DNA of 64,000 nucleotides from Verrucomicrobiota bacterium. GTDB lineage: Bacteria; Verrucomicrobiota; Verrucomicrobiia; Limisphaerales; UBA11358. Both the position numbers and the translations under genes were made by a program. The stretch spans positions 1,058-65,057 of the forward strand of contig JBEKXN010000013.1 of the NCBI GenBank assembly GCA_049511835.1. The letters are read 5' to 3'. Positions 1 through 64,000 of the stretch are shown here, piece after piece (position 1 is the stretch's first letter; each line of letters begins with the position of its first letter). Under the pieces are notes generated by a model that saw only the letters and a program-made list of their open reading frames with translations, did no database searches and had not been told where the DNA came from.

Positions 1-356
1 ATCGCGCCATCGGCTCGATCCTAAACGAACATCAAACAGGAAAGGGCCGTGAAAAGGCCGGCCCTGGAATTGTGACATTTTTTCCCACCGCCTGGTTTGT
101 GACTTGGGGTCTGGGAGTCAGGGGTCAGGATTCCCGGCTTGAGGTTTCCGGTTCCCGGATTTTGTGAAAGGGGCGGTCAGGGAATTGTTCCGCGTTCAGT
201 TGCAACGTCAAGCTTGTGGCTTGAACCCATCGGCGCACAGCGCCGACACCACATCACACCCTCAACTCTCAACTTTCAACCCTCAACCACTTCGCTTGTG
301 TTAAAAGTTTGATTTCCGGACGCAATCGTTTTTAATGCGCCGGGTTAAATTTTGAA

Positions 357-1580
357 ATGAACATTCACGAATATCAGGCCAAGCAACTGCTCGCCAGATA
401 CGGCGTCGCCGTCCCGCTGGAAATCCCCGCCCAATCGCCCGACGCAGTCCGCGCCGCAGCGGAAAAAATCACCGCCGGCGGCGGTGCCCACCTGGTCGTC
501 AAATCCCAAATCCATGCCGGCGGACGCGGCAAAGGGACTTTCAAGACTGGTTTTCAAGGCGGCGTGAAGACCGCCGCGTCAGTGGACGAGGCGGTGTCGC
601 ACGCCAGGAACATGTTCGGCAACGTGCTCGTCACCAAACAGACCGGCCCGGATGGTCGCCGCGTGCAGACGCTGCTCATTGCCAGCGGCGCAAAAATCAA
701 AAGGGAATTTTATCTCGCCGTGTTGCTCGATCGCGCCGCGGGCCGGCCGCTCATCATGGCCAGCACCGAAGGCGGCATGGACATCGAGGAGGTCGTGGCC
801 AAAACGCCGGAAAAGATTTTCAAGGAATGGATTGATCCCGCCGTGGGCATCATGCCGTTTCAAGCGCGCAAAATCGCCGCCGCCCTCGAACTCAAGGGCG
901 ATTTGTTCAACGTCGCCGCCAAGTTCGTCACCGGCGTTTTCAACACGTGGTGGGAATGCGACGCCGCGCTCGTGGAGATCAATCCGATGTGCGTCGTTGA
1001 ATTGCCGGACGGCAAGGAAACTGTCGTGGCGCTGGACGCCAAGATTTCGCTCGATGACAACGGTCTTTACCGCCATGCCGACATCCAGGCGATGCGCGAT
1101 TTGAACGAGGAAGCACCGCTGGAAATCGAGGCCAGCAAATTCAACCTGAATTACATCAAGCTCGACGGCAACATCGCCTGCCTTGTCAACGGCGCCGGGC
1201 TGGCGATGGCCACGATGGACATCATCCAGCATTTCGGCGGCCGGCCGGCGAACTTTCTCGACGTGGGCGGCGGCGCGAGCCGGGAACAGGTCGCGGCGGC
1301 GTTCAAAATCATCCTGCAGGACCCGAACGTGAAGGGCATCCTGGTGAACATTTTCGGCGGCATCATGGATTGCAACGTCATCGCCACCGGCATCGTCGCG
1401 GCGGTGAAGGAAACCGGCCTCAAATTGCCGCTCGTTGTCCGGCTGGAAGGCAACAACGTCGTCACCGGCAAAAAAACCCTGGCCGAATCCGGCCTTAAAC
1501 TCATCGCCGCCGATTCGATGGCCGACGCGGCGCAGACGGTGGTGAAGGCGGCGGGGAAAACCGATGATTTGAAGAATTAA
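357..1580 (+). CDS. sucC: succinate--CoA ligase (ADP-forming) beta subunit
   Basis: N-terminus [17 protein letters not shown] is the canonical SucC start. ATP-grasp and CoA-ligase regions run the full length (…[11 protein letters not shown]…GGIMDC…). Confidence 0.97.
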
Positions 1581-1585
1581 GACGC

Positions 1586-1894
1586 ATGTTTCAGGGCAAC
1601 AATGAAAATCCGGGGATGAAAAAGGTCGCGGACGACCTCGAGCCTTATCGTCGGCTGGTGGAATTGCAGAAACAGATGATTGAACTGGCCCAACAACATG
1701 AGCAATCGAAACGCCGGCGCGATGCCCTGCGCGAACAGATGGTGCGCGAGGTCACCGACCGGCGGCCTGTTCGCCGTGGTTTGCGGCATCGTCTGCAACA
1801 CTCGGCGGCAAAACTTTTGAAACGGGTGCCGGGTTTTGCGGCCGGAAAGCCAAACCTCGGAACGCTCAACTACAAACAACCATCGTCATGCTGA
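1586..1894 (+). CDS. hypothetical protein (102 aa, charged, probably helical)
   Basis: ORF lies between sucC and the VOC gene on the same strand. Its end overlaps the next start (1888). No recognisable motif. Confidence 0.4.
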   Translation: MFQGNNENPGMKKVADDLEPYRRLVELQKQMIELAQQHEQSKRRRDALREQMVREVTDRRPVRRGLRHRLQHSAAKLLKRVPGFAAGKPNLGTLNYKQPSSC

Positions 1895-2262
1895 AAGTCA
1901 TCGAAATCGCGTTCAGTTGCTACCCCGTCATCGACATGGCACGGGCGCGGAAGTTCTACGAAAGCGTGCTCGGTCTGAAACCCACCTCCACCGCCGGTGA
2001 ACCCGGTGGGATGCAGTGGACCGAGTACGACATCGCCAGCGGCACTCTTTCCCTTGGTTGCGGCGCACTGGATTGGAAGCCGCGGCCGGACGGCTGTTCC
2101 GTTGGTCTGGAAGTGGAAGATTTCGACGCGGCCATCGCGCACCTGCGCGCAAACAGCGTGAAGTTCCGGATGGAGCCTTTCTCCACGCCCGTCTGCCGCA
2201 TGGCCATGATTTCCGATCCCGACGGCAACACAATTTGCATTCACAAGCGGAACAAATCGTAA
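1888..2262 (+). CDS. VOC (glyoxalase/bleomycin-resistance/dioxygenase) family protein
   Basis: 124 aa with a VOC-like pattern (…FYESVLGLK…, …DPDGNTICI…). Confidence 0.8.
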
Positions 2263-2290
2263 ATCGGCAATCGTAAATCGTAAATTTATC

Positions 2291-3190
2291 ATGTCCATTC
2301 TCGTCAAGCCCGACACCAAAGTCCTCGTCCAGGGCATTACCGGCAGCTTCGGCGCGCGGCACGCGCAGCTCTCGATTGACTACGGCACGCAGGTCGTCGC
2401 CGGCGTCACTCCCGGCAAGGGCGGCCAGGTTTTTGAGCACGGCGGAAAGAAAATCCCCATTTTCGACACGGTCGCCGCGGCGGTGAAACAAACCGGCGCG
2501 ACGGCTTCCGCCGTTTTTGTTCCGGCCGCCTTTGCCGCCGACGCGATTCTCGAAGGCGCGGATGCCGGGCTGGAACTGGTGGTAGCCATTACCGAAGGCA
2601 TCCCGGTTCGCGACATGATTCGCGTAAAGCGCGCGTTGCAAGGCCGCGCGACGCGGCTCATCGGCCCGAATTGTCCCGGCATCGTTACGCCCGGTGAGGG
2701 AAAAGATTCCCACGGTGGCTGCCGCATCGGCATCGCACCCGGCTATATCCATAAAAAAGGCCACATTGGCGTCGTTTCGCGCAGCGGCACGCTGACTTAT
2801 GAAGCCGTCTGGCAACTCACCACCCGCGGCGCGGGTCAAAGCACGTGCATCGGCATCGGCGGCGACCCGGTTCCCGGGCTCTCGCATCTCGATGTGATCA
2901 AGCTGTTCAATGACGATCCGGACACGCACGGCATTCTTATCATCGGTGAGATTGGCGGCAGCGCCGAAGAAGAAGCCGCCCGGTGGATCAGGAAAAATTG
3001 CAAAAAACCGGTGGCTGGATTCATCGCCGGGGCGACGGCGCCGCCCGGACGCCGCATGGGCCACGCGGGCGCCATCATCAGTGGCGGCGAAGGCACGGCG
3101 GAGGCAAAAATCGCGGCGTTCAAAGCCGCGGGCATCGGCGTCGCCGCCACGCCATCGGAAATGGCGGATACATTGCTCAAGATGGTGTGA
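2291..3190 (+). CDS. sucD: succinate--CoA ligase alpha subunit
   Basis: [21 protein letters not shown]…, GPNCPGI, and a phosphohistidine loop MGHAGAI. Confidence 0.97.
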
Positions 3191-3199
3191 TTCTTTGTA

Positions 3200-3228
3200 G
3201 CCGCGCTCGTGAGAGCGCGGCCATTTTC
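3200..3228 (+). terminator. putative rho-independent terminator after sucD
   Basis: Stem gccgcgctc / gagcgcggc with loop gtga, followed by a T-rich tract (cattttccc). It is also part of a larger gtagccgcg…cgcggctac palindrome. Confidence 0.45.
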
Positions 3229-3314
3229 CCGCGTTGTCACCAACGCGGCTACAAGCCGCAACGCTCGATCCTTGCTTGACGAAACACGCGACACGTAATA
3301 CGCATCACGTTTTC

Positions 3315-4169
3315 ATGGCCCTGATTGACTTCATTCTGAACCTGGCGGGCTTGTTGCTGTGGCTGAACTGGCGTTCGGTCCGCTTCGATCCGCTCGGCAG
3401 ACGGACGCCGGCGACGTTGATCGGCACACTGCGGCGGGCCGAGCCGCGGCGTTTGCGACGATGGCATTTGCTGGCGGCGCTGGGCGGGCTGTTGTTGCTG
3501 CGCGCAGGAATTTACTGGCAGATCGGTTCGGCGGCGAACTGGGCGGGAAAATTGGATTTGGGCATCACCGCGCTTTCGTTTTCCAGCAATTTATCCGGGC
3601 CGATGTTGTCGTTTCTACGAATGCTGTTGTTTTCGATTTTCAGTTTCGGGCTGATGCTCGGTGTGTTTTATCTCTGGCTGCTGCTGCTTTCCATCCTGGC
3701 CGGGCCGGAACCCCTGCCTTTTCATCGTCTGGTGCGAATGCCCCTGGGCGGTATTGATCGCTGGGCGCGCTGGTCAAAATTTCTCCTGCCGCTGATTGTC
3801 ATGTCGGTTTTTTGGTGGCTGGCGAGCTGGCTGCTGGCCTGGCTGCAAGTCATTCCCCCACCCGTCTCGCCGGCCCATCGCATCGAAGAATCGCTGGTCA
3901 TTGGGCTGGGCAGTTATCTGACGTGGAAATATCTCGCCGGCGCGCTGCTCGTCCTGCATCTGTTGAACAGTTACATTTACTTCGGCAAACATTCGTTCTG
4001 GGGTTATGTGAATGCCGAAGCGCAGACCTTGTTGTCGCCCTTGCGCGCGGTGCCGCTGCGGGTGGGCAAGGTGGATTTTGCGCCGGTCGTGGGAATTGTG
4101 CTGGTGTTTCTGGTGGCCGAACTGGCCGGGCGCGGACTGGTTTTGCTCTACGGGAAACTGCCGTTCTGA
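3315..4169 (+). CDS. polytopic membrane protein, function unknown
   Basis: Start chosen at internal ATG 3315 (MALIDFILNLAGLLLWLNW). Multiple hydrophobic segments. Confidence 0.6.
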   Translation: MALIDFILNLAGLLLWLNWRSVRFDPLGRRTPATLIGTLRRAEPRRLRRWHLLAALGGLLLLRAGIYWQIGSAANWAGKLDLGITALSFSSNLSGPMLSFLRMLLFSIFSFGLMLGVFYLWLLLLSILAGPEPLPFHRLVRMPLGGIDRWARWSKFLLPLIVMSVFWWLASWLLAWLQVIPPPVSPAHRIEESLVIGLGSYLTWKYLAGALLVLHLLNSYIYFGKHSFWGYVNAEAQTLLSPLRAVPLRVGKVDFAPVVGIVLVFLVAELAGRGLVLLYGKLPF

Positions 4170-4184
4170 AGTTTTATCGTCCCA

Positions 4185-5294
4185 TCACGCAGGCACCTCG
4201 GTCTTTGCCTTGGGGAATTTGGCTGAGATGACCGCGCCCATGTTCGGCTCACTGACAATGGAAAGCGTGCCGCCGTGCAAGGCAACGAGCCGCTTGGCGA
4301 TGACCAGGCCAAGCCCCAGCCCTTGCTGCTCCTGCATCGTGCGGTCGAATTGCATATAAGCGCCGACGCGCGTGATTTGCTCGGTGGTAAATCCGCGACC
4401 CTGATCACTGATGGCCAGGGTAATGGTGTTGAACGCCTCGTTCAGCGACAAGCGAACGGCTGAGCCGGGATCGGAAAACTTGAAGGCGTTTTGCGTGAGT
4501 TCATCCACCACCTTGCTGAGATATTCCTCGGCCATCGGCAAGGGAATGTCCGCCAGCTCGAAGGACAAATCCGGGGAACGATTCACGAGCGCGGCCTGGG
4601 CGGAGGCATGCTTCTCCAGCAGCGCAGCGGGATGTTCCGTCCGGCCGAGACGCAGGGCATTGATGTTTTTCGGGTCGGCGGCAATCAATTCCAGCTGCGC
4701 GTAAATCAAAAAGTTTTCGATGAGCCGCTCCAGCCGCTTGCCGGACTGGTGAACGACATGGCCCATTTCGGCAATTTCGGCGGGTTTGAGTTTGGCGGCG
4801 TCGGCGGCGAGAATTTCGCCGTAGGCGAGAATGCCGTTGAGCGGCGTGCGCAACTCGTGCGGCAGCATCAGGCTGATGTTGTCACGCAAATGGGCGAGCT
4901 TGCGCTCGGCTTCATCGCGCACGGTCTGGGCTTTCTTCAGGCGCGCATCCACGGCGGCGTAAAGCCCATCGGTGGTGAAAGGTTTCGGCAGGTAATCGTC
5001 GGCTCCCAATTCCATGCCATGCCGCATGCCCGCGTTGTCGGCGAGGCCGGTCATGAGGATGAACGGAATGGAGGCCGTGGGCGCTTCCGTCCGCAACGAG
5101 GACAGGGTCAGGTAACCGTCCACTTTTTCCATGTTTACGTCGCAGAGGATGAGGTCAGGCAATTCTTTGCGCGCTTTTTCGATGCCATCCGCGCCATTGA
5201 CGGCTTCGATGACTTCAAAGCCTTTTTGCTTCAGCGCCAGATAAATCATCTCGCGCAGCCACTCCTCGTCGTCTATGACCAAAATTTTCTTCAT
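4185..5294 (-). CDS. hybrid response-regulator / histidine kinase
   Basis: N-terminal receiver domain (KILVIDDE…DLILCDVNM…), HisKA H-box (SLMLPHELRTPLNGI), and a C-terminal HATPase_c domain (…DQGRGF…GLGLGLVIAKRL). Confidence 0.9.
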   Translation of the reverse strand: MKKILVIDDEEWLREMIYLALKQKGFEVIEAVNGADGIEKARKELPDLILCDVNMEKVDGYLTLSSLRTEAPTASIPFILMTGLADNAGMRHGMELGADDYLPKPFTTDGLYAAVDARLKKAQTVRDEAERKLAHLRDNISLMLPHELRTPLNGILAYGEILAADAAKLKPAEIAEMGHVVHQSGKRLERLIENFLIYAQLELIAADPKNINALRLGRTEHPAALLEKHASAQAALVNRSPDLSFELADIPLPMAEEYLSKVVDELTQNAFKFSDPGSAVRLSLNEAFNTITLAISDQGRGFTTEQITRVGAYMQFDRTMQEQQGLGLGLVIAKRLVALHGGTLSIVSEPNMGAVISAKFPKAKTEVPA

Positions 5295-5400
5295 GGCATT
5301 TGGCTCCTGAAATGAGCAGGATTTATGCCTTTCCGCAAGCGATGTTGTTGTCGAATCTTGAAGCCAAAATCAGAAAACACAACGCCTATTTACTCTGCAT

Positions 5401-6720
5401 TTACTTGCGTTCCGCCATGGGCACGAAATGGTTGAGCGTGCGCCCGGTGTAAATCTGCCGCGGCCGATAGATGCGGCTTTTCGACTCATCCATGATTTCC
5501 TTGTAATTCGCAATCCAGCCGGGCATCCGCCCAATCCCAAAAATCACGGGGAACATTTCCCCCGGTATGCCGAGCGCGCGCATGATGATGCCGCTGTAAA
5601 AATCCACGTTCGGATACAGCTTCCGTTCGATGAAATACGGGTCCTTGAGCGCCGCCGCCTCCAAATGCTTGGCGATGTCCAACAACGGGTCATTGAAGTT
5701 CAATTTGGACAAAACGTCGTCGCAGGCTTTCTTGATGATTTTGGCGCGCGGGTCGTAATTCTTGTAGACGCGGTGGCCGAAGCCCATGAGTCTTTTGCCG
5801 CTGTTTTTGTCCTTCGCCGCCTTGATGAATTTCGAGCCGTCGTCGTTCTCGCGGTGAATCTCTTCCAACATCTCGATCACCGCCTGGTTCGCGCCGCCAT
5901 GCAACGGCCCCCACAACGCGCACACGCCCGCGGCGCAACTGGCGAACAGGTTCGCCTGGCTCGACGCCACCATGCGCACGGTGGACGTGGAGCAATTTTG
6001 CTCGTGGTCCGCGTGCAGCAGGAAAATCAAGTCGAGCGCCTTGACGACTTCCGGTTTCAATTCTAAATCCTCGTACGGCATCGAGAACAGCATGTGCAGG
6101 AAGTTCGCCGTGTATTTGTAGGCCTTCTTCGGGTAAATCAAGGGCAGCCCGCGCGACTTGCGATAGGAATACGCCGCAATCGTCCGCACCTGCGAAATCA
6201 GCCGGGCCACATACAAGTCAAAATCCCTGGTCTCGCCCCATTTCCAGGACATCAGGCGCTCGTCGAAGCAGCTCGCCGCGTTGATCATCGCCGAAAGAAT
6301 CGCCATCGGATGCGCGCCCGTCGGAAAACCCTCGAAATGAAACTTCATGTCTTCGTGCAGAAACTGGTTGTCGGTGAGCAAATCCGAAAAACGTCTCAAC
6401 TGCGCGCGGTTCGGCAGGTCGCCGTAAATGATGAGATACGCCGTCTCGATGAAGTTGGATTTCTCCGCCAGTTCTTCGATGGGAATGCCCCGATATTGCA
6501 AAATCCCCTTTTCACCGTCAATGAACGTGATTTTGCTGACGCACGAACCCGTGTTGCTGTAGCCGTCGTCCAGCGTGATGTAGCCCGTGTTCGCGCGCAG
6601 CGATGAAACATCCACCGCCTTTTCACCTTCGCTGCCTTCGACCGTCGGCAGCGTATAAACTTTCCCGTCCAACTCCAGCTTTGCCTCTTTGCTCATGTGC
6701 TCCTTTTTCGATTTCGGCAT
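5401..6720 (-). CDS. gltA: citrate synthase
   Basis: Full-length match to the citrate synthase pattern (…LHADHEQNCSTSTVR…GFGHRVYKNYDPRA…). An alternative start lies at MSKEAKLEL. Confidence 0.97.
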   Translation of the reverse strand: MPKSKKEHMSKEAKLELDGKVYTLPTVEGSEGEKAVDVSSLRANTGYITLDDGYSNTGSCVSKITFIDGEKGILQYRGIPIEELAEKSNFIETAYLIIYGDLPNRAQLRRFSDLLTDNQFLHEDMKFHFEGFPTGAHPMAILSAMINAASCFDERLMSWKWGETRDFDLYVARLISQVRTIAAYSYRKSRGLPLIYPKKAYKYTANFLHMLFSMPYEDLELKPEVVKALDLIFLLHADHEQNCSTSTVRMVASSQANLFASCAAGVCALWGPLHGGANQAVIEMLEEIHRENDDGSKFIKAAKDKNSGKRLMGFGHRVYKNYDPRAKIIKKACDDVLSKLNFNDPLLDIAKHLEAAALKDPYFIERKLYPNVDFYSGIIMRALGIPGEMFPVIFGIGRMPGWIANYKEIMDESKSRIYRPRQIYTGRTLNHFVPMAERK

Positions 6721-6851
6721 TTAATGCCCGTTTGGGAAAGTTTGCTGGGAAATGAAAATGTTGGCAAGACACGAAAACAACATTTCACAAAAAATTTGAC
6801 GCGCCGATTTCACTGGCGCGGTGTTGAACTTCGTGGCCAAATTGAAAAACC

Positions 6852-7628
6852 ATGAAACGCTGGGCCGCACTCACCGTCCTGCTTTACGCCGTTGCGTTGT
6901 TGTTGCTGACCGTGCCGGTTCTGTTGATTGCCTTCGGCGGATGGGGGAAAAACAACGACAACAAGGGACTTCACGAAACACTGCAAATCTATTCGGAGTG
7001 GGGCTACTGGCTCTGGTTCGCCGTTCTTGTTGCCGGACAGGCACTGCTCCTGTTGCTGCCAATCAATATCGCCGAACGCCGGCTGCCCGCGCGACGCCCA
7101 CTGCAAATTCCTGTTATTGTGACCGCATTTTTTCTGGCCAACCTTTTTCTAGCCGGAATTTTTTCCCTGCTTTGTGCAATAATCAAGGATGCCGCTTTCG
7201 AGGTTTTTGACCTGCCAAACTTGTTTCTCAAAATCGCAAACGCCCTGAATCACAACCAGGCGAAAAATGTGTCCGGTTCCGATTGGCAATCCGATTTGAG
7301 CATCTTTGTTCCCGTTCTCGTCTTCTGGTTGATCTGGGCGATTATTTTCCGTCGCGCCACCAAATCGGACGAACCCGACGCACTCCTCAAACGCGCCATG
7401 CGCTGGCTCCTGCGCGGCAGCATCCTTGAACTCCTTATCGCCGTGCCCAGCCACGTCATCGCCCGCCGCCGCGACGATTGCTGCGCGCCCGCCGGCACGT
7501 TCTGGGGCATTGCCACCGGCATCTCCGTCATGCTGCTCTGCTTCGGCCCCGGCGTGTTTTTTCTGTTCGTCGAACGCTGCCAACGGCTGCAACCAAAATC
7601 CACAAGCATGGATAAATTGGCAAACTGA
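6852..7628 (+). CDS. membrane protein, function unknown
   Basis: 258 aa with several TM segments. No recognisable catalytic motif. Confidence 0.6.
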   Translation: MKRWAALTVLLYAVALLLLTVPVLLIAFGGWGKNNDNKGLHETLQIYSEWGYWLWFAVLVAGQALLLLLPINIAERRLPARRPLQIPVIVTAFFLANLFLAGIFSLLCAIIKDAAFEVFDLPNLFLKIANALNHNQAKNVSGSDWQSDLSIFVPVLVFWLIWAIIFRRATKSDEPDALLKRAMRWLLRGSILELLIAVPSHVIARRRDDCCAPAGTFWGIATGISVMLLCFGPGVFFLFVERCQRLQPKSTSMDKLAN

Positions 7629-7656
7629 ATTGATACGTCTCGGCGAAATGACCGAA

Positions 7657-7811
7657 GCGCCGTAGGCGCGACATAATTGTAGAAACCCGCTACAAAGCAA
7701 ATTCAAGCTCCGTCAGGAGCGGCATCTTCTGTTCGGGGAAAACATGTCGCTCCTGACGGAGCTTTTTAATTTTGTCTGGACTAAACTACAACGATGTCGC
7801 GCCTACGGCGC
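7657..7811. repeat. MITE-like palindromic element, copy 1 of 3
   Basis: Terminal inverted repeats gcgccgtaggcgcgacat / atgtcgcgcctacggcgc and an internal hairpin agctccgtcaggagcggcat…atgtcgctcctgacggagct. Related copies at 49118..49257 and 50930..51070. Confidence 0.75.
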
Positions 7812-7939
7812 TCGATGCGGTGTTTCTTTCGATTCAAGAAGGCGCTGGACAGAAACTTAAACGCGAAATACAGTCGCAACGATTAAATGAGACAGGTTGC
7901 AAACAGCGCCGCCTGCTCGATGTTAGGCAGCATCACGCG

Positions 7940-8287
7940 ATGAAAACATTGTACAAACTTTTTGCCATTCTCGGAATCGCGTGGGCAGTTTTGATACATC
8001 CATTCTTGTTTCTTCAAGCGATTGGAGACCAGCAGACGAGGAGAATTGAGGCACTTGAGGCTGTTACACGTAGCTGGATGGGGCCTGGCCGTATCACCAA
8101 TGGTGTGGCGAGCATATCAGAAGATAATGCGAGGACTTATGTGCAGAGGACGCACGAAGTTGCGGAGGCATACAACCGATGTTCGGTGACGTATTGGGTT
8201 ATCAGTTGGGTTTCATCTGCGTTTATCATCACGTTGTCTATTTGTGCATTGAAAGCTGGCAAGAAAGATGAGCACCATGCTGCCTAA
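7940..8287 (+). CDS. small membrane protein, function unknown
   Basis: Start moved to ATG 7940 (MKTLYKLFAILGIAWAVL) because the upstream part of the ORF is read out of the MITE. Region looks AT-richer. Confidence 0.45.
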   Translation: MKTLYKLFAILGIAWAVLIHPFLFLQAIGDQQTRRIEALEAVTRSWMGPGRITNGVASISEDNARTYVQRTHEVAEAYNRCSVTYWVISWVSSAFIITLSICALKAGKKDEHHAA

Positions 8288-8457
8288 TACCCAGACAGGC
8301 TGCAAATTGCCTTCGCCAATTTCGCGTCCTTTCCGCCTTCGCTTCCGTCTTCACTGCGTTGCGACGCGACCAGCCGCTTCGGCGCGACAAGCGCGCGGCG
8401 TCCAATAAATTTCCGCTTTAGCTTTCGCGCGCCGCAGCTTAACTTTCGCGCAGGCAA

Positions 8458-9933
8458 ATGGCTTTAAAACTGTTCAACACGCTCTCGCGCTCAATCCAAG
8501 AGTTCGCGCCGCTCGCTCCCCCCAAAGTCGGCATGTATTGCTGTGGACCGACCGTCTATGACTTCGCCCACATCGGCAACTGGCGCACGTTTGTCTTCGG
8601 CGATCTCGTCCGCCGCTATCTTGAATTCAGGGGCTATGCCGTCACGCACGTGATGAACATCACGGATGTGGAGGACAAAATCATCAAACACGTCCGCTTG
8701 TCGCGCCAAAGTGGAACGACGGCGGAGGAAAACAAAACTTCTCTCCGCGAATTCACCGGCAAATACGAAGCCGCGTTTTTTGAGGACTTGAAAACGTTGA
8801 ATTGCCGCCTGCCCCACCACACGCCGCACGCCACCGAACACATCACCGATATCATTTCACTCATCGAAAAACTGGTCCAACGCGGCATTGCTTACAAAGC
8901 GGCGGACGGTTCGGTTTATTTCAGCATCGAAAAATACCGCGGCTGTGGCTGCACCTACGGCCAGTTGCTCAAGCTCAATTTCGACGAAATGAAGACGGGC
9001 GAACGCGTCAAAAGCGACGAATACGCCAAGGAATCCGTCGCCGACTTCGCGCTCTGGAAGGCGCGCGTGCCGGAGGACGGCGACGTTTTCTGGCCCAGTC
9101 CGTGGGGCGAAGGCCGTCCCGGCTGGCACATTGAGTGCAGTGCGATGAGCACGAAAATTCTCGGCCCGAGCTTTGATTTGCATCTCGGCGGCGAAGACCT
9201 GATTTTTCCGCATCACGAGGATGAAATCGCCCAAAGCGAAGGCGCGACCGGCAAGCCGTTCGTGAAATACTGGCTCCACGGCGCGCACCTGCTCGTCGAG
9301 GGCAAAAAAATGAGCAAGTCGCTCGGCAATTTTTTTACGCTGCGCGATTTGCTGGCAAAAGGTTTCACCGGCCGCGAAATCCGTTATTCGTTGCTCACCG
9401 CGCATTACCGCGAGACATTCAATTTCACGCTCGAAGGTTTGTCGGGCGCGCGCACCGCGCTGGCACGGATTGACGAATGCCTCGGCAAGTTGCGCGAAAT
9501 TGCTAACCAACCCCTCACCCGTCCTGCGGACACCCTCTCCCCGCCCGGCGGGGAGAGGGCCGGGGCGAGGGGCACGTCAAAATTAATTTCCGATTTCACC
9601 GCCGCGCTGAACGATGACCTGAACATTTCCGCCGCCTGGGCCACCGTATTTGAATGGGTGCGCGAAACCAACAAACGCATCGCCGAAAATTCATTGAGCG
9701 CAACCGACGCGGCTTTCGCGCTGGCCGTGTGGGATAAGGTTGATTCCGTGCTCGGAATCGGCACAAAATCAGGGGCGGAAATTCCCGCTAATATCCTGGC
9801 ACTCGCCGAAGCGCGGACCGCCGCGAAGAAAGCGAAGGATTTCAAACGTGCCGACGCGATCCGCGACGAATTGAAGGCCAAAGGCTGGGTCATTGAAGAC
9901 ACGCCCAAAGGCCCAAAGTTGAAGAAACTTTGA
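8458..9933 (+). CDS. cysS: cysteine--tRNA ligase
   Basis: HIGN motif ([10 protein letters not shown]), KMSKS motif ([11 protein letters not shown]), zinc-binding region, and a C-terminal DALR-type domain. Confidence 0.97.
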
Positions 9934-10023
9934 ACCACAAAACACACGAAAGACACAAAATCAAAATCCGTTTTTTTCTTTTTTCTTTTGCCCAGCGCGT
10001 AAATCATAAATCGTAAATCAAAA

Positions 10024-10680
10024 ATGGCAAAAAGCCTGTTCATCACCTTTGAAGGCACGGAAGGCTGCGGCAAATCCACGCAGGTGGAGCTGCTGGCCGA
10101 ACGGCTGCGCGCACTGGGACATCGCGTGCGCGTGTTGCGCGAACCGGGTGGCACACCCATCGGCGAGGAAATCCGCCACACGCTCAAGCACAGCAAGGTG
10201 AACGTGACCATGACTTACGAAACCGAATTGCTGTTAATGAATGCCAGCCGGGCGCAACTCGTCCGCGAAACCATTCGCCCGGCGCTGGCCGTCGGTGAAA
10301 TTGTTTTGTGCGACCGTTTTTACGATTCGACGACGGCGTATCAGGGATACGGGCGCGGGTTGGACCTGGCGCTGGTCAAGAGTGTGATTGACTTTGCCGT
10401 CGGCGATACGCGGCCGAACCTGACCTTGCTGCTGCACGTACCGCCGGAAGTCAGCGCCGAACGCCTGCAATCGCGCCAATCCACCCTGCCCTTTGTCCGC
10501 GACCGGCTTGAGGAGGGGGACAGATATTTCTTTGAGCGCGTGGCCAAGGGTTACGAAGCCATCGCCGCCGCCGAATCGGATCGGGTGCGGGTGGTGAGCG
10601 GCACGGGCGCAATTGAAGTCGTCTGCGAAAACATCTGGGAACTGGTCCGACCGGTTCTGCCGCGCATCGGACGCTGGTGA
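10024..10680 (+). CDS. tmk: dTMP (thymidylate) kinase
   Basis: FITFEGTEGCGKSTQ P-loop and a DRF…S..AYQG motif. Confidence 0.95.
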   Translation: MAKSLFITFEGTEGCGKSTQVELLAERLRALGHRVRVLREPGGTPIGEEIRHTLKHSKVNVTMTYETELLLMNASRAQLVRETIRPALAVGEIVLCDRFYDSTTAYQGYGRGLDLALVKSVIDFAVGDTRPNLTLLLHVPPEVSAERLQSRQSTLPFVRDRLEEGDRYFFERVAKGYEAIAAAESDRVRVVSGTGAIEVVCENIWELVRPVLPRIGRW

Positions 10681-10720
10681 ACGCGCTTGCTGAATTTTCA
10701 ACAGTGAATACTTTTACAAC

Positions 10721-11053
10721 ATGATTGAAAAAACGATTGGCGAAATTGAGGCAAAAATCCGCGGCGCGGACGCCGTGAACGAAGAGCGTAAACGCGAACT
10801 GCTCCAGTTGCTCGGCACGCTCAAGTCCGAGGTCAGCACGCTGGCGAAAACGCACGATGAACAGGCCAGAAGCATCGCGGGCTTCGCGCAGGTTTCCGCG
10901 CACGAAGCCACGCGCACCAAGCAAAATCCGCAATCACTTCACCATTCGCTTCAGGGTTTGCGTTCGTCGGTGGATGGCTTCGAGAAATCGAATCCCCGGC
11001 TCGTCCAAATCGTCAACGCCATCAGCAATATCCTGTCGAATTTGGGGATTTAG
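10721..11053 (+). CDS. DUF4404-like small protein
   Basis: 110 aa helical protein ending …ISNILSNLGI. Family recalled from memory and not verified. Confidence 0.55.
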   Translation: MIEKTIGEIEAKIRGADAVNEERKRELLQLLGTLKSEVSTLAKTHDEQARSIAGFAQVSAHEATRTKQNPQSLHHSLQGLRSSVDGFEKSNPRLVQIVNAISNILSNLGI

Positions 11054-11106
11054 GTAGGGACGTCGCGCTGCGACGTCCGCGGACGGCCCGGCGGGCTATC
11101 CCTACC
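11054..11106. repeat. GGTAGGG…CCCTACC palindromic REP-like element
   Basis: ggtagggacgtcgcgctgcgacgtcc…ctatccctacc between convergent genes. The same end motifs occur at 14097..14201 and in clpB at 46689..46740. Confidence 0.7.
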
Positions 11107-11107
11107 G

Positions 11108-11749
11108 TTACTCGTCCTCCCGCGGTTCCAGCTTCGCAATCGCCGCCATGATTTCGTCGGCGATTTGCTGGTAGATTTCCTTGAGCCGTGCCCGGGAACA
11201 ATTTTTTGCCTCGGCCCGCAATTGTTCAAAACGCATCGGTTCGCCGTATTTCACCGCGACCTGAACCCGGCGCGGGAATTTTTGATTCCGCCCATACGCT
11301 TCAAAAGTTCCAAAGGTTCGCACCGGAATCACAACGGCATCCGATTTGATGACCGTCAGCCCGATGCCCGACCGCGCGGGCTGCAACCGGCCATCGTGCG
11401 TCCGCGTGCCTTCGGGAAACAAAATAATCGCGCCGCCGGCGAGCAACCGGTCTAAAATCGCTCTTAATCCCGCCGCGCCGCCGCCGTCGCGGTCCACCGG
11501 CACGGAATTCCACGAACGCAACAGCGCGCCGATGCCCGGAAAGCGAAACAAACTTTCGCGCGCGAGATAATTGATCGGACGGCGCAATCCCGAACCGACC
11601 AGCGGCGGGTCCAGAAAACTCGCGTGATTGGAGGCCAGAATGACCGGGCCGGTTTGCGATACCCGCTCCGCATTGAAGACGCGCCAGCGAAAATAAAATC
11701 GGTACAGCGCGCGAAAACCGATCCAGCCGAGGCGGTAGCTGAAGTTCAT
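11108..11749 (-). CDS. plsC: 1-acyl-sn-glycerol-3-phosphate acyltransferase
   Basis: HX4D motif (NHASFLD) and an FPEGTRT motif. Confidence 0.9.
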   Translation of the reverse strand: MNFSYRLGWIGFRALYRFYFRWRVFNAERVSQTGPVILASNHASFLDPPLVGSGLRRPINYLARESLFRFPGIGALLRSWNSVPVDRDGGGAAGLRAILDRLLAGGAIILFPEGTRTHDGRLQPARSGIGLTVIKSDAVVIPVRTFGTFEAYGRNQKFPRRVQVAVKYGEPMRFEQLRAEAKNCSRARLKEIYQQIADEIMAAIAKLEPREDE

Positions 11750-11915
11750 AAATGACTATGGAAATGACTAATTCCTAAACCATAATGACGAAAGAAGCCC
11801 GAAGCTCGAATAAGCAGACTGGCCAGCACATTGGTCATTTGGTCATTTGGAAATTCTTTAGTCATTCGGATTTAGGAATTAGTCATTCCGCCCAGCGGCA
11901 TGGCTCAGGAATTAG

Positions 11916-12566
11916 TCATTTCCCCGGCGCCAGCCGTTTACGGATTTCCGCCAGAATCAGGCCGCTCGTTTGTTCTGAAGTCATGCTCGAATTATTAATG
12001 ACCTTGGCGCCCAGCGCGATCATCAACGGCGCCGTTGCGCGCTGACTGTCGCGCTGGTCGCGCGCCGCGAGATTTTCCTGGATGCCATCGGCGGCGCGGC
12101 GGCGCGAGCGTTCCTCCAGTTTCGCGTCGAGATAAAATTTGAAATCGGTTTCGGGAAAAACATTCGTCCCGATGTCACGCCCCTCCATGACGAGATTGCC
12201 GAATTGGACGCACTCACGCTGGCGTTTGACCATCCATTTGCGCACCTGGGGAACCGCTGCGACGTGCGGCACGGCGGCGCTGGTTTCGGCGGTGCGGACC
12301 TCCCTTTCGGGATAATAACCGTCCACGAGCAGCCGCACGTGGCCATCCACACACACCAGAGACGTTTTCCATTTGCGGCACGCAGCGGCGACGGCCCTGG
12401 CGTTCTGCACGTCAATCCGGTGTTTCAGGCAATACCACGCCAGCGTGCGATACATCGCACCGGTGTCCACATAAACGTAGCCGAGCGCCCTGGCCACAAG
12501 CTTGGCGTTCGTGCTCTTGCCGCTGGCACTCGTGCCGTCAATGGCAATGATAATCGGTTGTTTCAT
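11916..12566 (-). CDS. cmk: cytidylate kinase
   Basis: IIAIDGTSASGKST P-loop and …DTGAMYR…. Confidence 0.95.
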   Translation of the reverse strand: MKQPIIIAIDGTSASGKSTNAKLVARALGYVYVDTGAMYRTLAWYCLKHRIDVQNARAVAAACRKWKTSLVCVDGHVRLLVDGYYPEREVRTAETSAAVPHVAAVPQVRKWMVKRQRECVQFGNLVMEGRDIGTNVFPETDFKFYLDAKLEERSRRRAADGIQENLAARDQRDSQRATAPLMIALGAKVINNSSMTSEQTSGLILAEIRKRLAPGK

Positions 12567-12575
12567 TAAATTTTC

Positions 12576-12646
12576 AATCGTTCTCGTGCTCGTCCTCGAA
12601 TTCCTTAAAGCCGATTACGAGAACGAGGAGGAGGACGAGGACGATT
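12576..12646. terminator. long hairpin between aroA and cmk (ctcgtcctcg family); possible terminator or attenuator
   Basis: aatcgttctcgtgctcgtcctcg … cgagaacgaggaggaggacgaggacgatt. A related hairpin lies at 16335..16418. Confidence 0.4.
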
Positions 12647-14047
12647 TTATTCCGCAAACAAATCCTCTTCCTTCAGCTTCCGCCCCGTCTTGGCATCCAG
12701 AATTGTCGCACCCAATCCTTTCGGCGGCGGCGCGGCCAGTTTCTGGAAAAAATTCGGAAACGTCTTTTTCACGCACGCGGGATTCTTGATTTTGATGCCG
12801 GGAACTTTCAATCCCAGAATTGCAAAACACATCGCCATGCGATGGTCATTGCAGGTTTCAATCTTCGCGCCGTGAAGTTTGGACGGATAAACCGTCAGCG
12901 TATCGCCTTCCTCAACGACTTTCGCGCCGCACTTGGTCAGTTCGGTCCGCAACGCCACCACGCGCTCGGTTTCCTGGACGCGCAGGCGGCCAAGGTCGGT
13001 AAAAAAGAATGGTTGCACTAATTTGAAAACTCCACACACAGCCCCTTTATCTGCGGCCAGAACGATTGCCGTCATGATGCTGTCGCCAAGTTGGGTTTCG
13101 CGCGAAATTTTTTCGGGAGGCGGGATGAAATGAGGAAAATCCGCATCAATTTGCCAACCGGATTTTGGCCAGTGTTTGACGCGCACAGGTGGATCACCAG
13201 AGCGAGCTTTGCTGACAGCGAATTCGATCCATTCGAATATAATTACATACCACGCCGCCGCCCAAAAATAACTTCCGCTGGACGCATCTGGCTCGATTTG
13301 AAATTTCCCGCCGTGATGAGGAAACACCTCGATCATCTTTGAAGTCATCGCCACATAAGGCGATTCCTCCGCGTTTTCCCCGACAACTTTCACTTCCCAG
13401 CCGCCGTGCTTTGCGCAGAGCAGCAGCGCCGACGCAAATTGCGAGCTTTCTTCGATGCTGACTTTTATTTTGCCTGTAGGAGACGACGTAAGGAGTCTCT
13501 GACTTTCTTTTTCAAATTGAGACTCGTCACCTCGTCTCCTACGGGGAGAACCATAAATCGTTGCCGGCAATTTATCATTCGGCGCATCCACGCGATAACC
13601 CAGCTCGCGCAATGCCAGGAACAACGCCGCCTGCGGGCGTTCGTGCATTCGCGGCACGCCGTGCAGCCGGAAAACACCCTTGCCCAGACAAACCAGCGCG
13701 GACAAAAACCGCGCCGCCGTGCCGGCGTTGCCCACGAACAGTTCCAAGGGATTTTCAATCGTGCCGCCGCCGGGAATTTTTCCACCCTGACCATAAACCG
13801 TGATGGTGCGATTGCATATTTCATCCGGGTCAGGCTTGACCTTGATTTGAAAACCCAATTTCTGAAGCGCCTCGACCATCACCTGCGTGTCCTCGCTCCA
13901 CAATGCGCCTTCAAGGGTCACTTCGCCGTCCGCCAGCGCCGCGAGGATGAGCGCGCGGTTGGTGATGCTTTTCGAGCCGGGCACGGTGATTTCCGCACGC
14001 ACCGGTTTGTCCAGCGGCACGATTTCGATGAGGTCGGGCAAGGCCAT
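12647..14047 (-). CDS. aroA: 3-phosphoshikimate 1-carboxyvinyltransferase (EPSP synthase)
   Basis: Start set at MALPDLIEIVPL (ATG at 14047), since the upstream ORF part is REP sequence. Motifs PGSKSITNRALILAAL and …NDHRMAM… are present. Carries an in-frame palindrome at 13473..13546. Confidence 0.93.
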   Translation of the reverse strand: MALPDLIEIVPLDKPVRAEITVPGSKSITNRALILAALADGEVTLEGALWSEDTQVMVEALQKLGFQIKVKPDPDEICNRTITVYGQGGKIPGGGTIENPLELFVGNAGTAARFLSALVCLGKGVFRLHGVPRMHERPQAALFLALRELGYRVDAPNDKLPATIYGSPRRRRGDESQFEKESQRLLTSSPTGKIKVSIEESSQFASALLLCAKHGGWEVKVVGENAEESPYVAMTSKMIEVFPHHGGKFQIEPDASSGSYFWAAAWYVIIFEWIEFAVSKARSGDPPVRVKHWPKSGWQIDADFPHFIPPPEKISRETQLGDSIMTAIVLAADKGAVCGVFKLVQPFFFTDLGRLRVQETERVVALRTELTKCGAKVVEEGDTLTVYPSKLHGAKIETCNDHRMAMCFAILGLKVPGIKIKNPACVKKTFPNFFQKLAAPPPKGLGATILDAKTGRKLKEEDLFAE

Positions 14048-14262
14048 TTTAACCACGGATGGACACGGATGGACACGGATAAGACATGGACTGACGGGTA
14101 GGGCGGGCAGTCCCCTGCCCGCCGTTCGTGCGAACACAAACTGCGGCGCGCACGGCTTGTCCCGCCATAGCCAGGCGGCGGCGGAAGTGACGCGCCCTAC
14201 CTGCAAATAATTTGCCGCTTCTATTTTCCAATCGGTGTTTATCCGCGTTCATCTGTGTTGAT

Positions 14263-15147
14263 TTACTCCGGTGACGGCGAGGCGCAGCCGGCACACCAGT
14301 TGTCGCGGCGTTTTTTGGCCGTTTCAAAAAACGTTGCGACGGCCTCCGCGTCGGCTTTTTTCAGCACGCGCCGGAATTTTTCCAAATCGGCGATGAAGGC
14401 ATCCAGCGACTTCGCCAGGTTCCGGCGATTGGCCAGGGCGATGTCGCGCCACATTTCGGGCGAGCCGGAGGCGATGCGCGTTGTGTCGCGAAAACCGTTC
14501 GCGCAAAGCGCGGCCTGATGTCTGGGCTGCGCCGGATTCAAAACATGGCTGGCCAAAGTCGCCGCGATGATGTGCGGCAAATGGCTCGACCGGCTCACGA
14601 GTGAGTCATGCATTTCCGGCGTCAATCGCAGCACGCGCGAACCCATCGCCCGCCAAAATTGTTCCACTCTTTTCAGCGCGGCCTGGTTTGTCTTTTTCGC
14701 CGGGGTCAGGACACAAACGGTGTTGACAAACAAATCCGCGCGCGCAGCGCTCACACCGGTTTTTTCCGCGCCGGCCATCGGATGGCTGCCGACAAAATGC
14801 GCGCCGGCTTTGGCCACCAGCGATTCGAGTTCGCGCACGACGCTGGCTTTGACGCTGCCGACATCGGTGACAATGGCGCCGCGCTTCAAGGCTGGAAGCA
14901 TTTCCCGGACGCGCGAACGCATTTGCGCGAGCGGTGTGCACAGGATGACGAGGTCGGCATCCCAAACCGCCGCCAGCAAATCGGTGGTGGCAAAATCCAC
15001 CGCCCCCGCCCTTTCACAGTCTTTCAGGCTGGCGCGACGGCGGACGAAGCCCGCGGTTTGGCGCGCGAGTTTCCGGCGTCGGACGGCCAGCCCGATGGAA
15101 CCTCCGAGCAGGCCGACGCCGATGATGGTGATCTTCCGGAAATGCAC
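14263..15147 (-). CDS. tyrA: prephenate dehydrogenase
   Basis: Rossmann start ITIIGVGLLGGSIGLA, …GSHPMAG…. Sits immediately upstream of aroA. Confidence 0.9.
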   Translation of the reverse strand: MHFRKITIIGVGLLGGSIGLAVRRRKLARQTAGFVRRRASLKDCERAGAVDFATTDLLAAVWDADLVILCTPLAQMRSRVREMLPALKRGAIVTDVGSVKASVVRELESLVAKAGAHFVGSHPMAGAEKTGVSAARADLFVNTVCVLTPAKKTNQAALKRVEQFWRAMGSRVLRLTPEMHDSLVSRSSHLPHIIAATLASHVLNPAQPRHQAALCANGFRDTTRIASGSPEMWRDIALANRRNLAKSLDAFIADLEKFRRVLKKADAEAVATFFETAKKRRDNWCAGCASPSPE

Positions 15148-15263
15148 GGCGGAAGCATAGAGGATGGAGGATGGAGGATGGAAGATGGAAATGTTTTAAA
15201 CCACGAAATACACGAACCATACGAAATGGTTTTCTTTTGTGTCATTTTGTGTGTTTCGTGGTT

Positions 15264-16328
15264 TCAAGAAATTTTTACCGGCTTTCCAGCTTCCTGCGCC
15301 GATTGCAGGCACGCATCCAGCACCTGCTGCGTCTTGAGCGCGATTCCCGGCCATTCGTCATTGAGTTTGCCGGAGAAAACCCGGTTCGCGAAGTTGCGAA
15401 TCATGTTCGTTTGCTGGGCGACGGTCTCGGCCCTGGCCCGCTTGCCGTCCCCGGCTTTGACCCGAATCGTCCTGCCGTTGACCTCAAAGGTGGTTTCCAA
15501 ATCGTTCACCGGATGGACAAAATCATCAACGCGCAACTGGCCTTTGGTACCGCTGATGTGAACCCAGTTTTGATATTCGGCGATGAAGGAACAGTAAAAG
15601 CCCGCGGAAAGGTCGTCGTTGAAAATCAGTTCGACGGAAAAATCCATCGGCACGGGTGAGTGGTTGCGGCTGGCGCCATGCCGGGAAAGGATGCGCCCGG
15701 TGACTTCGCGCGGCAGTTGCCCGTGCATGACATAAAGAATAAAGCGAATGCAATACCAGCCGAGGTCGCCGAGACAGCCGGCGGGTTCGAGCCGGCTGTT
15801 CATGCGGACGTTTGTCGGGAATTGATCCTCCGCCAGATGGAAACTGAAGTTGGACATAATGCGCTTGATCCGTCCGACGCTCTGGCCATCGTCGAGCACT
15901 TCGCGAATGCGGTTCAGGCGCGGATTATGCATGAACATCACACCGTCCATGAATTGCACGTGATTTTTCCGGCAGGCGGAAATCATCTCCCGAAGATCGG
16001 CCGCACTCAATGCGCAAGGCTTTTCGCAAATGACGTGTTTGCCCGCTTTCGCCGCACATAGGACCCATTCCTTGCGCAAACCGGTCGGTAGTGGAATGTA
16101 AGCCGCGTCCACGTTCTTCGACGCGATCAATGCTTCGTAACTGCCGAGCGCCATGGGCGTTGTCTCGAAAGGAGCTTCGGCCTGAAGCTCCTTGATGAAC
16201 CGCCGGCTGCGTGCAAGGTCACGACTGGCCACGGCGGTGACGACGGCATTACCGCTGTTGAAGATTGATTTCCAGTTTTTCCGCGCGATGTCCGCGGCAC
16301 CCAAAATTCCAAAACGGAGTTTGTTCAT
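15264..16328 (-). CDS. Gfo/Idh/MocA family oxidoreductase
   Basis: LRFGILGAADIARK N-terminal Rossmann fold and an EKP motif (ICEKPCA). Confidence 0.9.
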   Translation of the reverse strand: MNKLRFGILGAADIARKNWKSIFNSGNAVVTAVASRDLARSRRFIKELQAEAPFETTPMALGSYEALIASKNVDAAYIPLPTGLRKEWVLCAAKAGKHVICEKPCALSAADLREMISACRKNHVQFMDGVMFMHNPRLNRIREVLDDGQSVGRIKRIMSNFSFHLAEDQFPTNVRMNSRLEPAGCLGDLGWYCIRFILYVMHGQLPREVTGRILSRHGASRNHSPVPMDFSVELIFNDDLSAGFYCSFIAEYQNWVHISGTKGQLRVDDFVHPVNDLETTFEVNGRTIRVKAGDGKRARAETVAQQTNMIRNFANRVFSGKLNDEWPGIALKTQQVLDACLQSAQEAGKPVKIS

Positions 16329-16331
16329 AAA

Positions 16332-17318
16332 TTAAATCGCAATTCTCCTCGTCCTCGTTCCCGCCCTCGACCTTTTAATTTTCGATTGCGAGGACGAGGA
16401 CGACAACGAGGACGAATTTTTCGCCGCTTCACGCACCCGTTCCAAAATCACGTCGGCGATGTGCGGTTCGCTGCCGATGGCGGGCGAATACCAGACGAGT
16501 TTGCCGTTTTTCTCCGTCGGATTGCGCCACGCCGGCTGTCCGGTGGCCAGACGTTGTTCGACGACCCGTTTTGCCTCGCCGAGCAAAACCGGAATGTCCT
16601 CCTGCGTGTGCAGACCGTCACTGATGAAAAACGGCACCATCACCACGTATTTCGTTTGCGCCAGCGCAGGATAATCGGCAATGCGCGGTGATTCTTCCAG
16701 AAAAATCGCATGGACGGCGGCGTATAGATTTAGCGCCCGGATCAATCCGACCTGCCGCTCAATGGCCTGCCGCGAATTTTCATTCTTCTCCGTGCCATGT
16801 CCGGCAACGAACAGCGTGATGTCCTTCGGCTTGGGCGCGTGCGGGAATGGAAACTGTTCAACGATTTCCCGGGCACGGGCCAGGAGTGCACGGGTCATGC
16901 TATCGTGGGTACCGACCGGGCGGCAGTAATGGAGTGACGAGTGGCGAGTGACGAGTGACGAACGGCCAGCAAAGCCGAGTTCGCGCGGGATGACTTCGTC
17001 GCTGAAGTAACCCTCGCTGATGAACAGCGGCACGATGAACACCCACGGCGCGGAAATTTCTGACAGGATTTTTTTGATTTGCGGCTCCTGCTTCCAGAAC
17101 GCCTCGCGAACTTCGGCAAAAATTTTCCGGCGGCGCAATTCCGCTGCGTGCTGATACACCGGGGCGGCGGAATTGGCGTTCTGCGTCGTGCCATGGCCGA
17201 GCACCACCAGTGCGGCCTCGGAGAAATCGTCACCGTTCACGCGGCAAGGTTGGCGCAACCAAAGCCGGGAGTCGAGGGCGATGCTTGCCAATGGATAAAT
17301 TGTGCCAACGGATTTCAT
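16332..17318 (-). CDS. CbiX/SirB-type (sirohydrochlorin) chelatase, two-domain
   Basis: Two CbiX-like halves (LVVLGHGT…, FVAGHGT…). Start uncertain (17318 or 17390). The 3' end reads through a hairpin repeat. Confidence 0.75.
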   Translation of the reverse strand: MKSVGTIYPLASIALDSRLWLRQPCRVNGDDFSEAALVVLGHGTTQNANSAAPVYQHAAELRRRKIFAEVREAFWKQEPQIKKILSEISAPWVFIVPLFISEGYFSDEVIPRELGFAGRSSLVTRHSSLHYCRPVGTHDSMTRALLARAREIVEQFPFPHAPKPKDITLFVAGHGTEKNENSRQAIERQVGLIRALNLYAAVHAIFLEESPRIADYPALAQTKYVVMVPFFISDGLHTQEDIPVLLGEAKRVVEQRLATGQPAWRNPTEKNGKLVWYSPAIGSEPHIADVILERVREAAKNSSSLSSSSSQSKIKRSRAGTRTRRIAI

Positions 17319-17545
17319 AAAGGGAAATTTGTCCCGCTCTGCGGGATTGGGCCCTTTCATCCGTTGGCGAAAAAGACGGCCATTCTTCACCGCCCGGCCG
17401 GAAATTCCTTCCCTTGGAGAGCGACGACCCCAAACCCGATTGGATGCATTATGCGCAATCCGAACTACGGAATTTGGGTCAATCTGAAATCTTTTGACAT
17501 CCCGGGCGTCCTAAGTTCAAATTGTCCGCGAAATCAACTGAACCT

Positions 17546-17965
17546 ATGAAAATAACGACTTCGATTAAACTCACCGCCCTCGCACTGGCCGCCACGTTCG
17601 GGCTGGCGTTTGTCGCTGCCGCCGATACCGCTCAATTGCCGCCCGCTTCAACGAAAACCGGCGTGACTTTTGCCACCGACATCAAGCCCGTTTTCGACCA
17701 GTCCTGCGTCAAATGTCACAGCGGCGACAAACCAAAAGCCAAACTGAAGCTCGACAGCCTGGAAAACGCGCTCAAAGGCAGCAAGGATGGCAAGGTCGTC
17801 ATCGCCGGTGACAGTGCCAAAAGCCCGCTCGTTCAGAGCATCGCCCACGCGACCTCCGACCAGGATGCCTGGATGCCGCCCTTGCACAACAAGGCGAACA
17901 TCGGACCGCTCACGCCGGAACAAATCGGTTTGATCCGCGCCTGGATTGATCAGGGAGCGAAGTAA
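17546..17965 (+). CDS. secreted PSCyt1 (planctomycete-type cytochrome c) domain protein
   Basis: Signal peptide MKITTSIKLTALALAA… and a haem-binding CxxCH in IKPVFDQSCVKCHSGDKPKAKLKLDS. Confidence 0.75.
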   Translation: MKITTSIKLTALALAATFGLAFVAAADTAQLPPASTKTGVTFATDIKPVFDQSCVKCHSGDKPKAKLKLDSLENALKGSKDGKVVIAGDSAKSPLVQSIAHATSDQDAWMPPLHNKANIGPLTPEQIGLIRAWIDQGAK

Positions 17966-18105
17966 TTTCCCAACGAATTTCACAAGGCGCTGTCCGCCCT
18001 GGATTGCGCCTTTTTTGATTTCCAGCAGCCGGAATAAACTGCACCTACAGTTCGCTGCCGGATACAGCCTCGCCGGCGGCTTCTCGTGTCCACCTTCCTT
18101 CGGCC

Positions 18106-19362
18106 TTAAGGCACCCACTGGGCGCGGTAGAACTGCAATGTGTCGGAAGCATCAATTGTAAAGTTGGTATTGGTGCTTGCCAGCGTGTTGGTCTGGATCG
18201 GCGTCCAGTTCACCAGGTCGGTCGAGGAATAGATGGCGTAGCTCACGTTGGTCTGGCCATTCAAGCAAAAGGTAAGGCTGGTGGGAGTTATCAACTCCGG
18301 GTTGCTGATGGCAAACGGCAGGACCGTTTTCGAGAGGATTACATTCCCGCCGTTGGGCACAACATCGAACATGACGTAATTGGTCGAACTGACGGTAACG
18401 AGTTGCGCGCTTACCGGGTTGTTGTTCTGTGAGATGGCGGCGGCCGGCCAACCGGTCGGCAGCGGCCGGCGCAGCGTGATTGGATAGTTATAAATCGAGT
18501 TAGTAAGACTATTGGTCACCTGAATGGTAATGCTATCCCCCGTGTTGGACGTCTCGGCAACCGATGACGCATTGCGCTCCTGGATGTAACGAACGACATT
18601 GCCGAACGTTTCCACCCAGAACAGGGCCTGGTTGGTGCTCATATAGTTGACGCTTGCCTGCAACGTCGAACTCGGAAGCGGTGAATAGCCGTTGTCATTA
18701 TCAATCGCATGAATCAGAAAGACGCACCATCCGTTCGAAGCGATGGCACTGTTGGCTGTGTTCGTAAAATCCTGGAGTGTCTGCACCGATCCATAGATAC
18801 CGCAAATGAACGAGCTTATTTGCATGAAATCCGAGGGGGTGCTTGGAACGATGTTTTGCGAGCAAATCCGCGCAGCGATGTAGTATCTCGCGGTATATGT
18901 TTCGTTGGGAACCGTGCAATCAGGATAGGCCAAAGTGACGCATTGCTGATTGGTTACGTTCGCGTTAATGGCACTTCGAGAATTACTCAGTTCGCTTATC
19001 AACTGCCCGGTATTCAACGTGGTAAGGTCAAGATGGTCAACAGTATGGCTGCCGATTTCGTCTCCATACGATGCGGCGGTTTGCACTGGTGTCCATGACC
19101 TCCCGGGAAGCCAGCTCGCGGTCGTAACGGTGAACAGCGTCAGTTTGAAACCATTGGTGTGGAACATCGGGACCGCAATGGCATATTGATTCGGACAATC
19201 GTCATCGAACGTATAGGAAATCGCCGCCGGCCGGAATCCCTCCCACGTTCCTATTTCGTATGGAGCGGCAACTGAACCGGCCAGGCTGACCGAGGTGGTC
19301 AACGCCATGCTCAGAGCAACGGTAACTTCTATTTTCGATAAGCGTTTCGGATTGAAAATCAT
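18106..19362 (-). CDS. secreted polysaccharide deacetylase (NodB) family protein with C-terminal FYR module
   Basis: YTFDDDCPNQY and GSHTVDH motifs, a signal peptide, and a C-terminus …LQFYRAQWVP. Confidence 0.8.
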   Translation of the reverse strand: MIFNPKRLSKIEVTVALSMALTTSVSLAGSVAAPYEIGTWEGFRPAAISYTFDDDCPNQYAIAVPMFHTNGFKLTLFTVTTASWLPGRSWTPVQTAASYGDEIGSHTVDHLDLTTLNTGQLISELSNSRSAINANVTNQQCVTLAYPDCTVPNETYTARYYIAARICSQNIVPSTPSDFMQISSFICGIYGSVQTLQDFTNTANSAIASNGWCVFLIHAIDNDNGYSPLPSSTLQASVNYMSTNQALFWVETFGNVVRYIQERNASSVAETSNTGDSITIQVTNSLTNSIYNYPITLRRPLPTGWPAAAISQNNNPVSAQLVTVSSTNYVMFDVVPNGGNVILSKTVLPFAISNPELITPTSLTFCLNGQTNVSYAIYSSTDLVNWTPIQTNTLASTNTNFTIDASDTLQFYRAQWVP

Positions 19363-19669
19363 AGGATGATTATAGCATATGGGGCACAGGATGGCTATAG
19401 GGGAAAATACCTATTTGGAACCGGCCTCGGCACCAGCCGGAACAAAATCCATTTCCCTGCTCACACCGCCGGCCACCTTGCCGCCAACGGCTTCAATCTT
19501 TGCCGTGGCTTCATCACGTGACAGCGCCGGCAGCGTGCCGGTGAGCACGAACGTTTTTCCGGCAAAAACACCTCCTGACACGCCTGCGGCGCTGACCTTT
19601 TGCTTTGCGGTTTGATCCTTGATTTGCGAATGCGGGTAAGAGCTTTCCCCGGAGGCGACGCAAAGCAAT

Positions 19670-20353
19670 CTAAGACGCTTGCCGCCGCCACCACAGCAGC
19701 GCCACGCCCAAACCCATCCCCAACACCCCCACCGTACCTGGTTCCGGCACCACCTCCGCCGTGACCGAAAGCCCCCAGCTCTGCAGCGTCCCGATCCCGC
19801 CAGGCGACAAGTCCGCCACAAACAACGTCCAGGTCCCGTTCGGATCCAGCCCTGTGAACGAACTCAACATCGCGTCCCGACTGCTCGACCCCGTCACCAC
19901 TCCCGGATCCACATTCCGTCCGTCCGGCTGCCATATCCCCGTCAAACACCCCCCCTGCGGATTCAGCACGTTCTGATAAAAATGGATGTCCCCATTCATC
20001 GCGTTGTCGCTAAAAGTAACGTTGAGCCCGCTGTCCCCATACCCATTCGCACTGGTTCCCGTCACCCCGGGCCGATTCAGCAGCACCGCAAAGCCGCTCC
20101 CGCCGTGCCGCAGATACGCATAGTAATCCCCGTTCCAGCCCCCCGCTATATTCAGCGTCACCTGTAACGAATCAATCGACGTCGCCCCCGCAAAACTGAA
20201 CTCTTCCGTGTCCGCCACCCCGTTGGCATCCCAATCCGGTATCGTCAGTGAAGTCGAATAACTGGCCGTCATTAAGTCGGCCTGCACGCTGACTCCGCTC
20301 AACAGCAGCCCTACCGCCAACAAATTCCCCCAGCTTGTGTGTTTCTGTTTCAT
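19670..20353 (-). CDS. PEP-CTERM protein with proprotein-convertase P-domain-like body
   Basis: C-terminal [24 protein letters not shown] (PEP motif, TM segment, basic tail). The body has P-domain-like …[10 protein letters not shown]…G.L.SWGL…. Confidence 0.85.
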
Positions 20354-20365
20354 GGTTGCTTCAGG

Positions 20366-21907
20366 TTAAGGGTTCCCCCCCGTTATGCTCGTCCGGTAAA
20401 ACTGCATCGAGCCCGGCGCGTTGGTGTCAATAAATTGAATCAACCCCGTCCCGTCCGCCGCCACCGGCCCCGACACATCGCTCCAAGGCCCAGTCACCGC
20501 CGGTGCCGACTGGATGATGTAATTCCGCCCCGGGACCCCCGCAAACTCCAACTGACAATTCGTCGGCGTCAACTGCAGCGATATCATATTCAGCGTCTGC
20601 GCCCCACTGGCCGCCACCGTCACCACCACCGTGCCCGGCGCCGAGCCGCCGTACCCATCGCTCAACGTGTAGCTGAAAGCGTCCTGCCCGCTGTAGCCTC
20701 CCGGCGGCGTATAGGTAACCAGATTCCCATCCCACGAAACCGTGCCCCCCTGCGTGCTGTCGCTGCTCACCCCCGTCACGGCCAACGCGTATCCCATGTT
20801 GTCGCTGGATCCCGCCAGCAGCTTGACCCCCGGCATGCTCACCGCCTGGTCTTGCACCGTGCCCAGCGCCTGTGTAGCCGCCACCACCACGATCCCAGTC
20901 GACATTATTACGTTGCCGCCGTTGGGCACCACGTCGAACATGAGGAAATTGGTCGAGCTGACGGTAACGAGTTGCGCGCTTATGGGCTGATTATTCTGTG
21001 AAACAACGGCGGCCGGCCAACCGGTCGGCAGCGGCCGGCGCAGCGTGATTGGATAGTTATAAATCGAGTTATTGAGACTATTGGTCACCTGAATGGTAAT
21101 GCTATTCCCCGTGTTGGACGTCTCGGCAACCGATGACGCATTGCGCTCCTTTATGTAACGAACGACGTTGCCGAACGTTTCCACCCAGAATTTGGCCGGG
21201 TTGGCTTTCATGTAGTTGACGCTGGCCAGCAACACTGTGCTCGACAGCGGCGAATAGCCGTTGTCATTATCAATCGCATGAATCAGAAAGACGCACCATT
21301 GACTTGCCGTTGTGGCACTATTCGCCTCGTTATTAAAATTCGCAGAAGTTTGTATTGTTCCCTGCGAACCGCAGATAAACGAACTGATACTCATGAAATC
21401 GCCGGGCGTGCTGGAAACCAATGCACCCGAGCAGATTCGCGCGGCAATATAGTATTGCGAGGTGATCGTTTCGTTGGGAAGCGTGCAATAAGGATAGGCC
21501 AAAGTAAGACATTCCTGATTAGTTACGTTCGCGTTAATGGTACTTTGAGAACTACTCAGTTCGTTTGTCAGTTGCACCGCTGACACCACGGTAAGGTCGA
21601 CATGCGTCACGGTATGGCTGGCGATTTCATCACCCCATGCCGCGGCCTGCTGCACCTGCGACCACGATATATCATGGCCAAAAGCAATTTCGGGGTCTGT
21701 AACCGTGCACAGCGTCAGTTTGAAACCATTGGTGTGGAACATCGGGACCGCAATGGCATACTGATTCGGACAATCGTCATCGAACGTATAGGAAACCGCT
21801 GCTTTTCGGAATCCCTCCCACGTTCCGATCTGGTACGGAGCGGCAACCGATCCGGCCAGGCTGACCGAAGCGGTCAATGCCGTAATTAAGAAAAACCCAA
21901 CTCCCAT
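20366..21907 (-). CDS. secreted polysaccharide deacetylase paralogue with an extra Ig/cadherin-like domain and FYR module
   Basis: Same NodB motifs as 18106..19362, plus …DAFSYTLSDGYGGSAPGTVVVTV…. Ends …MQFYRTSITGGNP. Start set at MGVGFFLITAL. Confidence 0.8.
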   Translation of the reverse strand: MGVGFFLITALTASVSLAGSVAAPYQIGTWEGFRKAAVSYTFDDDCPNQYAIAVPMFHTNGFKLTLCTVTDPEIAFGHDISWSQVQQAAAWGDEIASHTVTHVDLTVVSAVQLTNELSSSQSTINANVTNQECLTLAYPYCTLPNETITSQYYIAARICSGALVSSTPGDFMSISSFICGSQGTIQTSANFNNEANSATTASQWCVFLIHAIDNDNGYSPLSSTVLLASVNYMKANPAKFWVETFGNVVRYIKERNASSVAETSNTGNSITIQVTNSLNNSIYNYPITLRRPLPTGWPAAVVSQNNQPISAQLVTVSSTNFLMFDVVPNGGNVIMSTGIVVVAATQALGTVQDQAVSMPGVKLLAGSSDNMGYALAVTGVSSDSTQGGTVSWDGNLVTYTPPGGYSGQDAFSYTLSDGYGGSAPGTVVVTVAASGAQTLNMISLQLTPTNCQLEFAGVPGRNYIIQSAPAVTGPWSDVSGPVAADGTGLIQFIDTNAPGSMQFYRTSITGGNP

Positions 21908-22369
21908 TTTCAATAACGTACATTCCCGATTGGTTTTTTGGGGGGAAGGTGCTACCGGCAACATATTCATATCGATATCGGCTTGCATGATAAGCCTTGC
22001 GGGTGTTGAGGTCAAGCGAAAAGCCTGGTGAAAACCGAAGGAATTAATAGCGATTTTGATGCGGAATTTCCGGGAAGCGATAGCGGTGGTTTATCAGACG
22101 CGAATATGGTTTGGGTCGTCGCTGCCGGCTGTCTCAAGAGCTGGCGACGCTGCCGTGTGAAACGGAAAATCGGTATATCCCTTGGCCCCCGGCGCCGATC
22201 AGACCTTCGTGTCGACGGGCGGATTAATCAAGCTGGACACGAAAGGCAGGGCGTGTCACTCCCGTGCGCGCCGGCTTCTATACCGCGAATCACGTTGAAC
22301 CCGCGAAACGAATTGGCGGCAAAAAAAGCAGCAGCCGACGTGAGGAGGCGCTTCCGGCGCGCGCTGTGA

Positions 22370-25096
22370 TTACGGCGCGAAGGTGCGATAGAACCGTTGT
22401 CCGCTGTTCGTCGCCTGCGGATCGGTGAACTGGAATTGGCCGGGTGAAGTTTCCAAGACCCCACCCAGCGCCGTCCACTGGCTCAACGGCAACACCAGAT
22501 TCGTGGTCGTCAGCACGCCGAACAATGCTCCCACACTGTTCGTGAACGCAAACTGGAACCCATTGGTCAGTTTTTGCTGACCCGTCAGGGTGGGCGTGGT
22601 CGGGACCGGAACGCTGATATTGACGACGCTGCTGGTGCTTTGGATGCCGTTGACGAACACGGTGGCCAGCGCCCAACCGGGCGGGAAATTCCAAACCGGC
22701 AATGATGTGAATGAATTCGTGGACCAGTTCGTCGTCAGCAGGAAAACGGTCTGTTCGTTTCCGAGGCTGCGCAATTGCACCAGCGGATAATCGGTGGACG
22801 AATCCTGAGAATTGCCGCTTGAACCCCCGGAGACGCCGCGGAACTGCGCGCCAGTGATGACCAAATTGTCGCCAAGATTCAGCGGCAAGGTGAGTGAAGC
22901 TATCTGCGGCTGCCAGGAATTGGTGAAGCCCAAGCCGACATCATATAGTTCGGCACTGTCGATCTCACTGTCGATCGAATTGCCACTCGCTACAAGTATC
23001 CTGCCATCAGACAGCAACGTTGCCGTGTGATCATGGCGTGCAACGTTGAGGGAACCGTTCGTTGTCCAGGTCCCGCCGGCTGGATCGTACAATTCGGTGC
23101 TGGCCAGAACGTTTTCGTCATTGTCGCGGCCGGCCGCGACCAGCACCTTGCCGTTGGGGAGCAACGTTGCCGTGTGACCATATCGTGCAGTGGTTAACGA
23201 GCCGGTCGTCGTCCATGTTCCGCTGACAGGATCGTACAGCTCCGCTCTGGAAAGAAGGCTGTTGGTGCCCAAGCCCCCGGTAATCAGCACCTTGCCATTC
23301 GGCAGCAACGTCGCCGTGTGGGATGCACGCCGCGTGTTCAGCGCCCCGGTTGTTGTCCAGGTTCCGCTTGCCGGGTCGTACAGCTCGGCATTGACGGGAG
23401 CGCCTTGGCCCATGTTACCAGACCCCCCCGCGACGAGCACTTTGCCATTGGGCAGCAACGTCGCCGTGTGACCAGTGCGTGCGTTGTTCATGGGGCCGGT
23501 GGCTGTCCAGGTTCCGCTTATCGGGTCATACAGCTCGGCGGAGTTCAGGACGCCCTTGAAAAACATGCCTCCCGCGATCAGCACCTTGCCATTGGGCAGC
23601 AACGTCGCCGTGTGACCAGCGCGCCTTTCGAGCGGCGAGCCGGTCGTTGAAAAGATTCCGGCGGTTGGATCATACAGTTCGGCAACGGCAAGATCGGAGA
23701 TGTAGGATGTCGCGACTACCAGCACCTTGCCATTGGACAGCAACGTTGCCGTATGGCCATTATGGTATGTATTGAACGAACCCGTGTTTGTCCAGGTTCC
23801 GCTTGCCGGGTCATACAATTCGGCGCTTAAGAGCATACTCATGCCGCTACTATCCCAGCCCCCCGCGACCAGCACTTGCCCATTGGGGAGCAATGTGGCC
23901 GTGTGACCCTCACGCGCGGTGTTCAGCGCGCCGGTGTTCGTCCACGTTCCGGTGGCCGGATTGATGGTCGGGTCGTAAATCTCCGTGCTGGAAAGATAGA
24001 CAAAGTTGGTGGTAACGCCTCCCACGACCAGCACTTGCCCGCCGGGCAATAACGTTGCGGTGTGGGATCTACGGGCGAAGGTCAGCGTATTGGTGGCAGT
24101 CCATGTGCCGCTGATTGGATTATACAATTCCGCGTTGGAAAGATAGCCGCTGTTGCCAAATCCACCCGCGATCAACAACCACCCGCTTGGCAGCAGCGTT
24201 GCTGTGTGTTCATTGCGTGCGGTGTTCAACGAGCCAGTCGGCGTCCAAGTTCCAGAGGTAGAATCGAACAGTTCCGCACTGGAAAGATGATCGTCGGAAC
24301 CGCTATCACCACCCGCGACCAATACCTTTCCGTTGGGCAACAAAGTAGCCGTATGATAGAAGCGCGGGCTGGTCAGTGAATTCGTGGCTGTCCAGATTTC
24401 GGAAGTCGGGTCAAAAAGCTCTGCGCTGGCAAGTGAACCGGTATTATTACAGCCTCCCGCGGCCAGTATCTTGCCGTCGAGCAATAAAGTGGCCGTGTGA
24501 AGAGCCCGGCCAACGTTGAGGTTGTTGGTGATTATCCGCCACGTTCCCGTGTCTGGGTCATAAATTTCCGTACTATCAAGATAGGCCGTACCGTGAAGGG
24601 TATCCTCGTAGTAACCACCGGTGACGAGCACCTTGCCATCTACTAGCAACGTTGCCGTATGAATACAGCGCTGGGCGTGCATTGCACCCGTCCCCGTCCA
24701 AGTTCCGGTGGCAGGATCGTACAGTTCTGCGCTGGCAAGATAGCTGTGGCTGGGTGGTTTGCCAGTCACGCCTCCGGCTACCAGTACCTTACCGTTGCGC
24801 AGCAAGGTAGCCGTGTGCTCAAAGCGCGCGGTGATAAGCGGGCCGGTCACGGCCCAGGTTCTGGTTGCCGGATCATACAGTTCCGCAGTGTTGGTGGCGG
24901 CGCCATTGATTTGACCACCCGCGACCAACACCTTGCCATTGGACAGCAAGGTCACCGTATGAAACACACGTCCGATGGCCATCGGGCTGTTGGTAACCCA
25001 GGAAGCGGCACGGGCCGGTTGGTTGATGCTGAGGTTAAGCGCCAGCGCGGACAGCGCCAGTGCGAGCGGGAGAATGTTGTGGTGTCGAGTTTTCAT
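22370..25096 (-). CDS. secreted Kelch-repeat protein (14 blades) with C-terminal FYR module
   Basis: Fourteen HTATLLPNGKVLVAGG-type units each followed by AELYDP..GTWT. Signal peptide MKTRHHNILPLALALSALA. Ends …QRFYRTFAP. Confidence 0.9.
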   Translation of the reverse strand: MKTRHHNILPLALALSALALNLSINQPARAASWVTNSPMAIGRVFHTVTLLSNGKVLVAGGQINGAATNTAELYDPATRTWAVTGPLITARFEHTATLLRNGKVLVAGGVTGKPPSHSYLASAELYDPATGTWTGTGAMHAQRCIHTATLLVDGKVLVTGGYYEDTLHGTAYLDSTEIYDPDTGTWRIITNNLNVGRALHTATLLLDGKILAAGGCNNTGSLASAELFDPTSEIWTATNSLTSPRFYHTATLLPNGKVLVAGGDSGSDDHLSSAELFDSTSGTWTPTGSLNTARNEHTATLLPSGWLLIAGGFGNSGYLSNAELYNPISGTWTATNTLTFARRSHTATLLPGGQVLVVGGVTTNFVYLSSTEIYDPTINPATGTWTNTGALNTAREGHTATLLPNGQVLVAGGWDSSGMSMLLSAELYDPASGTWTNTGSFNTYHNGHTATLLSNGKVLVVATSYISDLAVAELYDPTAGIFSTTGSPLERRAGHTATLLPNGKVLIAGGMFFKGVLNSAELYDPISGTWTATGPMNNARTGHTATLLPNGKVLVAGGSGNMGQGAPVNAELYDPASGTWTTTGALNTRRASHTATLLPNGKVLITGGLGTNSLLSRAELYDPVSGTWTTTGSLTTARYGHTATLLPNGKVLVAAGRDNDENVLASTELYDPAGGTWTTNGSLNVARHDHTATLLSDGRILVASGNSIDSEIDSAELYDVGLGFTNSWQPQIASLTLPLNLGDNLVITGAQFRGVSGGSSGNSQDSSTDYPLVQLRSLGNEQTVFLLTTNWSTNSFTSLPVWNFPPGWALATVFVNGIQSTSSVVNISVPVPTTPTLTGQQKLTNGFQFAFTNSVGALFGVLTTTNLVLPLSQWTALGGVLETSPGQFQFTDPQATNSGQRFYRTFAP

Positions 25097-25334
25097 AGGG
25101 CGGCTTGTGCCGAATGCGGAATGCGTTTCGATCCGAGAGCAAACTGAATCTGCGAACGCCCTCATACATTGGTCATGGTAACTGCCGGCGGCATAAAAAT
25201 CACGTCAAATGATGTTTGATGACAATGATATTAGGCAGGCCGTTGCTCGAAATTATTTGAAATAATGGCGGCGGTCTGCCGACGCGCCGCTACGCTGTCT
25301 CCGGCTTGCCGCGCCGGAGCATTGCGAAGGCGGG

Positions 25335-27239
25335 TCACTTCAATGGTGCGCGTTTTTGTTGTCGCAACTCCTGCTGTTGGCGCAGCAACTCCATGCGGTC
25401 GGTTTCGGAAGTTTCCGGCTGGCTCGCGCGCTGGATGGACGCGGCGATTTGACGATCCAGAAATTGGTTCCGCAGGCGCAGCACCACGTCGCCCAGTTGC
25501 TGGTCGGGATTGGGAATTTTGCGATCTTCGGCGACGGCTTCGGTGACGAGACCCCGCATTCCGGGCGATTCGCACTCATCCAAAAACGCAGCCAGGCTTT
25601 GCCAGGTTTCATTCGTCTGCGCGGCCAGCCGCTTTTCGACAATCTGCCGGACCAGTGGATGGGAAATCCAATTTACGTCCAGATGCAACGCGGCCCAGGC
25701 AACCAAATCGTCGTGCAGCAACAAAAGTTTCAGCAGCCAGAATTCCTGAGTGGACGGACGCAGTGTTTCGGCTTCCGGCTCGATTGACGCTGAATCTTCG
25801 TTTTCCGAACTCCGGACTCTGGACTCCGGACTCCGAACTTTTGCAAATTCGGCGCGCACGGCTTCGGGCGAAACGCCCAGTCGCAACGCGGTTTTCTGCG
25901 CGTATTTGTCCACCAGTACGTTGTTGCCGGTCTTGTGGACGGCCTCGGCCATGCCGCGCAAAATGGCGTTTCGACCTTTGTCAGTGTTTGCGTCATCCAG
26001 CTTGCAGAGCCGGTTTAAATAGTAATCAAAAAATCCTTCGGCATTTTCAACGAGCCGGCGGAACGCTTCGCCGCCATTGGCCTTGATGAAACTGTCCGGG
26101 TCGTGCGGCGCGGGCACCACGGCGACGCGCACGGCCAGTCCGGACGCCAGCAGATGGTCGAGTGAGCGCACGGCGGCGTTTTGTCCGGCTTCATCGGAAT
26201 CGAAACAGAGCACCACCTCGTCTACGTAACGTTTGATGATGCGTGCGTGATCGGCGGTGAACGCGGTACCTTGCGGCGCGACGACGTTTTGGACTCCGCC
26301 CATGAAACAGGCGATTAAATCAAGCTGGCCTTCGCAGACGACGGCAAATCCGGCGTCGAGGATGGCGCGTTTGGATTTGTCGAGGCCGAAGAAGACCCGG
26401 CTTTTGGTGAAAATGGGCGTCTCCGGCGAGTTGACGTATTTGGCCGTTTTTTCATCGCCGGACAACACACGACCACTGAAGCCAATCACCCGGCCCTGTT
26501 CGTCGCAGATTGGAAATATGAGCCGTCCGCGAAAGCGGTCGTAGTAGTTTCGGGTCTGGGATTGGGGAGCACGCGCGCCCTCGCGTGTTGCCGACGACGC
26601 CTCGTCGTCGGCCTTTGCGGTTGACGAGACGTCAACCGCTGCACCCGAGACGGGCGCGCTACCCGACTTCCGGATGATGAGCCCGGCCTTTTCGACGAGG
26701 GCGAGGTCGTGGCTTTTGCTTTTGGCCCAGTTGACGGTGTCGTCCCAGGCCTCCGGCGCGTAGCCGAGCCGAAAGAGTTTCACCGCTTCCGGCGACACGC
26801 CGCGTTTGGTCAGATAATCGCGGGCGATCTGGCCGCCGGCTTCATTGAGCAGCGCGTTTTGCCAGCGTTGCGTGATTTGCTCGTGGAGCTGGAGCAACTG
26901 GTCCTTGAGGTGGCGCGATTGCTGTTCGCCGGGGGTCTGGTCGAATTCCAGGGGAATTTTCGCGCGTTCGGCCAGCCGGCGGACGGCGTCCATGAACCCG
27001 ATGTTTTCGTATTCCTTGACGAAGGTGAACACATCGCCGCCCTTGTGGCAGCCGAAGCAGTGAAAAATCTGGCGGTGCGGATTGACGTTGAAGCTGGGCG
27101 TCTTTTCCTTGTGAAAGGGGCAGAGGGCGACGAAGTTGGCGCCCGCCTTTTTCAGCGGCAGATACGAGCCGATGATGTCCACGATGTCGCTGGCGGCGCG
27201 GATGCGTTCGCGGGTTGCGGGGGAAAGCGTGCCAGCCAT
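25335..27239 (-). CDS. dnaG: DNA primase
   Basis: Zinc finger (CPFHKEKTPSF…FHCFGCHKGGD), TOPRIM domain (VVCEGQLD…CFDSDEAG) and a DnaB-binding C-terminus. ATG at 27239; an alternative TTG lies at 27260. Confidence 0.95.
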   Translation of the reverse strand: MAGTLSPATRERIRAASDIVDIIGSYLPLKKAGANFVALCPFHKEKTPSFNVNPHRQIFHCFGCHKGGDVFTFVKEYENIGFMDAVRRLAERAKIPLEFDQTPGEQQSRHLKDQLLQLHEQITQRWQNALLNEAGGQIARDYLTKRGVSPEAVKLFRLGYAPEAWDDTVNWAKSKSHDLALVEKAGLIIRKSGSAPVSGAAVDVSSTAKADDEASSATREGARAPQSQTRNYYDRFRGRLIFPICDEQGRVIGFSGRVLSGDEKTAKYVNSPETPIFTKSRVFFGLDKSKRAILDAGFAVVCEGQLDLIACFMGGVQNVVAPQGTAFTADHARIIKRYVDEVVLCFDSDEAGQNAAVRSLDHLLASGLAVRVAVVPAPHDPDSFIKANGGEAFRRLVENAEGFFDYYLNRLCKLDDANTDKGRNAILRGMAEAVHKTGNNVLVDKYAQKTALRLGVSPEAVRAEFAKVRSPESRVRSSENEDSASIEPEAETLRPSTQEFWLLKLLLLHDDLVAWAALHLDVNWISHPLVRQIVEKRLAAQTNETWQSLAAFLDECESPGMRGLVTEAVAEDRKIPNPDQQLGDVVLRLRNQFLDRQIAASIQRASQPETSETDRMELLRQQQELRQQKRAPLK

Positions 27240-27260
27240 GCTCGTTTGGCGACGCGACAA

Positions 27261-27905
27261 TTACTTCTTGATGTTAATCACCGCCGGTTTTGGCTCCGGC
27301 TTGGCGGCCGGCGGCGGAGCGGTTTCGATCAGCAGCGGGCCCAGGTAATCCTTGATGTAAGGCCCGGTGAAGGATTTGGTGAAGACCTCCTCCTGCACGG
27401 TGTGCAAACTGGGGAAATAGTTGCCGCTATACAATCCGCCGCCGAACCAACGTTTCACGTAGGCGTCGTGTTTTTTAATATCCTGCATCGTGTAGACAGG
27501 CGCGTTCAGCAAAGCCAGCACGGCCAGCAGCATGCAGGCAAACCGAATCATGCCGGACAACATCCCCAAATAGTATTCGCCACCGCCGAACAAACTTTTA
27601 TCGCCCAAGCGACCGGCCAGAAGCCATTTGAGAAACATAAACACGAGCACAATCACGAACGCCAGAAGCAGATAACCAAAAATGCAACCGGGCAACTGGC
27701 TCAACGAAGCCGTGTTGACCAACAATTGGGCGGCCATGGGATACCAGATCCCGCACACGAGGACCAGCGACACCCATTTCAACAACGGCAGGATTTCCTT
27801 TGACATGCCGTGCTTGCGTCCGCGGAACAATCCGATGATCAACATTCCCACAACCACCGCGTCGAACCAATTGACCGGCAGATTATCGAGAGCCAGGTTT
27901 GGCAT
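27261..27905 (-). CDS. cvpA: CvpA family membrane protein
   Basis: NWFDAVVVGMLIIGLFRGRKHGMSKEIL is a typical CvpA N-terminus. Four TM segments. Confidence 0.85.
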   Translation of the reverse strand: MPNLALDNLPVNWFDAVVVGMLIIGLFRGRKHGMSKEILPLLKWVSLVLVCGIWYPMAAQLLVNTASLSQLPGCIFGYLLLAFVIVLVFMFLKWLLAGRLGDKSLFGGGEYYLGMLSGMIRFACMLLAVLALLNAPVYTMQDIKKHDAYVKRWFGGGLYSGNYFPSLHTVQEEVFTKSFTGPYIKDYLGPLLIETAPPPAAKPEPKPAVINIKK

Positions 27906-28081
27906 TTCCGCACCAATCATAACCATGAGATTAAATTCTCCAATTTAGAACGCCAGTTAAATTATAGCCGGTTTCATGCCAATTTCGGGCTCCCGCCGGC
28001 GTTTGAAAAAATGCGCTGCCGCCAGTGAAATCCTTTGCCGCGGCACAGTTGGCGCGGAGTTTTTCATCCGGCAAACTTCCC

Positions 28082-29851
28082 TCAAGGCGGATTCGACGAA
28101 AGCCAGAACTGAATGTCCGGCGCCTGCGGATTGCGCGGATCCAGCGCCAAAACCTTGTGGTAATGCTGCCGCGCCTGCGCCGGGTCGTACAATTGCTGCG
28201 CGTAAAGATTTCCCAGCGCCAGATGCGCGCGCAGCTCGTCCGGATTTGCCGCCAGAATTTTTTTCAATTCATTCACCGCGTCGGTCACATAACCCGCCGC
28301 CTTGAGCGCCAGCGCGAAATTATAACGCGCGTCCACCGAATCCGGCTGGATCGCCAGCGCCATCTCGTAAGCGGCGAGCGATTGATTGAAGTTCCGCAGC
28401 CGAAAGGCGATGACGCCATAATTATATTGCGCCTCGAACCAGTCCGGATCCAGTTCCGTCGCCTGACGATATGATTGCAACGCGTCCAGCCAGCGCGAAT
28501 TCTGTTCAAACTCCCGCGCCCGGGTGAACGCACCCGATGCCGTCCGCCGGTCGCCCGCCTCCGGTTTGCGCGGCGAAAGATACAAGTAACGCGGAAACGG
28601 CGGCGGCGCGGGCTGAACAATCTTGACCGGCTTCGGCGCAATAACCGGCGCGGGCGCGGATGCCGTTGGCGTTGGGGTGCTGGAATTTGCCGGCGACAAC
28701 GGCGTTACGCCGACACGGTTGTTGTTCGCCACCGGTGGCGGCAGGGGCGTTACTTCATTTTCATTGTTTTTTTCCGGCGCGGAAGAACGAAACCAGTTCA
28801 GCGGATTCAGTTTGTTCAAGCCACCCGTTTTCCCGGTCGCCGGTTCCGGCGGCGTTCCTGCCACGGGCGTCCCGATAATCACCGGTTGCGGCTGGACCTT
28901 CACGATCTGCGCCGGAGTTGTTCCGCGCGGCGGATTTGAACTGGCGCGGACAACCGCCTGCGTTCGTGGCGACCCGGTTGCGCGAACCGCGCTGCCAGCC
29001 GCCGGCATTTTGTTTTCAGTCGTGAATGCGGCGGCTTGATTTTGATTCAACGGTGGCGGGTTCGCCGCCGCGACCGCCGCCGGCGGCTCCAGACTGTTCG
29101 CGATGTCGTTTACCGCGTCCCAATTCGCCGGACGCGGCGTCAGCGCCAGATACGCGCGATAATTTTGCAGCGCCAGCGTGTTGTCGTGCAAATACTGCTG
29201 CGCCACCGTGGCCAGGTTCAGCCAGGCCGGCCCGAAGTCCGGTTTTTCTTTCGTCGCCGCCGCAAAAAATTGTGTCGCCTCATGATGACGCCCGCGTTCG
29301 ACGCGCGCCAACCCCAAACCGTTCAACGCCTCGGCGTTGTTCGGGTTCAGGTAAAGCGCGGTGCTGAAACTTTTTTCCGCCGCAGCCACGTCATGCGATT
29401 GAAGCTGCGCGAGGCCGAGCTTGAGCCAGCCTTCCGGCGCCTTGGGCCGGCGCAACGTGTAGGCGGTGAACTCGCTTTCCGCCGTATCCGGCTTGTTCTG
29501 CTCCAGCCACAAACAACCAAGATTGTAGTGCACCTCCATCAAATCGCGGTCGCGGGTCAGGGCGCATTGATACGCCGTCACCGCATTGGTCGGTTGGCCG
29601 GCATACTGGTACGCCACCCCGAGATAATTCCACGCCTCCGCGTTCGTGGCCAGGAGCGACGTGGCGGTCTTGAATTGCGCCACCGCGCCGGCGTAATCGC
29701 CGCGTTCCAGAAGTTTTTTGCCCTTGAGCAACGCGCGCGGACCGGACGGCGTGCAGCCCGCAATGAACAGGGCAAGCGCGAAAAAGCCGATCGCGCCCCA
29801 TCGCGGCAGGTTTTTTGTGGCCAGCATCGGTGCTGGTGGTAGCATCCACAC
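28082..29851 (-). CDS. TPR-repeat lipoprotein
   Basis: Lipobox …ALALFIAGC, TPR units at both ends, and a Pro/Ala-rich linker. Alternative starts at 29845 and 29827. Confidence 0.8.
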   Translation of the reverse strand: MWMLPPAPMLATKNLPRWGAIGFFALALFIAGCTPSGPRALLKGKKLLERGDYAGAVAQFKTATSLLATNAEAWNYLGVAYQYAGQPTNAVTAYQCALTRDRDLMEVHYNLGCLWLEQNKPDTAESEFTAYTLRRPKAPEGWLKLGLAQLQSHDVAAAEKSFSTALYLNPNNAEALNGLGLARVERGRHHEATQFFAAATKEKPDFGPAWLNLATVAQQYLHDNTLALQNYRAYLALTPRPANWDAVNDIANSLEPPAAVAAANPPPLNQNQAAAFTTENKMPAAGSAVRATGSPRTQAVVRASSNPPRGTTPAQIVKVQPQPVIIGTPVAGTPPEPATGKTGGLNKLNPLNWFRSSAPEKNNENEVTPLPPPVANNNRVGVTPLSPANSSTPTPTASAPAPVIAPKPVKIVQPAPPPFPRYLYLSPRKPEAGDRRTASGAFTRAREFEQNSRWLDALQSYRQATELDPDWFEAQYNYGVIAFRLRNFNQSLAAYEMALAIQPDSVDARYNFALALKAAGYVTDAVNELKKILAANPDELRAHLALGNLYAQQLYDPAQARQHYHKVLALDPRNPQAPDIQFWLSSNPP

Positions 29852-29857
29852 CCAAAA

Positions 29858-30928
29858 GTGTCAAGAAACGCGCAAACTCAATTCGTGCCAGCGGTCCGGC
29901 GGCTGGCCCTGGCGGCGGCCGTCGGACTGGCGTGTTGCCCGGTCCGGGCCGCCGATTCGTTTGCCGGTCATTCCACCAACGTCATTGCACGGGTCGTCAC
30001 CGTTGAAAATGCAAACGCCACTTCTGATTTCCAGCCGGACACCACACGGGTGCAGGTGATGCTGGATCGCGGTCTTACGAATTTTACCGGCCAGGCCACG
30101 GTCGCCGCCGCCTGGCGCAGCCTCATTTCCACACAGGATGTCGTCGGCATCAAGGTTTTCTCCACCGCCGGCATGCTCAGCGGCACGCGGCCCGCCGTTG
30201 TCGCAGCGGTGGTTCACGGGTTGCTCGATGCGGGCGTGCCGGCGCAGCACATCATCATCTGGGACAAGCACAACGACAATTTGCTTGCCGCCGGATTTTT
30301 CAAGCTCGGCGCGCAACTCGGCGTGGGCGTGGCCGGTTGCGTGGAAGCAGGCTACGATCCCACGAACTTTTATCAGCCCGACACCGCCATCATCGGCAAT
30401 CTCGTCTGGGGCGATTTGGAATTCGGCAAAAAGGGCGAAGGCGTCGGGCGAAAATCCTTCGTCTCCCTGCTCGTCAGCCGGCAGATCACCAAGATCATCA
30501 GCATCGCGCCGCTGCTGAACCAGGAATATGCCGGTGTTTGCGGACATCTTTACGGCCTGGCGATGAGCAGCGTGGACAACACGCGGCGTTTTATAGACGA
30601 CCCCGGCCGGCTGGCGGTTGCCGTGCCGGAAATTTACGCCCTGCCCGTGCTGGGCGACCACGTGGTGCTAAACATCACCGATGCGCTCATCGGCCAATAC
30701 GAAGGCGGCTCACATGGTTTGCTCCATTATTCCTCGGTACTGAATCAACTGTGGTTCAGCCGCGACCCCGTGGCGCTCGATACGCTGGCCATCAAGGAAC
30801 TCGACCGCGAACGGCGCGCGCTCGAGGCGCCGGAATTCAAACCGAATCTGGGGCTTTACGCCAACGCCGCCCTGCTCCAGCTTGGCGTGAACGACCCCGC
30901 GAAAATCCAGGTGGAAAAGCTGCGGTGA
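29858..30928 (+). CDS. DUF362 domain protein
   Basis: VGIKVFS…GTRPAVVAAVVHGLLDAGVP…IIIWDK is DUF362-like. Signal and twin-Cys region at the N-terminus. Confidence 0.75.
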   Translation: MSRNAQTQFVPAVRRLALAAAVGLACCPVRAADSFAGHSTNVIARVVTVENANATSDFQPDTTRVQVMLDRGLTNFTGQATVAAAWRSLISTQDVVGIKVFSTAGMLSGTRPAVVAAVVHGLLDAGVPAQHIIIWDKHNDNLLAAGFFKLGAQLGVGVAGCVEAGYDPTNFYQPDTAIIGNLVWGDLEFGKKGEGVGRKSFVSLLVSRQITKIISIAPLLNQEYAGVCGHLYGLAMSSVDNTRRFIDDPGRLAVAVPEIYALPVLGDHVVLNITDALIGQYEGGSHGLLHYSSVLNQLWFSRDPVALDTLAIKELDRERRALEAPEFKPNLGLYANAALLQLGVNDPAKIQVEKLR

Positions 30929-30933
30929 CTGGA

Positions 30934-31013
30934 ATTTACGATGTGCGATTTACGATTTACGATGCCAATAACGACCTGGCATGTCGCGTAGATCGTATAT
31001 CGTAAATCGAAAA
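30934..31013. terminator. bidirectional hairpin built from CGTAAAT heptamers
   Basis: atttacgatgtgcgatttacgatttacgatgcc … ggcatgtcgcgtagatcgtatatcgtaaatcg between convergent genes. Same heptamer family at 2255..2288, 9997..10020 and 52172..52254. Confidence 0.55.
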
Positions 31014-31020
31014 TGGGCTG

Positions 31021-32196
31021 TTAGAACGGCCAGTTGATGCCGGCGGTAATATAAACCTGTCCGCCCAATTTCAATCGTCCTTCCCGGCCTCCGCCACTGA
31101 AGGTGGCGTCCCCCATCGGCATGTATTGTGCCCCCAGGTAAAGATCGCCGTTTTCGCCCGGAACATGATACATGACCGTGGCGTTCACATAACCGCCGTA
31201 AACCAGGTCGGTCGCTCCAAATCGTCCGCGATTGTGGGCCGTAGTGGTGCCGTTGATTGTTGTCGCGGTGATTATCTCGTCGTATTTGTAATCGCCGGAG
31301 ACGATGCCGAGGGCCGGGCCGACGCTGGCCGACAGACCCAAATGCTCGTTTAAATCCCAGTACACCGACGGCCCCAACCTCACGGTGTAGAGCATTACGT
31401 CCAGCGTGCGCGAACCGGTGACGTTACCACTACTGGTCGAAAACGTCTGGTTGGTGACTGACGGATTGTCTGGAAGCAACCACGAACTGCCGCTGAAGTT
31501 GCCATGGTAGGGCGCAGTTGGCAGATACGGGCCGGCATTAAAAGTATAAGTTGACTGGCTGATTGACGTCACCGACATGGGACGGTTGTCGGTAATGTTG
31601 ATGGGCAGCAGGCCGAATCCCAAATCCCAACCGATACGGGCACGGCCCAGATAGAAGAGATTGCCACCGTAGGCCATGTCAAATCCTGCAAACGCCGAAC
31701 CACTTTGTTCCGTGCTGCCGCTGGTGGTGAATTGCGTCGTGTTATGCATGACCAGCGTCTGGCCGTTGTATTGTGACTGGTTGTCGTAACCCCAATAAGT
31801 TGTGCCTCCCCCGAAATCTCCCGTGCTATCCTTTCGCATATACCCATCATCATAAACTCCGGGGGTATTGTTGACTTTGAACGTCCCGTTCATGTTGAAG
31901 CTGGCGCTGATATTCATCCCGACCATGGCCCCGATGCGGAAGTGGCGTGTCCAATCGTCATCCTTGGAAACTTTTTCAATCTTCCAAAAACGATCCCAAG
32001 CATCGGTGGACTGCTGCGATTGTACGCCAGGTTGCGGTTGTGGTTGGGCTTGGGTGTCGGGAGGTATGGCGACGGGACCGTTGGTATCCGGATTTTGGCC
32101 GGGTACCTGCGCTTGGGCTGAGACAATCAGCACAACCCCCGTGAAACAACCGGACAGGCACCACACAAACAAACGGGGAAAACGGGAGCTTCTCAT
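31021..32196 (-). CDS. outer-membrane beta-barrel protein
   Basis: Signal peptide, alternating Gly/aromatic beta-strand pattern, and a C-terminal …GINWPF with terminal Phe. Confidence 0.7.
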   Translation of the reverse strand: MRSSRFPRLFVWCLSGCFTGVVLIVSAQAQVPGQNPDTNGPVAIPPDTQAQPQPQPGVQSQQSTDAWDRFWKIEKVSKDDDWTRHFRIGAMVGMNISASFNMNGTFKVNNTPGVYDDGYMRKDSTGDFGGGTTYWGYDNQSQYNGQTLVMHNTTQFTTSGSTEQSGSAFAGFDMAYGGNLFYLGRARIGWDLGFGLLPINITDNRPMSVTSISQSTYTFNAGPYLPTAPYHGNFSGSSWLLPDNPSVTNQTFSTSSGNVTGSRTLDVMLYTVRLGPSVYWDLNEHLGLSASVGPALGIVSGDYKYDEIITATTINGTTTAHNRGRFGATDLVYGGYVNATVMYHVPGENGDLYLGAQYMPMGDATFSGGGREGRLKLGGQVYITAGINWPF

Positions 32197-32225
32197 AAAA
32201 TTAGTGGCGATGTCAGCTCATGCTC

Positions 32226-33665
32226 TCACGGGTTAAGGAACACGCGATAAAAACGATTGGTGCTGTTCGGCGGCGCGCTCACTGTCGTGGGCGGACCGTA
32301 ATCAATCCACGGTGTCTGATTCGCAGGGGCGACGACGGATGGCAGGGCAATCATGGCATTTGAAAACAAAACGTTGTCGCTGTAAACCACCGTGTAAATC
32401 TGACCCGGCGTGGATGGCCATTCTATCAGCATGCTGCCGATAATCAGCGGGCTGCCGGTGGTCAGCTTGAGGATGCGGGTGATGTTGACGTTCGTGCCCA
32501 CCGCCGCTGTCGGCGGAGCCAGATTGAGGTTGGTCACCGCGAACGCGTGCAACTGTCCATTGGTAAACGGGAAATAGCTCCTGGGATAAAATTGCAGCAG
32601 CAGATTCACGCTCTGGTTCGTGTTTAGCGCGGCATTGTACACCACGAAAGGATTGCCGTTATTCGTTCCCACGGCGTTAAACAACTGGTTCGTCAAACCG
32701 GTCACAACCACCCTCACGGCGGCAACGGGCGACGGCCCCGCATTCGACACCGTTATGGATTGCTCCGTCAACGCGTTTAGGAAATCGATAATCTGCCCTG
32801 AGTTGGTGAACGCTCCCAAATTGGCGGGAAAGTAGTTGGTGACGGTGATGTTGGTGCTGGCCGTGTTGTTGGCGGGGTTGGGATCGGTCACACTGGTTGA
32901 GTTGACAAACGATGAAAACGGCAGGACGCCCGCGTTGGTCGGCTGAACCGTCAGGAGCAAATTGGTGAAAGCGCCGCTGGCCAGCGTGCCCAAGTTGAAA
33001 ATGACGTTGCTGCCGCTGCCAAGGCGCGTGATGGTGGGCGAGACGCTTTTATACCCCACACCGGTAGGCAGTGTGTTGGTGAGCATGACATTGGACGCGG
33101 CGCTTGGCCCCAGATTCGTGACGCTCACGCCATAAGTCATCCAATCGTTGGTGAAGACCGCCGACGGCGGCCCCGTCATCGCCACTGCGAGATCCGCCAA
33201 TGTCGCCGGGACGCTGGTGACTTGGATGACGATGTTGGTGGTAAAATTGGTCTGACCGACAACATTGAAAGTCACCGTGTTGGTGATGAGCCCGACTGCG
33301 GTGGGTTGGGCGATGACGGTCATTTGGGCAACCTCATTCCCACCTATCCCAAACTGGCCAAGGTTGAATATCACGACATTGCCGTTATTCGTCGTGGAAA
33401 CACCTGGATAGACGTAGGTGTTGGTGGCACTGACAAACGTGGACTGAACGTCCAACGTGTTGGTCACAATGACAATCGGATACCCGCCTGATAAGCCTGC
33501 TAGATTGGTCAGATTGATGGTGTAGGTCAGGTTGGAATTCAACAAAACAGGATCGGGCGAACCCGACAGGGAATAGAAATACTCGAAACTCTGCGCCTCG
33601 ACCCGGGTGACGACGGCCATCAGCGCCAGCAGTGCCAACATCCGTAAACTGGAAAAAATCTTCAT
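32226..33665 (-). CDS. secreted DUF11-repeat protein with C-terminal FYR module
   Basis: LADLAVAMTGPP…VSVTNLGPSAASNVMLTNTLPTGV is a DUF11 repeat. Ends …NRFYRVFLNP. Confidence 0.8.
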   Translation of the reverse strand: MKIFSSLRMLALLALMAVVTRVEAQSFEYFYSLSGSPDPVLLNSNLTYTINLTNLAGLSGGYPIVIVTNTLDVQSTFVSATNTYVYPGVSTTNNGNVVIFNLGQFGIGGNEVAQMTVIAQPTAVGLITNTVTFNVVGQTNFTTNIVIQVTSVPATLADLAVAMTGPPSAVFTNDWMTYGVSVTNLGPSAASNVMLTNTLPTGVGYKSVSPTITRLGSGSNVIFNLGTLASGAFTNLLLTVQPTNAGVLPFSSFVNSTSVTDPNPANNTASTNITVTNYFPANLGAFTNSGQIIDFLNALTEQSITVSNAGPSPVAAVRVVVTGLTNQLFNAVGTNNGNPFVVYNAALNTNQSVNLLLQFYPRSYFPFTNGQLHAFAVTNLNLAPPTAAVGTNVNITRILKLTTGSPLIIGSMLIEWPSTPGQIYTVVYSDNVLFSNAMIALPSVVAPANQTPWIDYGPPTTVSAPPNSTNRFYRVFLNP

Positions 33666-34126
33666 CTTAAAGGACGGAATCAATGTGTTTCCGAACTTAA
33701 ACAGTGGTAAAGTGCGAAAGTTTCAAGGTTTTGGCAATCTTTTGTGTCCGGTGGCAGCCCAAAAAGTGGCACCCCTTATTTTTCCTTCTTAAAAACTAAT
33801 TCCCCGGCCCGCCCGGAAAAAGAAGCTTCTGCTGAATCCGAACTCCGAAATAGAAAAGTGAGCGGGCGGACGAGGCCACGCCGGAGTGCGCCCGTCCTCG
33901 GGCGCAGCAACTGGCTTCATTCAAGACACAGAACATTTCCTAACTGCTCGCCCATCACGCTTTGCTGCGGCCGGGACGGCCGCACTCCGCTAATGCAGAA
34001 ATTTAACTTCGGAATTCGGGTTGAAAACATTAATGCAGATTCAACTGGACAAAATTTTTTCCTGGTCAAGATTGGTCGTGCCAATAAATGATGCGCCCAA
34101 CTTCAAACCCGAACCCAGGAATTGAT

Positions 34127-35215
34127 ATGAAAAACTTTCTATTGATGAGGACATTGACCCTGCTGACCGGCGTCGCTCTTGCAGTCGCCGCCCGCACGGC
34201 GGAGGCGAAATTGACGGTCGGCGATCCGGCGCCAAAACTCCAGGCCGCCAAATGGGTGCAAGGCGATCCGGTGAAGGCGTTCGACACCAACCACGTTTAC
34301 ATCGTCGAATTCTGGGCCACCTGGTGCGGCCCCTGCCGCGCGTCCATCCCACATTTGAATGAATTATGGCAGAAATTCAAAGACCGGGGACTCATCGCCA
34401 TTGGACAGGATGTCTGGGAACAGAATGAAGACAAGGTCGCGCCGTTCGTGAAAAAAATGGGCGACCAGATGACCTACCGTGTCGCCCTCGACAACAAAAG
34501 CAGCGACACCAAAGGCGTCATGGCGGTGACCTGGATGGACGCGGCTGATCAAAACGGCATTCCCACCGCCTTCATCGTCAACCAACAGGGGCGCATCGCC
34601 TGGATCGGCCATCCGATGGCGTTGGACGAAAAGACGTTGGAAGACATTCTGGCCGGCCGTTTTGACATCACCAAGTATGCCGCGGAATACGAAAGTCAAC
34701 AACAGATCCAGGCCCAACAGATGGAATTGTCCAAAAAACTCAGGACGGCCCTCAAAAACAAGGATTGGGACGCCGCCGAGGCGGCGATTGCCGAGATGAA
34801 AAAGTCGGAGCCTGCCATGGGCGACAGTCTTGATACCGTCCGGTTCCCCATTCTGCTGGGCCGGAAGAATTACGCCGAGGCCTACAAACTGGCCGAGTCC
34901 TTGAGCAACGCGCATCCGAAGAACGCGATGCTGCAAAATTCCCTCGCTTGGACCATCGCCGCCCAGCCCGGACTGGAGAAGCGCGACCTGGCGCTTGCCG
35001 AAAAAATGGCCGTGCGGGCAAACGAAGCCGCCCAGGGCAAGGAACCGGCCGTTTTGGACACGCTCGCCCGGGTCCAGTTCATGAACGGCAAAACCAACGA
35101 AGCCATCGTCACCGAACAAAAGGCGTTGGACATTGCCCCGGATGAACAAAAAGCTTTTTTAAAGAAATTCCTGGCAGACTACCAGCAGGGCAAACTGCCG
35201 GAGATAAAGCAGTAA
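34127..35215 (+). CDS. TlpA/redoxin-like thiol-disulfide oxidoreductase fused to TPR-like domain
   Basis: Signal peptide, the FWATWCGPC thioredoxin motif, and a C-terminal helical repeat region. Confidence 0.85.
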   Translation: MKNFLLMRTLTLLTGVALAVAARTAEAKLTVGDPAPKLQAAKWVQGDPVKAFDTNHVYIVEFWATWCGPCRASIPHLNELWQKFKDRGLIAIGQDVWEQNEDKVAPFVKKMGDQMTYRVALDNKSSDTKGVMAVTWMDAADQNGIPTAFIVNQQGRIAWIGHPMALDEKTLEDILAGRFDITKYAAEYESQQQIQAQQMELSKKLRTALKNKDWDAAEAAIAEMKKSEPAMGDSLDTVRFPILLGRKNYAEAYKLAESLSNAHPKNAMLQNSLAWTIAAQPGLEKRDLALAEKMAVRANEAAQGKEPAVLDTLARVQFMNGKTNEAIVTEQKALDIAPDEQKAFLKKFLADYQQGKLPEIKQ

Positions 35216-35373
35216 TTGCTTTTCCCAAACCGCTGCTCCCGGTTCCGCGCTAATTCGACCCGGTTGCGCCCCGTTTTATTGTACAGTTTCATTTTTCGGT
35301 GGGGCGAGCGCCCGTCGGGTCGAAATCAAATGAAGACCGATCCCCGCGAGCCGCTCGGAGTTCGTTTCCCAGA

Positions 35374-35436
35374 TTTGGAGTGCGGTGACATGTCACCGCT
35401 TTTAAAAGCGCCGACGTGTCGGCGCAATCCCAAACT
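35374..35436. repeat. twin-hairpin REP element (…GDMSPLLKA… family)
   Basis: gcggtgacatgtcaccgc plus gcgccgacgtgtcggcgc. A second copy lies at 37128..37185. Confidence 0.7.
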
Positions 35437-35532
35437 TTTGGCTCGTCAGCAGCCTCGCCCCACCAAACGGGACCACAGCCCATTTCTGCTTCTCAATCAC
35501 CACCGGCTGCGGCAAGCTGGCCGCACCATTCT

Positions 35533-36768
35533 ATGCGCATCCTGATTGCCACCGTCACGGCCGGGGGCGGGCATATCGCCGCCGCCGCCGCCCTGGAGGA
35601 AGCCTGGCGCGCCTTGCGCCCGGACGACGCCGTCGAACGGCTCGACCTCATCAAGTTTTTCTCGCCGCTCCATAAAACACTGCACGCGGACGGCTACATG
35701 CAACTCGTCGAACGCGCTCCGGAACTCTGGGGCATGTTTTTCGGCAAGACGGACAATCCCAAAATCGTCCGCCGCCTGAACAAAGTACGCCGCGCGTTTC
35801 CCAGCAACTCGCGCAAAAAATTCATGCGCCATCTGAAGCAGTTCAAACCCGACGTGGTGCTCTGTACGCATTTCTCGCCGTTCGAATCTCTGGCGTTGCT
35901 CAAATCCTCGGAGGGCGGAGTTTCCACCCTCCGTAGCAAAGCCACTGCGGAGGACGGGCCACGACGCCCCAATTTAATTGCGAAAATGAGGGCTCGCAGA
36001 GCTCGCCCCTCCGAAAGCTACAAACACCCCTTCATCGTCAGCATCGTGACGGATTTTGAGGCGCACGCGCTGTGGATGGACGCTTGCGTGGACTTGTATT
36101 GCGTCGCCGCCGAGGAAACCAAGGCGCGGCTGGTCGCGCGCGGCGCCACGGCGACCAACGTCGTGGCCACCGGCATTCCCGTCGGCGCCAAATTCCTGTC
36201 GAAACCCGACCCGCGCGCCGTTCGCAAAAACTACGGTCTGCGCGATGACCAGCCGGTGCTGCTTGTGCTCGGCGGCGGCTTCGGCATGGGACCGGTCGCG
36301 GAAATCCTGGCCGAACTTGACAAGGTGCCGGGCCAGTTCCAGACCCTCGTCGTCACCGGCCGCAACGAGGAATTGCGGCGCAAACTCGCCACGCAAACCC
36401 GCAAGCACCCGACCCACGTGTTGGGCTATTCGACCAACATGCACGAGCTGATGGCCGTGGCCGACCTCATCATCACCAAGCCCGGCGGGCTGACCACGTC
36501 CGAGGCGCTGGCGCTGGGCAAACCGCTGTTCATCCTGAACCCGATTCCCGGCCAGGAGGCGGCCAACAGCGATTTCCTGCTCGAACGTGGTGCCGCCGCC
36601 AAGGTCAACCGCGTTGAAGATTTGCCGTTCCGCATCGAAAAACTGCTCGGCTCGAAGAAACTCGCTGAAATGGCCCGGGCCGCCAAATCACTGGGCCGCC
36701 CGCAATCAGCCACCGCCGTCTGCCGGGAAGTTTTGAAACGGTTTTTAACCACGGATGAACCCAGATGA
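35533..36768 (+). CDS. GT28 diacylglycerol glycosyltransferase (MGDG synthase / UgtP-like)
   Basis: MRILIATVTAGGGHIAAAAAL start, and C-terminal …LITKPGGLTTSEALA…P.PGQE..N…. Carries an in-frame repeat insertion at 35909..36024. Confidence 0.85.
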   Translation: MRILIATVTAGGGHIAAAAALEEAWRALRPDDAVERLDLIKFFSPLHKTLHADGYMQLVERAPELWGMFFGKTDNPKIVRRLNKVRRAFPSNSRKKFMRHLKQFKPDVVLCTHFSPFESLALLKSSEGGVSTLRSKATAEDGPRRPNLIAKMRARRARPSESYKHPFIVSIVTDFEAHALWMDACVDLYCVAAEETKARLVARGATATNVVATGIPVGAKFLSKPDPRAVRKNYGLRDDQPVLLVLGGGFGMGPVAEILAELDKVPGQFQTLVVTGRNEELRRKLATQTRKHPTHVLGYSTNMHELMAVADLIITKPGGLTTSEALALGKPLFILNPIPGQEAANSDFLLERGAAAKVNRVEDLPFRIEKLLGSKKLAEMARAAKSLGRPQSATAVCREVLKRFLTTDEPR

Positions 36769-37213
36769 ACACGGATTCATTTCAATGCAAAGACACCAAG
36801 GCGCAAAGTCCTGACACGGATTCCACAAATTATCACGAATTTAAATGCGCTGAAGGCGCTACGGAAATTAGCCCGGGGTTGGCTTGTCGCGCCGAGGCTG
36901 GGCGAAGGCGGAAGCAAGACTACCCCGGGTAAATCGTCCCACAAAATTTATTCCTCGCCCGTGGAAACGGGAGAGGATGTCCGCAGGACAGGTGAGGGAC
37001 GTCAGGGAAAATCAAACTCCTGCCGCAGGCTGGATGAGGTGTCCCCTATTCGCGAGCGGGCCAAGGTGATCGGGGTGATCAAATCAATGTCCGCCACCGG
37101 GAAAAAGTGCCAACCAATTTTGAATCGTTTTGGAGTGCGGCGACATGTCGCCGCTTTTGAAAGCGCGGACACGTCCGCGCACTTCATAACCCGAAATGCC
37201 AGACGCAAAATCC

Positions 37214-38032
37214 TCACCCCCGCTGCCGGGTGGCTTCGTAAAGGAATATTCCCGTGGCGACGGCCACGTTCAGTGAATTCATATGGGACGGCATCGGGAT
37301 TTCCACCAGGTCGTCGCACGCCGCCAGCACAGCCGCCGTGAGGCCCGGCCCTTCCGCGCCAAACACCAGGCAGCAGTCGCTCCGCAAATCCACGTCGGTC
37401 AGCTTCTTTGATCCGGGCCGGGGATGCGCGGCCAGACACCGCACCCCTCGCGCCCGCAACGCCGTCAGTTTTTCCACCAGATTGTCCACCTTCACCAGCG
37501 GTTGCTCGAAGGTGGCGCCCATGGCGCCGGAAACCGCGCGGCGCTGGAATGGACTGCCACACGTCTCGCCCACGATCAGAAAATGCGCGCCAAAAGCCGC
37601 GCAGTTCCGGACCACCGCGCCCAGATTTTCCGCGCTGGCAATGCCCTCCACGGCGGCGAGCAGCATCGGATGCGACACATTTTTCAGGAGCGTTTCAAAA
37701 TCCGGCTGCGGCGGAATTTTGGCCACGGCCAGCGCACCCTGATGCAACTGGTAGCCGGTGATGGTTTCCAGCAGCTTCCGTTCGCCGACATAGACGCAGA
37801 TCTCTTCTTCCGGCCGGGCGCGCAGCAGCGGTTCGAGCTGTTCCAGCCACGCGGGCGTGAGCAATGCGGAGACGACGGTGTACCGGCTCGCCAGCAGCCG
37901 CTTGACCACCTTGATATTGGTGGCCACCAGCACGCCGGCCCGCTCGTGTTCCTCGACGCGGCGGAGGGTCTGATACAATGCCAGTTCCGGCGCGTCGAGC
38001 GATTGAACCGGTTGGATGTGCAAGTTTGCCAC
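37214..38032 (-). CDS. TrmH/SpoU family RNA 2'-O-methyltransferase
   Basis: …EGIASAENLGAVVRN…, …LVFGAEGPGL…, …IPM…SLNVAVATGIFLYE. Confidence 0.9.
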   Translation of the reverse strand: MANLHIQPVQSLDAPELALYQTLRRVEEHERAGVLVATNIKVVKRLLASRYTVVSALLTPAWLEQLEPLLRARPEEEICVYVGERKLLETITGYQLHQGALAVAKIPPQPDFETLLKNVSHPMLLAAVEGIASAENLGAVVRNCAAFGAHFLIVGETCGSPFQRRAVSGAMGATFEQPLVKVDNLVEKLTALRARGVRCLAAHPRPGSKKLTDVDLRSDCCLVFGAEGPGLTAAVLAACDDLVEIPMPSHMNSLNVAVATGIFLYEATRQRG

Positions 38033-38175
38033 GCCGGAATTAAACCGCGCGGCAACAGCAATGAAAAGCGCGAAGAAAAACCAGGGCTGGCAGACTCATT
38101 GTCGGCAACCGCTCAAACGATTTTTGGAAAAATGAAAATGTTTAAGCCGCGCGAGGGAGCAGAATGTAAAGAGAG

Positions 38176-38266
38176 TTTTTACGAGCAGTTCATTCGCGCT
38201 GATGCGCGGGACGGGCACAGTCTCGACACGTAAATCGTTCACACCGCGAAAGACGACAGCACGCAT
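38176..38266 (-). pseudogene. orphan N-terminal fragment of a zinc-type (MDR) alcohol dehydrogenase
   Basis: MRAVVFRGVNDLRVETVPVPRISANELLVK matches the usual MDR-ADH start, then degenerates after about 30 codons. Confidence 0.55.
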
Positions 38267-38397
38267 GGTTTTCGGAATGTTAAACACAGTGGGGATTTTA
38301 ACCGCGGATTACACGGATGGACACGGATTTTTTCACTGGATTTCAGCCCAGTTTATGTGCTGGCAGTTGAAGAGAAGCATCGGTAGTATCCGCACCC

Positions 38398-40983
38398 GTG
38401 TTCGCACATGCGCTAACGATTTTTGTTGGGGCTTTCCTGCTTTTCCAAGTGCAACCACTGATTGGCAAATACATCTTGCCGTGGTTTGGCGGCACACCCA
38501 GCGTCTGGACAATCTGCATGTTATTTTTTCAGCTGTTGCTGCTGGGTGGCTATGCTTATGCTCATTTCACCTCCCGCTGGCTCAAAATACGCACCCAAGT
38601 GATATTATATCTCGCCCTGCTTGTCGCGGCGTTGGCGTTGTTGCCCATTACGCCCTCCGATTCCTGGAAGCCGAGTGGCAGCGAGGATCCGACATTTCAA
38701 ATTCTTGGCTTACTGGCCGTAAGCATCGGTCTCCCCTATTTCGTCCTTTCATCCACTGGTCCGTTGATGCAACACTGGTTTAACCGCACCAACCCCGGCG
38801 TTTCACCCTACCGGCTCTACGCGCTCTCAAACATCGGTTCACTGCTGGCACTCATCAGTTATCCGGTTTATTTTGAGGCATATTTCACACGCATAACGCA
38901 GGCCATGTTATGGGGATGCGGACTGGTTGTGTATACCGTTTGCGGCGGTTTCTGCGCAGTGAAATTATGGAAGACAGCAGGTGGAGGAGGCTGCATAACA
39001 AATGGCGGAAGGCGTAAGTCCAAAGAGTCGGAGAGTCAGGAAGCGGGCTTTCAAAAACAGGAGTTTGTATCCTTCAACTCTCAACCTTTAACCTTTGACC
39101 ATCTTTTGTGGCTGTTGCTGCCAGCCTGTGCTTCCGTGCTCCTGCTGGCAACAACAAACAAGATTTGTCAGGAAGTGGCCGTGGTTCCATTCCTCTGGGT
39201 GCTGCCACTGGCGCTATACCTGTTAAGCTTCATCATCTGCTTCGATAACCCACGCTGGTATGCACGCCTCCCATTTATCCTGGCGCTCACCGCGGCAGCA
39301 GGTGGCATCTGCTGGATATTACCCAAACAGACAGGGATATCCATCGAATTACAATTGGGCATTTATTCCGCAGGACTTTTCATTTGCTGCATGGTTTGCC
39401 ATGGTGAACTTTACCGCCTCAAACCCGACCCCAGACATTTGACGGGATTTTACTTGATGATTGCCGCCGGTGGCGCGCTAGGTGGATTCTTCGTCGCCAT
39501 CGATGCGCCGATAATCTTCACCGACTATTTTGAATTACAATGGGGCCTTTTGCTTTGCGTTTTGCTGTTCCTGTTCGTCTGTTTACGCGATTGGAACTCC
39601 AACAGCTTCAGGCGGTGGCGCTTACCGGCGTGCATCTGGTTATCGGTGAGTTTGGTGGCCCTCGGTGCCGTTTTGTGGCTGCAAGCAGATAAGACTGCTT
39701 CTGGTTTGATTTACCGGTCGCGGAACTTTTATGGCGTATTGAAGGTGTTCAAGCGTGAGAATCGCAAATTAGGCGCGCAATGTTTCGAGCTTATGCATGG
39801 GGAAACATTACATGGTTTGCAATTCACCGACCCATTGCGAGCCTCCTGGCCGACAGGTTACTATAGTGAAGAGAGTGGCATCGGATTGGCCTTGCACGCC
39901 ATGCCGGCCGGCCACCGGCGCATTGGCGTGGTGGGACTGGGTGTCGGCACGCTGGCCACCTACGCACAACCGGGAGATGACGTCCATTTTTATGAAATCA
40001 ACCCGGAAGTGCTGCAGCTGGCCACCACGGGGTTCAAATATCTCACTAACTGTCAGGGAAAAGTGGAAATCACCCTCGGCGACGCTCGCCTTTCGCTGGA
40101 AAAGGAGCCCGCGCAGGATTTCGATCTGCTTGCCCTCGACGCCTTTAGCAGTGATGCCATCCCCGTGCATCTATTAACCCGGGAAGCTTTCACAGTTTAC
40201 CAACGGCATTTGAAACCCAATGGCATCTTCGCAGTGCACATCACAAACCGTTCCCTCGATCTCGAGCCGGTGGTCATCAACCTCGCCCGTCACTTCAACT
40301 ACAAGGTGACCGTCATTGATGATATTTCAAACACTAATAAATGGTGGATTTATGACTCCACGTGGATGCTGCTATCGCACAGCGAAGAGATCATCAATTC
40401 CCCCGCCATTCATCTGGCCTCCCGACCGTTACAGACCAACCGGGTGAGCATCCCGCTTTGGACGGATGATTTCGCCAGTTTGTTTCAAATTCTACGTTCC
40501 GAAGCAGGCCCGCAAAGCGATTCCAAATTCGCGGAGGAACAGTGCGGAATCGCCTTAAATTTCTATGACCAGGGGGATTTTGCCGCGGCCATTGCCCAAT
40601 TTCACCACGCCTTGAAGACCCTTCCGCACTCACCCATTCTGCTCAGCAACCTGGGTTTTCTGCTGGCCACCTGTCCGGACGCATCGTTGCGCGACCTGCC
40701 GGAGGCAACCCGGCTGGCTGAAGAATCCTGTCGTTTGACGTTTTACACATCGTCCTCTGTGAGCACCCTCGCGGCGGTCTATTCCGAAGCCGGCCGGTTT
40801 CCCGACGCAATTTGGATGGCGGAAAAGGCCTGCGCCCTGGCCGAGCAATCGGGTGAACAGGAACTGTTGAAAAAAAATCAGGAACTGCTCGGATTGTATC
40901 GCGCACACCGGCGGTATGATGAAGCGGGAAGCCCGAATCAAACAGATCCGTCAACCACCCAGCCGTCTCCCGGTCAACATTGA
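38398..40983 (+). CDS. fused polytopic membrane / spermidine-synthase-like methyltransferase-fold / TPR protein
   Basis: N-terminal TM bundle, a spermidine-synthase-like core (IGVVGLGVGTLA…FDLLALDAFSSDAIPVHLLT) and TPR units at the C-terminus. Region looks AT-richer. Confidence 0.8.
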   Translation: MFAHALTIFVGAFLLFQVQPLIGKYILPWFGGTPSVWTICMLFFQLLLLGGYAYAHFTSRWLKIRTQVILYLALLVAALALLPITPSDSWKPSGSEDPTFQILGLLAVSIGLPYFVLSSTGPLMQHWFNRTNPGVSPYRLYALSNIGSLLALISYPVYFEAYFTRITQAMLWGCGLVVYTVCGGFCAVKLWKTAGGGGCITNGGRRKSKESESQEAGFQKQEFVSFNSQPLTFDHLLWLLLPACASVLLLATTNKICQEVAVVPFLWVLPLALYLLSFIICFDNPRWYARLPFILALTAAAGGICWILPKQTGISIELQLGIYSAGLFICCMVCHGELYRLKPDPRHLTGFYLMIAAGGALGGFFVAIDAPIIFTDYFELQWGLLLCVLLFLFVCLRDWNSNSFRRWRLPACIWLSVSLVALGAVLWLQADKTASGLIYRSRNFYGVLKVFKRENRKLGAQCFELMHGETLHGLQFTDPLRASWPTGYYSEESGIGLALHAMPAGHRRIGVVGLGVGTLATYAQPGDDVHFYEINPEVLQLATTGFKYLTNCQGKVEITLGDARLSLEKEPAQDFDLLALDAFSSDAIPVHLLTREAFTVYQRHLKPNGIFAVHITNRSLDLEPVVINLARHFNYKVTVIDDISNTNKWWIYDSTWMLLSHSEEIINSPAIHLASRPLQTNRVSIPLWTDDFASLFQILRSEAGPQSDSKFAEEQCGIALNFYDQGDFAAAIAQFHHALKTLPHSPILLSNLGFLLATCPDASLRDLPEATRLAEESCRLTFYTSSSVSTLAAVYSEAGRFPDAIWMAEKACALAEQSGEQELLKKNQELLGLYRAHRRYDEAGSPNQTDPSTTQPSPGQH

Positions 40984-41044
40984 AAAGCTTGTCCCCGACG
41001 CCCGGTGAATTATCTTTCCGGGAAGTGAAAGCAAATTGGAATCG

Positions 41045-41180
41045 CTGGTTGCCGGTGATGGTTTCCAGCAACTTTTGTTCGCCGACGTAAACGCAAAGCT
41101 CTGCTTCCGGCCGGGCGCGCAGCAGCGGTTCGAGCTGTTCCAGCCACACGCGGGCGTGAGCAGCGCGGAGACGACGGTGA
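41045..41180 (-). pseudogene. internal fragment duplicated from the TrmH-family gene
   Basis: By-eye alignment to 37748..37880 is nearly identical (…WLEQLEPLLRARPE…CVYVGE.KLLETITG…). A 2-nt indel breaks the frame. Confidence 0.75.
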
Positions 41181-41380
41181 ACTGAAAGAGTGGAAAATTG
41201 TTAATGCGGCCAATATGTGTCTGACCGCCGACGGCGCGCACGGAGTGACGCGCCCTACCGCCCTCTTGAATCAGCGAACATCAGCGTTCATCAGCGGTTT
41301 AAATTCTTGGCGTCTTTGCGTGCTTCGACGTGACAAGCCGGGCTTGAATTCCCGACCGAATGCGATATGTCTGATGCAGA

Positions 41381-41956
41381 TTGACCATGGCAACGATTTC
41401 AAATTCATTGATCATTGGTTGCTGGATAATCTTCCTCGGCTATTGGGCTGTCAGTGCCTTCGGGCAGAAGGCGACGGCGGAACAGAAAAGCCGGTTGTCG
41501 TCGCTGCCATATCGTGTCCCGCTCGCTCTGGGTGGATTACTGCTCTGGTGTCCGAAATTTTCCCACCCGCTGGACCTGGCTCTGACCCCGCATACGGACC
41601 TGGCGCGGACTTTCGGAGCCGTTGTTTGCGGGTTCGGATTGCTGGTGACGATATGGTCGCGCCGGACGCTGGGAGGCAACTGGAGCAGCGAGGTCGCTTT
41701 CAAGCAGGGGCACGAACTCGTGAAGACCGGGCCTTACCGCTACGCGCGGCACCCCATCTACACCGGCCTGCTTCTGATGTGCCTGGGAACCGCCGTTGCG
41801 GTCGGCCAATTCCACTCCTGGCTCGGCTTGCTGATTTTATGCGTCGGCTTTTGGATCAAGCTCAGGCAGGAGGAATCGCTCCTGTTGCAGCATTTCCCCA
41901 CCGAATATCCCGTTTATCGCAAGCAAGTGAAGGCGTTGGTGCCGTTCGTAATTTAA
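41381..41956 (+). CDS. isoprenylcysteine carboxyl methyltransferase (ICMT/PEMT-like) family protein
   Basis: TM protein with GPYRYARHPIYTGLLL. Confidence 0.85.
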   Translation: MTMATISNSLIIGCWIIFLGYWAVSAFGQKATAEQKSRLSSLPYRVPLALGGLLLWCPKFSHPLDLALTPHTDLARTFGAVVCGFGLLVTIWSRRTLGGNWSSEVAFKQGHELVKTGPYRYARHPIYTGLLLMCLGTAVAVGQFHSWLGLLILCVGFWIKLRQEESLLLQHFPTEYPVYRKQVKALVPFVI

Positions 41957-42008
41957 AAAACGAAAATTTTGAATCTACGCGATCCGCGGTTCATGTTTTA
42001 TGCGGCCG

Positions 42009-42854
42009 TCAGAATTGCAGGTTTAACACTATGGCATTGCTCTCGACAAAGGTTCTTAACGCTTTCATCCGGTCGAGTGATTTTGCATAGTCGCCAATCC
42101 TGGCGTCATCTTGCGGCGCAGGATTGACATCATATTTCTTCAAGAGAGCATTGATTTGTTGAACGTAATTATAGCACGACTTTAACTGCTGATAGGCTTC
42201 GTCCATCGCAGCCAGATTCGTTTTTACGTCCGCGCCGAGCGGTTTGGCTTCTTCAAAGAGGAGTTTTCCCTGATGATGCAATTCGGTGTTCTGTTTCAAA
42301 AAATCGTTCTTTTTTGCATCGAGAGCGGTCATATCGTAGCTCAATTTTGCAACCCAATTACTCAATTTTTCCACTTCCGCACTCAAGGCTTTGACGGTTG
42401 CTTCATCACGATTTTCCAGCTTCAACGCATTGGACGCCTCAACCCGCTTGTTATGCTCAGTCAATTGCTGCGTGTACTGGGCCACGTCTTCGTTATGACG
42501 GTTAACTTCACCCATGTACGCTTTAATCTCGTCAGTATTAGCGGCAACTTTTTTTCTGTATGCTTCGACCGGTTCGGTATAGCTGCCGAGTCTTGTCTTA
42601 AGTGCTTTGCCGTCGTCTTCGGCTTTTCTGGCGGAAGCCGCAACCGCAGCGATGGCCGAATCAGCGTTGGTTTTGGCTCTTTTCACGGCCCTTTTGCTGG
42701 TCAGCTTGTCGCTATCAATCAACGTGAACGTCTTGCCCGAAACGGTAATGACCTGATCGGCACAACACAGAGAAAACGCCCCGAGGAAACTCATCAGTAT
42801 TATCAGGCTCGCGGTCGGTTTAAAATTGTTGAGGGCTGTGCGCGTCATAATCAT
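42009..42854 (-). CDS. secreted coiled-coil protein, function unknown
   Basis: Start taken at MIMTRTALNNF… by frame arithmetic. Signal peptide ending …SLCCADQ, and long heptad-like helical regions. AT-rich. Confidence 0.55.
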   Translation of the reverse strand: MIMTRTALNNFKPTASLIILMSFLGAFSLCCADQVITVSGKTFTLIDSDKLTSKRAVKRAKTNADSAIAAVAASARKAEDDGKALKTRLGSYTEPVEAYRKKVAANTDEIKAYMGEVNRHNEDVAQYTQQLTEHNKRVEASNALKLENRDEATVKALSAEVEKLSNWVAKLSYDMTALDAKKNDFLKQNTELHHQGKLLFEEAKPLGADVKTNLAAMDEAYQQLKSCYNYVQQINALLKKYDVNPAPQDDARIGDYAKSLDRMKALRTFVESNAIVLNLQF

Positions 42855-43189
42855 GTTATCCGGAAATATAAAAAAACTGTCAATCTCAAAATGAATATTT
42901 GGCTGGCTGACACGAATTTCACGACTTGAGCCGTTCAGGAAATGGCGGAAGGTTTGCGGGTTGCGAAGCAACAATCCTTCACTGGGGCAACAATTGGCAA
43001 GAGCGGGAGCCCCATTTGTCCCGCTCCGCGGGATGAAGGCCGACAGGCCGAGCGAATGGCGTGAGCGAGTCCATTATCACGAACCCAACTTGTCGCGCCG
43101 AACTGCAATGGAAGCGGAAATTGAAGCCCGGAAAGGGCGAAAGATGCCAACTTGACAAGATTTCTCTTCAATTGTTGAATCCTCCGGCC

Positions 43190-44407
43190 GTGAAATGGCT
43201 TTCAAGACTGGCGAAATCGTTCGTTTGGAGGAGCACCAGATCCGGGTTGCTTTTGTCAGTCCTGGTCCTGACCCATCCGGCATCCGCTTTGGCGCAAGAG
43301 GTCACTTGCGTTCTGGTTTCATCCTCCCAGCCGCTGACCGCCGGCACGCGGGGTGGTGTCTGGCTTTACTGCCTGAACAACTCGTCCAATGAGGTCCGCC
43401 GGACCTTTGAGCCGGGTTTCAATGGCACGCTCACCTCGGGCTCCAACTCGTTCAAAACCGTTCTGGTGCTGACCAACCGCAGCGGGATTGAGGCCACGAT
43501 CGCCCCCGGCAGCTTCGTGAGACAGGAATATCTGTTCGACGTTCCTCCCACCCTCGGCGGCCAGATGACATTGGACGCAAGCAATTACAATCAGGTGGTC
43601 ATCCTGGTGAAAAACAGCTCTGCCGGGGCCCCCGGGACCCTGCAGACATCGTCAACGTTGCCGGCAACCAACGCAGCGCCCTCTCTACTCAGGGGATTTC
43701 TCGGCAAGCATATTTACGGTTACGAGCCGATTTATTTCCTCCTGGGCCAGTACCCCGGCGCCGAATTTCAGTTCAGCCTGAAATACAAACTGTTTGATCT
43801 CACGGACGATTGGAATCCCCTGGCGCATTCGTATTTTGCCTACACGCAGACATCGTTCTGGGACCTGTTCTCCCGGGACCCGTCCTTCTACGACACCAGC
43901 TACAAACCGTCGGCGTTCCTTTTTTATCCCGACATTTTTCAGAAGAACAACTTCCAACTCGATCTGCAAGGCGGTTACGAGCATGAATCCAACGGCCGGG
44001 GCGGGTCCATGGAACGCAGTTTAAACACGGTTTACCTGCAACCCACCGCCCGGTTTGATCTGCCAGCCCATTGGCAGCTTGCCTTCCAAACGCGCGCCTG
44101 GTACTACCTCACGTTGGGCAACAACAACCCGGACCTGCCTGACTACCGCGGTTACGCCGATCTGCTCAGCGCCTTGACCTGGACCGATCCCCGGGGTGGA
44201 GAAAAAATTCAATTCGCCACCCGGCTTCGCATTGGCGACGAAGGCAGCCACGCCGGCCTGCTGTTCGATTTGAGATTCAATCTGCCGCTTTGTTCCCATT
44301 TCAACCCGGCCATTCAATTGCAATACTTTACCGGCTATGGCCAGACCTTGCGTCAATACAACCAGACCAGTCACGCCTTTCGCGCTGGTCTGTGCATATG
44401 GTATTGA
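43190..44407 (+). CDS. outer-membrane phospholipase A1 (OMPLA/PldA family)
   Basis: YEPIYFLLG, …FAYTQTSFWDL…, and the catalytic-type motif YEHESNGRGG. GTG start proposed before the signal peptide. Confidence 0.8.
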   Translation: MKWLSRLAKSFVWRSTRSGLLLSVLVLTHPASALAQEVTCVLVSSSQPLTAGTRGGVWLYCLNNSSNEVRRTFEPGFNGTLTSGSNSFKTVLVLTNRSGIEATIAPGSFVRQEYLFDVPPTLGGQMTLDASNYNQVVILVKNSSAGAPGTLQTSSTLPATNAAPSLLRGFLGKHIYGYEPIYFLLGQYPGAEFQFSLKYKLFDLTDDWNPLAHSYFAYTQTSFWDLFSRDPSFYDTSYKPSAFLFYPDIFQKNNFQLDLQGGYEHESNGRGGSMERSLNTVYLQPTARFDLPAHWQLAFQTRAWYYLTLGNNNPDLPDYRGYADLLSALTWTDPRGGEKIQFATRLRIGDEGSHAGLLFDLRFNLPLCSHFNPAIQLQYFTGYGQTLRQYNQTSHAFRAGLCIWY

Positions 44408-44470
44408 CCCGGTGCCTTGGCAGGAATGTCTGGGCAGGGACGGCGCGCAACGTTTTTGCCATTTACAAAT

Positions 44471-44595
44471 TCATTTCCTCTCGAAAACCAATTCCCCGTC
44501 CGGCGCAGTAACTTTGATTTTATCTCCAAGCTCAAAGTCGCCCTCGAGCAGGCGCATCGAAAGCGAGTTGAGCAAGTGCTCCTGAATGGCGCGAC
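44471..44595 (-). pseudogene. orphan C-terminal fragment of a ClpB/ClpA-type ATPase
   Basis: …[39 protein letters not shown] parallels the clpB end …[40 protein letters not shown]. Confidence 0.65.
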
Positions 44596-44601
44596 GAGAT
44601 C

Positions 44602-44937
44602 TTAATCTTCCCATTCCAGCGCGGAAATCGTGCCCCAAACCAGGGAAGCCATGACCGTGAGCACCAGCACCCACGGCATCAGCACTTGAGAGTCGAGCGA
44701 AAACAACGCTGACGAATCGAGGACCGGCAGATTTCCCCACGGCAACCACAAAGCCGCCAGCACCGAACCAATCGTTGTCGCGCCCAGCAAAATTGCCGGA
44801 CGCAGCCACGCACGGGGGCGGCGTGGCAAGGCTGCAATGACGCGCGCAGTAAAGCCGTTGTCTTCAATATATTTGTCCTGCTCGCGCAGCCAGGCGTCGA
44901 GCGGATCGTTGGTTTCAGGCGGATTCATAATTTTCAT
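44602..44937 (-). CDS. putative anti-sigma factor (single/double TM)
   Basis: 111 aa; overlaps the end of the ECF sigma gene. Hydrophobic C-terminal half. Confidence 0.6.
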   Translation of the reverse strand: MKIMNPPETNDPLDAWLREQDKYIEDNGFTARVIAALPRRPRAWLRPAILLGATTIGSVLAALWLPWGNLPVLDSSALFSLDSQVLMPWVLVLTVMASLVWGTISALEWED

Positions 44938-45469
44938 AGGCGATGGCCAATCGCTGCCTCAATTTTTCCTTCCCGCGCAGGATGTTGGTTTTGACCGTGC
45001 CGAGCGGACAATCCAAAACTTGTGCTGCTTCCTCATGCGACAAACCGTTCTGGCAGCAAAGCAACACTGCCGCCCGTTCGTTTGAATTTAACAGTTTCAA
45101 CGCCTCGGTCAAATCGAGGCGCAGATGACAGTCGCGGGCGGCAGCCGGTTCCTCCGGTTCCACTGATGATTCGTCCACCTCCTCCCAGGCCAGTTCCTTT
45201 CGGCGGCGGCCGGCCATGCGAAATTCATTGACGGCGATGCCGAACAGCCACGTCGAGAAACGCGCGCCGCCGCGATAGGTTTGAAGTTTCTGCCACGCCT
45301 TCAAAAAAGTTTCCTGCGCCAGGTCATCGGCCCCATGCGTATCGCCACGCGTCATGCGCGCCAGAAAGGCGCGCACGGGCGATTGATAGCGCCGCACCAG
45401 TTCGCCGAAGGCATGCTGGTCTCCGCGCGACAGGACGCGGGCGATGAGGTCGGTGTCGGTGAAAGACAC
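44915..45469 (-). CDS. ECF-type RNA polymerase sigma factor
   Basis: Region 2 (…DDLAQETFLKAW…) and region 4 (…LSHEEAAQVLDCPLGTVKTNILRG…). Confidence 0.92.
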   Translation of the reverse strand: MSFTDTDLIARVLSRGDQHAFGELVRRYQSPVRAFLARMTRGDTHGADDLAQETFLKAWQKLQTYRGGARFSTWLFGIAVNEFRMAGRRRKELAWEEVDESSVEPEEPAAARDCHLRLDLTEALKLLNSNERAAVLLCCQNGLSHEEAAQVLDCPLGTVKTNILRGKEKLRQRLAIAYENYESA

Positions 45470-45472
45470 AGA

Positions 45473-46198
45473 TTATTGCTTGGGCGATTGATTGCTGTTT
45501 TTGTCCATTCTTTCCACCAGCCAGACAATTAGAAAGGCGATGCCGATGAAAAGAACAACCAATCCGCCGCCGCCGTAACGATGTCCGCTGATTAGCAAAG
45601 CTGCGCCAACGCCGGTCAAAATCAGACCCGGCAAAAGACGACGTGAGGGGCTGGATTGGGCCAAGGGATGACCGTCGGTGGACAAAAGCTGATTGAGAGC
45701 GCTGGAATGTTTGCCTTTCAAACTCTCCACCAACTCCGGCGTAATGGGCATTCCTTTTTCAATCATGGCACGCAAGTTTTCATGCACCAATCTGTTCCGG
45801 CGATGTATGGTATAAAACATGATGGCGACAATCGCCACGGGCAGGATAACAACAATCGCCACGGGCAACACAAAAGAAGCCAACACGGCGACCAGCGTCG
45901 TTCCAAAACCCAGCCCCCCGAAATCATGTCCCCAATTAACATCCACCGGTTCCTTGCCGCCAACATGAATGCCCGTGTGGTCAATGCGAACCGGCGTGGT
46001 ATCATCGGAGGATTTTTTCGGCTTGGCTTTGACCGCAGCGACAGCGTTGGATGCCTGAATGGCATTCGTTGCAGCCGGAGATTCCTCCGGCGCAATCACG
46101 GCATTGCTGTCTGCGCCGGACGCGGTCGCATTGGTTTGCGCCGGCAGTGGAGCGGCGGCGAGTGTAAAAGCAAAAAACACGGCAAATACAATTTTCAT
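45473..46198 (-). CDS. membrane protein co-transcribed with ECF sigma
   Basis: Signal peptide and TM segments; ends 3 nt upstream of the sigma gene. Confidence 0.6.
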   Translation of the reverse strand: MKIVFAVFFAFTLAAAPLPAQTNATASGADSNAVIAPEESPAATNAIQASNAVAAVKAKPKKSSDDTTPVRIDHTGIHVGGKEPVDVNWGHDFGGLGFGTTLVAVLASFVLPVAIVVILPVAIVAIMFYTIHRRNRLVHENLRAMIEKGMPITPELVESLKGKHSSALNQLLSTDGHPLAQSSPSRRLLPGLILTGVGAALLISGHRYGGGGLVVLFIGIAFLIVWLVERMDKNSNQSPKQ

Positions 46199-46313
46199 AT
46201 TTCAAATTGGCATTGTTGAACGGTTCACAAGTAAGATGCAATGAACCGCCATTTTGGATTCAAAAAATACGGCTTTCAATCAAAGCCCCACCAACATCCT
46301 GTCGCCGAAAGCG

Positions 46314-48959
<2,646 letters not shown>

Positions 48960-49117
48960 GGCTAATCAAATAAACCGAATGCGCGGCACGTCAAGTCTGG
49001 GAAATTTCAACCACGGCTTGTCGCGCCGCAGCCTCGGCGAAGGCGGAATGGACACGGCGTAAAGCCGCGTGGCGGCCATGCCGCTATACGCGGACGAACC
49101 GGGGTTTTTGCAAGGAA

Positions 49118-49257
49118 GCGCCGTCAGGCGCGGCATATTTGTAGAATCCCGCATAAAACAAATTCAAGCTCCAGCGGAGCGACATCAAAAATATGCCGCT
49201 CCTGACGGAGCTTTCTTATTTTGACTGATGAACTACAAAGATGCCGCGCCTACGGCG
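49118..49257. repeat. MITE-like palindromic element, copy 2
   Basis: gcgccgtcaggcgcggcat … atgccgcgcctacggcg termini. Same internal hairpin as 7657..7811. Confidence 0.75.
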
Positions 49258-49306
49258 TTTTCCTTTGCGCCTTTGCGTTAATCCGATTTTCGTTTAGTTT
49301 TCGCGC

Positions 49307-49354
49307 ATGAAATACCGCGAATCGGGCCGGACCGGCAAGGGGTCCGGGGTTTGA
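49307..49354 (+). pseudogene. truncated duplicate of the aldo/keto reductase start
   Basis: MKYRESGRTGKGSGV* compared with the intact MKYRELGRTGWKVSEI at 51182. Confidence 0.7.
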
Positions 49355-49370
49355 CGATATCCCCATCGGG

Positions 49371-50651
49371 ATGGCTTCTGCGGACTTGGCATTTCCCCCG
49401 CCTGAAAATATCCTCGGCACCATGTACCGGGTCAGCAGCCCATCCTCCTTGGCAAACACAACGTCAAAAGGGCGATTCCCCGTCTGCATCGTCGCCTGCA
49501 TGGGTTTGATTGTGCTCGGCGCGAGCCCAATCGTTTTCTCATGGCACCCGGCACCCACGTATGTCTTTTTCCATGAACATCCCGGATGGCAGATGGCGGG
49601 CCGCGTTTTGCTCACCGTCGTAATCGCCGGGGCGCTGCTTATGACCAGCCGGCTGGACCCGGAGCAGGGAGCGGGAAAAGCAATCCGTTATTGCGGCTTT
49701 GTTCTGCTGGCGGCGTTGTTGACCGATTTGCACTTCCATACGGTGGACATTCACAAAATTCCCTGGCAAATCGACAAGTACAATCAAATCCTCCTGCACA
49801 CCTGCACGCCTCCGGACCAATACCGGTTTCTGCCCCAAGGGACGTTGTGGTGGATGGCGCTGGGCAACGGCGATTTTTTGTTTTCATACCTGGCCTACCG
49901 GTTCCTTTTCACGTTCCTGGTGTGCCGGTTCGGCTACACCTTCGCGCGGTTGTTTCTGGCCCCGCGGGACGCGGTCATCGTCGTGTTGCTCTACGCCGCG
50001 TTCTACCCGCTGTCCACGCGCTACTACAACGGCAATTTGTTAGACCCGATGTCGCATGCCGTGATGCTGGCCGCGTTCACTTGCTGCCAGCGCCGGCAAT
50101 TCCGGCAGGTGTTTTGGCTGTTCGTGCTGGGCATGTTCATCAAGGAGACGATGCTGCTGATCGTTCCCTGTTATTACCTGATGAACAGCGAAACATTCCG
50201 CTTGCGGGATTTCGGCACCCTCTGGCGACTGGCTCTGCTTGCCGTCGCAGGTTTGGGTGTGTTTCTGGCCTGCAGGATTCCATTTCATTTCAATTACGAC
50301 TTCAATACCTTGAACGGAACGAACGAACTGATGGTGTATAGCAATCTCGGTCTTGCCCGGGGTCAGGCCCAGAGCGTGGTTTCCGTTTTCCAACGCTATT
50401 TGCATCCAATGCTTTTTATCTTCATGTGGCTGCCGCTTATTGTTTGGCGGCGGAAAATGCTGCCGCACTCCTTGTTCTGGACGGCCTTGTATCTCGCGGC
50501 TGCCTTCTATCTCACGAATCTCTGCTTCGGCTGGAATTATGAATCCAGAAACTTTGTCCCGGCCCTGATCTTCCTGTTGGTATGCACCATGATGATCGTG
50601 AATCGCTTGATCGAAGCGAGTGCACCCGGCACCAGCACGGCAGAACCTTGA
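49371..50651 (+). CDS. polytopic membrane protein (possibly GT-C-like glycosyltransferase)
   Basis: At least 10 hydrophobic segments. No firm motif; functional call is weak. An alternative start lies at 49422. Confidence 0.6.
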   Translation: MASADLAFPPPENILGTMYRVSSPSSLANTTSKGRFPVCIVACMGLIVLGASPIVFSWHPAPTYVFFHEHPGWQMAGRVLLTVVIAGALLMTSRLDPEQGAGKAIRYCGFVLLAALLTDLHFHTVDIHKIPWQIDKYNQILLHTCTPPDQYRFLPQGTLWWMALGNGDFLFSYLAYRFLFTFLVCRFGYTFARLFLAPRDAVIVVLLYAAFYPLSTRYYNGNLLDPMSHAVMLAAFTCCQRRQFRQVFWLFVLGMFIKETMLLIVPCYYLMNSETFRLRDFGTLWRLALLAVAGLGVFLACRIPFHFNYDFNTLNGTNELMVYSNLGLARGQAQSVVSVFQRYLHPMLFIFMWLPLIVWRRKMLPHSLFWTALYLAAAFYLTNLCFGWNYESRNFVPALIFLLVCTMMIVNRLIEASAPGTSTAEP

Positions 50652-50689
50652 CACCAGCCGCACTCCAATCAGGCGATCGTGCTCCTCCG

Positions 50690-50772
50690 GCCTGGTGGGG
50701 CAGTTTGCGCGTAATGCGTTGCGCCTCCGACAGTGCCTCCTGCGATTTGAGGGTCAATTTCTCCGTTTGCAT
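50690..50772 (-). pseudogene. truncated duplicate of the clpB 5' end
   Basis: [27 protein letters not shown]… compared with clp[28 protein letters not shown]. Confidence 0.8.
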
Positions 50773-50929
50773 ATCCTGTGGCGTCGAATCGAACGCCGAG
50801 ACGCAAAGACGCGAAATTTCAACCACGGCTTGTCGCGCCGTAGCCTCGGCGAAGGCGGAATGGACACGGCGTAAAGCCGCGTGGCGGCCATGCCGCTATA
50901 CGCGGACGAACCGGGGTTTTTGCAAGGAA

Positions 50930-51070
50930 GCGCCGTCAGGCGCGGCATATTTGTAGAATCCCGCATAAAACAAATTCAAGCTCCAGCGGAGCGACATCAA
51001 AAATATGCCGCTCCTGACGGAGCTTTCTTATTTTGACTGATGAACTACAAAGATGCCGCGCCTACGGCGC
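50930..51070. repeat. MITE-like palindromic element, copy 3
   Basis: Virtually identical to 49118..49257. Confidence 0.75.
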
Positions 51071-51181
51071 TTTCCTTTGTGTCTTGCCCTTATCCGTGTT
51101 TATCCGTGTCCATCCGTGGTTAAAAAACTCTCCGCGTCTTTGCGGCTTTGCGTGAAACAATTTTTCATTTAGTTTGCCCGC

Positions 51182-52165
51182 ATGAAATATCGCGAACTGG
51201 GCCGGACGGGCTGGAAGGTTTCGGAAATCAGCTTCGGCGCGTGGGCCATCGGCAGCGCCTGGGGCAAGGTGGACGACAAGGAATCGCTCGCTGCGTTGCA
51301 GGCCGCGCTCGACGGCGGAGTAAATTTCTTTGACACGGCGGATGTCTATGGTGACGGCCATAGCGAACGGCTGTTGGCCAGGCTCCGCAAGGAGCGGAAG
51401 GAAAAATTTTACATCGCCACCAAGGCCGGCCGCCGTCTCGACCCGCACACGGCGGAAGGTTACAACCGCGCCAACCTCACCGCGTTCATCGAACGCAGCC
51501 TGAAAAACCTGGGAACCGACACGATTGACCTGCTGCAACTGCACTGCCCGCCCACGGAAGTTTTTTACCGGCCGGAAGTGTTTGCCATTCTCGACGACCT
51601 GGTGAAGGCCGGCAAGCTGCGGCATTACGGCGTGAGTGTGGAAAAGGTTGAGGAGGCGCTCAAGGCCATTGAGTTCCCCGGTGTGGAGACGGTGCAAATC
51701 ATTTTCAACCTTTTCCGGCAGCGACCGGCGGAATTGTTTTTCCCGGAGGCGCAACGCCGCCGCGTGGGCATCCTCGCACGCGTGCCGCTGGCGTCGGGCA
51801 TGTTGTCCGGCAAAATCACACGCGACCGCCAGTTCGCGCAGGACGATCATCGGAATTTCAACCGCCACGGCGAGGCGTTCGACCGCGGCGAAACGTTTTC
51901 GGGCGTGGATTTCGAGACCGGCCTGCACGCGGTGGAGCAATTGCGTCCGCTCGTGCCCAAAGGCGCAACCCTGGCCCAACTGGCCTTGCGCTGGATCCTG
52001 GAATTTCCGGCGGTGACGTGCGCGATTCCCGGCGCCAAACGTCCGGCTCAAGTGGAAGAGAACCTCGCAGCGTCGGACTTGCCATCGTTGTCCGCCGACA
52101 CGATAAAAAAAATCGGCGCGATTTACGACGCGCAGATCAAGCCGCTGGTGCATCCGTATTGGTAA
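51182..52165 (+). CDS. aldo/keto reductase
   Basis: MKYRELGRTGWKVSEISFGAW…FFDTADVYG…. Confidence 0.93.
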   Translation: MKYRELGRTGWKVSEISFGAWAIGSAWGKVDDKESLAALQAALDGGVNFFDTADVYGDGHSERLLARLRKERKEKFYIATKAGRRLDPHTAEGYNRANLTAFIERSLKNLGTDTIDLLQLHCPPTEVFYRPEVFAILDDLVKAGKLRHYGVSVEKVEEALKAIEFPGVETVQIIFNLFRQRPAELFFPEAQRRRVGILARVPLASGMLSGKITRDRQFAQDDHRNFNRHGEAFDRGETFSGVDFETGLHAVEQLRPLVPKGATLAQLALRWILEFPAVTCAIPGAKRPAQVEENLAASDLPSLSADTIKKIGAIYDAQIKPLVHPYW

Positions 52166-52171
52166 CATTTA

Positions 52172-52254
52172 TTTTCGATTTACGATTTTCGATTTACGCG
52201 ACGCGCTGCGATTGCTGAATGATGCGTCAATCGTAAATCGCATATCGTAAATCG
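52172..52254 (+). terminator. CGTAAAT-heptamer hairpin after the reductase gene
   Basis: ttttcgatttacgattttcgatttacgcg … cgtcaatcgtaaatcgcatatcgtaaatcgg. Confidence 0.5.
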
Positions 52255-52307
52255 GTTTGCCAATCCGCCTTGCTCCCCTGCCCGTTTTGCGCTAGTTTGC
52301 GGGCGTT

Positions 52308-53492
52308 ATGGAAAATTCGTCTTTTTCTTCGCCGGGCGTGCCGCCACCGTTGACGCCGCCGCCGATCATCACGCCGCCACCGCCGGCCAAACCGCGCAAG
52401 AGCCGGGGCTGGATGATTTTTGCGATCATTTTGCTCGTGTTGCTGTTCATCAGCCTGTTCGGCAATCTCACGCAATTTATCTCACGCGCATTTGGCTCCG
52501 GATTAAGCCGGGGCGGCTTTCGCACCAGCATGGCGCGCGAAGTCGGCCCGCGGCTCGAGGAATGTCTGCTCAAAGACAACGACTCGCCCCGTAAAATCAC
52601 CGTGGTCACGGTGGACGGCACCATCACCGACAGCTCGGTTGACCGGGCGGGTAACAACATGGTGGACGTGATCAAGGCGCAGCTCGATCGTGCAAAGGAG
52701 GATAAACGGGTCAAAGCGGTGATTCTCAAAGTGGATTCACCCGGCGGCGAAGTGATGGCCTCGGACGAAATCAACAAGGCCATCGCGGATTTCCAGAAGG
52801 ACGATCCGGTTGAACCGGGCAAGCCAGGCAAACGGGGCAAACCGGTGGTTTGTTCGATGGGCAGCCTGGCGGCGTCGGGCGGTTATTATATTTCCGTGCC
52901 CTGCCGCTGGATTGTGGCCAACGAACTGACCATCACCGGCAGCATCGGCGTCATGATGCCCGGCTGGAATTACCGCGGGTTGATGGACAAGGTCGGGATC
53001 GTGCCGATGACGTACAAGAGCGGCAAGTTCAAGGACATGCTCAGTGGCGAGCGCAGCACGAATGAAATTCCAGTGGAAGAGCACGCCATGGTGCAGGCGC
53101 TCATCGACGAAACTTACGGAAGATTTACCAACGTCGTGTGTGCCGGCCGCACGCAGGCTTACCAGAAAAACAGCAAAGAAGGAGGCCAGGCGCTCGCCCC
53201 CAATTGGACCAGTTTTGTGGACGGTCGCGTGTTTTCCGGCTCAGAGGCGCTCAAACATGGTTTTGTGGACGAACTCGGCGACTTTGACAAGGCGGTGGAG
53301 CGCGCAAAAAAAATCGCCCATATCGCCGACGCCAACCTGATTGAATATCGCGAGCGCTACGACATTTCGGATCTTTTCTCGATGTTCGGGCAGAGCAGTT
53401 CTGCGCACGACATCAAGCTCGACCTTGGTGTGGAGATGCCGAAATTGCAGGCCGGGCAGCTTTATTTCCTGTCGCCCACCTTTGTGAATTGA
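52308..53492 (+). CDS. sppA: signal peptide peptidase SppA (36K type)
   Basis: …VILKVDSPGGEV…, and GSLAASGGYY containing the catalytic Ser. Confidence 0.9.
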   Translation: MENSSFSSPGVPPPLTPPPIITPPPPAKPRKSRGWMIFAIILLVLLFISLFGNLTQFISRAFGSGLSRGGFRTSMAREVGPRLEECLLKDNDSPRKITVVTVDGTITDSSVDRAGNNMVDVIKAQLDRAKEDKRVKAVILKVDSPGGEVMASDEINKAIADFQKDDPVEPGKPGKRGKPVVCSMGSLAASGGYYISVPCRWIVANELTITGSIGVMMPGWNYRGLMDKVGIVPMTYKSGKFKDMLSGERSTNEIPVEEHAMVQALIDETYGRFTNVVCAGRTQAYQKNSKEGGQALAPNWTSFVDGRVFSGSEALKHGFVDELGDFDKAVERAKKIAHIADANLIEYRERYDISDLFSMFGQSSSAHDIKLDLGVEMPKLQAGQLYFLSPTFVN

Positions 53493-53493
53493 C

Positions 53494-54117
53494 GTGAAAG
53501 GCGTCACCGTCATCGCGCACCCGCTGGTGCAGCACAACCTCACCCGGTTGCGCGACAAACGGACGCAGCCCCAGGAATTCCGCCGCCTGCTGGGCGAAAT
53601 CGCCTCGCTCATGGTTTACGAAGCCACCCGCTCGTTCGCCACCCGTCCCACTTCCGTGCAAACGCCCCTCGCGCCCGCGTGCGGCTTCCGGATCAAACGT
53701 GATGTCGTTCTCGTGCCCGTGCTCCGCGCCGGCCTTGGCATGCTCGATTCCATTTTGCAATTGATTCCCAACGCCCGCGTCGGGTTCATCGGCCTCAAGC
53801 GCGAGGAAACGACCTTGCGCGCGCAATTTTACCACAAAAGTCTGCCGAAAAACCTGAGCCGGTTTGAAGTCATTTTGATTGATCCCATGCTGGCGACCGG
53901 CGGCAGCGCCGTGGCCGCGCTGGATTTGCTCGCCGAGCAGGGCGCGAAACAGGTGCGGCTCGTGAATCTGGTCGCCGCGCCTGAAGGCATTCGCCGCGTG
54001 CGGAAAAGCTACCCGCAACTGCCGATTTTCACCGCCGCCATTGACCGGCGGCTGAACCATAAAGGTTATATTTTGCCCGGCCTCGGCGACGTGGGCGACC
54101 GGTTGTTTGGGACGTGA
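53494..54117 (+). CDS. upp: uracil phosphoribosyltransferase
   Basis: GTG start. HPLVQHNLTRLRDK…, PRPP loop LIDPMLATGGS, and a GYILPGLGD(V)GDR tail. Confidence 0.95.
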   Translation: MKGVTVIAHPLVQHNLTRLRDKRTQPQEFRRLLGEIASLMVYEATRSFATRPTSVQTPLAPACGFRIKRDVVLVPVLRAGLGMLDSILQLIPNARVGFIGLKREETTLRAQFYHKSLPKNLSRFEVILIDPMLATGGSAVAALDLLAEQGAKQVRLVNLVAAPEGIRRVRKSYPQLPIFTAAIDRRLNHKGYILPGLGDVGDRLFGT

Positions 54118-54120
54118 GTT

Positions 54121-54215
54121 GGTGATTCGTTAAATGGGTGACTGGTTAAATGAGCAAGCGGACAACGAACTCATTTAACTGGTTTAACCAATCACTTATT
54201 TAACCAATTACTCAT
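54121..54215 (+). terminator. hairpin repeat after upp (ggttaaatgag family)
   Basis: gtgactggttaaatgag … ctcatttaactggtttaaccaatcac. Confidence 0.45.
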
Positions 54216-54231
54216 TCAACGGTTTAGCAAT

Positions 54232-55365
54232 TTGGCCATGCCAGAAACATTACTCATGGTCGCGGACAGCGAACGCGACGCGAACATGCTTTACGCCGTT
54301 GGCATGTTTGTGCCCGACCCGTTCATTTACCTTCGCACCCGCGGCCGCCCCCTCATCGTGATGAGCGATTTGGAAATTGACCGCGCCCGCGCCCAGGCCC
54401 CGCACTGCCGCGTCGCATCACTCGGCCAATATCGGCAAAAACTTCGCGCCCAGGGAATTACACGGCCCGGCCTCGCCCACGTCGTCCGGCAAATTTTGCG
54501 CGAACAAGGAATCCGCCGCCTCACCGTGCCGGATAATTTTCCGCTCGGCCTGGCGACGGACCTGAAAAAACTCGGCGTCCCGGTCAAGGCCCGTCCGGGT
54601 AATTTTTTCCCGGAACGCGAAATCAAATCCGCCGCCGAAGTCCGGAAAATTTCCGCCGCGCTGGTGATGGCCGAGGTCGGCATGGCCGAGGGGATGCAGG
54701 TCCTGCACGCGGCCAAAATCGGGCGCGACCGCAAACTCCTTTACCACAACGTTCCGCTGACTTCGGAAAAACTGCGGTCGGTGATTGATTGCGCCATCTT
54801 GCAGGCCAGCGGCCTGCCCGCCAACACCATTGTAGCCGGCGGCCGGCAGGCGTGCGACCCGCACGAACGCGGCTATGGGCCGCTGCGCGCGCACGAGCCA
54901 ATCATCATTGATATTTTTCCGCGCTCGCAAAAAACCGGCTACTTCGGCGACATCACCCGCACCGTCGTGCGCGGGCGCGCCAGCGAAGCCGTGCGGCGCC
55001 TTTACGACACGGTCTATCAAGGACAGAAAATCGCGTTCCGAAAAATCCGCGCGAATGCCCCAACCGGCGACGCCCATCGCGCCGTGCAGGAATTTTTTGA
55101 GCAGCAGGGCTACAAAACCCGCCGCCACCACAGCCGAATGGAGGGTTTCTTTCACGGCACGGGCCACGGACTCGGTCTGGAAATCCACGAATCGCCGCGC
55201 GTGGGCGCAAATTCCACCGGCAAACTCCAACCCGGCCACGTCGTGACCGTCGAGCCGGGGCTTTATTATCCGGAAATCGGCGGCGTGCGGCTGGAAGACG
55301 TCGCGCTCGTCACGACCAACGGCGCGCGCAACCTGACTCGCTTCGAAAAGGTGCTGGAAATTTAG
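54232..55365 (+). CDS. M24 family Xaa-Pro aminopeptidase
   Basis: Creatinase-like N-domain; metal ligands in …DIFP…GYFGDITRT…HGTGHGLGLEIHE…EPG.Y…. Confidence 0.9.
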   Translation: MAMPETLLMVADSERDANMLYAVGMFVPDPFIYLRTRGRPLIVMSDLEIDRARAQAPHCRVASLGQYRQKLRAQGITRPGLAHVVRQILREQGIRRLTVPDNFPLGLATDLKKLGVPVKARPGNFFPEREIKSAAEVRKISAALVMAEVGMAEGMQVLHAAKIGRDRKLLYHNVPLTSEKLRSVIDCAILQASGLPANTIVAGGRQACDPHERGYGPLRAHEPIIIDIFPRSQKTGYFGDITRTVVRGRASEAVRRLYDTVYQGQKIAFRKIRANAPTGDAHRAVQEFFEQQGYKTRRHHSRMEGFFHGTGHGLGLEIHESPRVGANSTGKLQPGHVVTVEPGLYYPEIGGVRLEDVALVTTNGARNLTRFEKVLEI

Positions 55366-55394
55366 GCAGCGCAAATCCAGATTGCGGTCAGACA

Positions 55395-56333
55395 ATGAGG
55401 GTACTCATCACCGGTGCGGGAGGTAATCTCGGTTCGTTGCTCGCTCGCCATTTGCTTACACAACCCGGCGGCGTGCTCCGGCTGATGGTTTTTCGACGCG
55501 ATATACCCGCCGACTTGAAAGTGGCCGGTAGAACCGAAATCATCCGCGCCGACCTCGCCAAACGTGAATCCTTGACCGCCGCTGTGACCGGAGTTGATGT
55601 CATCATCCATTTTGCCGGAGTGTTGTTCAAGGCCAACCCCGAACGGTTCCTGGGTACGACGAACACGGAATATTTCAAAAATCTCGTTGACGTCGCAAAA
55701 GTGAACGGTGTCCGAAGAATCATATTGATCAGCTTTCCGCACGTTGAGGGACCGACATCGATTGAAAAGCCGGCGAGCGGCAAATTGGACGGCAATCCCA
55801 TATCGGTTCACGCCCAAACCCGTCTGGCCGAGGAGCGATATCTGTTTGCTAACGTGCTCGAGCCGGTCTCGCTCCGGGTCGGCATGGTTTATGGGCGGGG
55901 CATCCTGATGATTGATGCCGCCCGTTGGCTGGCAAAACGCCGGTTGCTGGGCGTCTGGAAGGAACGCACGCAAATTCATTTGATATCGAAGGAAGATTTC
56001 TGCGTGGCCTGCGCGGCGGCCATCTGTAAACCTGTTGCAACTGGCATTTACCATATCGGCGACGAGGGTAATGTTACCCTGCAGGAGTTTCTGGAATTAG
56101 CCTGCCGCCATTGGGGAGTCCGACGCCCCCGGGTCATGCCGTTGTGGTTGATTTACACCGCAGCCGAAGCTTGCGAACTTTATTCAAAACTGACCGGGTC
56201 CGTTTCGCCGCTGACCCGCGATTTCATTGACATCGGCAGGGTGTCTTACTACGGCAACACAGAGCGGATGCGGAAAGATTTGGTGCCGGTTCTGAAGTAT
56301 CGGACGCTAGCGGAAGGACTCTCCACACTTTGA
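55395..56333 (+). CDS. NAD-dependent epimerase/dehydratase (SDR) family protein
   Basis: MRVLITGAGGNLGS Rossmann motif. Confidence 0.85.
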   Translation: MRVLITGAGGNLGSLLARHLLTQPGGVLRLMVFRRDIPADLKVAGRTEIIRADLAKRESLTAAVTGVDVIIHFAGVLFKANPERFLGTTNTEYFKNLVDVAKVNGVRRIILISFPHVEGPTSIEKPASGKLDGNPISVHAQTRLAEERYLFANVLEPVSLRVGMVYGRGILMIDAARWLAKRRLLGVWKERTQIHLISKEDFCVACAAAICKPVATGIYHIGDEGNVTLQEFLELACRHWGVRRPRVMPLWLIYTAAEACELYSKLTGSVSPLTRDFIDIGRVSYYGNTERMRKDLVPVLKYRTLAEGLSTL

Positions 56334-56555
56334 ATAAGTCTGCCTTCCGCGCGCTCAACTTCCTGAATGCTGCGGGTGGGACACCCGCGGTCCGGTTCAT
56401 TTGTGCCAACGCGCGGGTCACACTCGGGTCAGGTTGACGCTAAAAAATTCTTTCAACAGCCATGCAGTCCTGTAAATTCGATGAAATCCATCTGGCACGC
56501 GGCCAGCTTGTTGAATGAAAGCAGCGGACGCGCTGTCAATTCTATTGATTGGTTT

Positions 56556-57254
56556 ATGTTTAATTTGTTTGATCCAGTATATTTGTTGTTTGTAATTCCC
56601 GGATTGCTTCTCGGCATCTGGGCGCAAATCAAGTTGTCCCACGCTTACGGCAAATACAGCCAGGTGCCGGTCGAGTCCGGTCTGTCCGGCGCGGAGGCCG
56701 CGCGCGAAATCCTTGATCAGGCCGGCCTCACCCAGGTGCCGGTGGAGGAAATTCCCGGCCACTTGAGCGACCATTACGACCCGATGAAGCGGGCGCTGTT
56801 CCTGTCATCGGACAATTTTAATGGCCGGACCGTGGCCGCCGTCGGCGTCGCTGCGCATGAATCCGGTCACGCGCTCCAGCATCAGGCGGCCTACGGATTG
56901 TTCAACATGCGCATGGCACTGGTGCCAGCCACGCAATTCGCGAGCATGGCCTGCTTTGGTATTATTTTTTTGGGTTTCGTGCTCCGAATGGCGTTTTTTA
57001 TGAAGTTGCTCTGGCTGGCTGTCGCGCTTTTTGCCGTTACGACGCTGTTCCAACTCGTCACGTTGCCGGTGGAATACGACGCCAGCCGCCGCGCCAAGGA
57101 ACAATTGTTCCGGCTGGGCCTCGTACATGAAAGCGAGCGCACGGGGGTGAGCAAGGTTCTGGACGCCGCGGCGCTGACTTACGTGGCCGCATTGGTCACC
57201 AGCATAATGACGTTGCTTTACTACATCACCCTCGCGCGCGACAGCCGAAGATAG
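56556..57254 (+). CDS. YugP-type membrane zinc metallopeptidase
   Basis: …DHYDP..RALFLS…VAAVGVAAHESGHALQH…. Start set at MFNLFDPVYLL. Confidence 0.85.
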   Translation: MFNLFDPVYLLFVIPGLLLGIWAQIKLSHAYGKYSQVPVESGLSGAEAAREILDQAGLTQVPVEEIPGHLSDHYDPMKRALFLSSDNFNGRTVAAVGVAAHESGHALQHQAAYGLFNMRMALVPATQFASMACFGIIFLGFVLRMAFFMKLLWLAVALFAVTTLFQLVTLPVEYDASRRAKEQLFRLGLVHESERTGVSKVLDAAALTYVAALVTSIMTLLYYITLARDSRR

Positions 57255-57302
57255 CTAATTTTCTTGCCGGCTGGCGTTTAGGTCGTAACGTTTCCCCGTT
57301 GT

Positions 57303-58325
57303 ATGGCGGCAAAGAGGCAAAAACGCAAGGCAGCCAAATCCAAACGGCGCGCAACCCGACCCCTGGTTGCCGCGCGCCGCGCAAAAGTTTCCGCGCGCGC
57401 GACCGTTGCGCCTGCCGTTCCCGCGCACGCCCCGCCGAAACCGGCCGGGGAAAGCGACACCACGCAATTCATCCGGCGGGAAAGTTCGGCTTACGACGGC
57501 GACACGGCCATCAAACTTTACCTGCGCGAAATCGGGCAGGTTAAATTGCTCACGCCGCAGGAGGAAATCCATCTGGCCGCGCGCATCAAAAAGGGCGACA
57601 AAAAAGCGCGTGAGCAGATGATCAAGGCCAACCTCCGCCTGGTCGTAAAAATCGCGCGCGATTACGATGGCATCGGACTGCCGCTGCTGGATTTGATCAG
57701 CGAAGGCAACATCGGCCTGATGAAGGCCGTCGAGCGCTTTGATCCGAAAAAGGGCGGCAAGCTTTCAACCTACGGTTCGTGGTGGATCAAGCAGTCCATC
57801 AAACGCGCGCTCGCCAATCAATCCAAGACCATCCGCCTGCCGGTGCATCTGGTGGACAAGATTTCCAAGATGCGCCGCATTGGGATGCGTTTGCAGGAGG
57901 AGTTTGGCCGCGAACCGACCGACGAGGAACTGGCCGATGAACTCGACGTGACCCCCACCCGCATCCGGCAGATGCGGCAGGTTGCGATTCGCCCGGCATC
58001 GCTCGACGCACCCATCGGCGATGACGACTCGAATTATTTTTCCGACGTCGTCGAGGATGAAAACGCCACCTCGCCCTACGAAAATCTGAAAGACAAAACC
58101 ATCACCGGCATGTTGCAGGACATGGTCGGGCACCTCGACGCGCGCGAAGCGACCATTTTGCGCTACCGTTTCGGCCTTGACGGCGGCACGGAAAAAACGC
58201 TGGAGGAGGTCGGCAAAAAATTCGGCGTCACGCGCGAGCGCGTCCGCCAGATCCAGAACCTCGCGTTGAGAAAACTCCGCAAAATGATCGAAAAACTCGA
58301 AAGCTCCAAAAACAAAGGCAACTGA
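57303..58325 (+). CDS. rpoD: RNA polymerase sigma-70 factor (RpoD-like)
   Basis: Region 1.2/2 (YLREIGQVKLLT…ANLRLVVKIARDY…GNIGLMKAVERFD) and region 4 (…TLEEVGKKFGVTRERVRQI). Confidence 0.93.
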   Translation: MAAKRQKRKAAKSKRRATRPLVAARRAKVSARATVAPAVPAHAPPKPAGESDTTQFIRRESSAYDGDTAIKLYLREIGQVKLLTPQEEIHLAARIKKGDKKAREQMIKANLRLVVKIARDYDGIGLPLLDLISEGNIGLMKAVERFDPKKGGKLSTYGSWWIKQSIKRALANQSKTIRLPVHLVDKISKMRRIGMRLQEEFGREPTDEELADELDVTPTRIRQMRQVAIRPASLDAPIGDDDSNYFSDVVEDENATSPYENLKDKTITGMLQDMVGHLDAREATILRYRFGLDGGTEKTLEEVGKKFGVTRERVRQIQNLALRKLRKMIEKLESSKNKGN

Positions 58326-58328
58326 CGC

Positions 58329-58865
58329 ATGTCCCAAACCACCGCCACGCCCGGGGAAATCGAACAGGCCATCCGCACCATTCCGGACTTTCCCAGGCCG
58401 GGCATCCAGTTCAAGGACATCACGCCCGTGCTGGCCGATGCCCGGTTGTTTTCCGGCGCGATTGATTTGCTCACGGAAAGATTCAAACCCGGTTCGGTGG
58501 ACGCGGTGGTGGGCATTGACGCGCGGGGATTTATTTTTGCCGCCGCCGCGGCCGTGAAATTGCGCGCCGGGTTCGTCCCCGTCCGTAAAAAAGGCAAGCT
58601 GCCCCACCAAACCATCGAACAGGATTACGCGCTCGAATACGGCACGGCGACCGTCGCCATGCACGTGGACGCGCTCAAGCCGGGCGCGCGGGTGGTGTTG
58701 ATTGACGATCTGCTCGCGACGGGCGGCACTTCCGCCGCCGCAGCCGCACTGGTAAAAAAACTCGGCGCCAACATCCTTGAAATCGGCTTTCTCATCGAAC
58801 TGAAATTCCTCAACGGCCGCGAGAAACTGAAGGGCTGGCCGGTGCGCTCCATCATTGTTTATTGA
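58329..58865 (+). CDS. apt: adenine phosphoribosyltransferase
   Basis: …IPDFPRPGIQFKDITP… and PRPP loop VVLIDDLLATGGT. Confidence 0.95.
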   Translation: MSQTTATPGEIEQAIRTIPDFPRPGIQFKDITPVLADARLFSGAIDLLTERFKPGSVDAVVGIDARGFIFAAAAAVKLRAGFVPVRKKGKLPHQTIEQDYALEYGTATVAMHVDALKPGARVVLIDDLLATGGTSAAAAALVKKLGANILEIGFLIELKFLNGREKLKGWPVRSIIVY

Positions 58866-59185
58866 GTCGCACCCCGGAAAATAAAAACGCCGGTGCTTTC
58901 TCGGCGAAACCTCGAACACCGTCCACGCGAAGCCGGGATGTTGATTGTCCGCAACCCGCCGGGTTCAACCACAAAGACATGGCGCGGCGAAGCCGCAACC
59001 GAAACGGAGTGCAGCCGTCCCCGGCTGCAGCAACGTACGGCGGGAGGAAGATTGGGGAATAATCCCGTGCCCTCCGGGCTGAGGATGTTGCTGCGCCCGG
59101 GGACAGGCGCACTCCGGCCAATTCTTCGCAGCTTGCGAGGAATTTGGGGTGTTGCCGTACCAAGGCGCGAAAAATCGGACTGCGG

Positions 59186-59371
59186 TCATCTGATTATCCT
59201 GACGAAATCCGTCAATTTCTTCCCGGTATAGAAGTTTATCCATTTGCCGGTCGCATCAGCATAGGCCAGACACCGGTATCCTTTGCATTGAACCCACACC
59301 AGTTCCTTGAAAATTGGAACCAGACCGCTGGTTTGGTTATTTTTCCTGTCTGCTTGAGCGCTTTTTTTCAT
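59186..59371 (-). CDS. small hypothetical protein (61 aa)
   Basis: Only an ORF in an AT-richer stretch. No known motif. Confidence 0.3.
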   Translation of the reverse strand: MKKSAQADRKNNQTSGLVPIFKELVWVQCKGYRCLAYADATGKWINFYTGKKLTDFVRIIR

Positions 59372-59501
59372 TGGAACGGCAACACGTTAGCACGTTTGCC
59401 CCGTTCATGCCAGTGGTAACAACTCTCAACTTTCAACTCCCCTGTCGCGCCATAGCGAATAGCGAAGGCGGATCAACCGTCCGCAAATGGACTATTGCGG
59501 G

Positions 59502-59690
59502 TGCCGGAACCCAGGCGTAGCATCACCCCCACAGTCTGAAATCAGGAAAATGGGCATGAAAACGATTGGTCTTCCGGGCAAACATTTGTTTAACAATCGG
59601 CCCTCGGCTACCTGCTCGCGCGCAGCGGAGTTGATCATTGGCTGTTCGCCGAAGGCGCCGCCGCAGGCGTCGCAGGCGTTCATTGCCACT
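59502..59690 (+). repeat. direct repeat upstream of the Myb-like gene (copy 1)
   Basis: Core ggcgtagcatc.cc…tctgaaatcaggaaaatgggcatgaaaacgat..gtcttccggg.aaacatt is shared with 60453..60607. Confidence 0.7.
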
Positions 59691-59708
59691 TAAATCAGAA
59701 AAGCAGAT

Positions 59709-60410
59709 ATGAAAACTGAATTTGCCCGGAGACGCTGGACGGTCGAGGAAGAGCATTTGCTGGGAACCAAATCTGATCGCGCCCTCGCTAGAAAATTTGG
59801 CCGCACCACCACTGCGGTTGCCGCCCGACGCCATCTCAAGCACATCAGCCTGATCAAAAAGTGGAAGCCGGAGGATGACAAACTCCTCGGCAGCCGGCCG
59901 GATGCGCAGGTGGCCCTGTTGCTTAAACGTCCTCGTTACCAAGTGGCCTATCGGCGACGCCAGCTTGGCATCTTATTCAAGCATCCCGATTATCACTCCT
60001 GGAAACACGGCGAGATTGCCATGCTGGGCTGGCGACCGGATCGCAAAGTAGCCGAGTTGACCGGACGCACCGTCAAAAACGTGCGTCACAAACGCCTGAA
60101 ACTCGGCATCCCCTTCTTTAATCCCGAATTCCGTCCGTGGACGCGCGAAGAAGACAAGTTGCTGGGCAACATGCCAGACGCCGAAGTGGTCTGGCGGATA
60201 AAGCGAACCATCGTGGCCATTCGCAAACGCCGTCTTCGCCTGGGGATTCCCAATCCCGTCCCCGCGCGTCATGTTTGGACGCAGCAACAAATCGCCCTGC
60301 TCGGCACCATGCCCGACCGGAAATTGGCCGAACAAATTCGCTGCCCGGACTATGTGGTGACATTCAAGCGCCGGTCATTGAAAATCCCCGCTTGGTGTCG
60401 GCGGCAATAA
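59709..60410 (+). CDS. protein of five tandem Myb/SANT-like helix-turn-helix repeats
   Basis: Five units of about 45 aa with the pattern W-(T/K)-x-E-(E/D)-x-LLG-x-x-(P/S)D…(R/K)RxxLGI. Confidence 0.75.
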   Translation: MKTEFARRRWTVEEEHLLGTKSDRALARKFGRTTTAVAARRHLKHISLIKKWKPEDDKLLGSRPDAQVALLLKRPRYQVAYRRRQLGILFKHPDYHSWKHGEIAMLGWRPDRKVAELTGRTVKNVRHKRLKLGIPFFNPEFRPWTREEDKLLGNMPDAEVVWRIKRTIVAIRKRRLRLGIPNPVPARHVWTQQQIALLGTMPDRKLAEQIRCPDYVVTFKRRSLKIPAWCRRQ

Positions 60411-60452
60411 ACCTCCGTCATTTGCGCAATGGAGTATTGTTGACACCGCATC

Positions 60453-60607
60453 TGCCGGGCGTAGCATCGCCTTACAATCTGAAATCAGGAAAATGGGCAT
60501 GAAAACGATCAGTCTTCCGGGTAAACATTCGTTTTTCAATTGGCGATTGGTCATTGGTCATCGGCTATTCGCCAGAGGCGCAGCCGCAGGCGTTGTTGGC
60601 AATCGCC
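60453..60607 (+). repeat. direct repeat upstream of the cas12b-like region (copy 2)
   Basis: See 59502..59690. Confidence 0.7.
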
Positions 60608-60687
60608 CGCCTTAATTCTCAACACTCAACTCCATGTCGCGTCGAAACAACGTGAAGACGGATCAACTCTCAACTTCAATAAGACAA

Positions 60688-60818
60688 TGAACCGAATCTA
60701 TCAGGGCAAAGTAACTGCCGTTGAAATCCCCGACGGCAAAGACGAACAAGGCAAACCACTCGATCTGGACGTTCTCTGGCAGCACCACGAATTATTTCAG
60801 GACGCGGTGAATTATTGA
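60688..60818 (+). pseudogene. orphan Cas12b-like N-terminal fragment (43 codons, then stop)
   Basis: MNRIYQGKVTAVEI…LWQHHELFQDAVNY* mirrors the N-terminal strand plus helix of the next gene (…LRDTHMIFQDAVCYN…) and of Cas12b enzymes (…LW..H….N.GV.YY). Confidence 0.55.
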
Positions 60819-60831
60819 ACCCCTCACGACT

Positions 60832-63341
60832 ATGGCTAACGAACTTTATAGAACTTACGAAGTGCTCGTCGAAGAAAGCGTCCACACCGACCATCCCAAA
60901 AGGGCAACTGATAAAACCAAAAAGCCGTCGGTGTTCAATGCGGAAATTGACGGCGCGTTGCGGGACACTCACATGATTTTTCAAGATGCCGTGTGCTACA
61001 ACACGCTTTGCTTTGCTGGATTGGCTGGATTGGAGGTTCACCAAAGCGGAGAGCGCGAGGGCGAGTTGTTAACCGGCGCATGGAGCAGCGTGGATGCGCT
61101 GTGGTGTCCGCCGCTGGTTCTCGCTGGGGAGGAAAATCCCACAGACGCGACCAAACCGCGCGCGGGAAAAGAAAAAAAGAAATTGAGCGACCAGGCAGAA
61201 GTTAGCTTTTCCTTAATCGCGTCACCCTTGCCAGATGATTACTGGAATACGATAGCGGATGTGCCTTCACCAATGCAGGCCGAGCCAGTTCACCTTACCG
61301 TGTCATTTAAGATTGAGGGCGATGAAATAGCAAAGTTGCGCGCAGAGACAAAACAGTGGCTGTCCGGGTCACATCGTGGCTTTGCCAAAAAAGGTGAGAA
61401 AGACGCTGACAAACGCCGCCACTTTAATTGGCCGATTGACCGTGAAACGAGCAAATACGATTCAGGTGAATTGAACGAGAAAGCAAAAGTGCTTTGGTGT
61501 GGAAGCGGCAAGGCTGGTGACGAATGGAAAGGTTTTGCTCTGCGCCATGACAAAATAGCGTCTAGCAGCAAAAATGCCGTCTATTACGACTCCGACTTCC
61601 ACATTCTTTCCATTGACCTTGGGAATCGTTTTGCTGCCGCGTTTGCCCGGCTGCGAATCCATGCAGAACCGAATGGCGATGGACGCATCATTTCCGCCGA
61701 TGGATTCTCACCTGTCATCAAGGCAGACATCGTTCGGCAAGGAACGCTACGCTTGCAAGGAGAGAACGCGAAAGTCTGGCAGCATGTGCGGGAGGCGGAT
61801 GGAACGTGCAAAAAGGACTCGACCGAGAATTACGTTTATGTGCTAGAAGATGAAGAATATGGCAATCAGGGGCGCGGACGATTTCCCAAGGATGACGAAT
61901 ACAGCAAGTTTTCAAAACTCGCCGGGCAGTTAGCACCTGTTGAATCGTTATCCTTGAGCGGAAAAGAAAAAGAAACATATCCTGAACTTGCCGACCACTT
62001 GGTTTTCCGGCTCAAGCGGCGGATTGGCAGGCTTCGCACGTTGCTCAATCTTGTGTGGCGGCTTTGCGCGAAGCACGAACGGAATCAGCGCACTGGACAG
62101 CAAGGCAAGGAACGTGAAGAGTCGGACAGGCTGTTTCACCGGCGAATGACGGTTGAAACTTTGGCGCGCTCGTTAATCAGACCTCCACGTCAACTCGATG
62201 AAACAGAAGATCCCAAAGATTCAAGTCTTCGAGCGGTTCTCGCCGCCGATGAACACTGGGAAAAGCTGAAAGACGATGGATTACTGAAAAGCACGAAAGG
62301 CGCGGATGAAAAGAATCGCTGTCAGAAGCTAGAGGCGATGTTGAAAAGCGACACCGCTTGGAATTGGAATGCACTCGCAGAAGCGGTCAAAAAACAGATT
62401 GAGGAATACATGGAAGGCGTGCCGGGTGACGACGAGCGGCAACCGCTCGACAAACTGCTTGTCAAAGTGATTGAGTTTTGCCTGCCGCTGCGCGGTCGGC
62501 ATTGGGGCTGGAATCGTTCAAGCAAAGCCCGCCTCCATTGGGATAATAAAGACGACGAACACACGCCGCACATCATGGGAATGCGCGGACTTTCGATGAA
62601 GCGACTGGAACAAATCTCGAATCTCCGCCAGCGATGCCAAAGTTTTGCCAAGCTGGAGGATCGCTATCACGGCTCATTCAAGGCCAAGAACTACAACCCG
62701 CCAGAGACATCAAAAAGCTGGCGGCTGACTTCGAAGCTAACAAAACCTACACGGGCAAACTGGTGTTGGCTGTCGAAGGCGGAACGGATTTCGTGCCTGT
62801 TCTCGCGCCTCTCGGTGGGAAGGATACTTTCAATGCAGACATCACCGCAGCAGCGAACATCGGCTTGCGCGCAGTCGCGGACCCGCAACGTTGGGATATT
62901 TTTCCGCGCTTGCGCACGAAAAGGAAATCGGAAACCAAAGTCTCGGCAACGAATTGGCGCGGCTGGTTCGCTTCGTTTGAAAAGGAGGATGATAGACGTG
63001 TCCTGCTCGCTGCTGCTGACAAAACCGTGACACAAACTGCTGCCAATGAGATGCCCTCAAAAAAGAAAACAAAGAAAACCATCGCTAGCAGCGGAGGCAA
63101 TGATGCTGAAACAGCATCCAGTCAATCATCCGAATTCCCTCCCTTTTTTGTCGAACACCCAAAACATGATTGGTTGTTTGAAAATGACTGGCTCAAAAAA
63201 GAAGCCTTCAAGTTTAAGCAAGGCGACAAAGAACTTTTCGCATATCCCCAAGGTCGTTACCTGAAGCGGGTGGAGCAAGTTTGCTCTGAACGCATCAAGG
63301 CAATCAACCATGACCGCATCAATAAACCACCAAAGGCTTAA
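60832..63341 (+). pseudogene. cas12b: Cas12b (C2c1)-like type V effector, domain-reduced and frameshifted at an A5 run near 62712
   Basis: RuvC-I HILSIDLGNRFAAAFA (Asp codon 61615-61617), bridge helix LVFRLKRRIGRLRTLLNLVWRL, lid MRGLSMKRLEQISNLRQ. After a shift from the reading frame of 60832 to that of 62634: KKLAADF, LVLAVEGG (Glu codon 62775-62777), RuvC-III FNADITAAANIGLRAV (Asp codon 62838-62840) and a Cas12b-like tail FFVEHPKHDWLFENDWLKKEAF. Lies directly upstream of cas4. Confidence 0.8.
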
Positions 63342-63346
63342 CCGCC

Positions 63347-64000
63347 ATGAGCGAAGCGCCGATTCAAGTCAACGCCGGGCTGGAATCCCAGCCGGTGATG
63401 CCGGTGCGTCGTCTCAACAATTACGTTTATTGCCCGCGCCTGTTTTATTTCCAGTGGGTTGAAAACATTTTTCAGGAAAGCGCCGACACGGTCGCCGGTT
63501 CCCATGTCCATCGGAACGTGGACGCGCCCTCTCGTCTGGAAGAGGAAAAAACCAAAGCACTTTCCGATAGTCTTCCCGAAGGCGCAAAGCTCCGCAGTTT
63601 GCGATTGGAAAGCGAGGCGCTGGGCATTGTTGGCGTGATGGATTTGGTCGAAGGCGGACCGGATGGAGCGCAAATCGTGGATTACAAAAAAGGCTCCGCC
63701 CGTCGCACCAGCGAAGGTGAACGCGAAGCACGCGAGCCTGAATCCATTCAAGTCGGCGCGTATGCCCTGCTCTTGCAGGAACACGGCGTGAAAGTTTCGG
63801 GAGCTATAATTTACTATGCTGCGGACAAGCGGCGAGTACCGGTGGATATCGGCGAAGATTTATTGTCCAAAACTAAACAGGCCATAACCGACGCAAAAAC
63901 ATTGGCAGCTTCCGGCCACTGTCCGCCACCTCTAAAAAGCGACGCCCGCTGTCTGGGATGCTCCGCTTATCCCGTCTGTCTTCCCAATGAATCTGTCTGG
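63347..64000 (+). CDS. cas4: CRISPR-associated Cas4 nuclease, 5' part (open at window end; probably a Cas4-Cas1 fusion)
   Basis: NNYVYCPRLFYFQW N-terminal Cys motif, RecB-type VMDLVE…IVDYKKG, QVGAYALLL, and a C-terminal Cys cluster RCLGCSAYPVC. The ORF has no stop before position 64000. Confidence 0.9.
   Translation, partial: MSEAPIQVNAGLESQPVMPVRRLNNYVYCPRLFYFQWVENIFQESADTVAGSHVHRNVDAPSRLEEEKTKALSDSLPEGAKLRSLRLESEALGIVGVMDLVEGGPDGAQIVDYKKGSARRTSEGEREAREPESIQVGAYALLLQEHGVKVSGAIIYYAADKRRVPVDIGEDLLSKTKQAITDAKTLAASGHCPPPLKSDARCLGCSAYPVCLPNESVW

Follow-up and report, generated by a model that had tools for sequence, protein, structure and literature searches.

The window analysed here, a 64,000-nt stretch of DNA, carries towards its end a Cas12b homologue spread over two overlapping reading frames at positions 60832-63341; the features described here that fall inside the window lie on the + strand. 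ORF1 (60832-63030, 732 aa) holds the 5' part of the gene and ORF2 (62634-63341, 235 aa, start ATG at 62634) is read in another frame, the two giving 836 aa when merged. An uninterrupted cas12b ORF is absent, the frame changing at 62705/62706, and the same structure is present in four assemblies. A sequence-only reading of this DNA had taken the two ORFs to be jointly a Cas12b homologue, and profile searches bear this out, as each of them matched a single NCBIfam model, NF033949 (Cas12b): residues 187-609 of ORF1 align to profile positions 588-901 (E 1e-24, 86.8 bits) and residues 30-191 of ORF2 to positions 1084-1237 (E 9e-13, 47.3 bits). Cas12b homology is thus certain for both ORFs, while their scores, which lie below the curated cut-off of 150 bits for this profile of length 1253, put the match below equivalog level. 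A family match in Pfam was found for neither ORF.

We used orthologous loci from related genomes to establish what a complete copy of the gene contains. In Verrucomicrobiota metagenome-assembled genomes (MAGs), an intact orthologue is encoded by one ORF of 1,584-1,720 aa. Such an ORF is present in 9 of the 13 species-level MAG loci found by genome search and also in a metagenome locus (L024/L025). The size of the window gene should therefore be judged against this clade, and not against the 1,129-aa Alicyclobacillus enzyme with which it had been compared. Against these orthologues the window gene resolves into three remnants separated by two deletions. The N-terminal remnant (60832-61071, 80 codons) comprises OBD strand 1 and the first helix of helical-I, and is placed both by protein alignment and by 91.5% nucleotide identity to positions 486-790 of one relative (L006). 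It ends at the deletion-1 junction (61069-61072, TTA/ACC), where about 1,986 nt have been lost in frame. When measured against L010, whose full-length gene spans 6843-11906, the loss is 662 codons, window position 61068 corresponding to L010 7097 and window position 61072 to L010 9087, and it appears in the window protein as a gap of about 662 codons between 'GELL' and 'TGAWSSVDALW'. Using the domain map of PMC12204704 to set the domain limits, the segment lost through deletion 1 is helical-I/REC1 plus the first part of OBD-II, including a GFGSADFF motif that aligns to residues 322-356 of AacCas12b and to residues 448-531, in helical-I, of ChCas12b.

The middle remnant (61072-62705) is in frame with the start codon and runs from the C-terminal part of the OBD through RuvC-I, the bridge helix and helical-II to the lid; its Arg-rich bridge helix (HLVFRLKRRIGRLR) begins at 61996 and its lid ('GMRGLSMKRLEQ') at 62578, and across 61594-62705 it shares 95.1% nucleotide identity with L005. 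Here the second deletion intervenes, the alignments of five orthologues all stopping at 62705. Measured against L005 the deletion is 538 nt and against L011 it is 523 nt; both lengths are 3n+1, and deletion 2 is therefore the frameshift itself. Of the two in-frame deletions and additional frameshift that had been proposed, then, the first deletion is indeed in frame, but the second is not and needs no separate frameshifting event. ORF1 continues past the junction (62705-62706) as 108 non-homologous codons (62706-63030) and then stops, while the 3' remnant (62706-63341) lies in the -1 frame and encodes the remainder of Nuc, a 'VEGG' strand, RuvC-III and the C-terminal part of Nuc. This remnant is likewise placed by protein alignment, and is 89.2% identical in nucleotides to L005 2675-3370. 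What is missing between the two, judged from the orthologues, is the peptide 'DPIARE...VIVLENLERY...TSHFDSRTG...KLAE', comprising the end of helical-II, the whole of RuvC-II with its catalytic Glu, and the first half of Nuc.

A search of the PDB with the merged 836-aa protein matched nothing relevant. Because the most conserved segment of Cas12b is the one that has been deleted, a clade profile and the orthologues were used for alignment to solved structures instead. AacCas12b (Alicyclobacillus acidoterrestris C2c1; PDB 5U30/5U31/5U33/5U34 and 5WQE) resembles the clade only weakly outside the RuvC-II/Nuc region, although D570, E848 and D977, its catalytic residues, all align with the clade profile. 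Among solved structures the nearest is that of ChCas12b, a large Cas12b1-type V-B effector of 1,496 aa from Candidatus Hydrogenedentes (PDB 9KLN/9KLO/9KLP/9KLQ; PMC12204704). The window copy shares with it, in the same order, the RuvC-I DLG, an Arg-rich bridge helix inside helical-II, the 'GLS..RL' lid, a 'GG..F' strand and the RuvC-III motif 'NAD.NAA.NIGLRA', but lacks helical-I, the first OBD part, the end of helical-II, RuvC-II and the first half of Nuc, and is frameshifted. The intact orthologues differ from ChCas12b in the other direction, being larger and preceded by a small ORF that copies their N-terminus; large and 'expanded' Cas12b clades are known to reach 1,888 aa (PMC10691335).

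These alignments settle the fate of the catalytic residues, all three of which had been thought to persist. Two were correctly located: the RuvC-I Asp is residue 262 (SIDLGNRFAAA; codon 61615-61617), aligning to AacCas12b D570 and ChCas12b D767, and the RuvC-III Asp (NADITAAANIG; codon 62838-62840) aligns to AacCas12b D977 and ChCas12b D1364, catalytic residues that were established by experiment in both enzymes. The latter is kept in the DNA but in the -1 frame relative to ORF1, and so is not part of the polypeptide that carries RuvC-I. The third was misidentified. The Glu at 62775 (..VLAVEGG..) aligns to a non-catalytic strand of ChCas12b ('VPVPGGEVF'), whereas the true RuvC-II Glu is the E of VIVLENLERY in the orthologues, which aligns to AacCas12b E848 and ChCas12b E1220 and falls within deletion 2. 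Intact orthologues carry both motifs, VIVLENLERY lying about 150 residues upstream of the 'VEGG'-type motif. In ChCas12b the E1220A substitution leaves cleavage undetectable (PMC12204704). Any Cas12b encoded by the window gene is thus shown to lack both a REC1 lobe and part of its RuvC site.

Could the deletions and the frameshift be artefacts of assembling or sequencing a full-length gene? Repeat collapse does occur in metagenome assemblies, and in the relative L005 a frameshift of one base may stem from long-read error. However, the deleted allele occurs in four independent assemblies, each from a different sample (JGI 3300038428, JGI 3300043295, ENA ERZ27249722 and SRR13021940) and together covering the three sources JGI, ENA and Logan, with an identical 732-aa ORF and 0-2 mismatches over 3.5-8.3 kb, and there are no internal repeats beside the junctions that could cause a collapse. 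We consider the frameshift genuine, and give an artefact almost no credence. Since the four assemblies are at least 99.97% identical, they represent one strain. A tandem or circular arrangement of L003 and L004, suggested by gene lists, was rejected, their alignment being collinear with the window. Outside this strain the junctions were found in none of the roughly 25 other loci compared, so that no diverged lineage shares the deletions, and both missing segments are still carried by L005 (95% nucleotide identity) and L006 (91%). Other relatives are also disrupted, through different and independent lesions of the same locus.

The sequence-only reading had weighed a decaying gene against a natural, nuclease-impaired mini-effector that shares an adaptation module, by the logic of Cas12k and Cas12m; such an effector would still bind guide RNA and DNA. 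Cas12k, from CAST systems, and Cas12m are type V effectors that are naturally nuclease-deficient or impaired. Their ORFs are intact and conserved, and the proteins have a complete fold and work with defined partners. The window gene resembles them in that it belongs to the Cas12 family, has an incomplete RuvC site and adjoins CRISPR components. In favour of a mini-effector, its RuvC-I, bridge helix, helical-II, lid and RuvC-III motifs are all recognisable, the adjoining adaptation genes, array and tracrRNA-like block are intact, and dN/dS along its lineage is low. Yet it is the frameshifted remnant of a single strain, with relatives at 91-95% identity undeleted. The 3n+1 length of deletion 2 puts its halves in different frames, helical-I is missing, and with the Glu-bearing RuvC-II strand and helix gone the RNase H fold is incomplete and not merely inactive. 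An AlphaFold2 model of the real ORF1 product points the same way, with a mean pLDDT of 56.8 and confident prediction of helical-II and the bridge helix only; the OBD and RuvC-I parts are at low confidence, and the tail (residues 627-732, pLDDT about 21-29) is disordered. When the model was compared with known structures by Foldseek, the only significant matches were to ChCas12b (E about 2e-5, TM about 0.25). We regard a natural mini-effector as very improbable.

A small V-B effector would in any case not be the novelty that had been suggested, since Cas12b2/V-B2 has already been described: these are effectors of about 700-800 aa, mostly from Planctomycetota and some with a Cas1-Cas4 fusion and Cas2, whose small size is natural, the proteins being intact and placed on a deep branch of their own (PMC10691335). 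The window gene is similar in length when merged and has the same kind of adaptation module. However, it belongs to a giant Cas12b clade and owes its shortness to two deletions of recent date, of which the second breaks the frame; both the published description of V-B2 (PMC10691335) and the giant relatives at 91-95% identity would set it apart.

Another way to examine whether the shortened gene retains a function is through selection on its codons. Branch-specific dN/dS for the window lineage was 0.16-0.23 in every segment, and 0.05 for cas4/cas1; with 20-30 substitutions per segment the test does not date the inactivation, nor does dN/dS alone separate recent death from ongoing selection. A value of about 0.2 would fit selection on a shortened protein, but dN/dS is equally low past the frameshift, in sequence on which selection for a fused mini-effector could not act. 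From the purifying selection still visible in the surviving codons we infer that inactivation was recent.

A further possibility is that ORF1 and ORF2 cooperate, either as two polypeptides or as a fusion through -1 slippage, in some residual role other than cleavage; crRNA processing, regulation or support of adaptation would be examples. Each frame stays open over hundreds of codons, ORF2 has its own ATG, and an A-rich run just past the junction (CAAAAAG, 62711-62717) could permit the -1 slippage that fuses the frames. Against this, the run owes its existence to one synonymous AAG to AAA difference from L005, the fused product would still be without helical-I, RuvC-II and half of Nuc, and the arrangement is found in no other lineage. 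We consider such cooperation highly unlikely.

The rest of the locus is that of a large Cas12b operon, with a cas4/cas1 fusion, cas2, an array of 36-nt repeats and a tracrRNA-like anti-repeat. The cas4 reported 5 nt downstream of the cas12b stop is the 5' end of a cas4/cas1 fusion, a gene arrangement so far reported in type V-B systems only (PMC10691335). Its start is at 63347 and it runs past the window end at 64000, the part inside the window matching Pfam Cas_Cas4 (E 1e-18) and NCBIfam cas4g_cas1g (E 5e-58). On the source contig the full fusion is 604 aa, equal in length to those of L005, L007 and L012, with Cas_Cas4, PDDEXK_1 and Cas_Cas1 domains. Looking beyond the window for adaptation genes and an array, as had been advised, revealed a 96-aa Cas2 and, 2.6 kb past the window end, a CRISPR array (L001 15766-16367) in which eight spacers of 34-36 nt alternate with nine identical repeats, each of 36 nt. 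A 23S-rRNA-IVP-family gene is also part of the locus. The candidate tracrRNA contains a putative anti-repeat (L001 15539-15558) that is complementary at 18 of 20 positions, G:U pairs included, to repeat positions 12-31, and lies inside a non-coding block conserved in four loci, in one of which Cas12b is about 31% identical. Scanning the locus against Rfam produced no known tracrRNA family, just sub-threshold miRNA-type matches on a hairpin after the array, and no Tn7-like genes occur among the genes listed around the cas12b remnant. The type V-B locus thus appears otherwise structurally intact and may be expressed. The eight spacers matched nothing in 73 kb of the contig save one 15-nt island, a match of spacer 4 to a junction that may be due to chance. 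Within that stretch there is accordingly no support for effector loss through autoimmunity, although a target may exist elsewhere in the genome.

Taken together, we conclude that the window gene is very probably a recently broken giant Cas12b of about 1,700 residues, an ordinary pseudogene within an otherwise intact CRISPR locus. The decaying-gene reading is favoured, in that close relatives are full length and the allele is confined to one strain. The presence of full-length orthologues and of deletions unique to this copy, together with the lack of an array, had been named as what would reduce the gene to an ordinary pseudogene; the orthologues are full length and this copy alone carries the deletions, but an array is present. 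On this account the locus is a type V-B CRISPR-Cas system of a chromosomal Verrucomicrobiota lineage, whose normal effector is a giant Cas12b of 1,584-1,720 aa. Deletion 1 took away helical-I/REC1 and the start of the OBD, the parts that recognise the PAM and hold the guide:target duplex. Deletion 2 took away the RuvC-II Glu and half of Nuc and shifted the frame, as a result of which RuvC-III and the C-terminus are not translated in frame with the 5' part. Interference by the locus would thereby be lost. With its other parts structurally intact and perhaps expressed, spacer uptake could go on without defence. Some observations sit less easily with a pseudogene: an intact adaptation module and nine identical repeats are unusual in an old dead locus, and ORF1 and ORF2 are long open frames that may be expressed. 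A second effector using the array may also exist elsewhere in the genome, the analysis covering 80 kb of it. On a weaker reading, the fact that effectors in this clade have been lost repeatedly and independently while the adaptation modules stayed could reflect selection, as an escape from autoimmunity or cost, and not random decay.

Overlooked in the sequence-only reading was a second Cas12b-type N-terminus, encoded by a separate small ORF immediately upstream (60687-60818; 43 codons, MNRIYQGKVTAVEI...LWQHHELFQDAVNY, followed by TGA). This copy is intact, and 13 nt separate its end from the start codon of cas12b. Its product is paralogous to the N-terminal strand and helix of Cas12b but stands alone: hhalign against the N-terminus of the main ORF gave 95.6% probability, and members of the family match NF033949 positions 1-22. 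The family is kept in 14 of 16 orthologous loci, with synonymous third-position variation and a pN/pS of 0.17; all 65 of its database relatives are 44-94 aa long, and it precedes giant cas12b genes in at least three phyla. Neither Pfam nor NCBIfam has a family for the protein, a PDB search with its profile gave no match at E <=10, and it was not met in a literature search that was aimed at other subjects.

That the small ORF ('MNRIYQG') is a strain-specific relic of a second cas12b was rejected, given its conservation across phyla with synonymous variation. Obligatory readthrough or frameshifting from the small ORF into cas12b was rejected as well: its stop codon varies (TGA, TAA or TAG), among 17 loci, of which 15 had their frame computed and two (L022 and L026) were judged by gene coordinates, six or more are out of frame, including L017 with its intact effector, and L012 and L013 have no small ORF at all. 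Tentatively, at a little under even odds, the giant-Cas12b V-B systems, this locus among them, encode a separately translated protein of 45-90 aa under purifying selection that duplicates the N-terminal OBD strand and first helix of the effector. With similar reserve, we propose that this protein may serve Cas12b as a regulator or accessory subunit, so far undescribed, for instance by complementing a strand of the OBD/REC1 interface or competing with part of it, or that it may be a coupling ORF required for effector expression.

The gene that first drew attention is thus one more decaying CRISPR effector, of little weight in itself, and it should neither be counted as a new compact Cas12 nor mined as an editing scaffold. 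It is nevertheless an example of how a single 3n+1 deletion can mimic domain reduction plus a frameshift, and of how a non-catalytic Glu can be mistaken for that of RuvC-II from sequence alone, and the several close relatives that have lost different parts of the same locus form a small natural series on V-B inactivation. Any novelty of the locus would lie in the small upstream protein, not the broken effector, and this small ORF may affect the expression or assembly of large Cas12b effectors.

The feature flagged by the sequence-only reading is real and correctly located, and we conclude that it represents a cas12b pseudogene of the ordinary kind, inactivated recently. The original description of the sequence was essentially right. 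Two ORFs (ORF1, 60832..63030, 732 aa; ORF2, 62634..63341, 235 aa) overlap, each in its own frame, and the next gene follows 5 nt after the stop. Neither ORF matches Pfam, and the NCBIfam Cas12b family NF033949 is the sole family match for both: residues 187-609 of ORF1 align with profile positions 588-901 (E 1e-24) and residues 30-191 of ORF2 with positions 1084-1237 (E 9e-13), both scores being under the 150-bit cut-off and positions 1-587 and 902-1083 finding no match in either ORF. Merged, the gene encodes 836 aa, about half the normal size. An identical 732-aa ORF1 occurs in four assemblies (two JGI assemblies and one each from ENA and Logan) that are collinear with the window at 99.97-100% identity, thus the frameshift and the short gene are real; all four represent one strain. 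The window corresponds to positions 1616-65615 within an 80,351-nt contig, and its other genes are housekeeping genes (DnaG, ClpB, RpoD, EPSP synthase).

A protein search returned 19 relatives and a genome scan 13 loci in Verrucomicrobiota and Brocadia MAGs, the relatives being from Verrucomicrobiota MAGs. Where cas12b is intact, it forms one ORF of about 1,595-1,720 aa (1,584 aa in the relative L024), and the effector is intact in nine genome loci as well as in L024/L025; the 1,330-1,380-aa proteins of the protein search are mostly cut by contig ends. Compared with the related locus L010, where the alignment passes from 7097 to 9087 at window 61068-61072, a first deletion removed a net 1,986 nt (662 codons) in frame. 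The whole missing block is present in L006 (91.5% identical over the N-terminus) and its 3' end in L005, and the junction shows microhomology of no more than 1-3 nt. The block holds a GFGSADFF..LCEP motif, aligned to residues 322-356 of AacCas12b and 448-531 of ChCas12b, two structurally solved enzymes, as well as the segments KPISYTWPG and LTLAARRLKRD, both conserved. Judged by the domain map of ChCas12b, in which helical-I spans 19-551 and the OBD 1-18 plus 552-716 (PMC12204704), this deletion took all of helical-I/REC1 past the first helix together with the first part of OBD-II.

The second deletion lies at window 62705, where every one of the alignments to L005, L009, L010, L011 and L012 ends. 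Missing here are 538 nt relative to L005 (95.1% identical upstream of the junction and 89.2% downstream) and 523 nt relative to L011; both lengths are 3n+1, thus one deletion explains both the domain loss and the change of frame. With it went a peptide from DPIARE to KLAE that includes VIVLENLERY and TSHFDSRTGLPGVR. In alignment to the solved structures, the E of VIVLENLERY pairs with AacCas12b E848 (LILLEELSEY) and ChCas12b E1220 (VIIENLEHY), which are established RuvC-II residues, cleavage by ChCas12b E1220A being undetectable (PMC12204704). The glutamate at 62775 that had been proposed as RuvC-II is non-catalytic; its stretch (..LVLAVEGGTDFVPV..) is found in all intact orthologues too and aligns to ChCas12b VPVPGGEVFVS. 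The other two proposed catalytic residues, RuvC-I D262 and the RuvC-III Asp at 62838, are true equivalents of D767/D570 and D1364/D977 of ChCas12b/AacCas12b, but the Asp at 62838 is in a different frame from D262. Directly after the junction lies a CAAAAAG run (62711-62717), resulting from a synonymous AAG-to-AAA difference with L005, on which -1 slippage would in principle join both cas12b frames.

Another way to view the short gene was as a miniature V-B effector, new for the V-B lineage. We ran AlphaFold2 on the actual ORF1 product with an alignment of 17 sequences, obtaining a model (mean pLDDT 56.8, pTM 0.48) that was confident only at residues about 350-620 (helical-II and bridge helix), with pLDDT mostly <50 in the N-terminal third (OBD remnant and RuvC-I) and near 25 in the out-of-frame tail. 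Foldseek of this model against the PDB was significant only for four ChCas12b entries (E 2e-5 to 6e-5, TM 0.22-0.27), and the predicted fold agrees with the sequence in showing Cas12b parts rather than a new compact fold. We assign the locus to type V-B by gene content and homology, and by most defining tests the effector in the window is not a functional Cas12b. Naturally small effectors (about 700-800 aa) have already been described as Cas12b2/V-B2, a deep separate branch with Cas1-Cas4 and Cas2 (PMC10691335), and that published description sets the window gene apart as a non-member. Cas12b clades of about 1,500 aa (large) and of up to 1,888 aa (expanded) are also described in PMC10691335, and we place the intact relatives of the window gene there. 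Since small V-B effectors are known and the window gene is not one, the claim of novelty falls, and the mini-effector reading is not supported.

The competing proposal of a decaying gene held up, in that full-length orthologues exist and the window's deletion junctions are not found in the decaying relatives L005, L006, L007, L009, L011 and L014. Among close relatives the same V-B locus has suffered independent losses that affect different parts. In L007 the REC deletion (9520-10100) differs from that of the window, is out of frame and joins an N-terminal 185-aa ORF to 'WPIDKETSKF', with RuvC-II, cas4/cas1 and cas2 all intact, and in L006 (2900-3100) cas12b breaks at codon ~790 straight into a terminal CRISPR repeat and post-array hairpin, its 3' half being lost along with the adaptation genes and most of the array. 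The gene is frameshifted into 590-aa and 1,169-aa frames in L011 (3768-8905) and truncated in L014 (6999-10154), where cas4/cas1, cas2 and the array are all absent downstream; L009 keeps its effector intact, but its cas4/cas1 survives just as a fragment joined to cas2 (12286-12742), and the one-base frameshift in L005 may be a long-read error. We then placed substitutions on the window branch by parsimony, with L005 taken as the sister lineage and the outgroup made up of L008, L010 and L012, giving dN/dS of 0.23 before RuvC-I, 0.16 from RuvC-I to the lid, 0.23 downstream of the frameshift and 0.05 in cas4/cas1. Because the segment past the frameshift is not selectable within a fused protein, its low dN/dS suggests that the branch was mostly spent as an intact gene and that inactivation was recent, although with small counts (20-30 changes per segment) this is supportive, not decisive.

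The next gene, read earlier as cas4, begins at 63347 and is the start of a Cas4/Cas1 fusion. Past the window end, Cas1, Cas2 and a CRISPR array were found on the source contig, the order after the effector being the 604-aa Cas4/Cas1 fusion, a 177-aa 23S-rRNA-IVP-family protein, a 96-aa Cas2, a 313-nt region and the array, with nine identical 36-nt repeats (GCTTCAGTCGGCGCGAATTCAGGAATCGTGAGGCGG) and eight spacers of 34-36 nt. The 23S_rRNA_IVP (four-helix-bundle) gene between cas4/cas1 and cas2 (14515-15048 of the source-contig record L001, past the window end; L005 5292-5828) is absent in L007, L012 and L024, where cas2 comes directly. Between cas2 and the array lies a non-coding block (L001 15495-15640, window-equivalent 66326-66471, past the window end; L005 ~6255-6400) that is kept in four loci, one at only about 31% Cas12b identity. 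It holds an anti-repeat, TTTGAAATCGCG, complementary to the array repeat, as well as GC-rich hairpins, has no Rfam family match, and is a plausible candidate tracrRNA. An inverted repeat (L001 16361-16464, past the window end; 33-nt arms, 91% complementary) begins in the array's last repeat and trailing sequence, gives only sub-threshold miRNA-like Rfam matches, and may be a terminator or array end-structure; an analogous hairpin follows a lone terminal repeat in L006 (2985-3095). Spacer 4 (L001 16015-16049) matches window 61062-61076, across the first deletion junction, exactly over 15 nt (CGAGTTGTTAACCGG, minus strand). By chance, about 0.02 matches of this kind would be expected in the whole contig, and the flanks show no further similarity; though its position is striking, the match is probably coincidence.

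Elsewhere in the window, a 233-aa ORF (59709-60410) made up of Myb/SANT-like 'W..EE..LLG..PD..VA...RR..LGI' repeats, which has no significant Pfam match, lies between the two copies of a direct repeat of about 150-165 nt (59511-59677 and 60455-60600; 81-89% identity, with an indel). Close after the second copy comes a small cas12b-associated ORF, and in L012 the cas12b gene is directly preceded by a fragment that resembles the 5' end of the 233-aa ORF. A duplication of about 400 nt (48878-49280 and 50691-51092, 88-98% identity), which takes in the first ~80 nt of clpB (46314-48959, minus strand) as well as sequence upstream of that gene, flanks a 426-aa ORF (49371-50651) without a Pfam match; a 40-nt hairpin-containing element from it also occurs at 7739-7778. 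The 141-159-nt tandem repeats at 22370-25165 (minus strand) are ordinary, as they encode the Kelch repeats in a beta-propeller protein of 930 aa, and the neighbouring polysaccharide-deacetylase genes (18106-19362 and 20366-22015, minus strand; blocks 18330-19306 and 20899-21881 75-90% identical) are a local gene duplication.

The small ORF (60687-60818, 43 codons, MNRIYQGKVTAVEI..LWQHHELFQDAVNY and a stop), which the sequence-only reading did not mention, lies 13 nt upstream of the cas12b start and is intact despite the dead effector. It duplicates the strand-plus-helix module of the Cas12b N-terminus, of which the main gene keeps its own copy (M.NELYRTYEVLVEES...ALRDTHMIFQDAVCY). Profile-profile comparison of the small ORF with the main ORF N-terminus gave 95.6% probability (E 1e-8), and 22 of 39 small-ORF members match NF033949 positions 1-22; neither Pfam nor NCBIfam has a separate family for it, and the PDB gives no match. 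With the consensus MNRIYQG[RK]V...LW.HH.LFQDAV, it is conserved across phyla and is found in 14 of the 16 orthologous loci with a visible 5' end, including loci at about 31-39% effector identity; its positions in relatives include L006 351-530, L010 6687-6830, L011 3603-3767, L024 8001-8225, L022 8001-8198 and L026 4778-4948. Codon variation in its two conserved blocks is almost only synonymous across loci, pN/pS is 0.17 (pS 0.69), and there is no conservation whatever upstream of the ATG. This spread, the synonymous variation and the pN/pS rule out a local relic. The variable loop takes in-frame repeat-like insertions (ILSASNGERTEVRCRN, AESDETPLS) with the C-terminal block kept. Insertions resembling translated repeat elements (..ILSASNGERTEVRCRNQ.. 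and ..AESDETPLS..), with the frame into that block maintained, are carried by the small-ORF relatives P0070, P0074, P0078, L006 351-530 and L018 6441-6833, and by P0022, P0024, P0046 and P0050.

A database search with the small ORF gave 65 relatives, all 44-94 aa, with source names including Verrucomicrobia, Nitrospirae, Deltaproteobacteria and Ca. Edwardsbacteria, and in the three distant loci examined it lies 10-26 nt upstream of an 'ELYRTYEV'-type large cas12b. One match, P0042, has no stop and reads on into the contig end, thus some Cas12b probably have this N-terminus in contiguous form. In nine of 14 genome and window loci, and in L024, the small ORF shares the frame of the main ORF, with a single stop between, and it is out of frame in five of the 14 and in L022 and L026. 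Since the frames differ and the stop codons vary among loci, obligatory recoding that joins it to cas12b is unlikely. We infer a translated, conserved small protein that would derive from an old tandem duplication of the cas12b 5' end. The broken effector itself is of low interest; it is this conserved small ORF that deserves follow-up.
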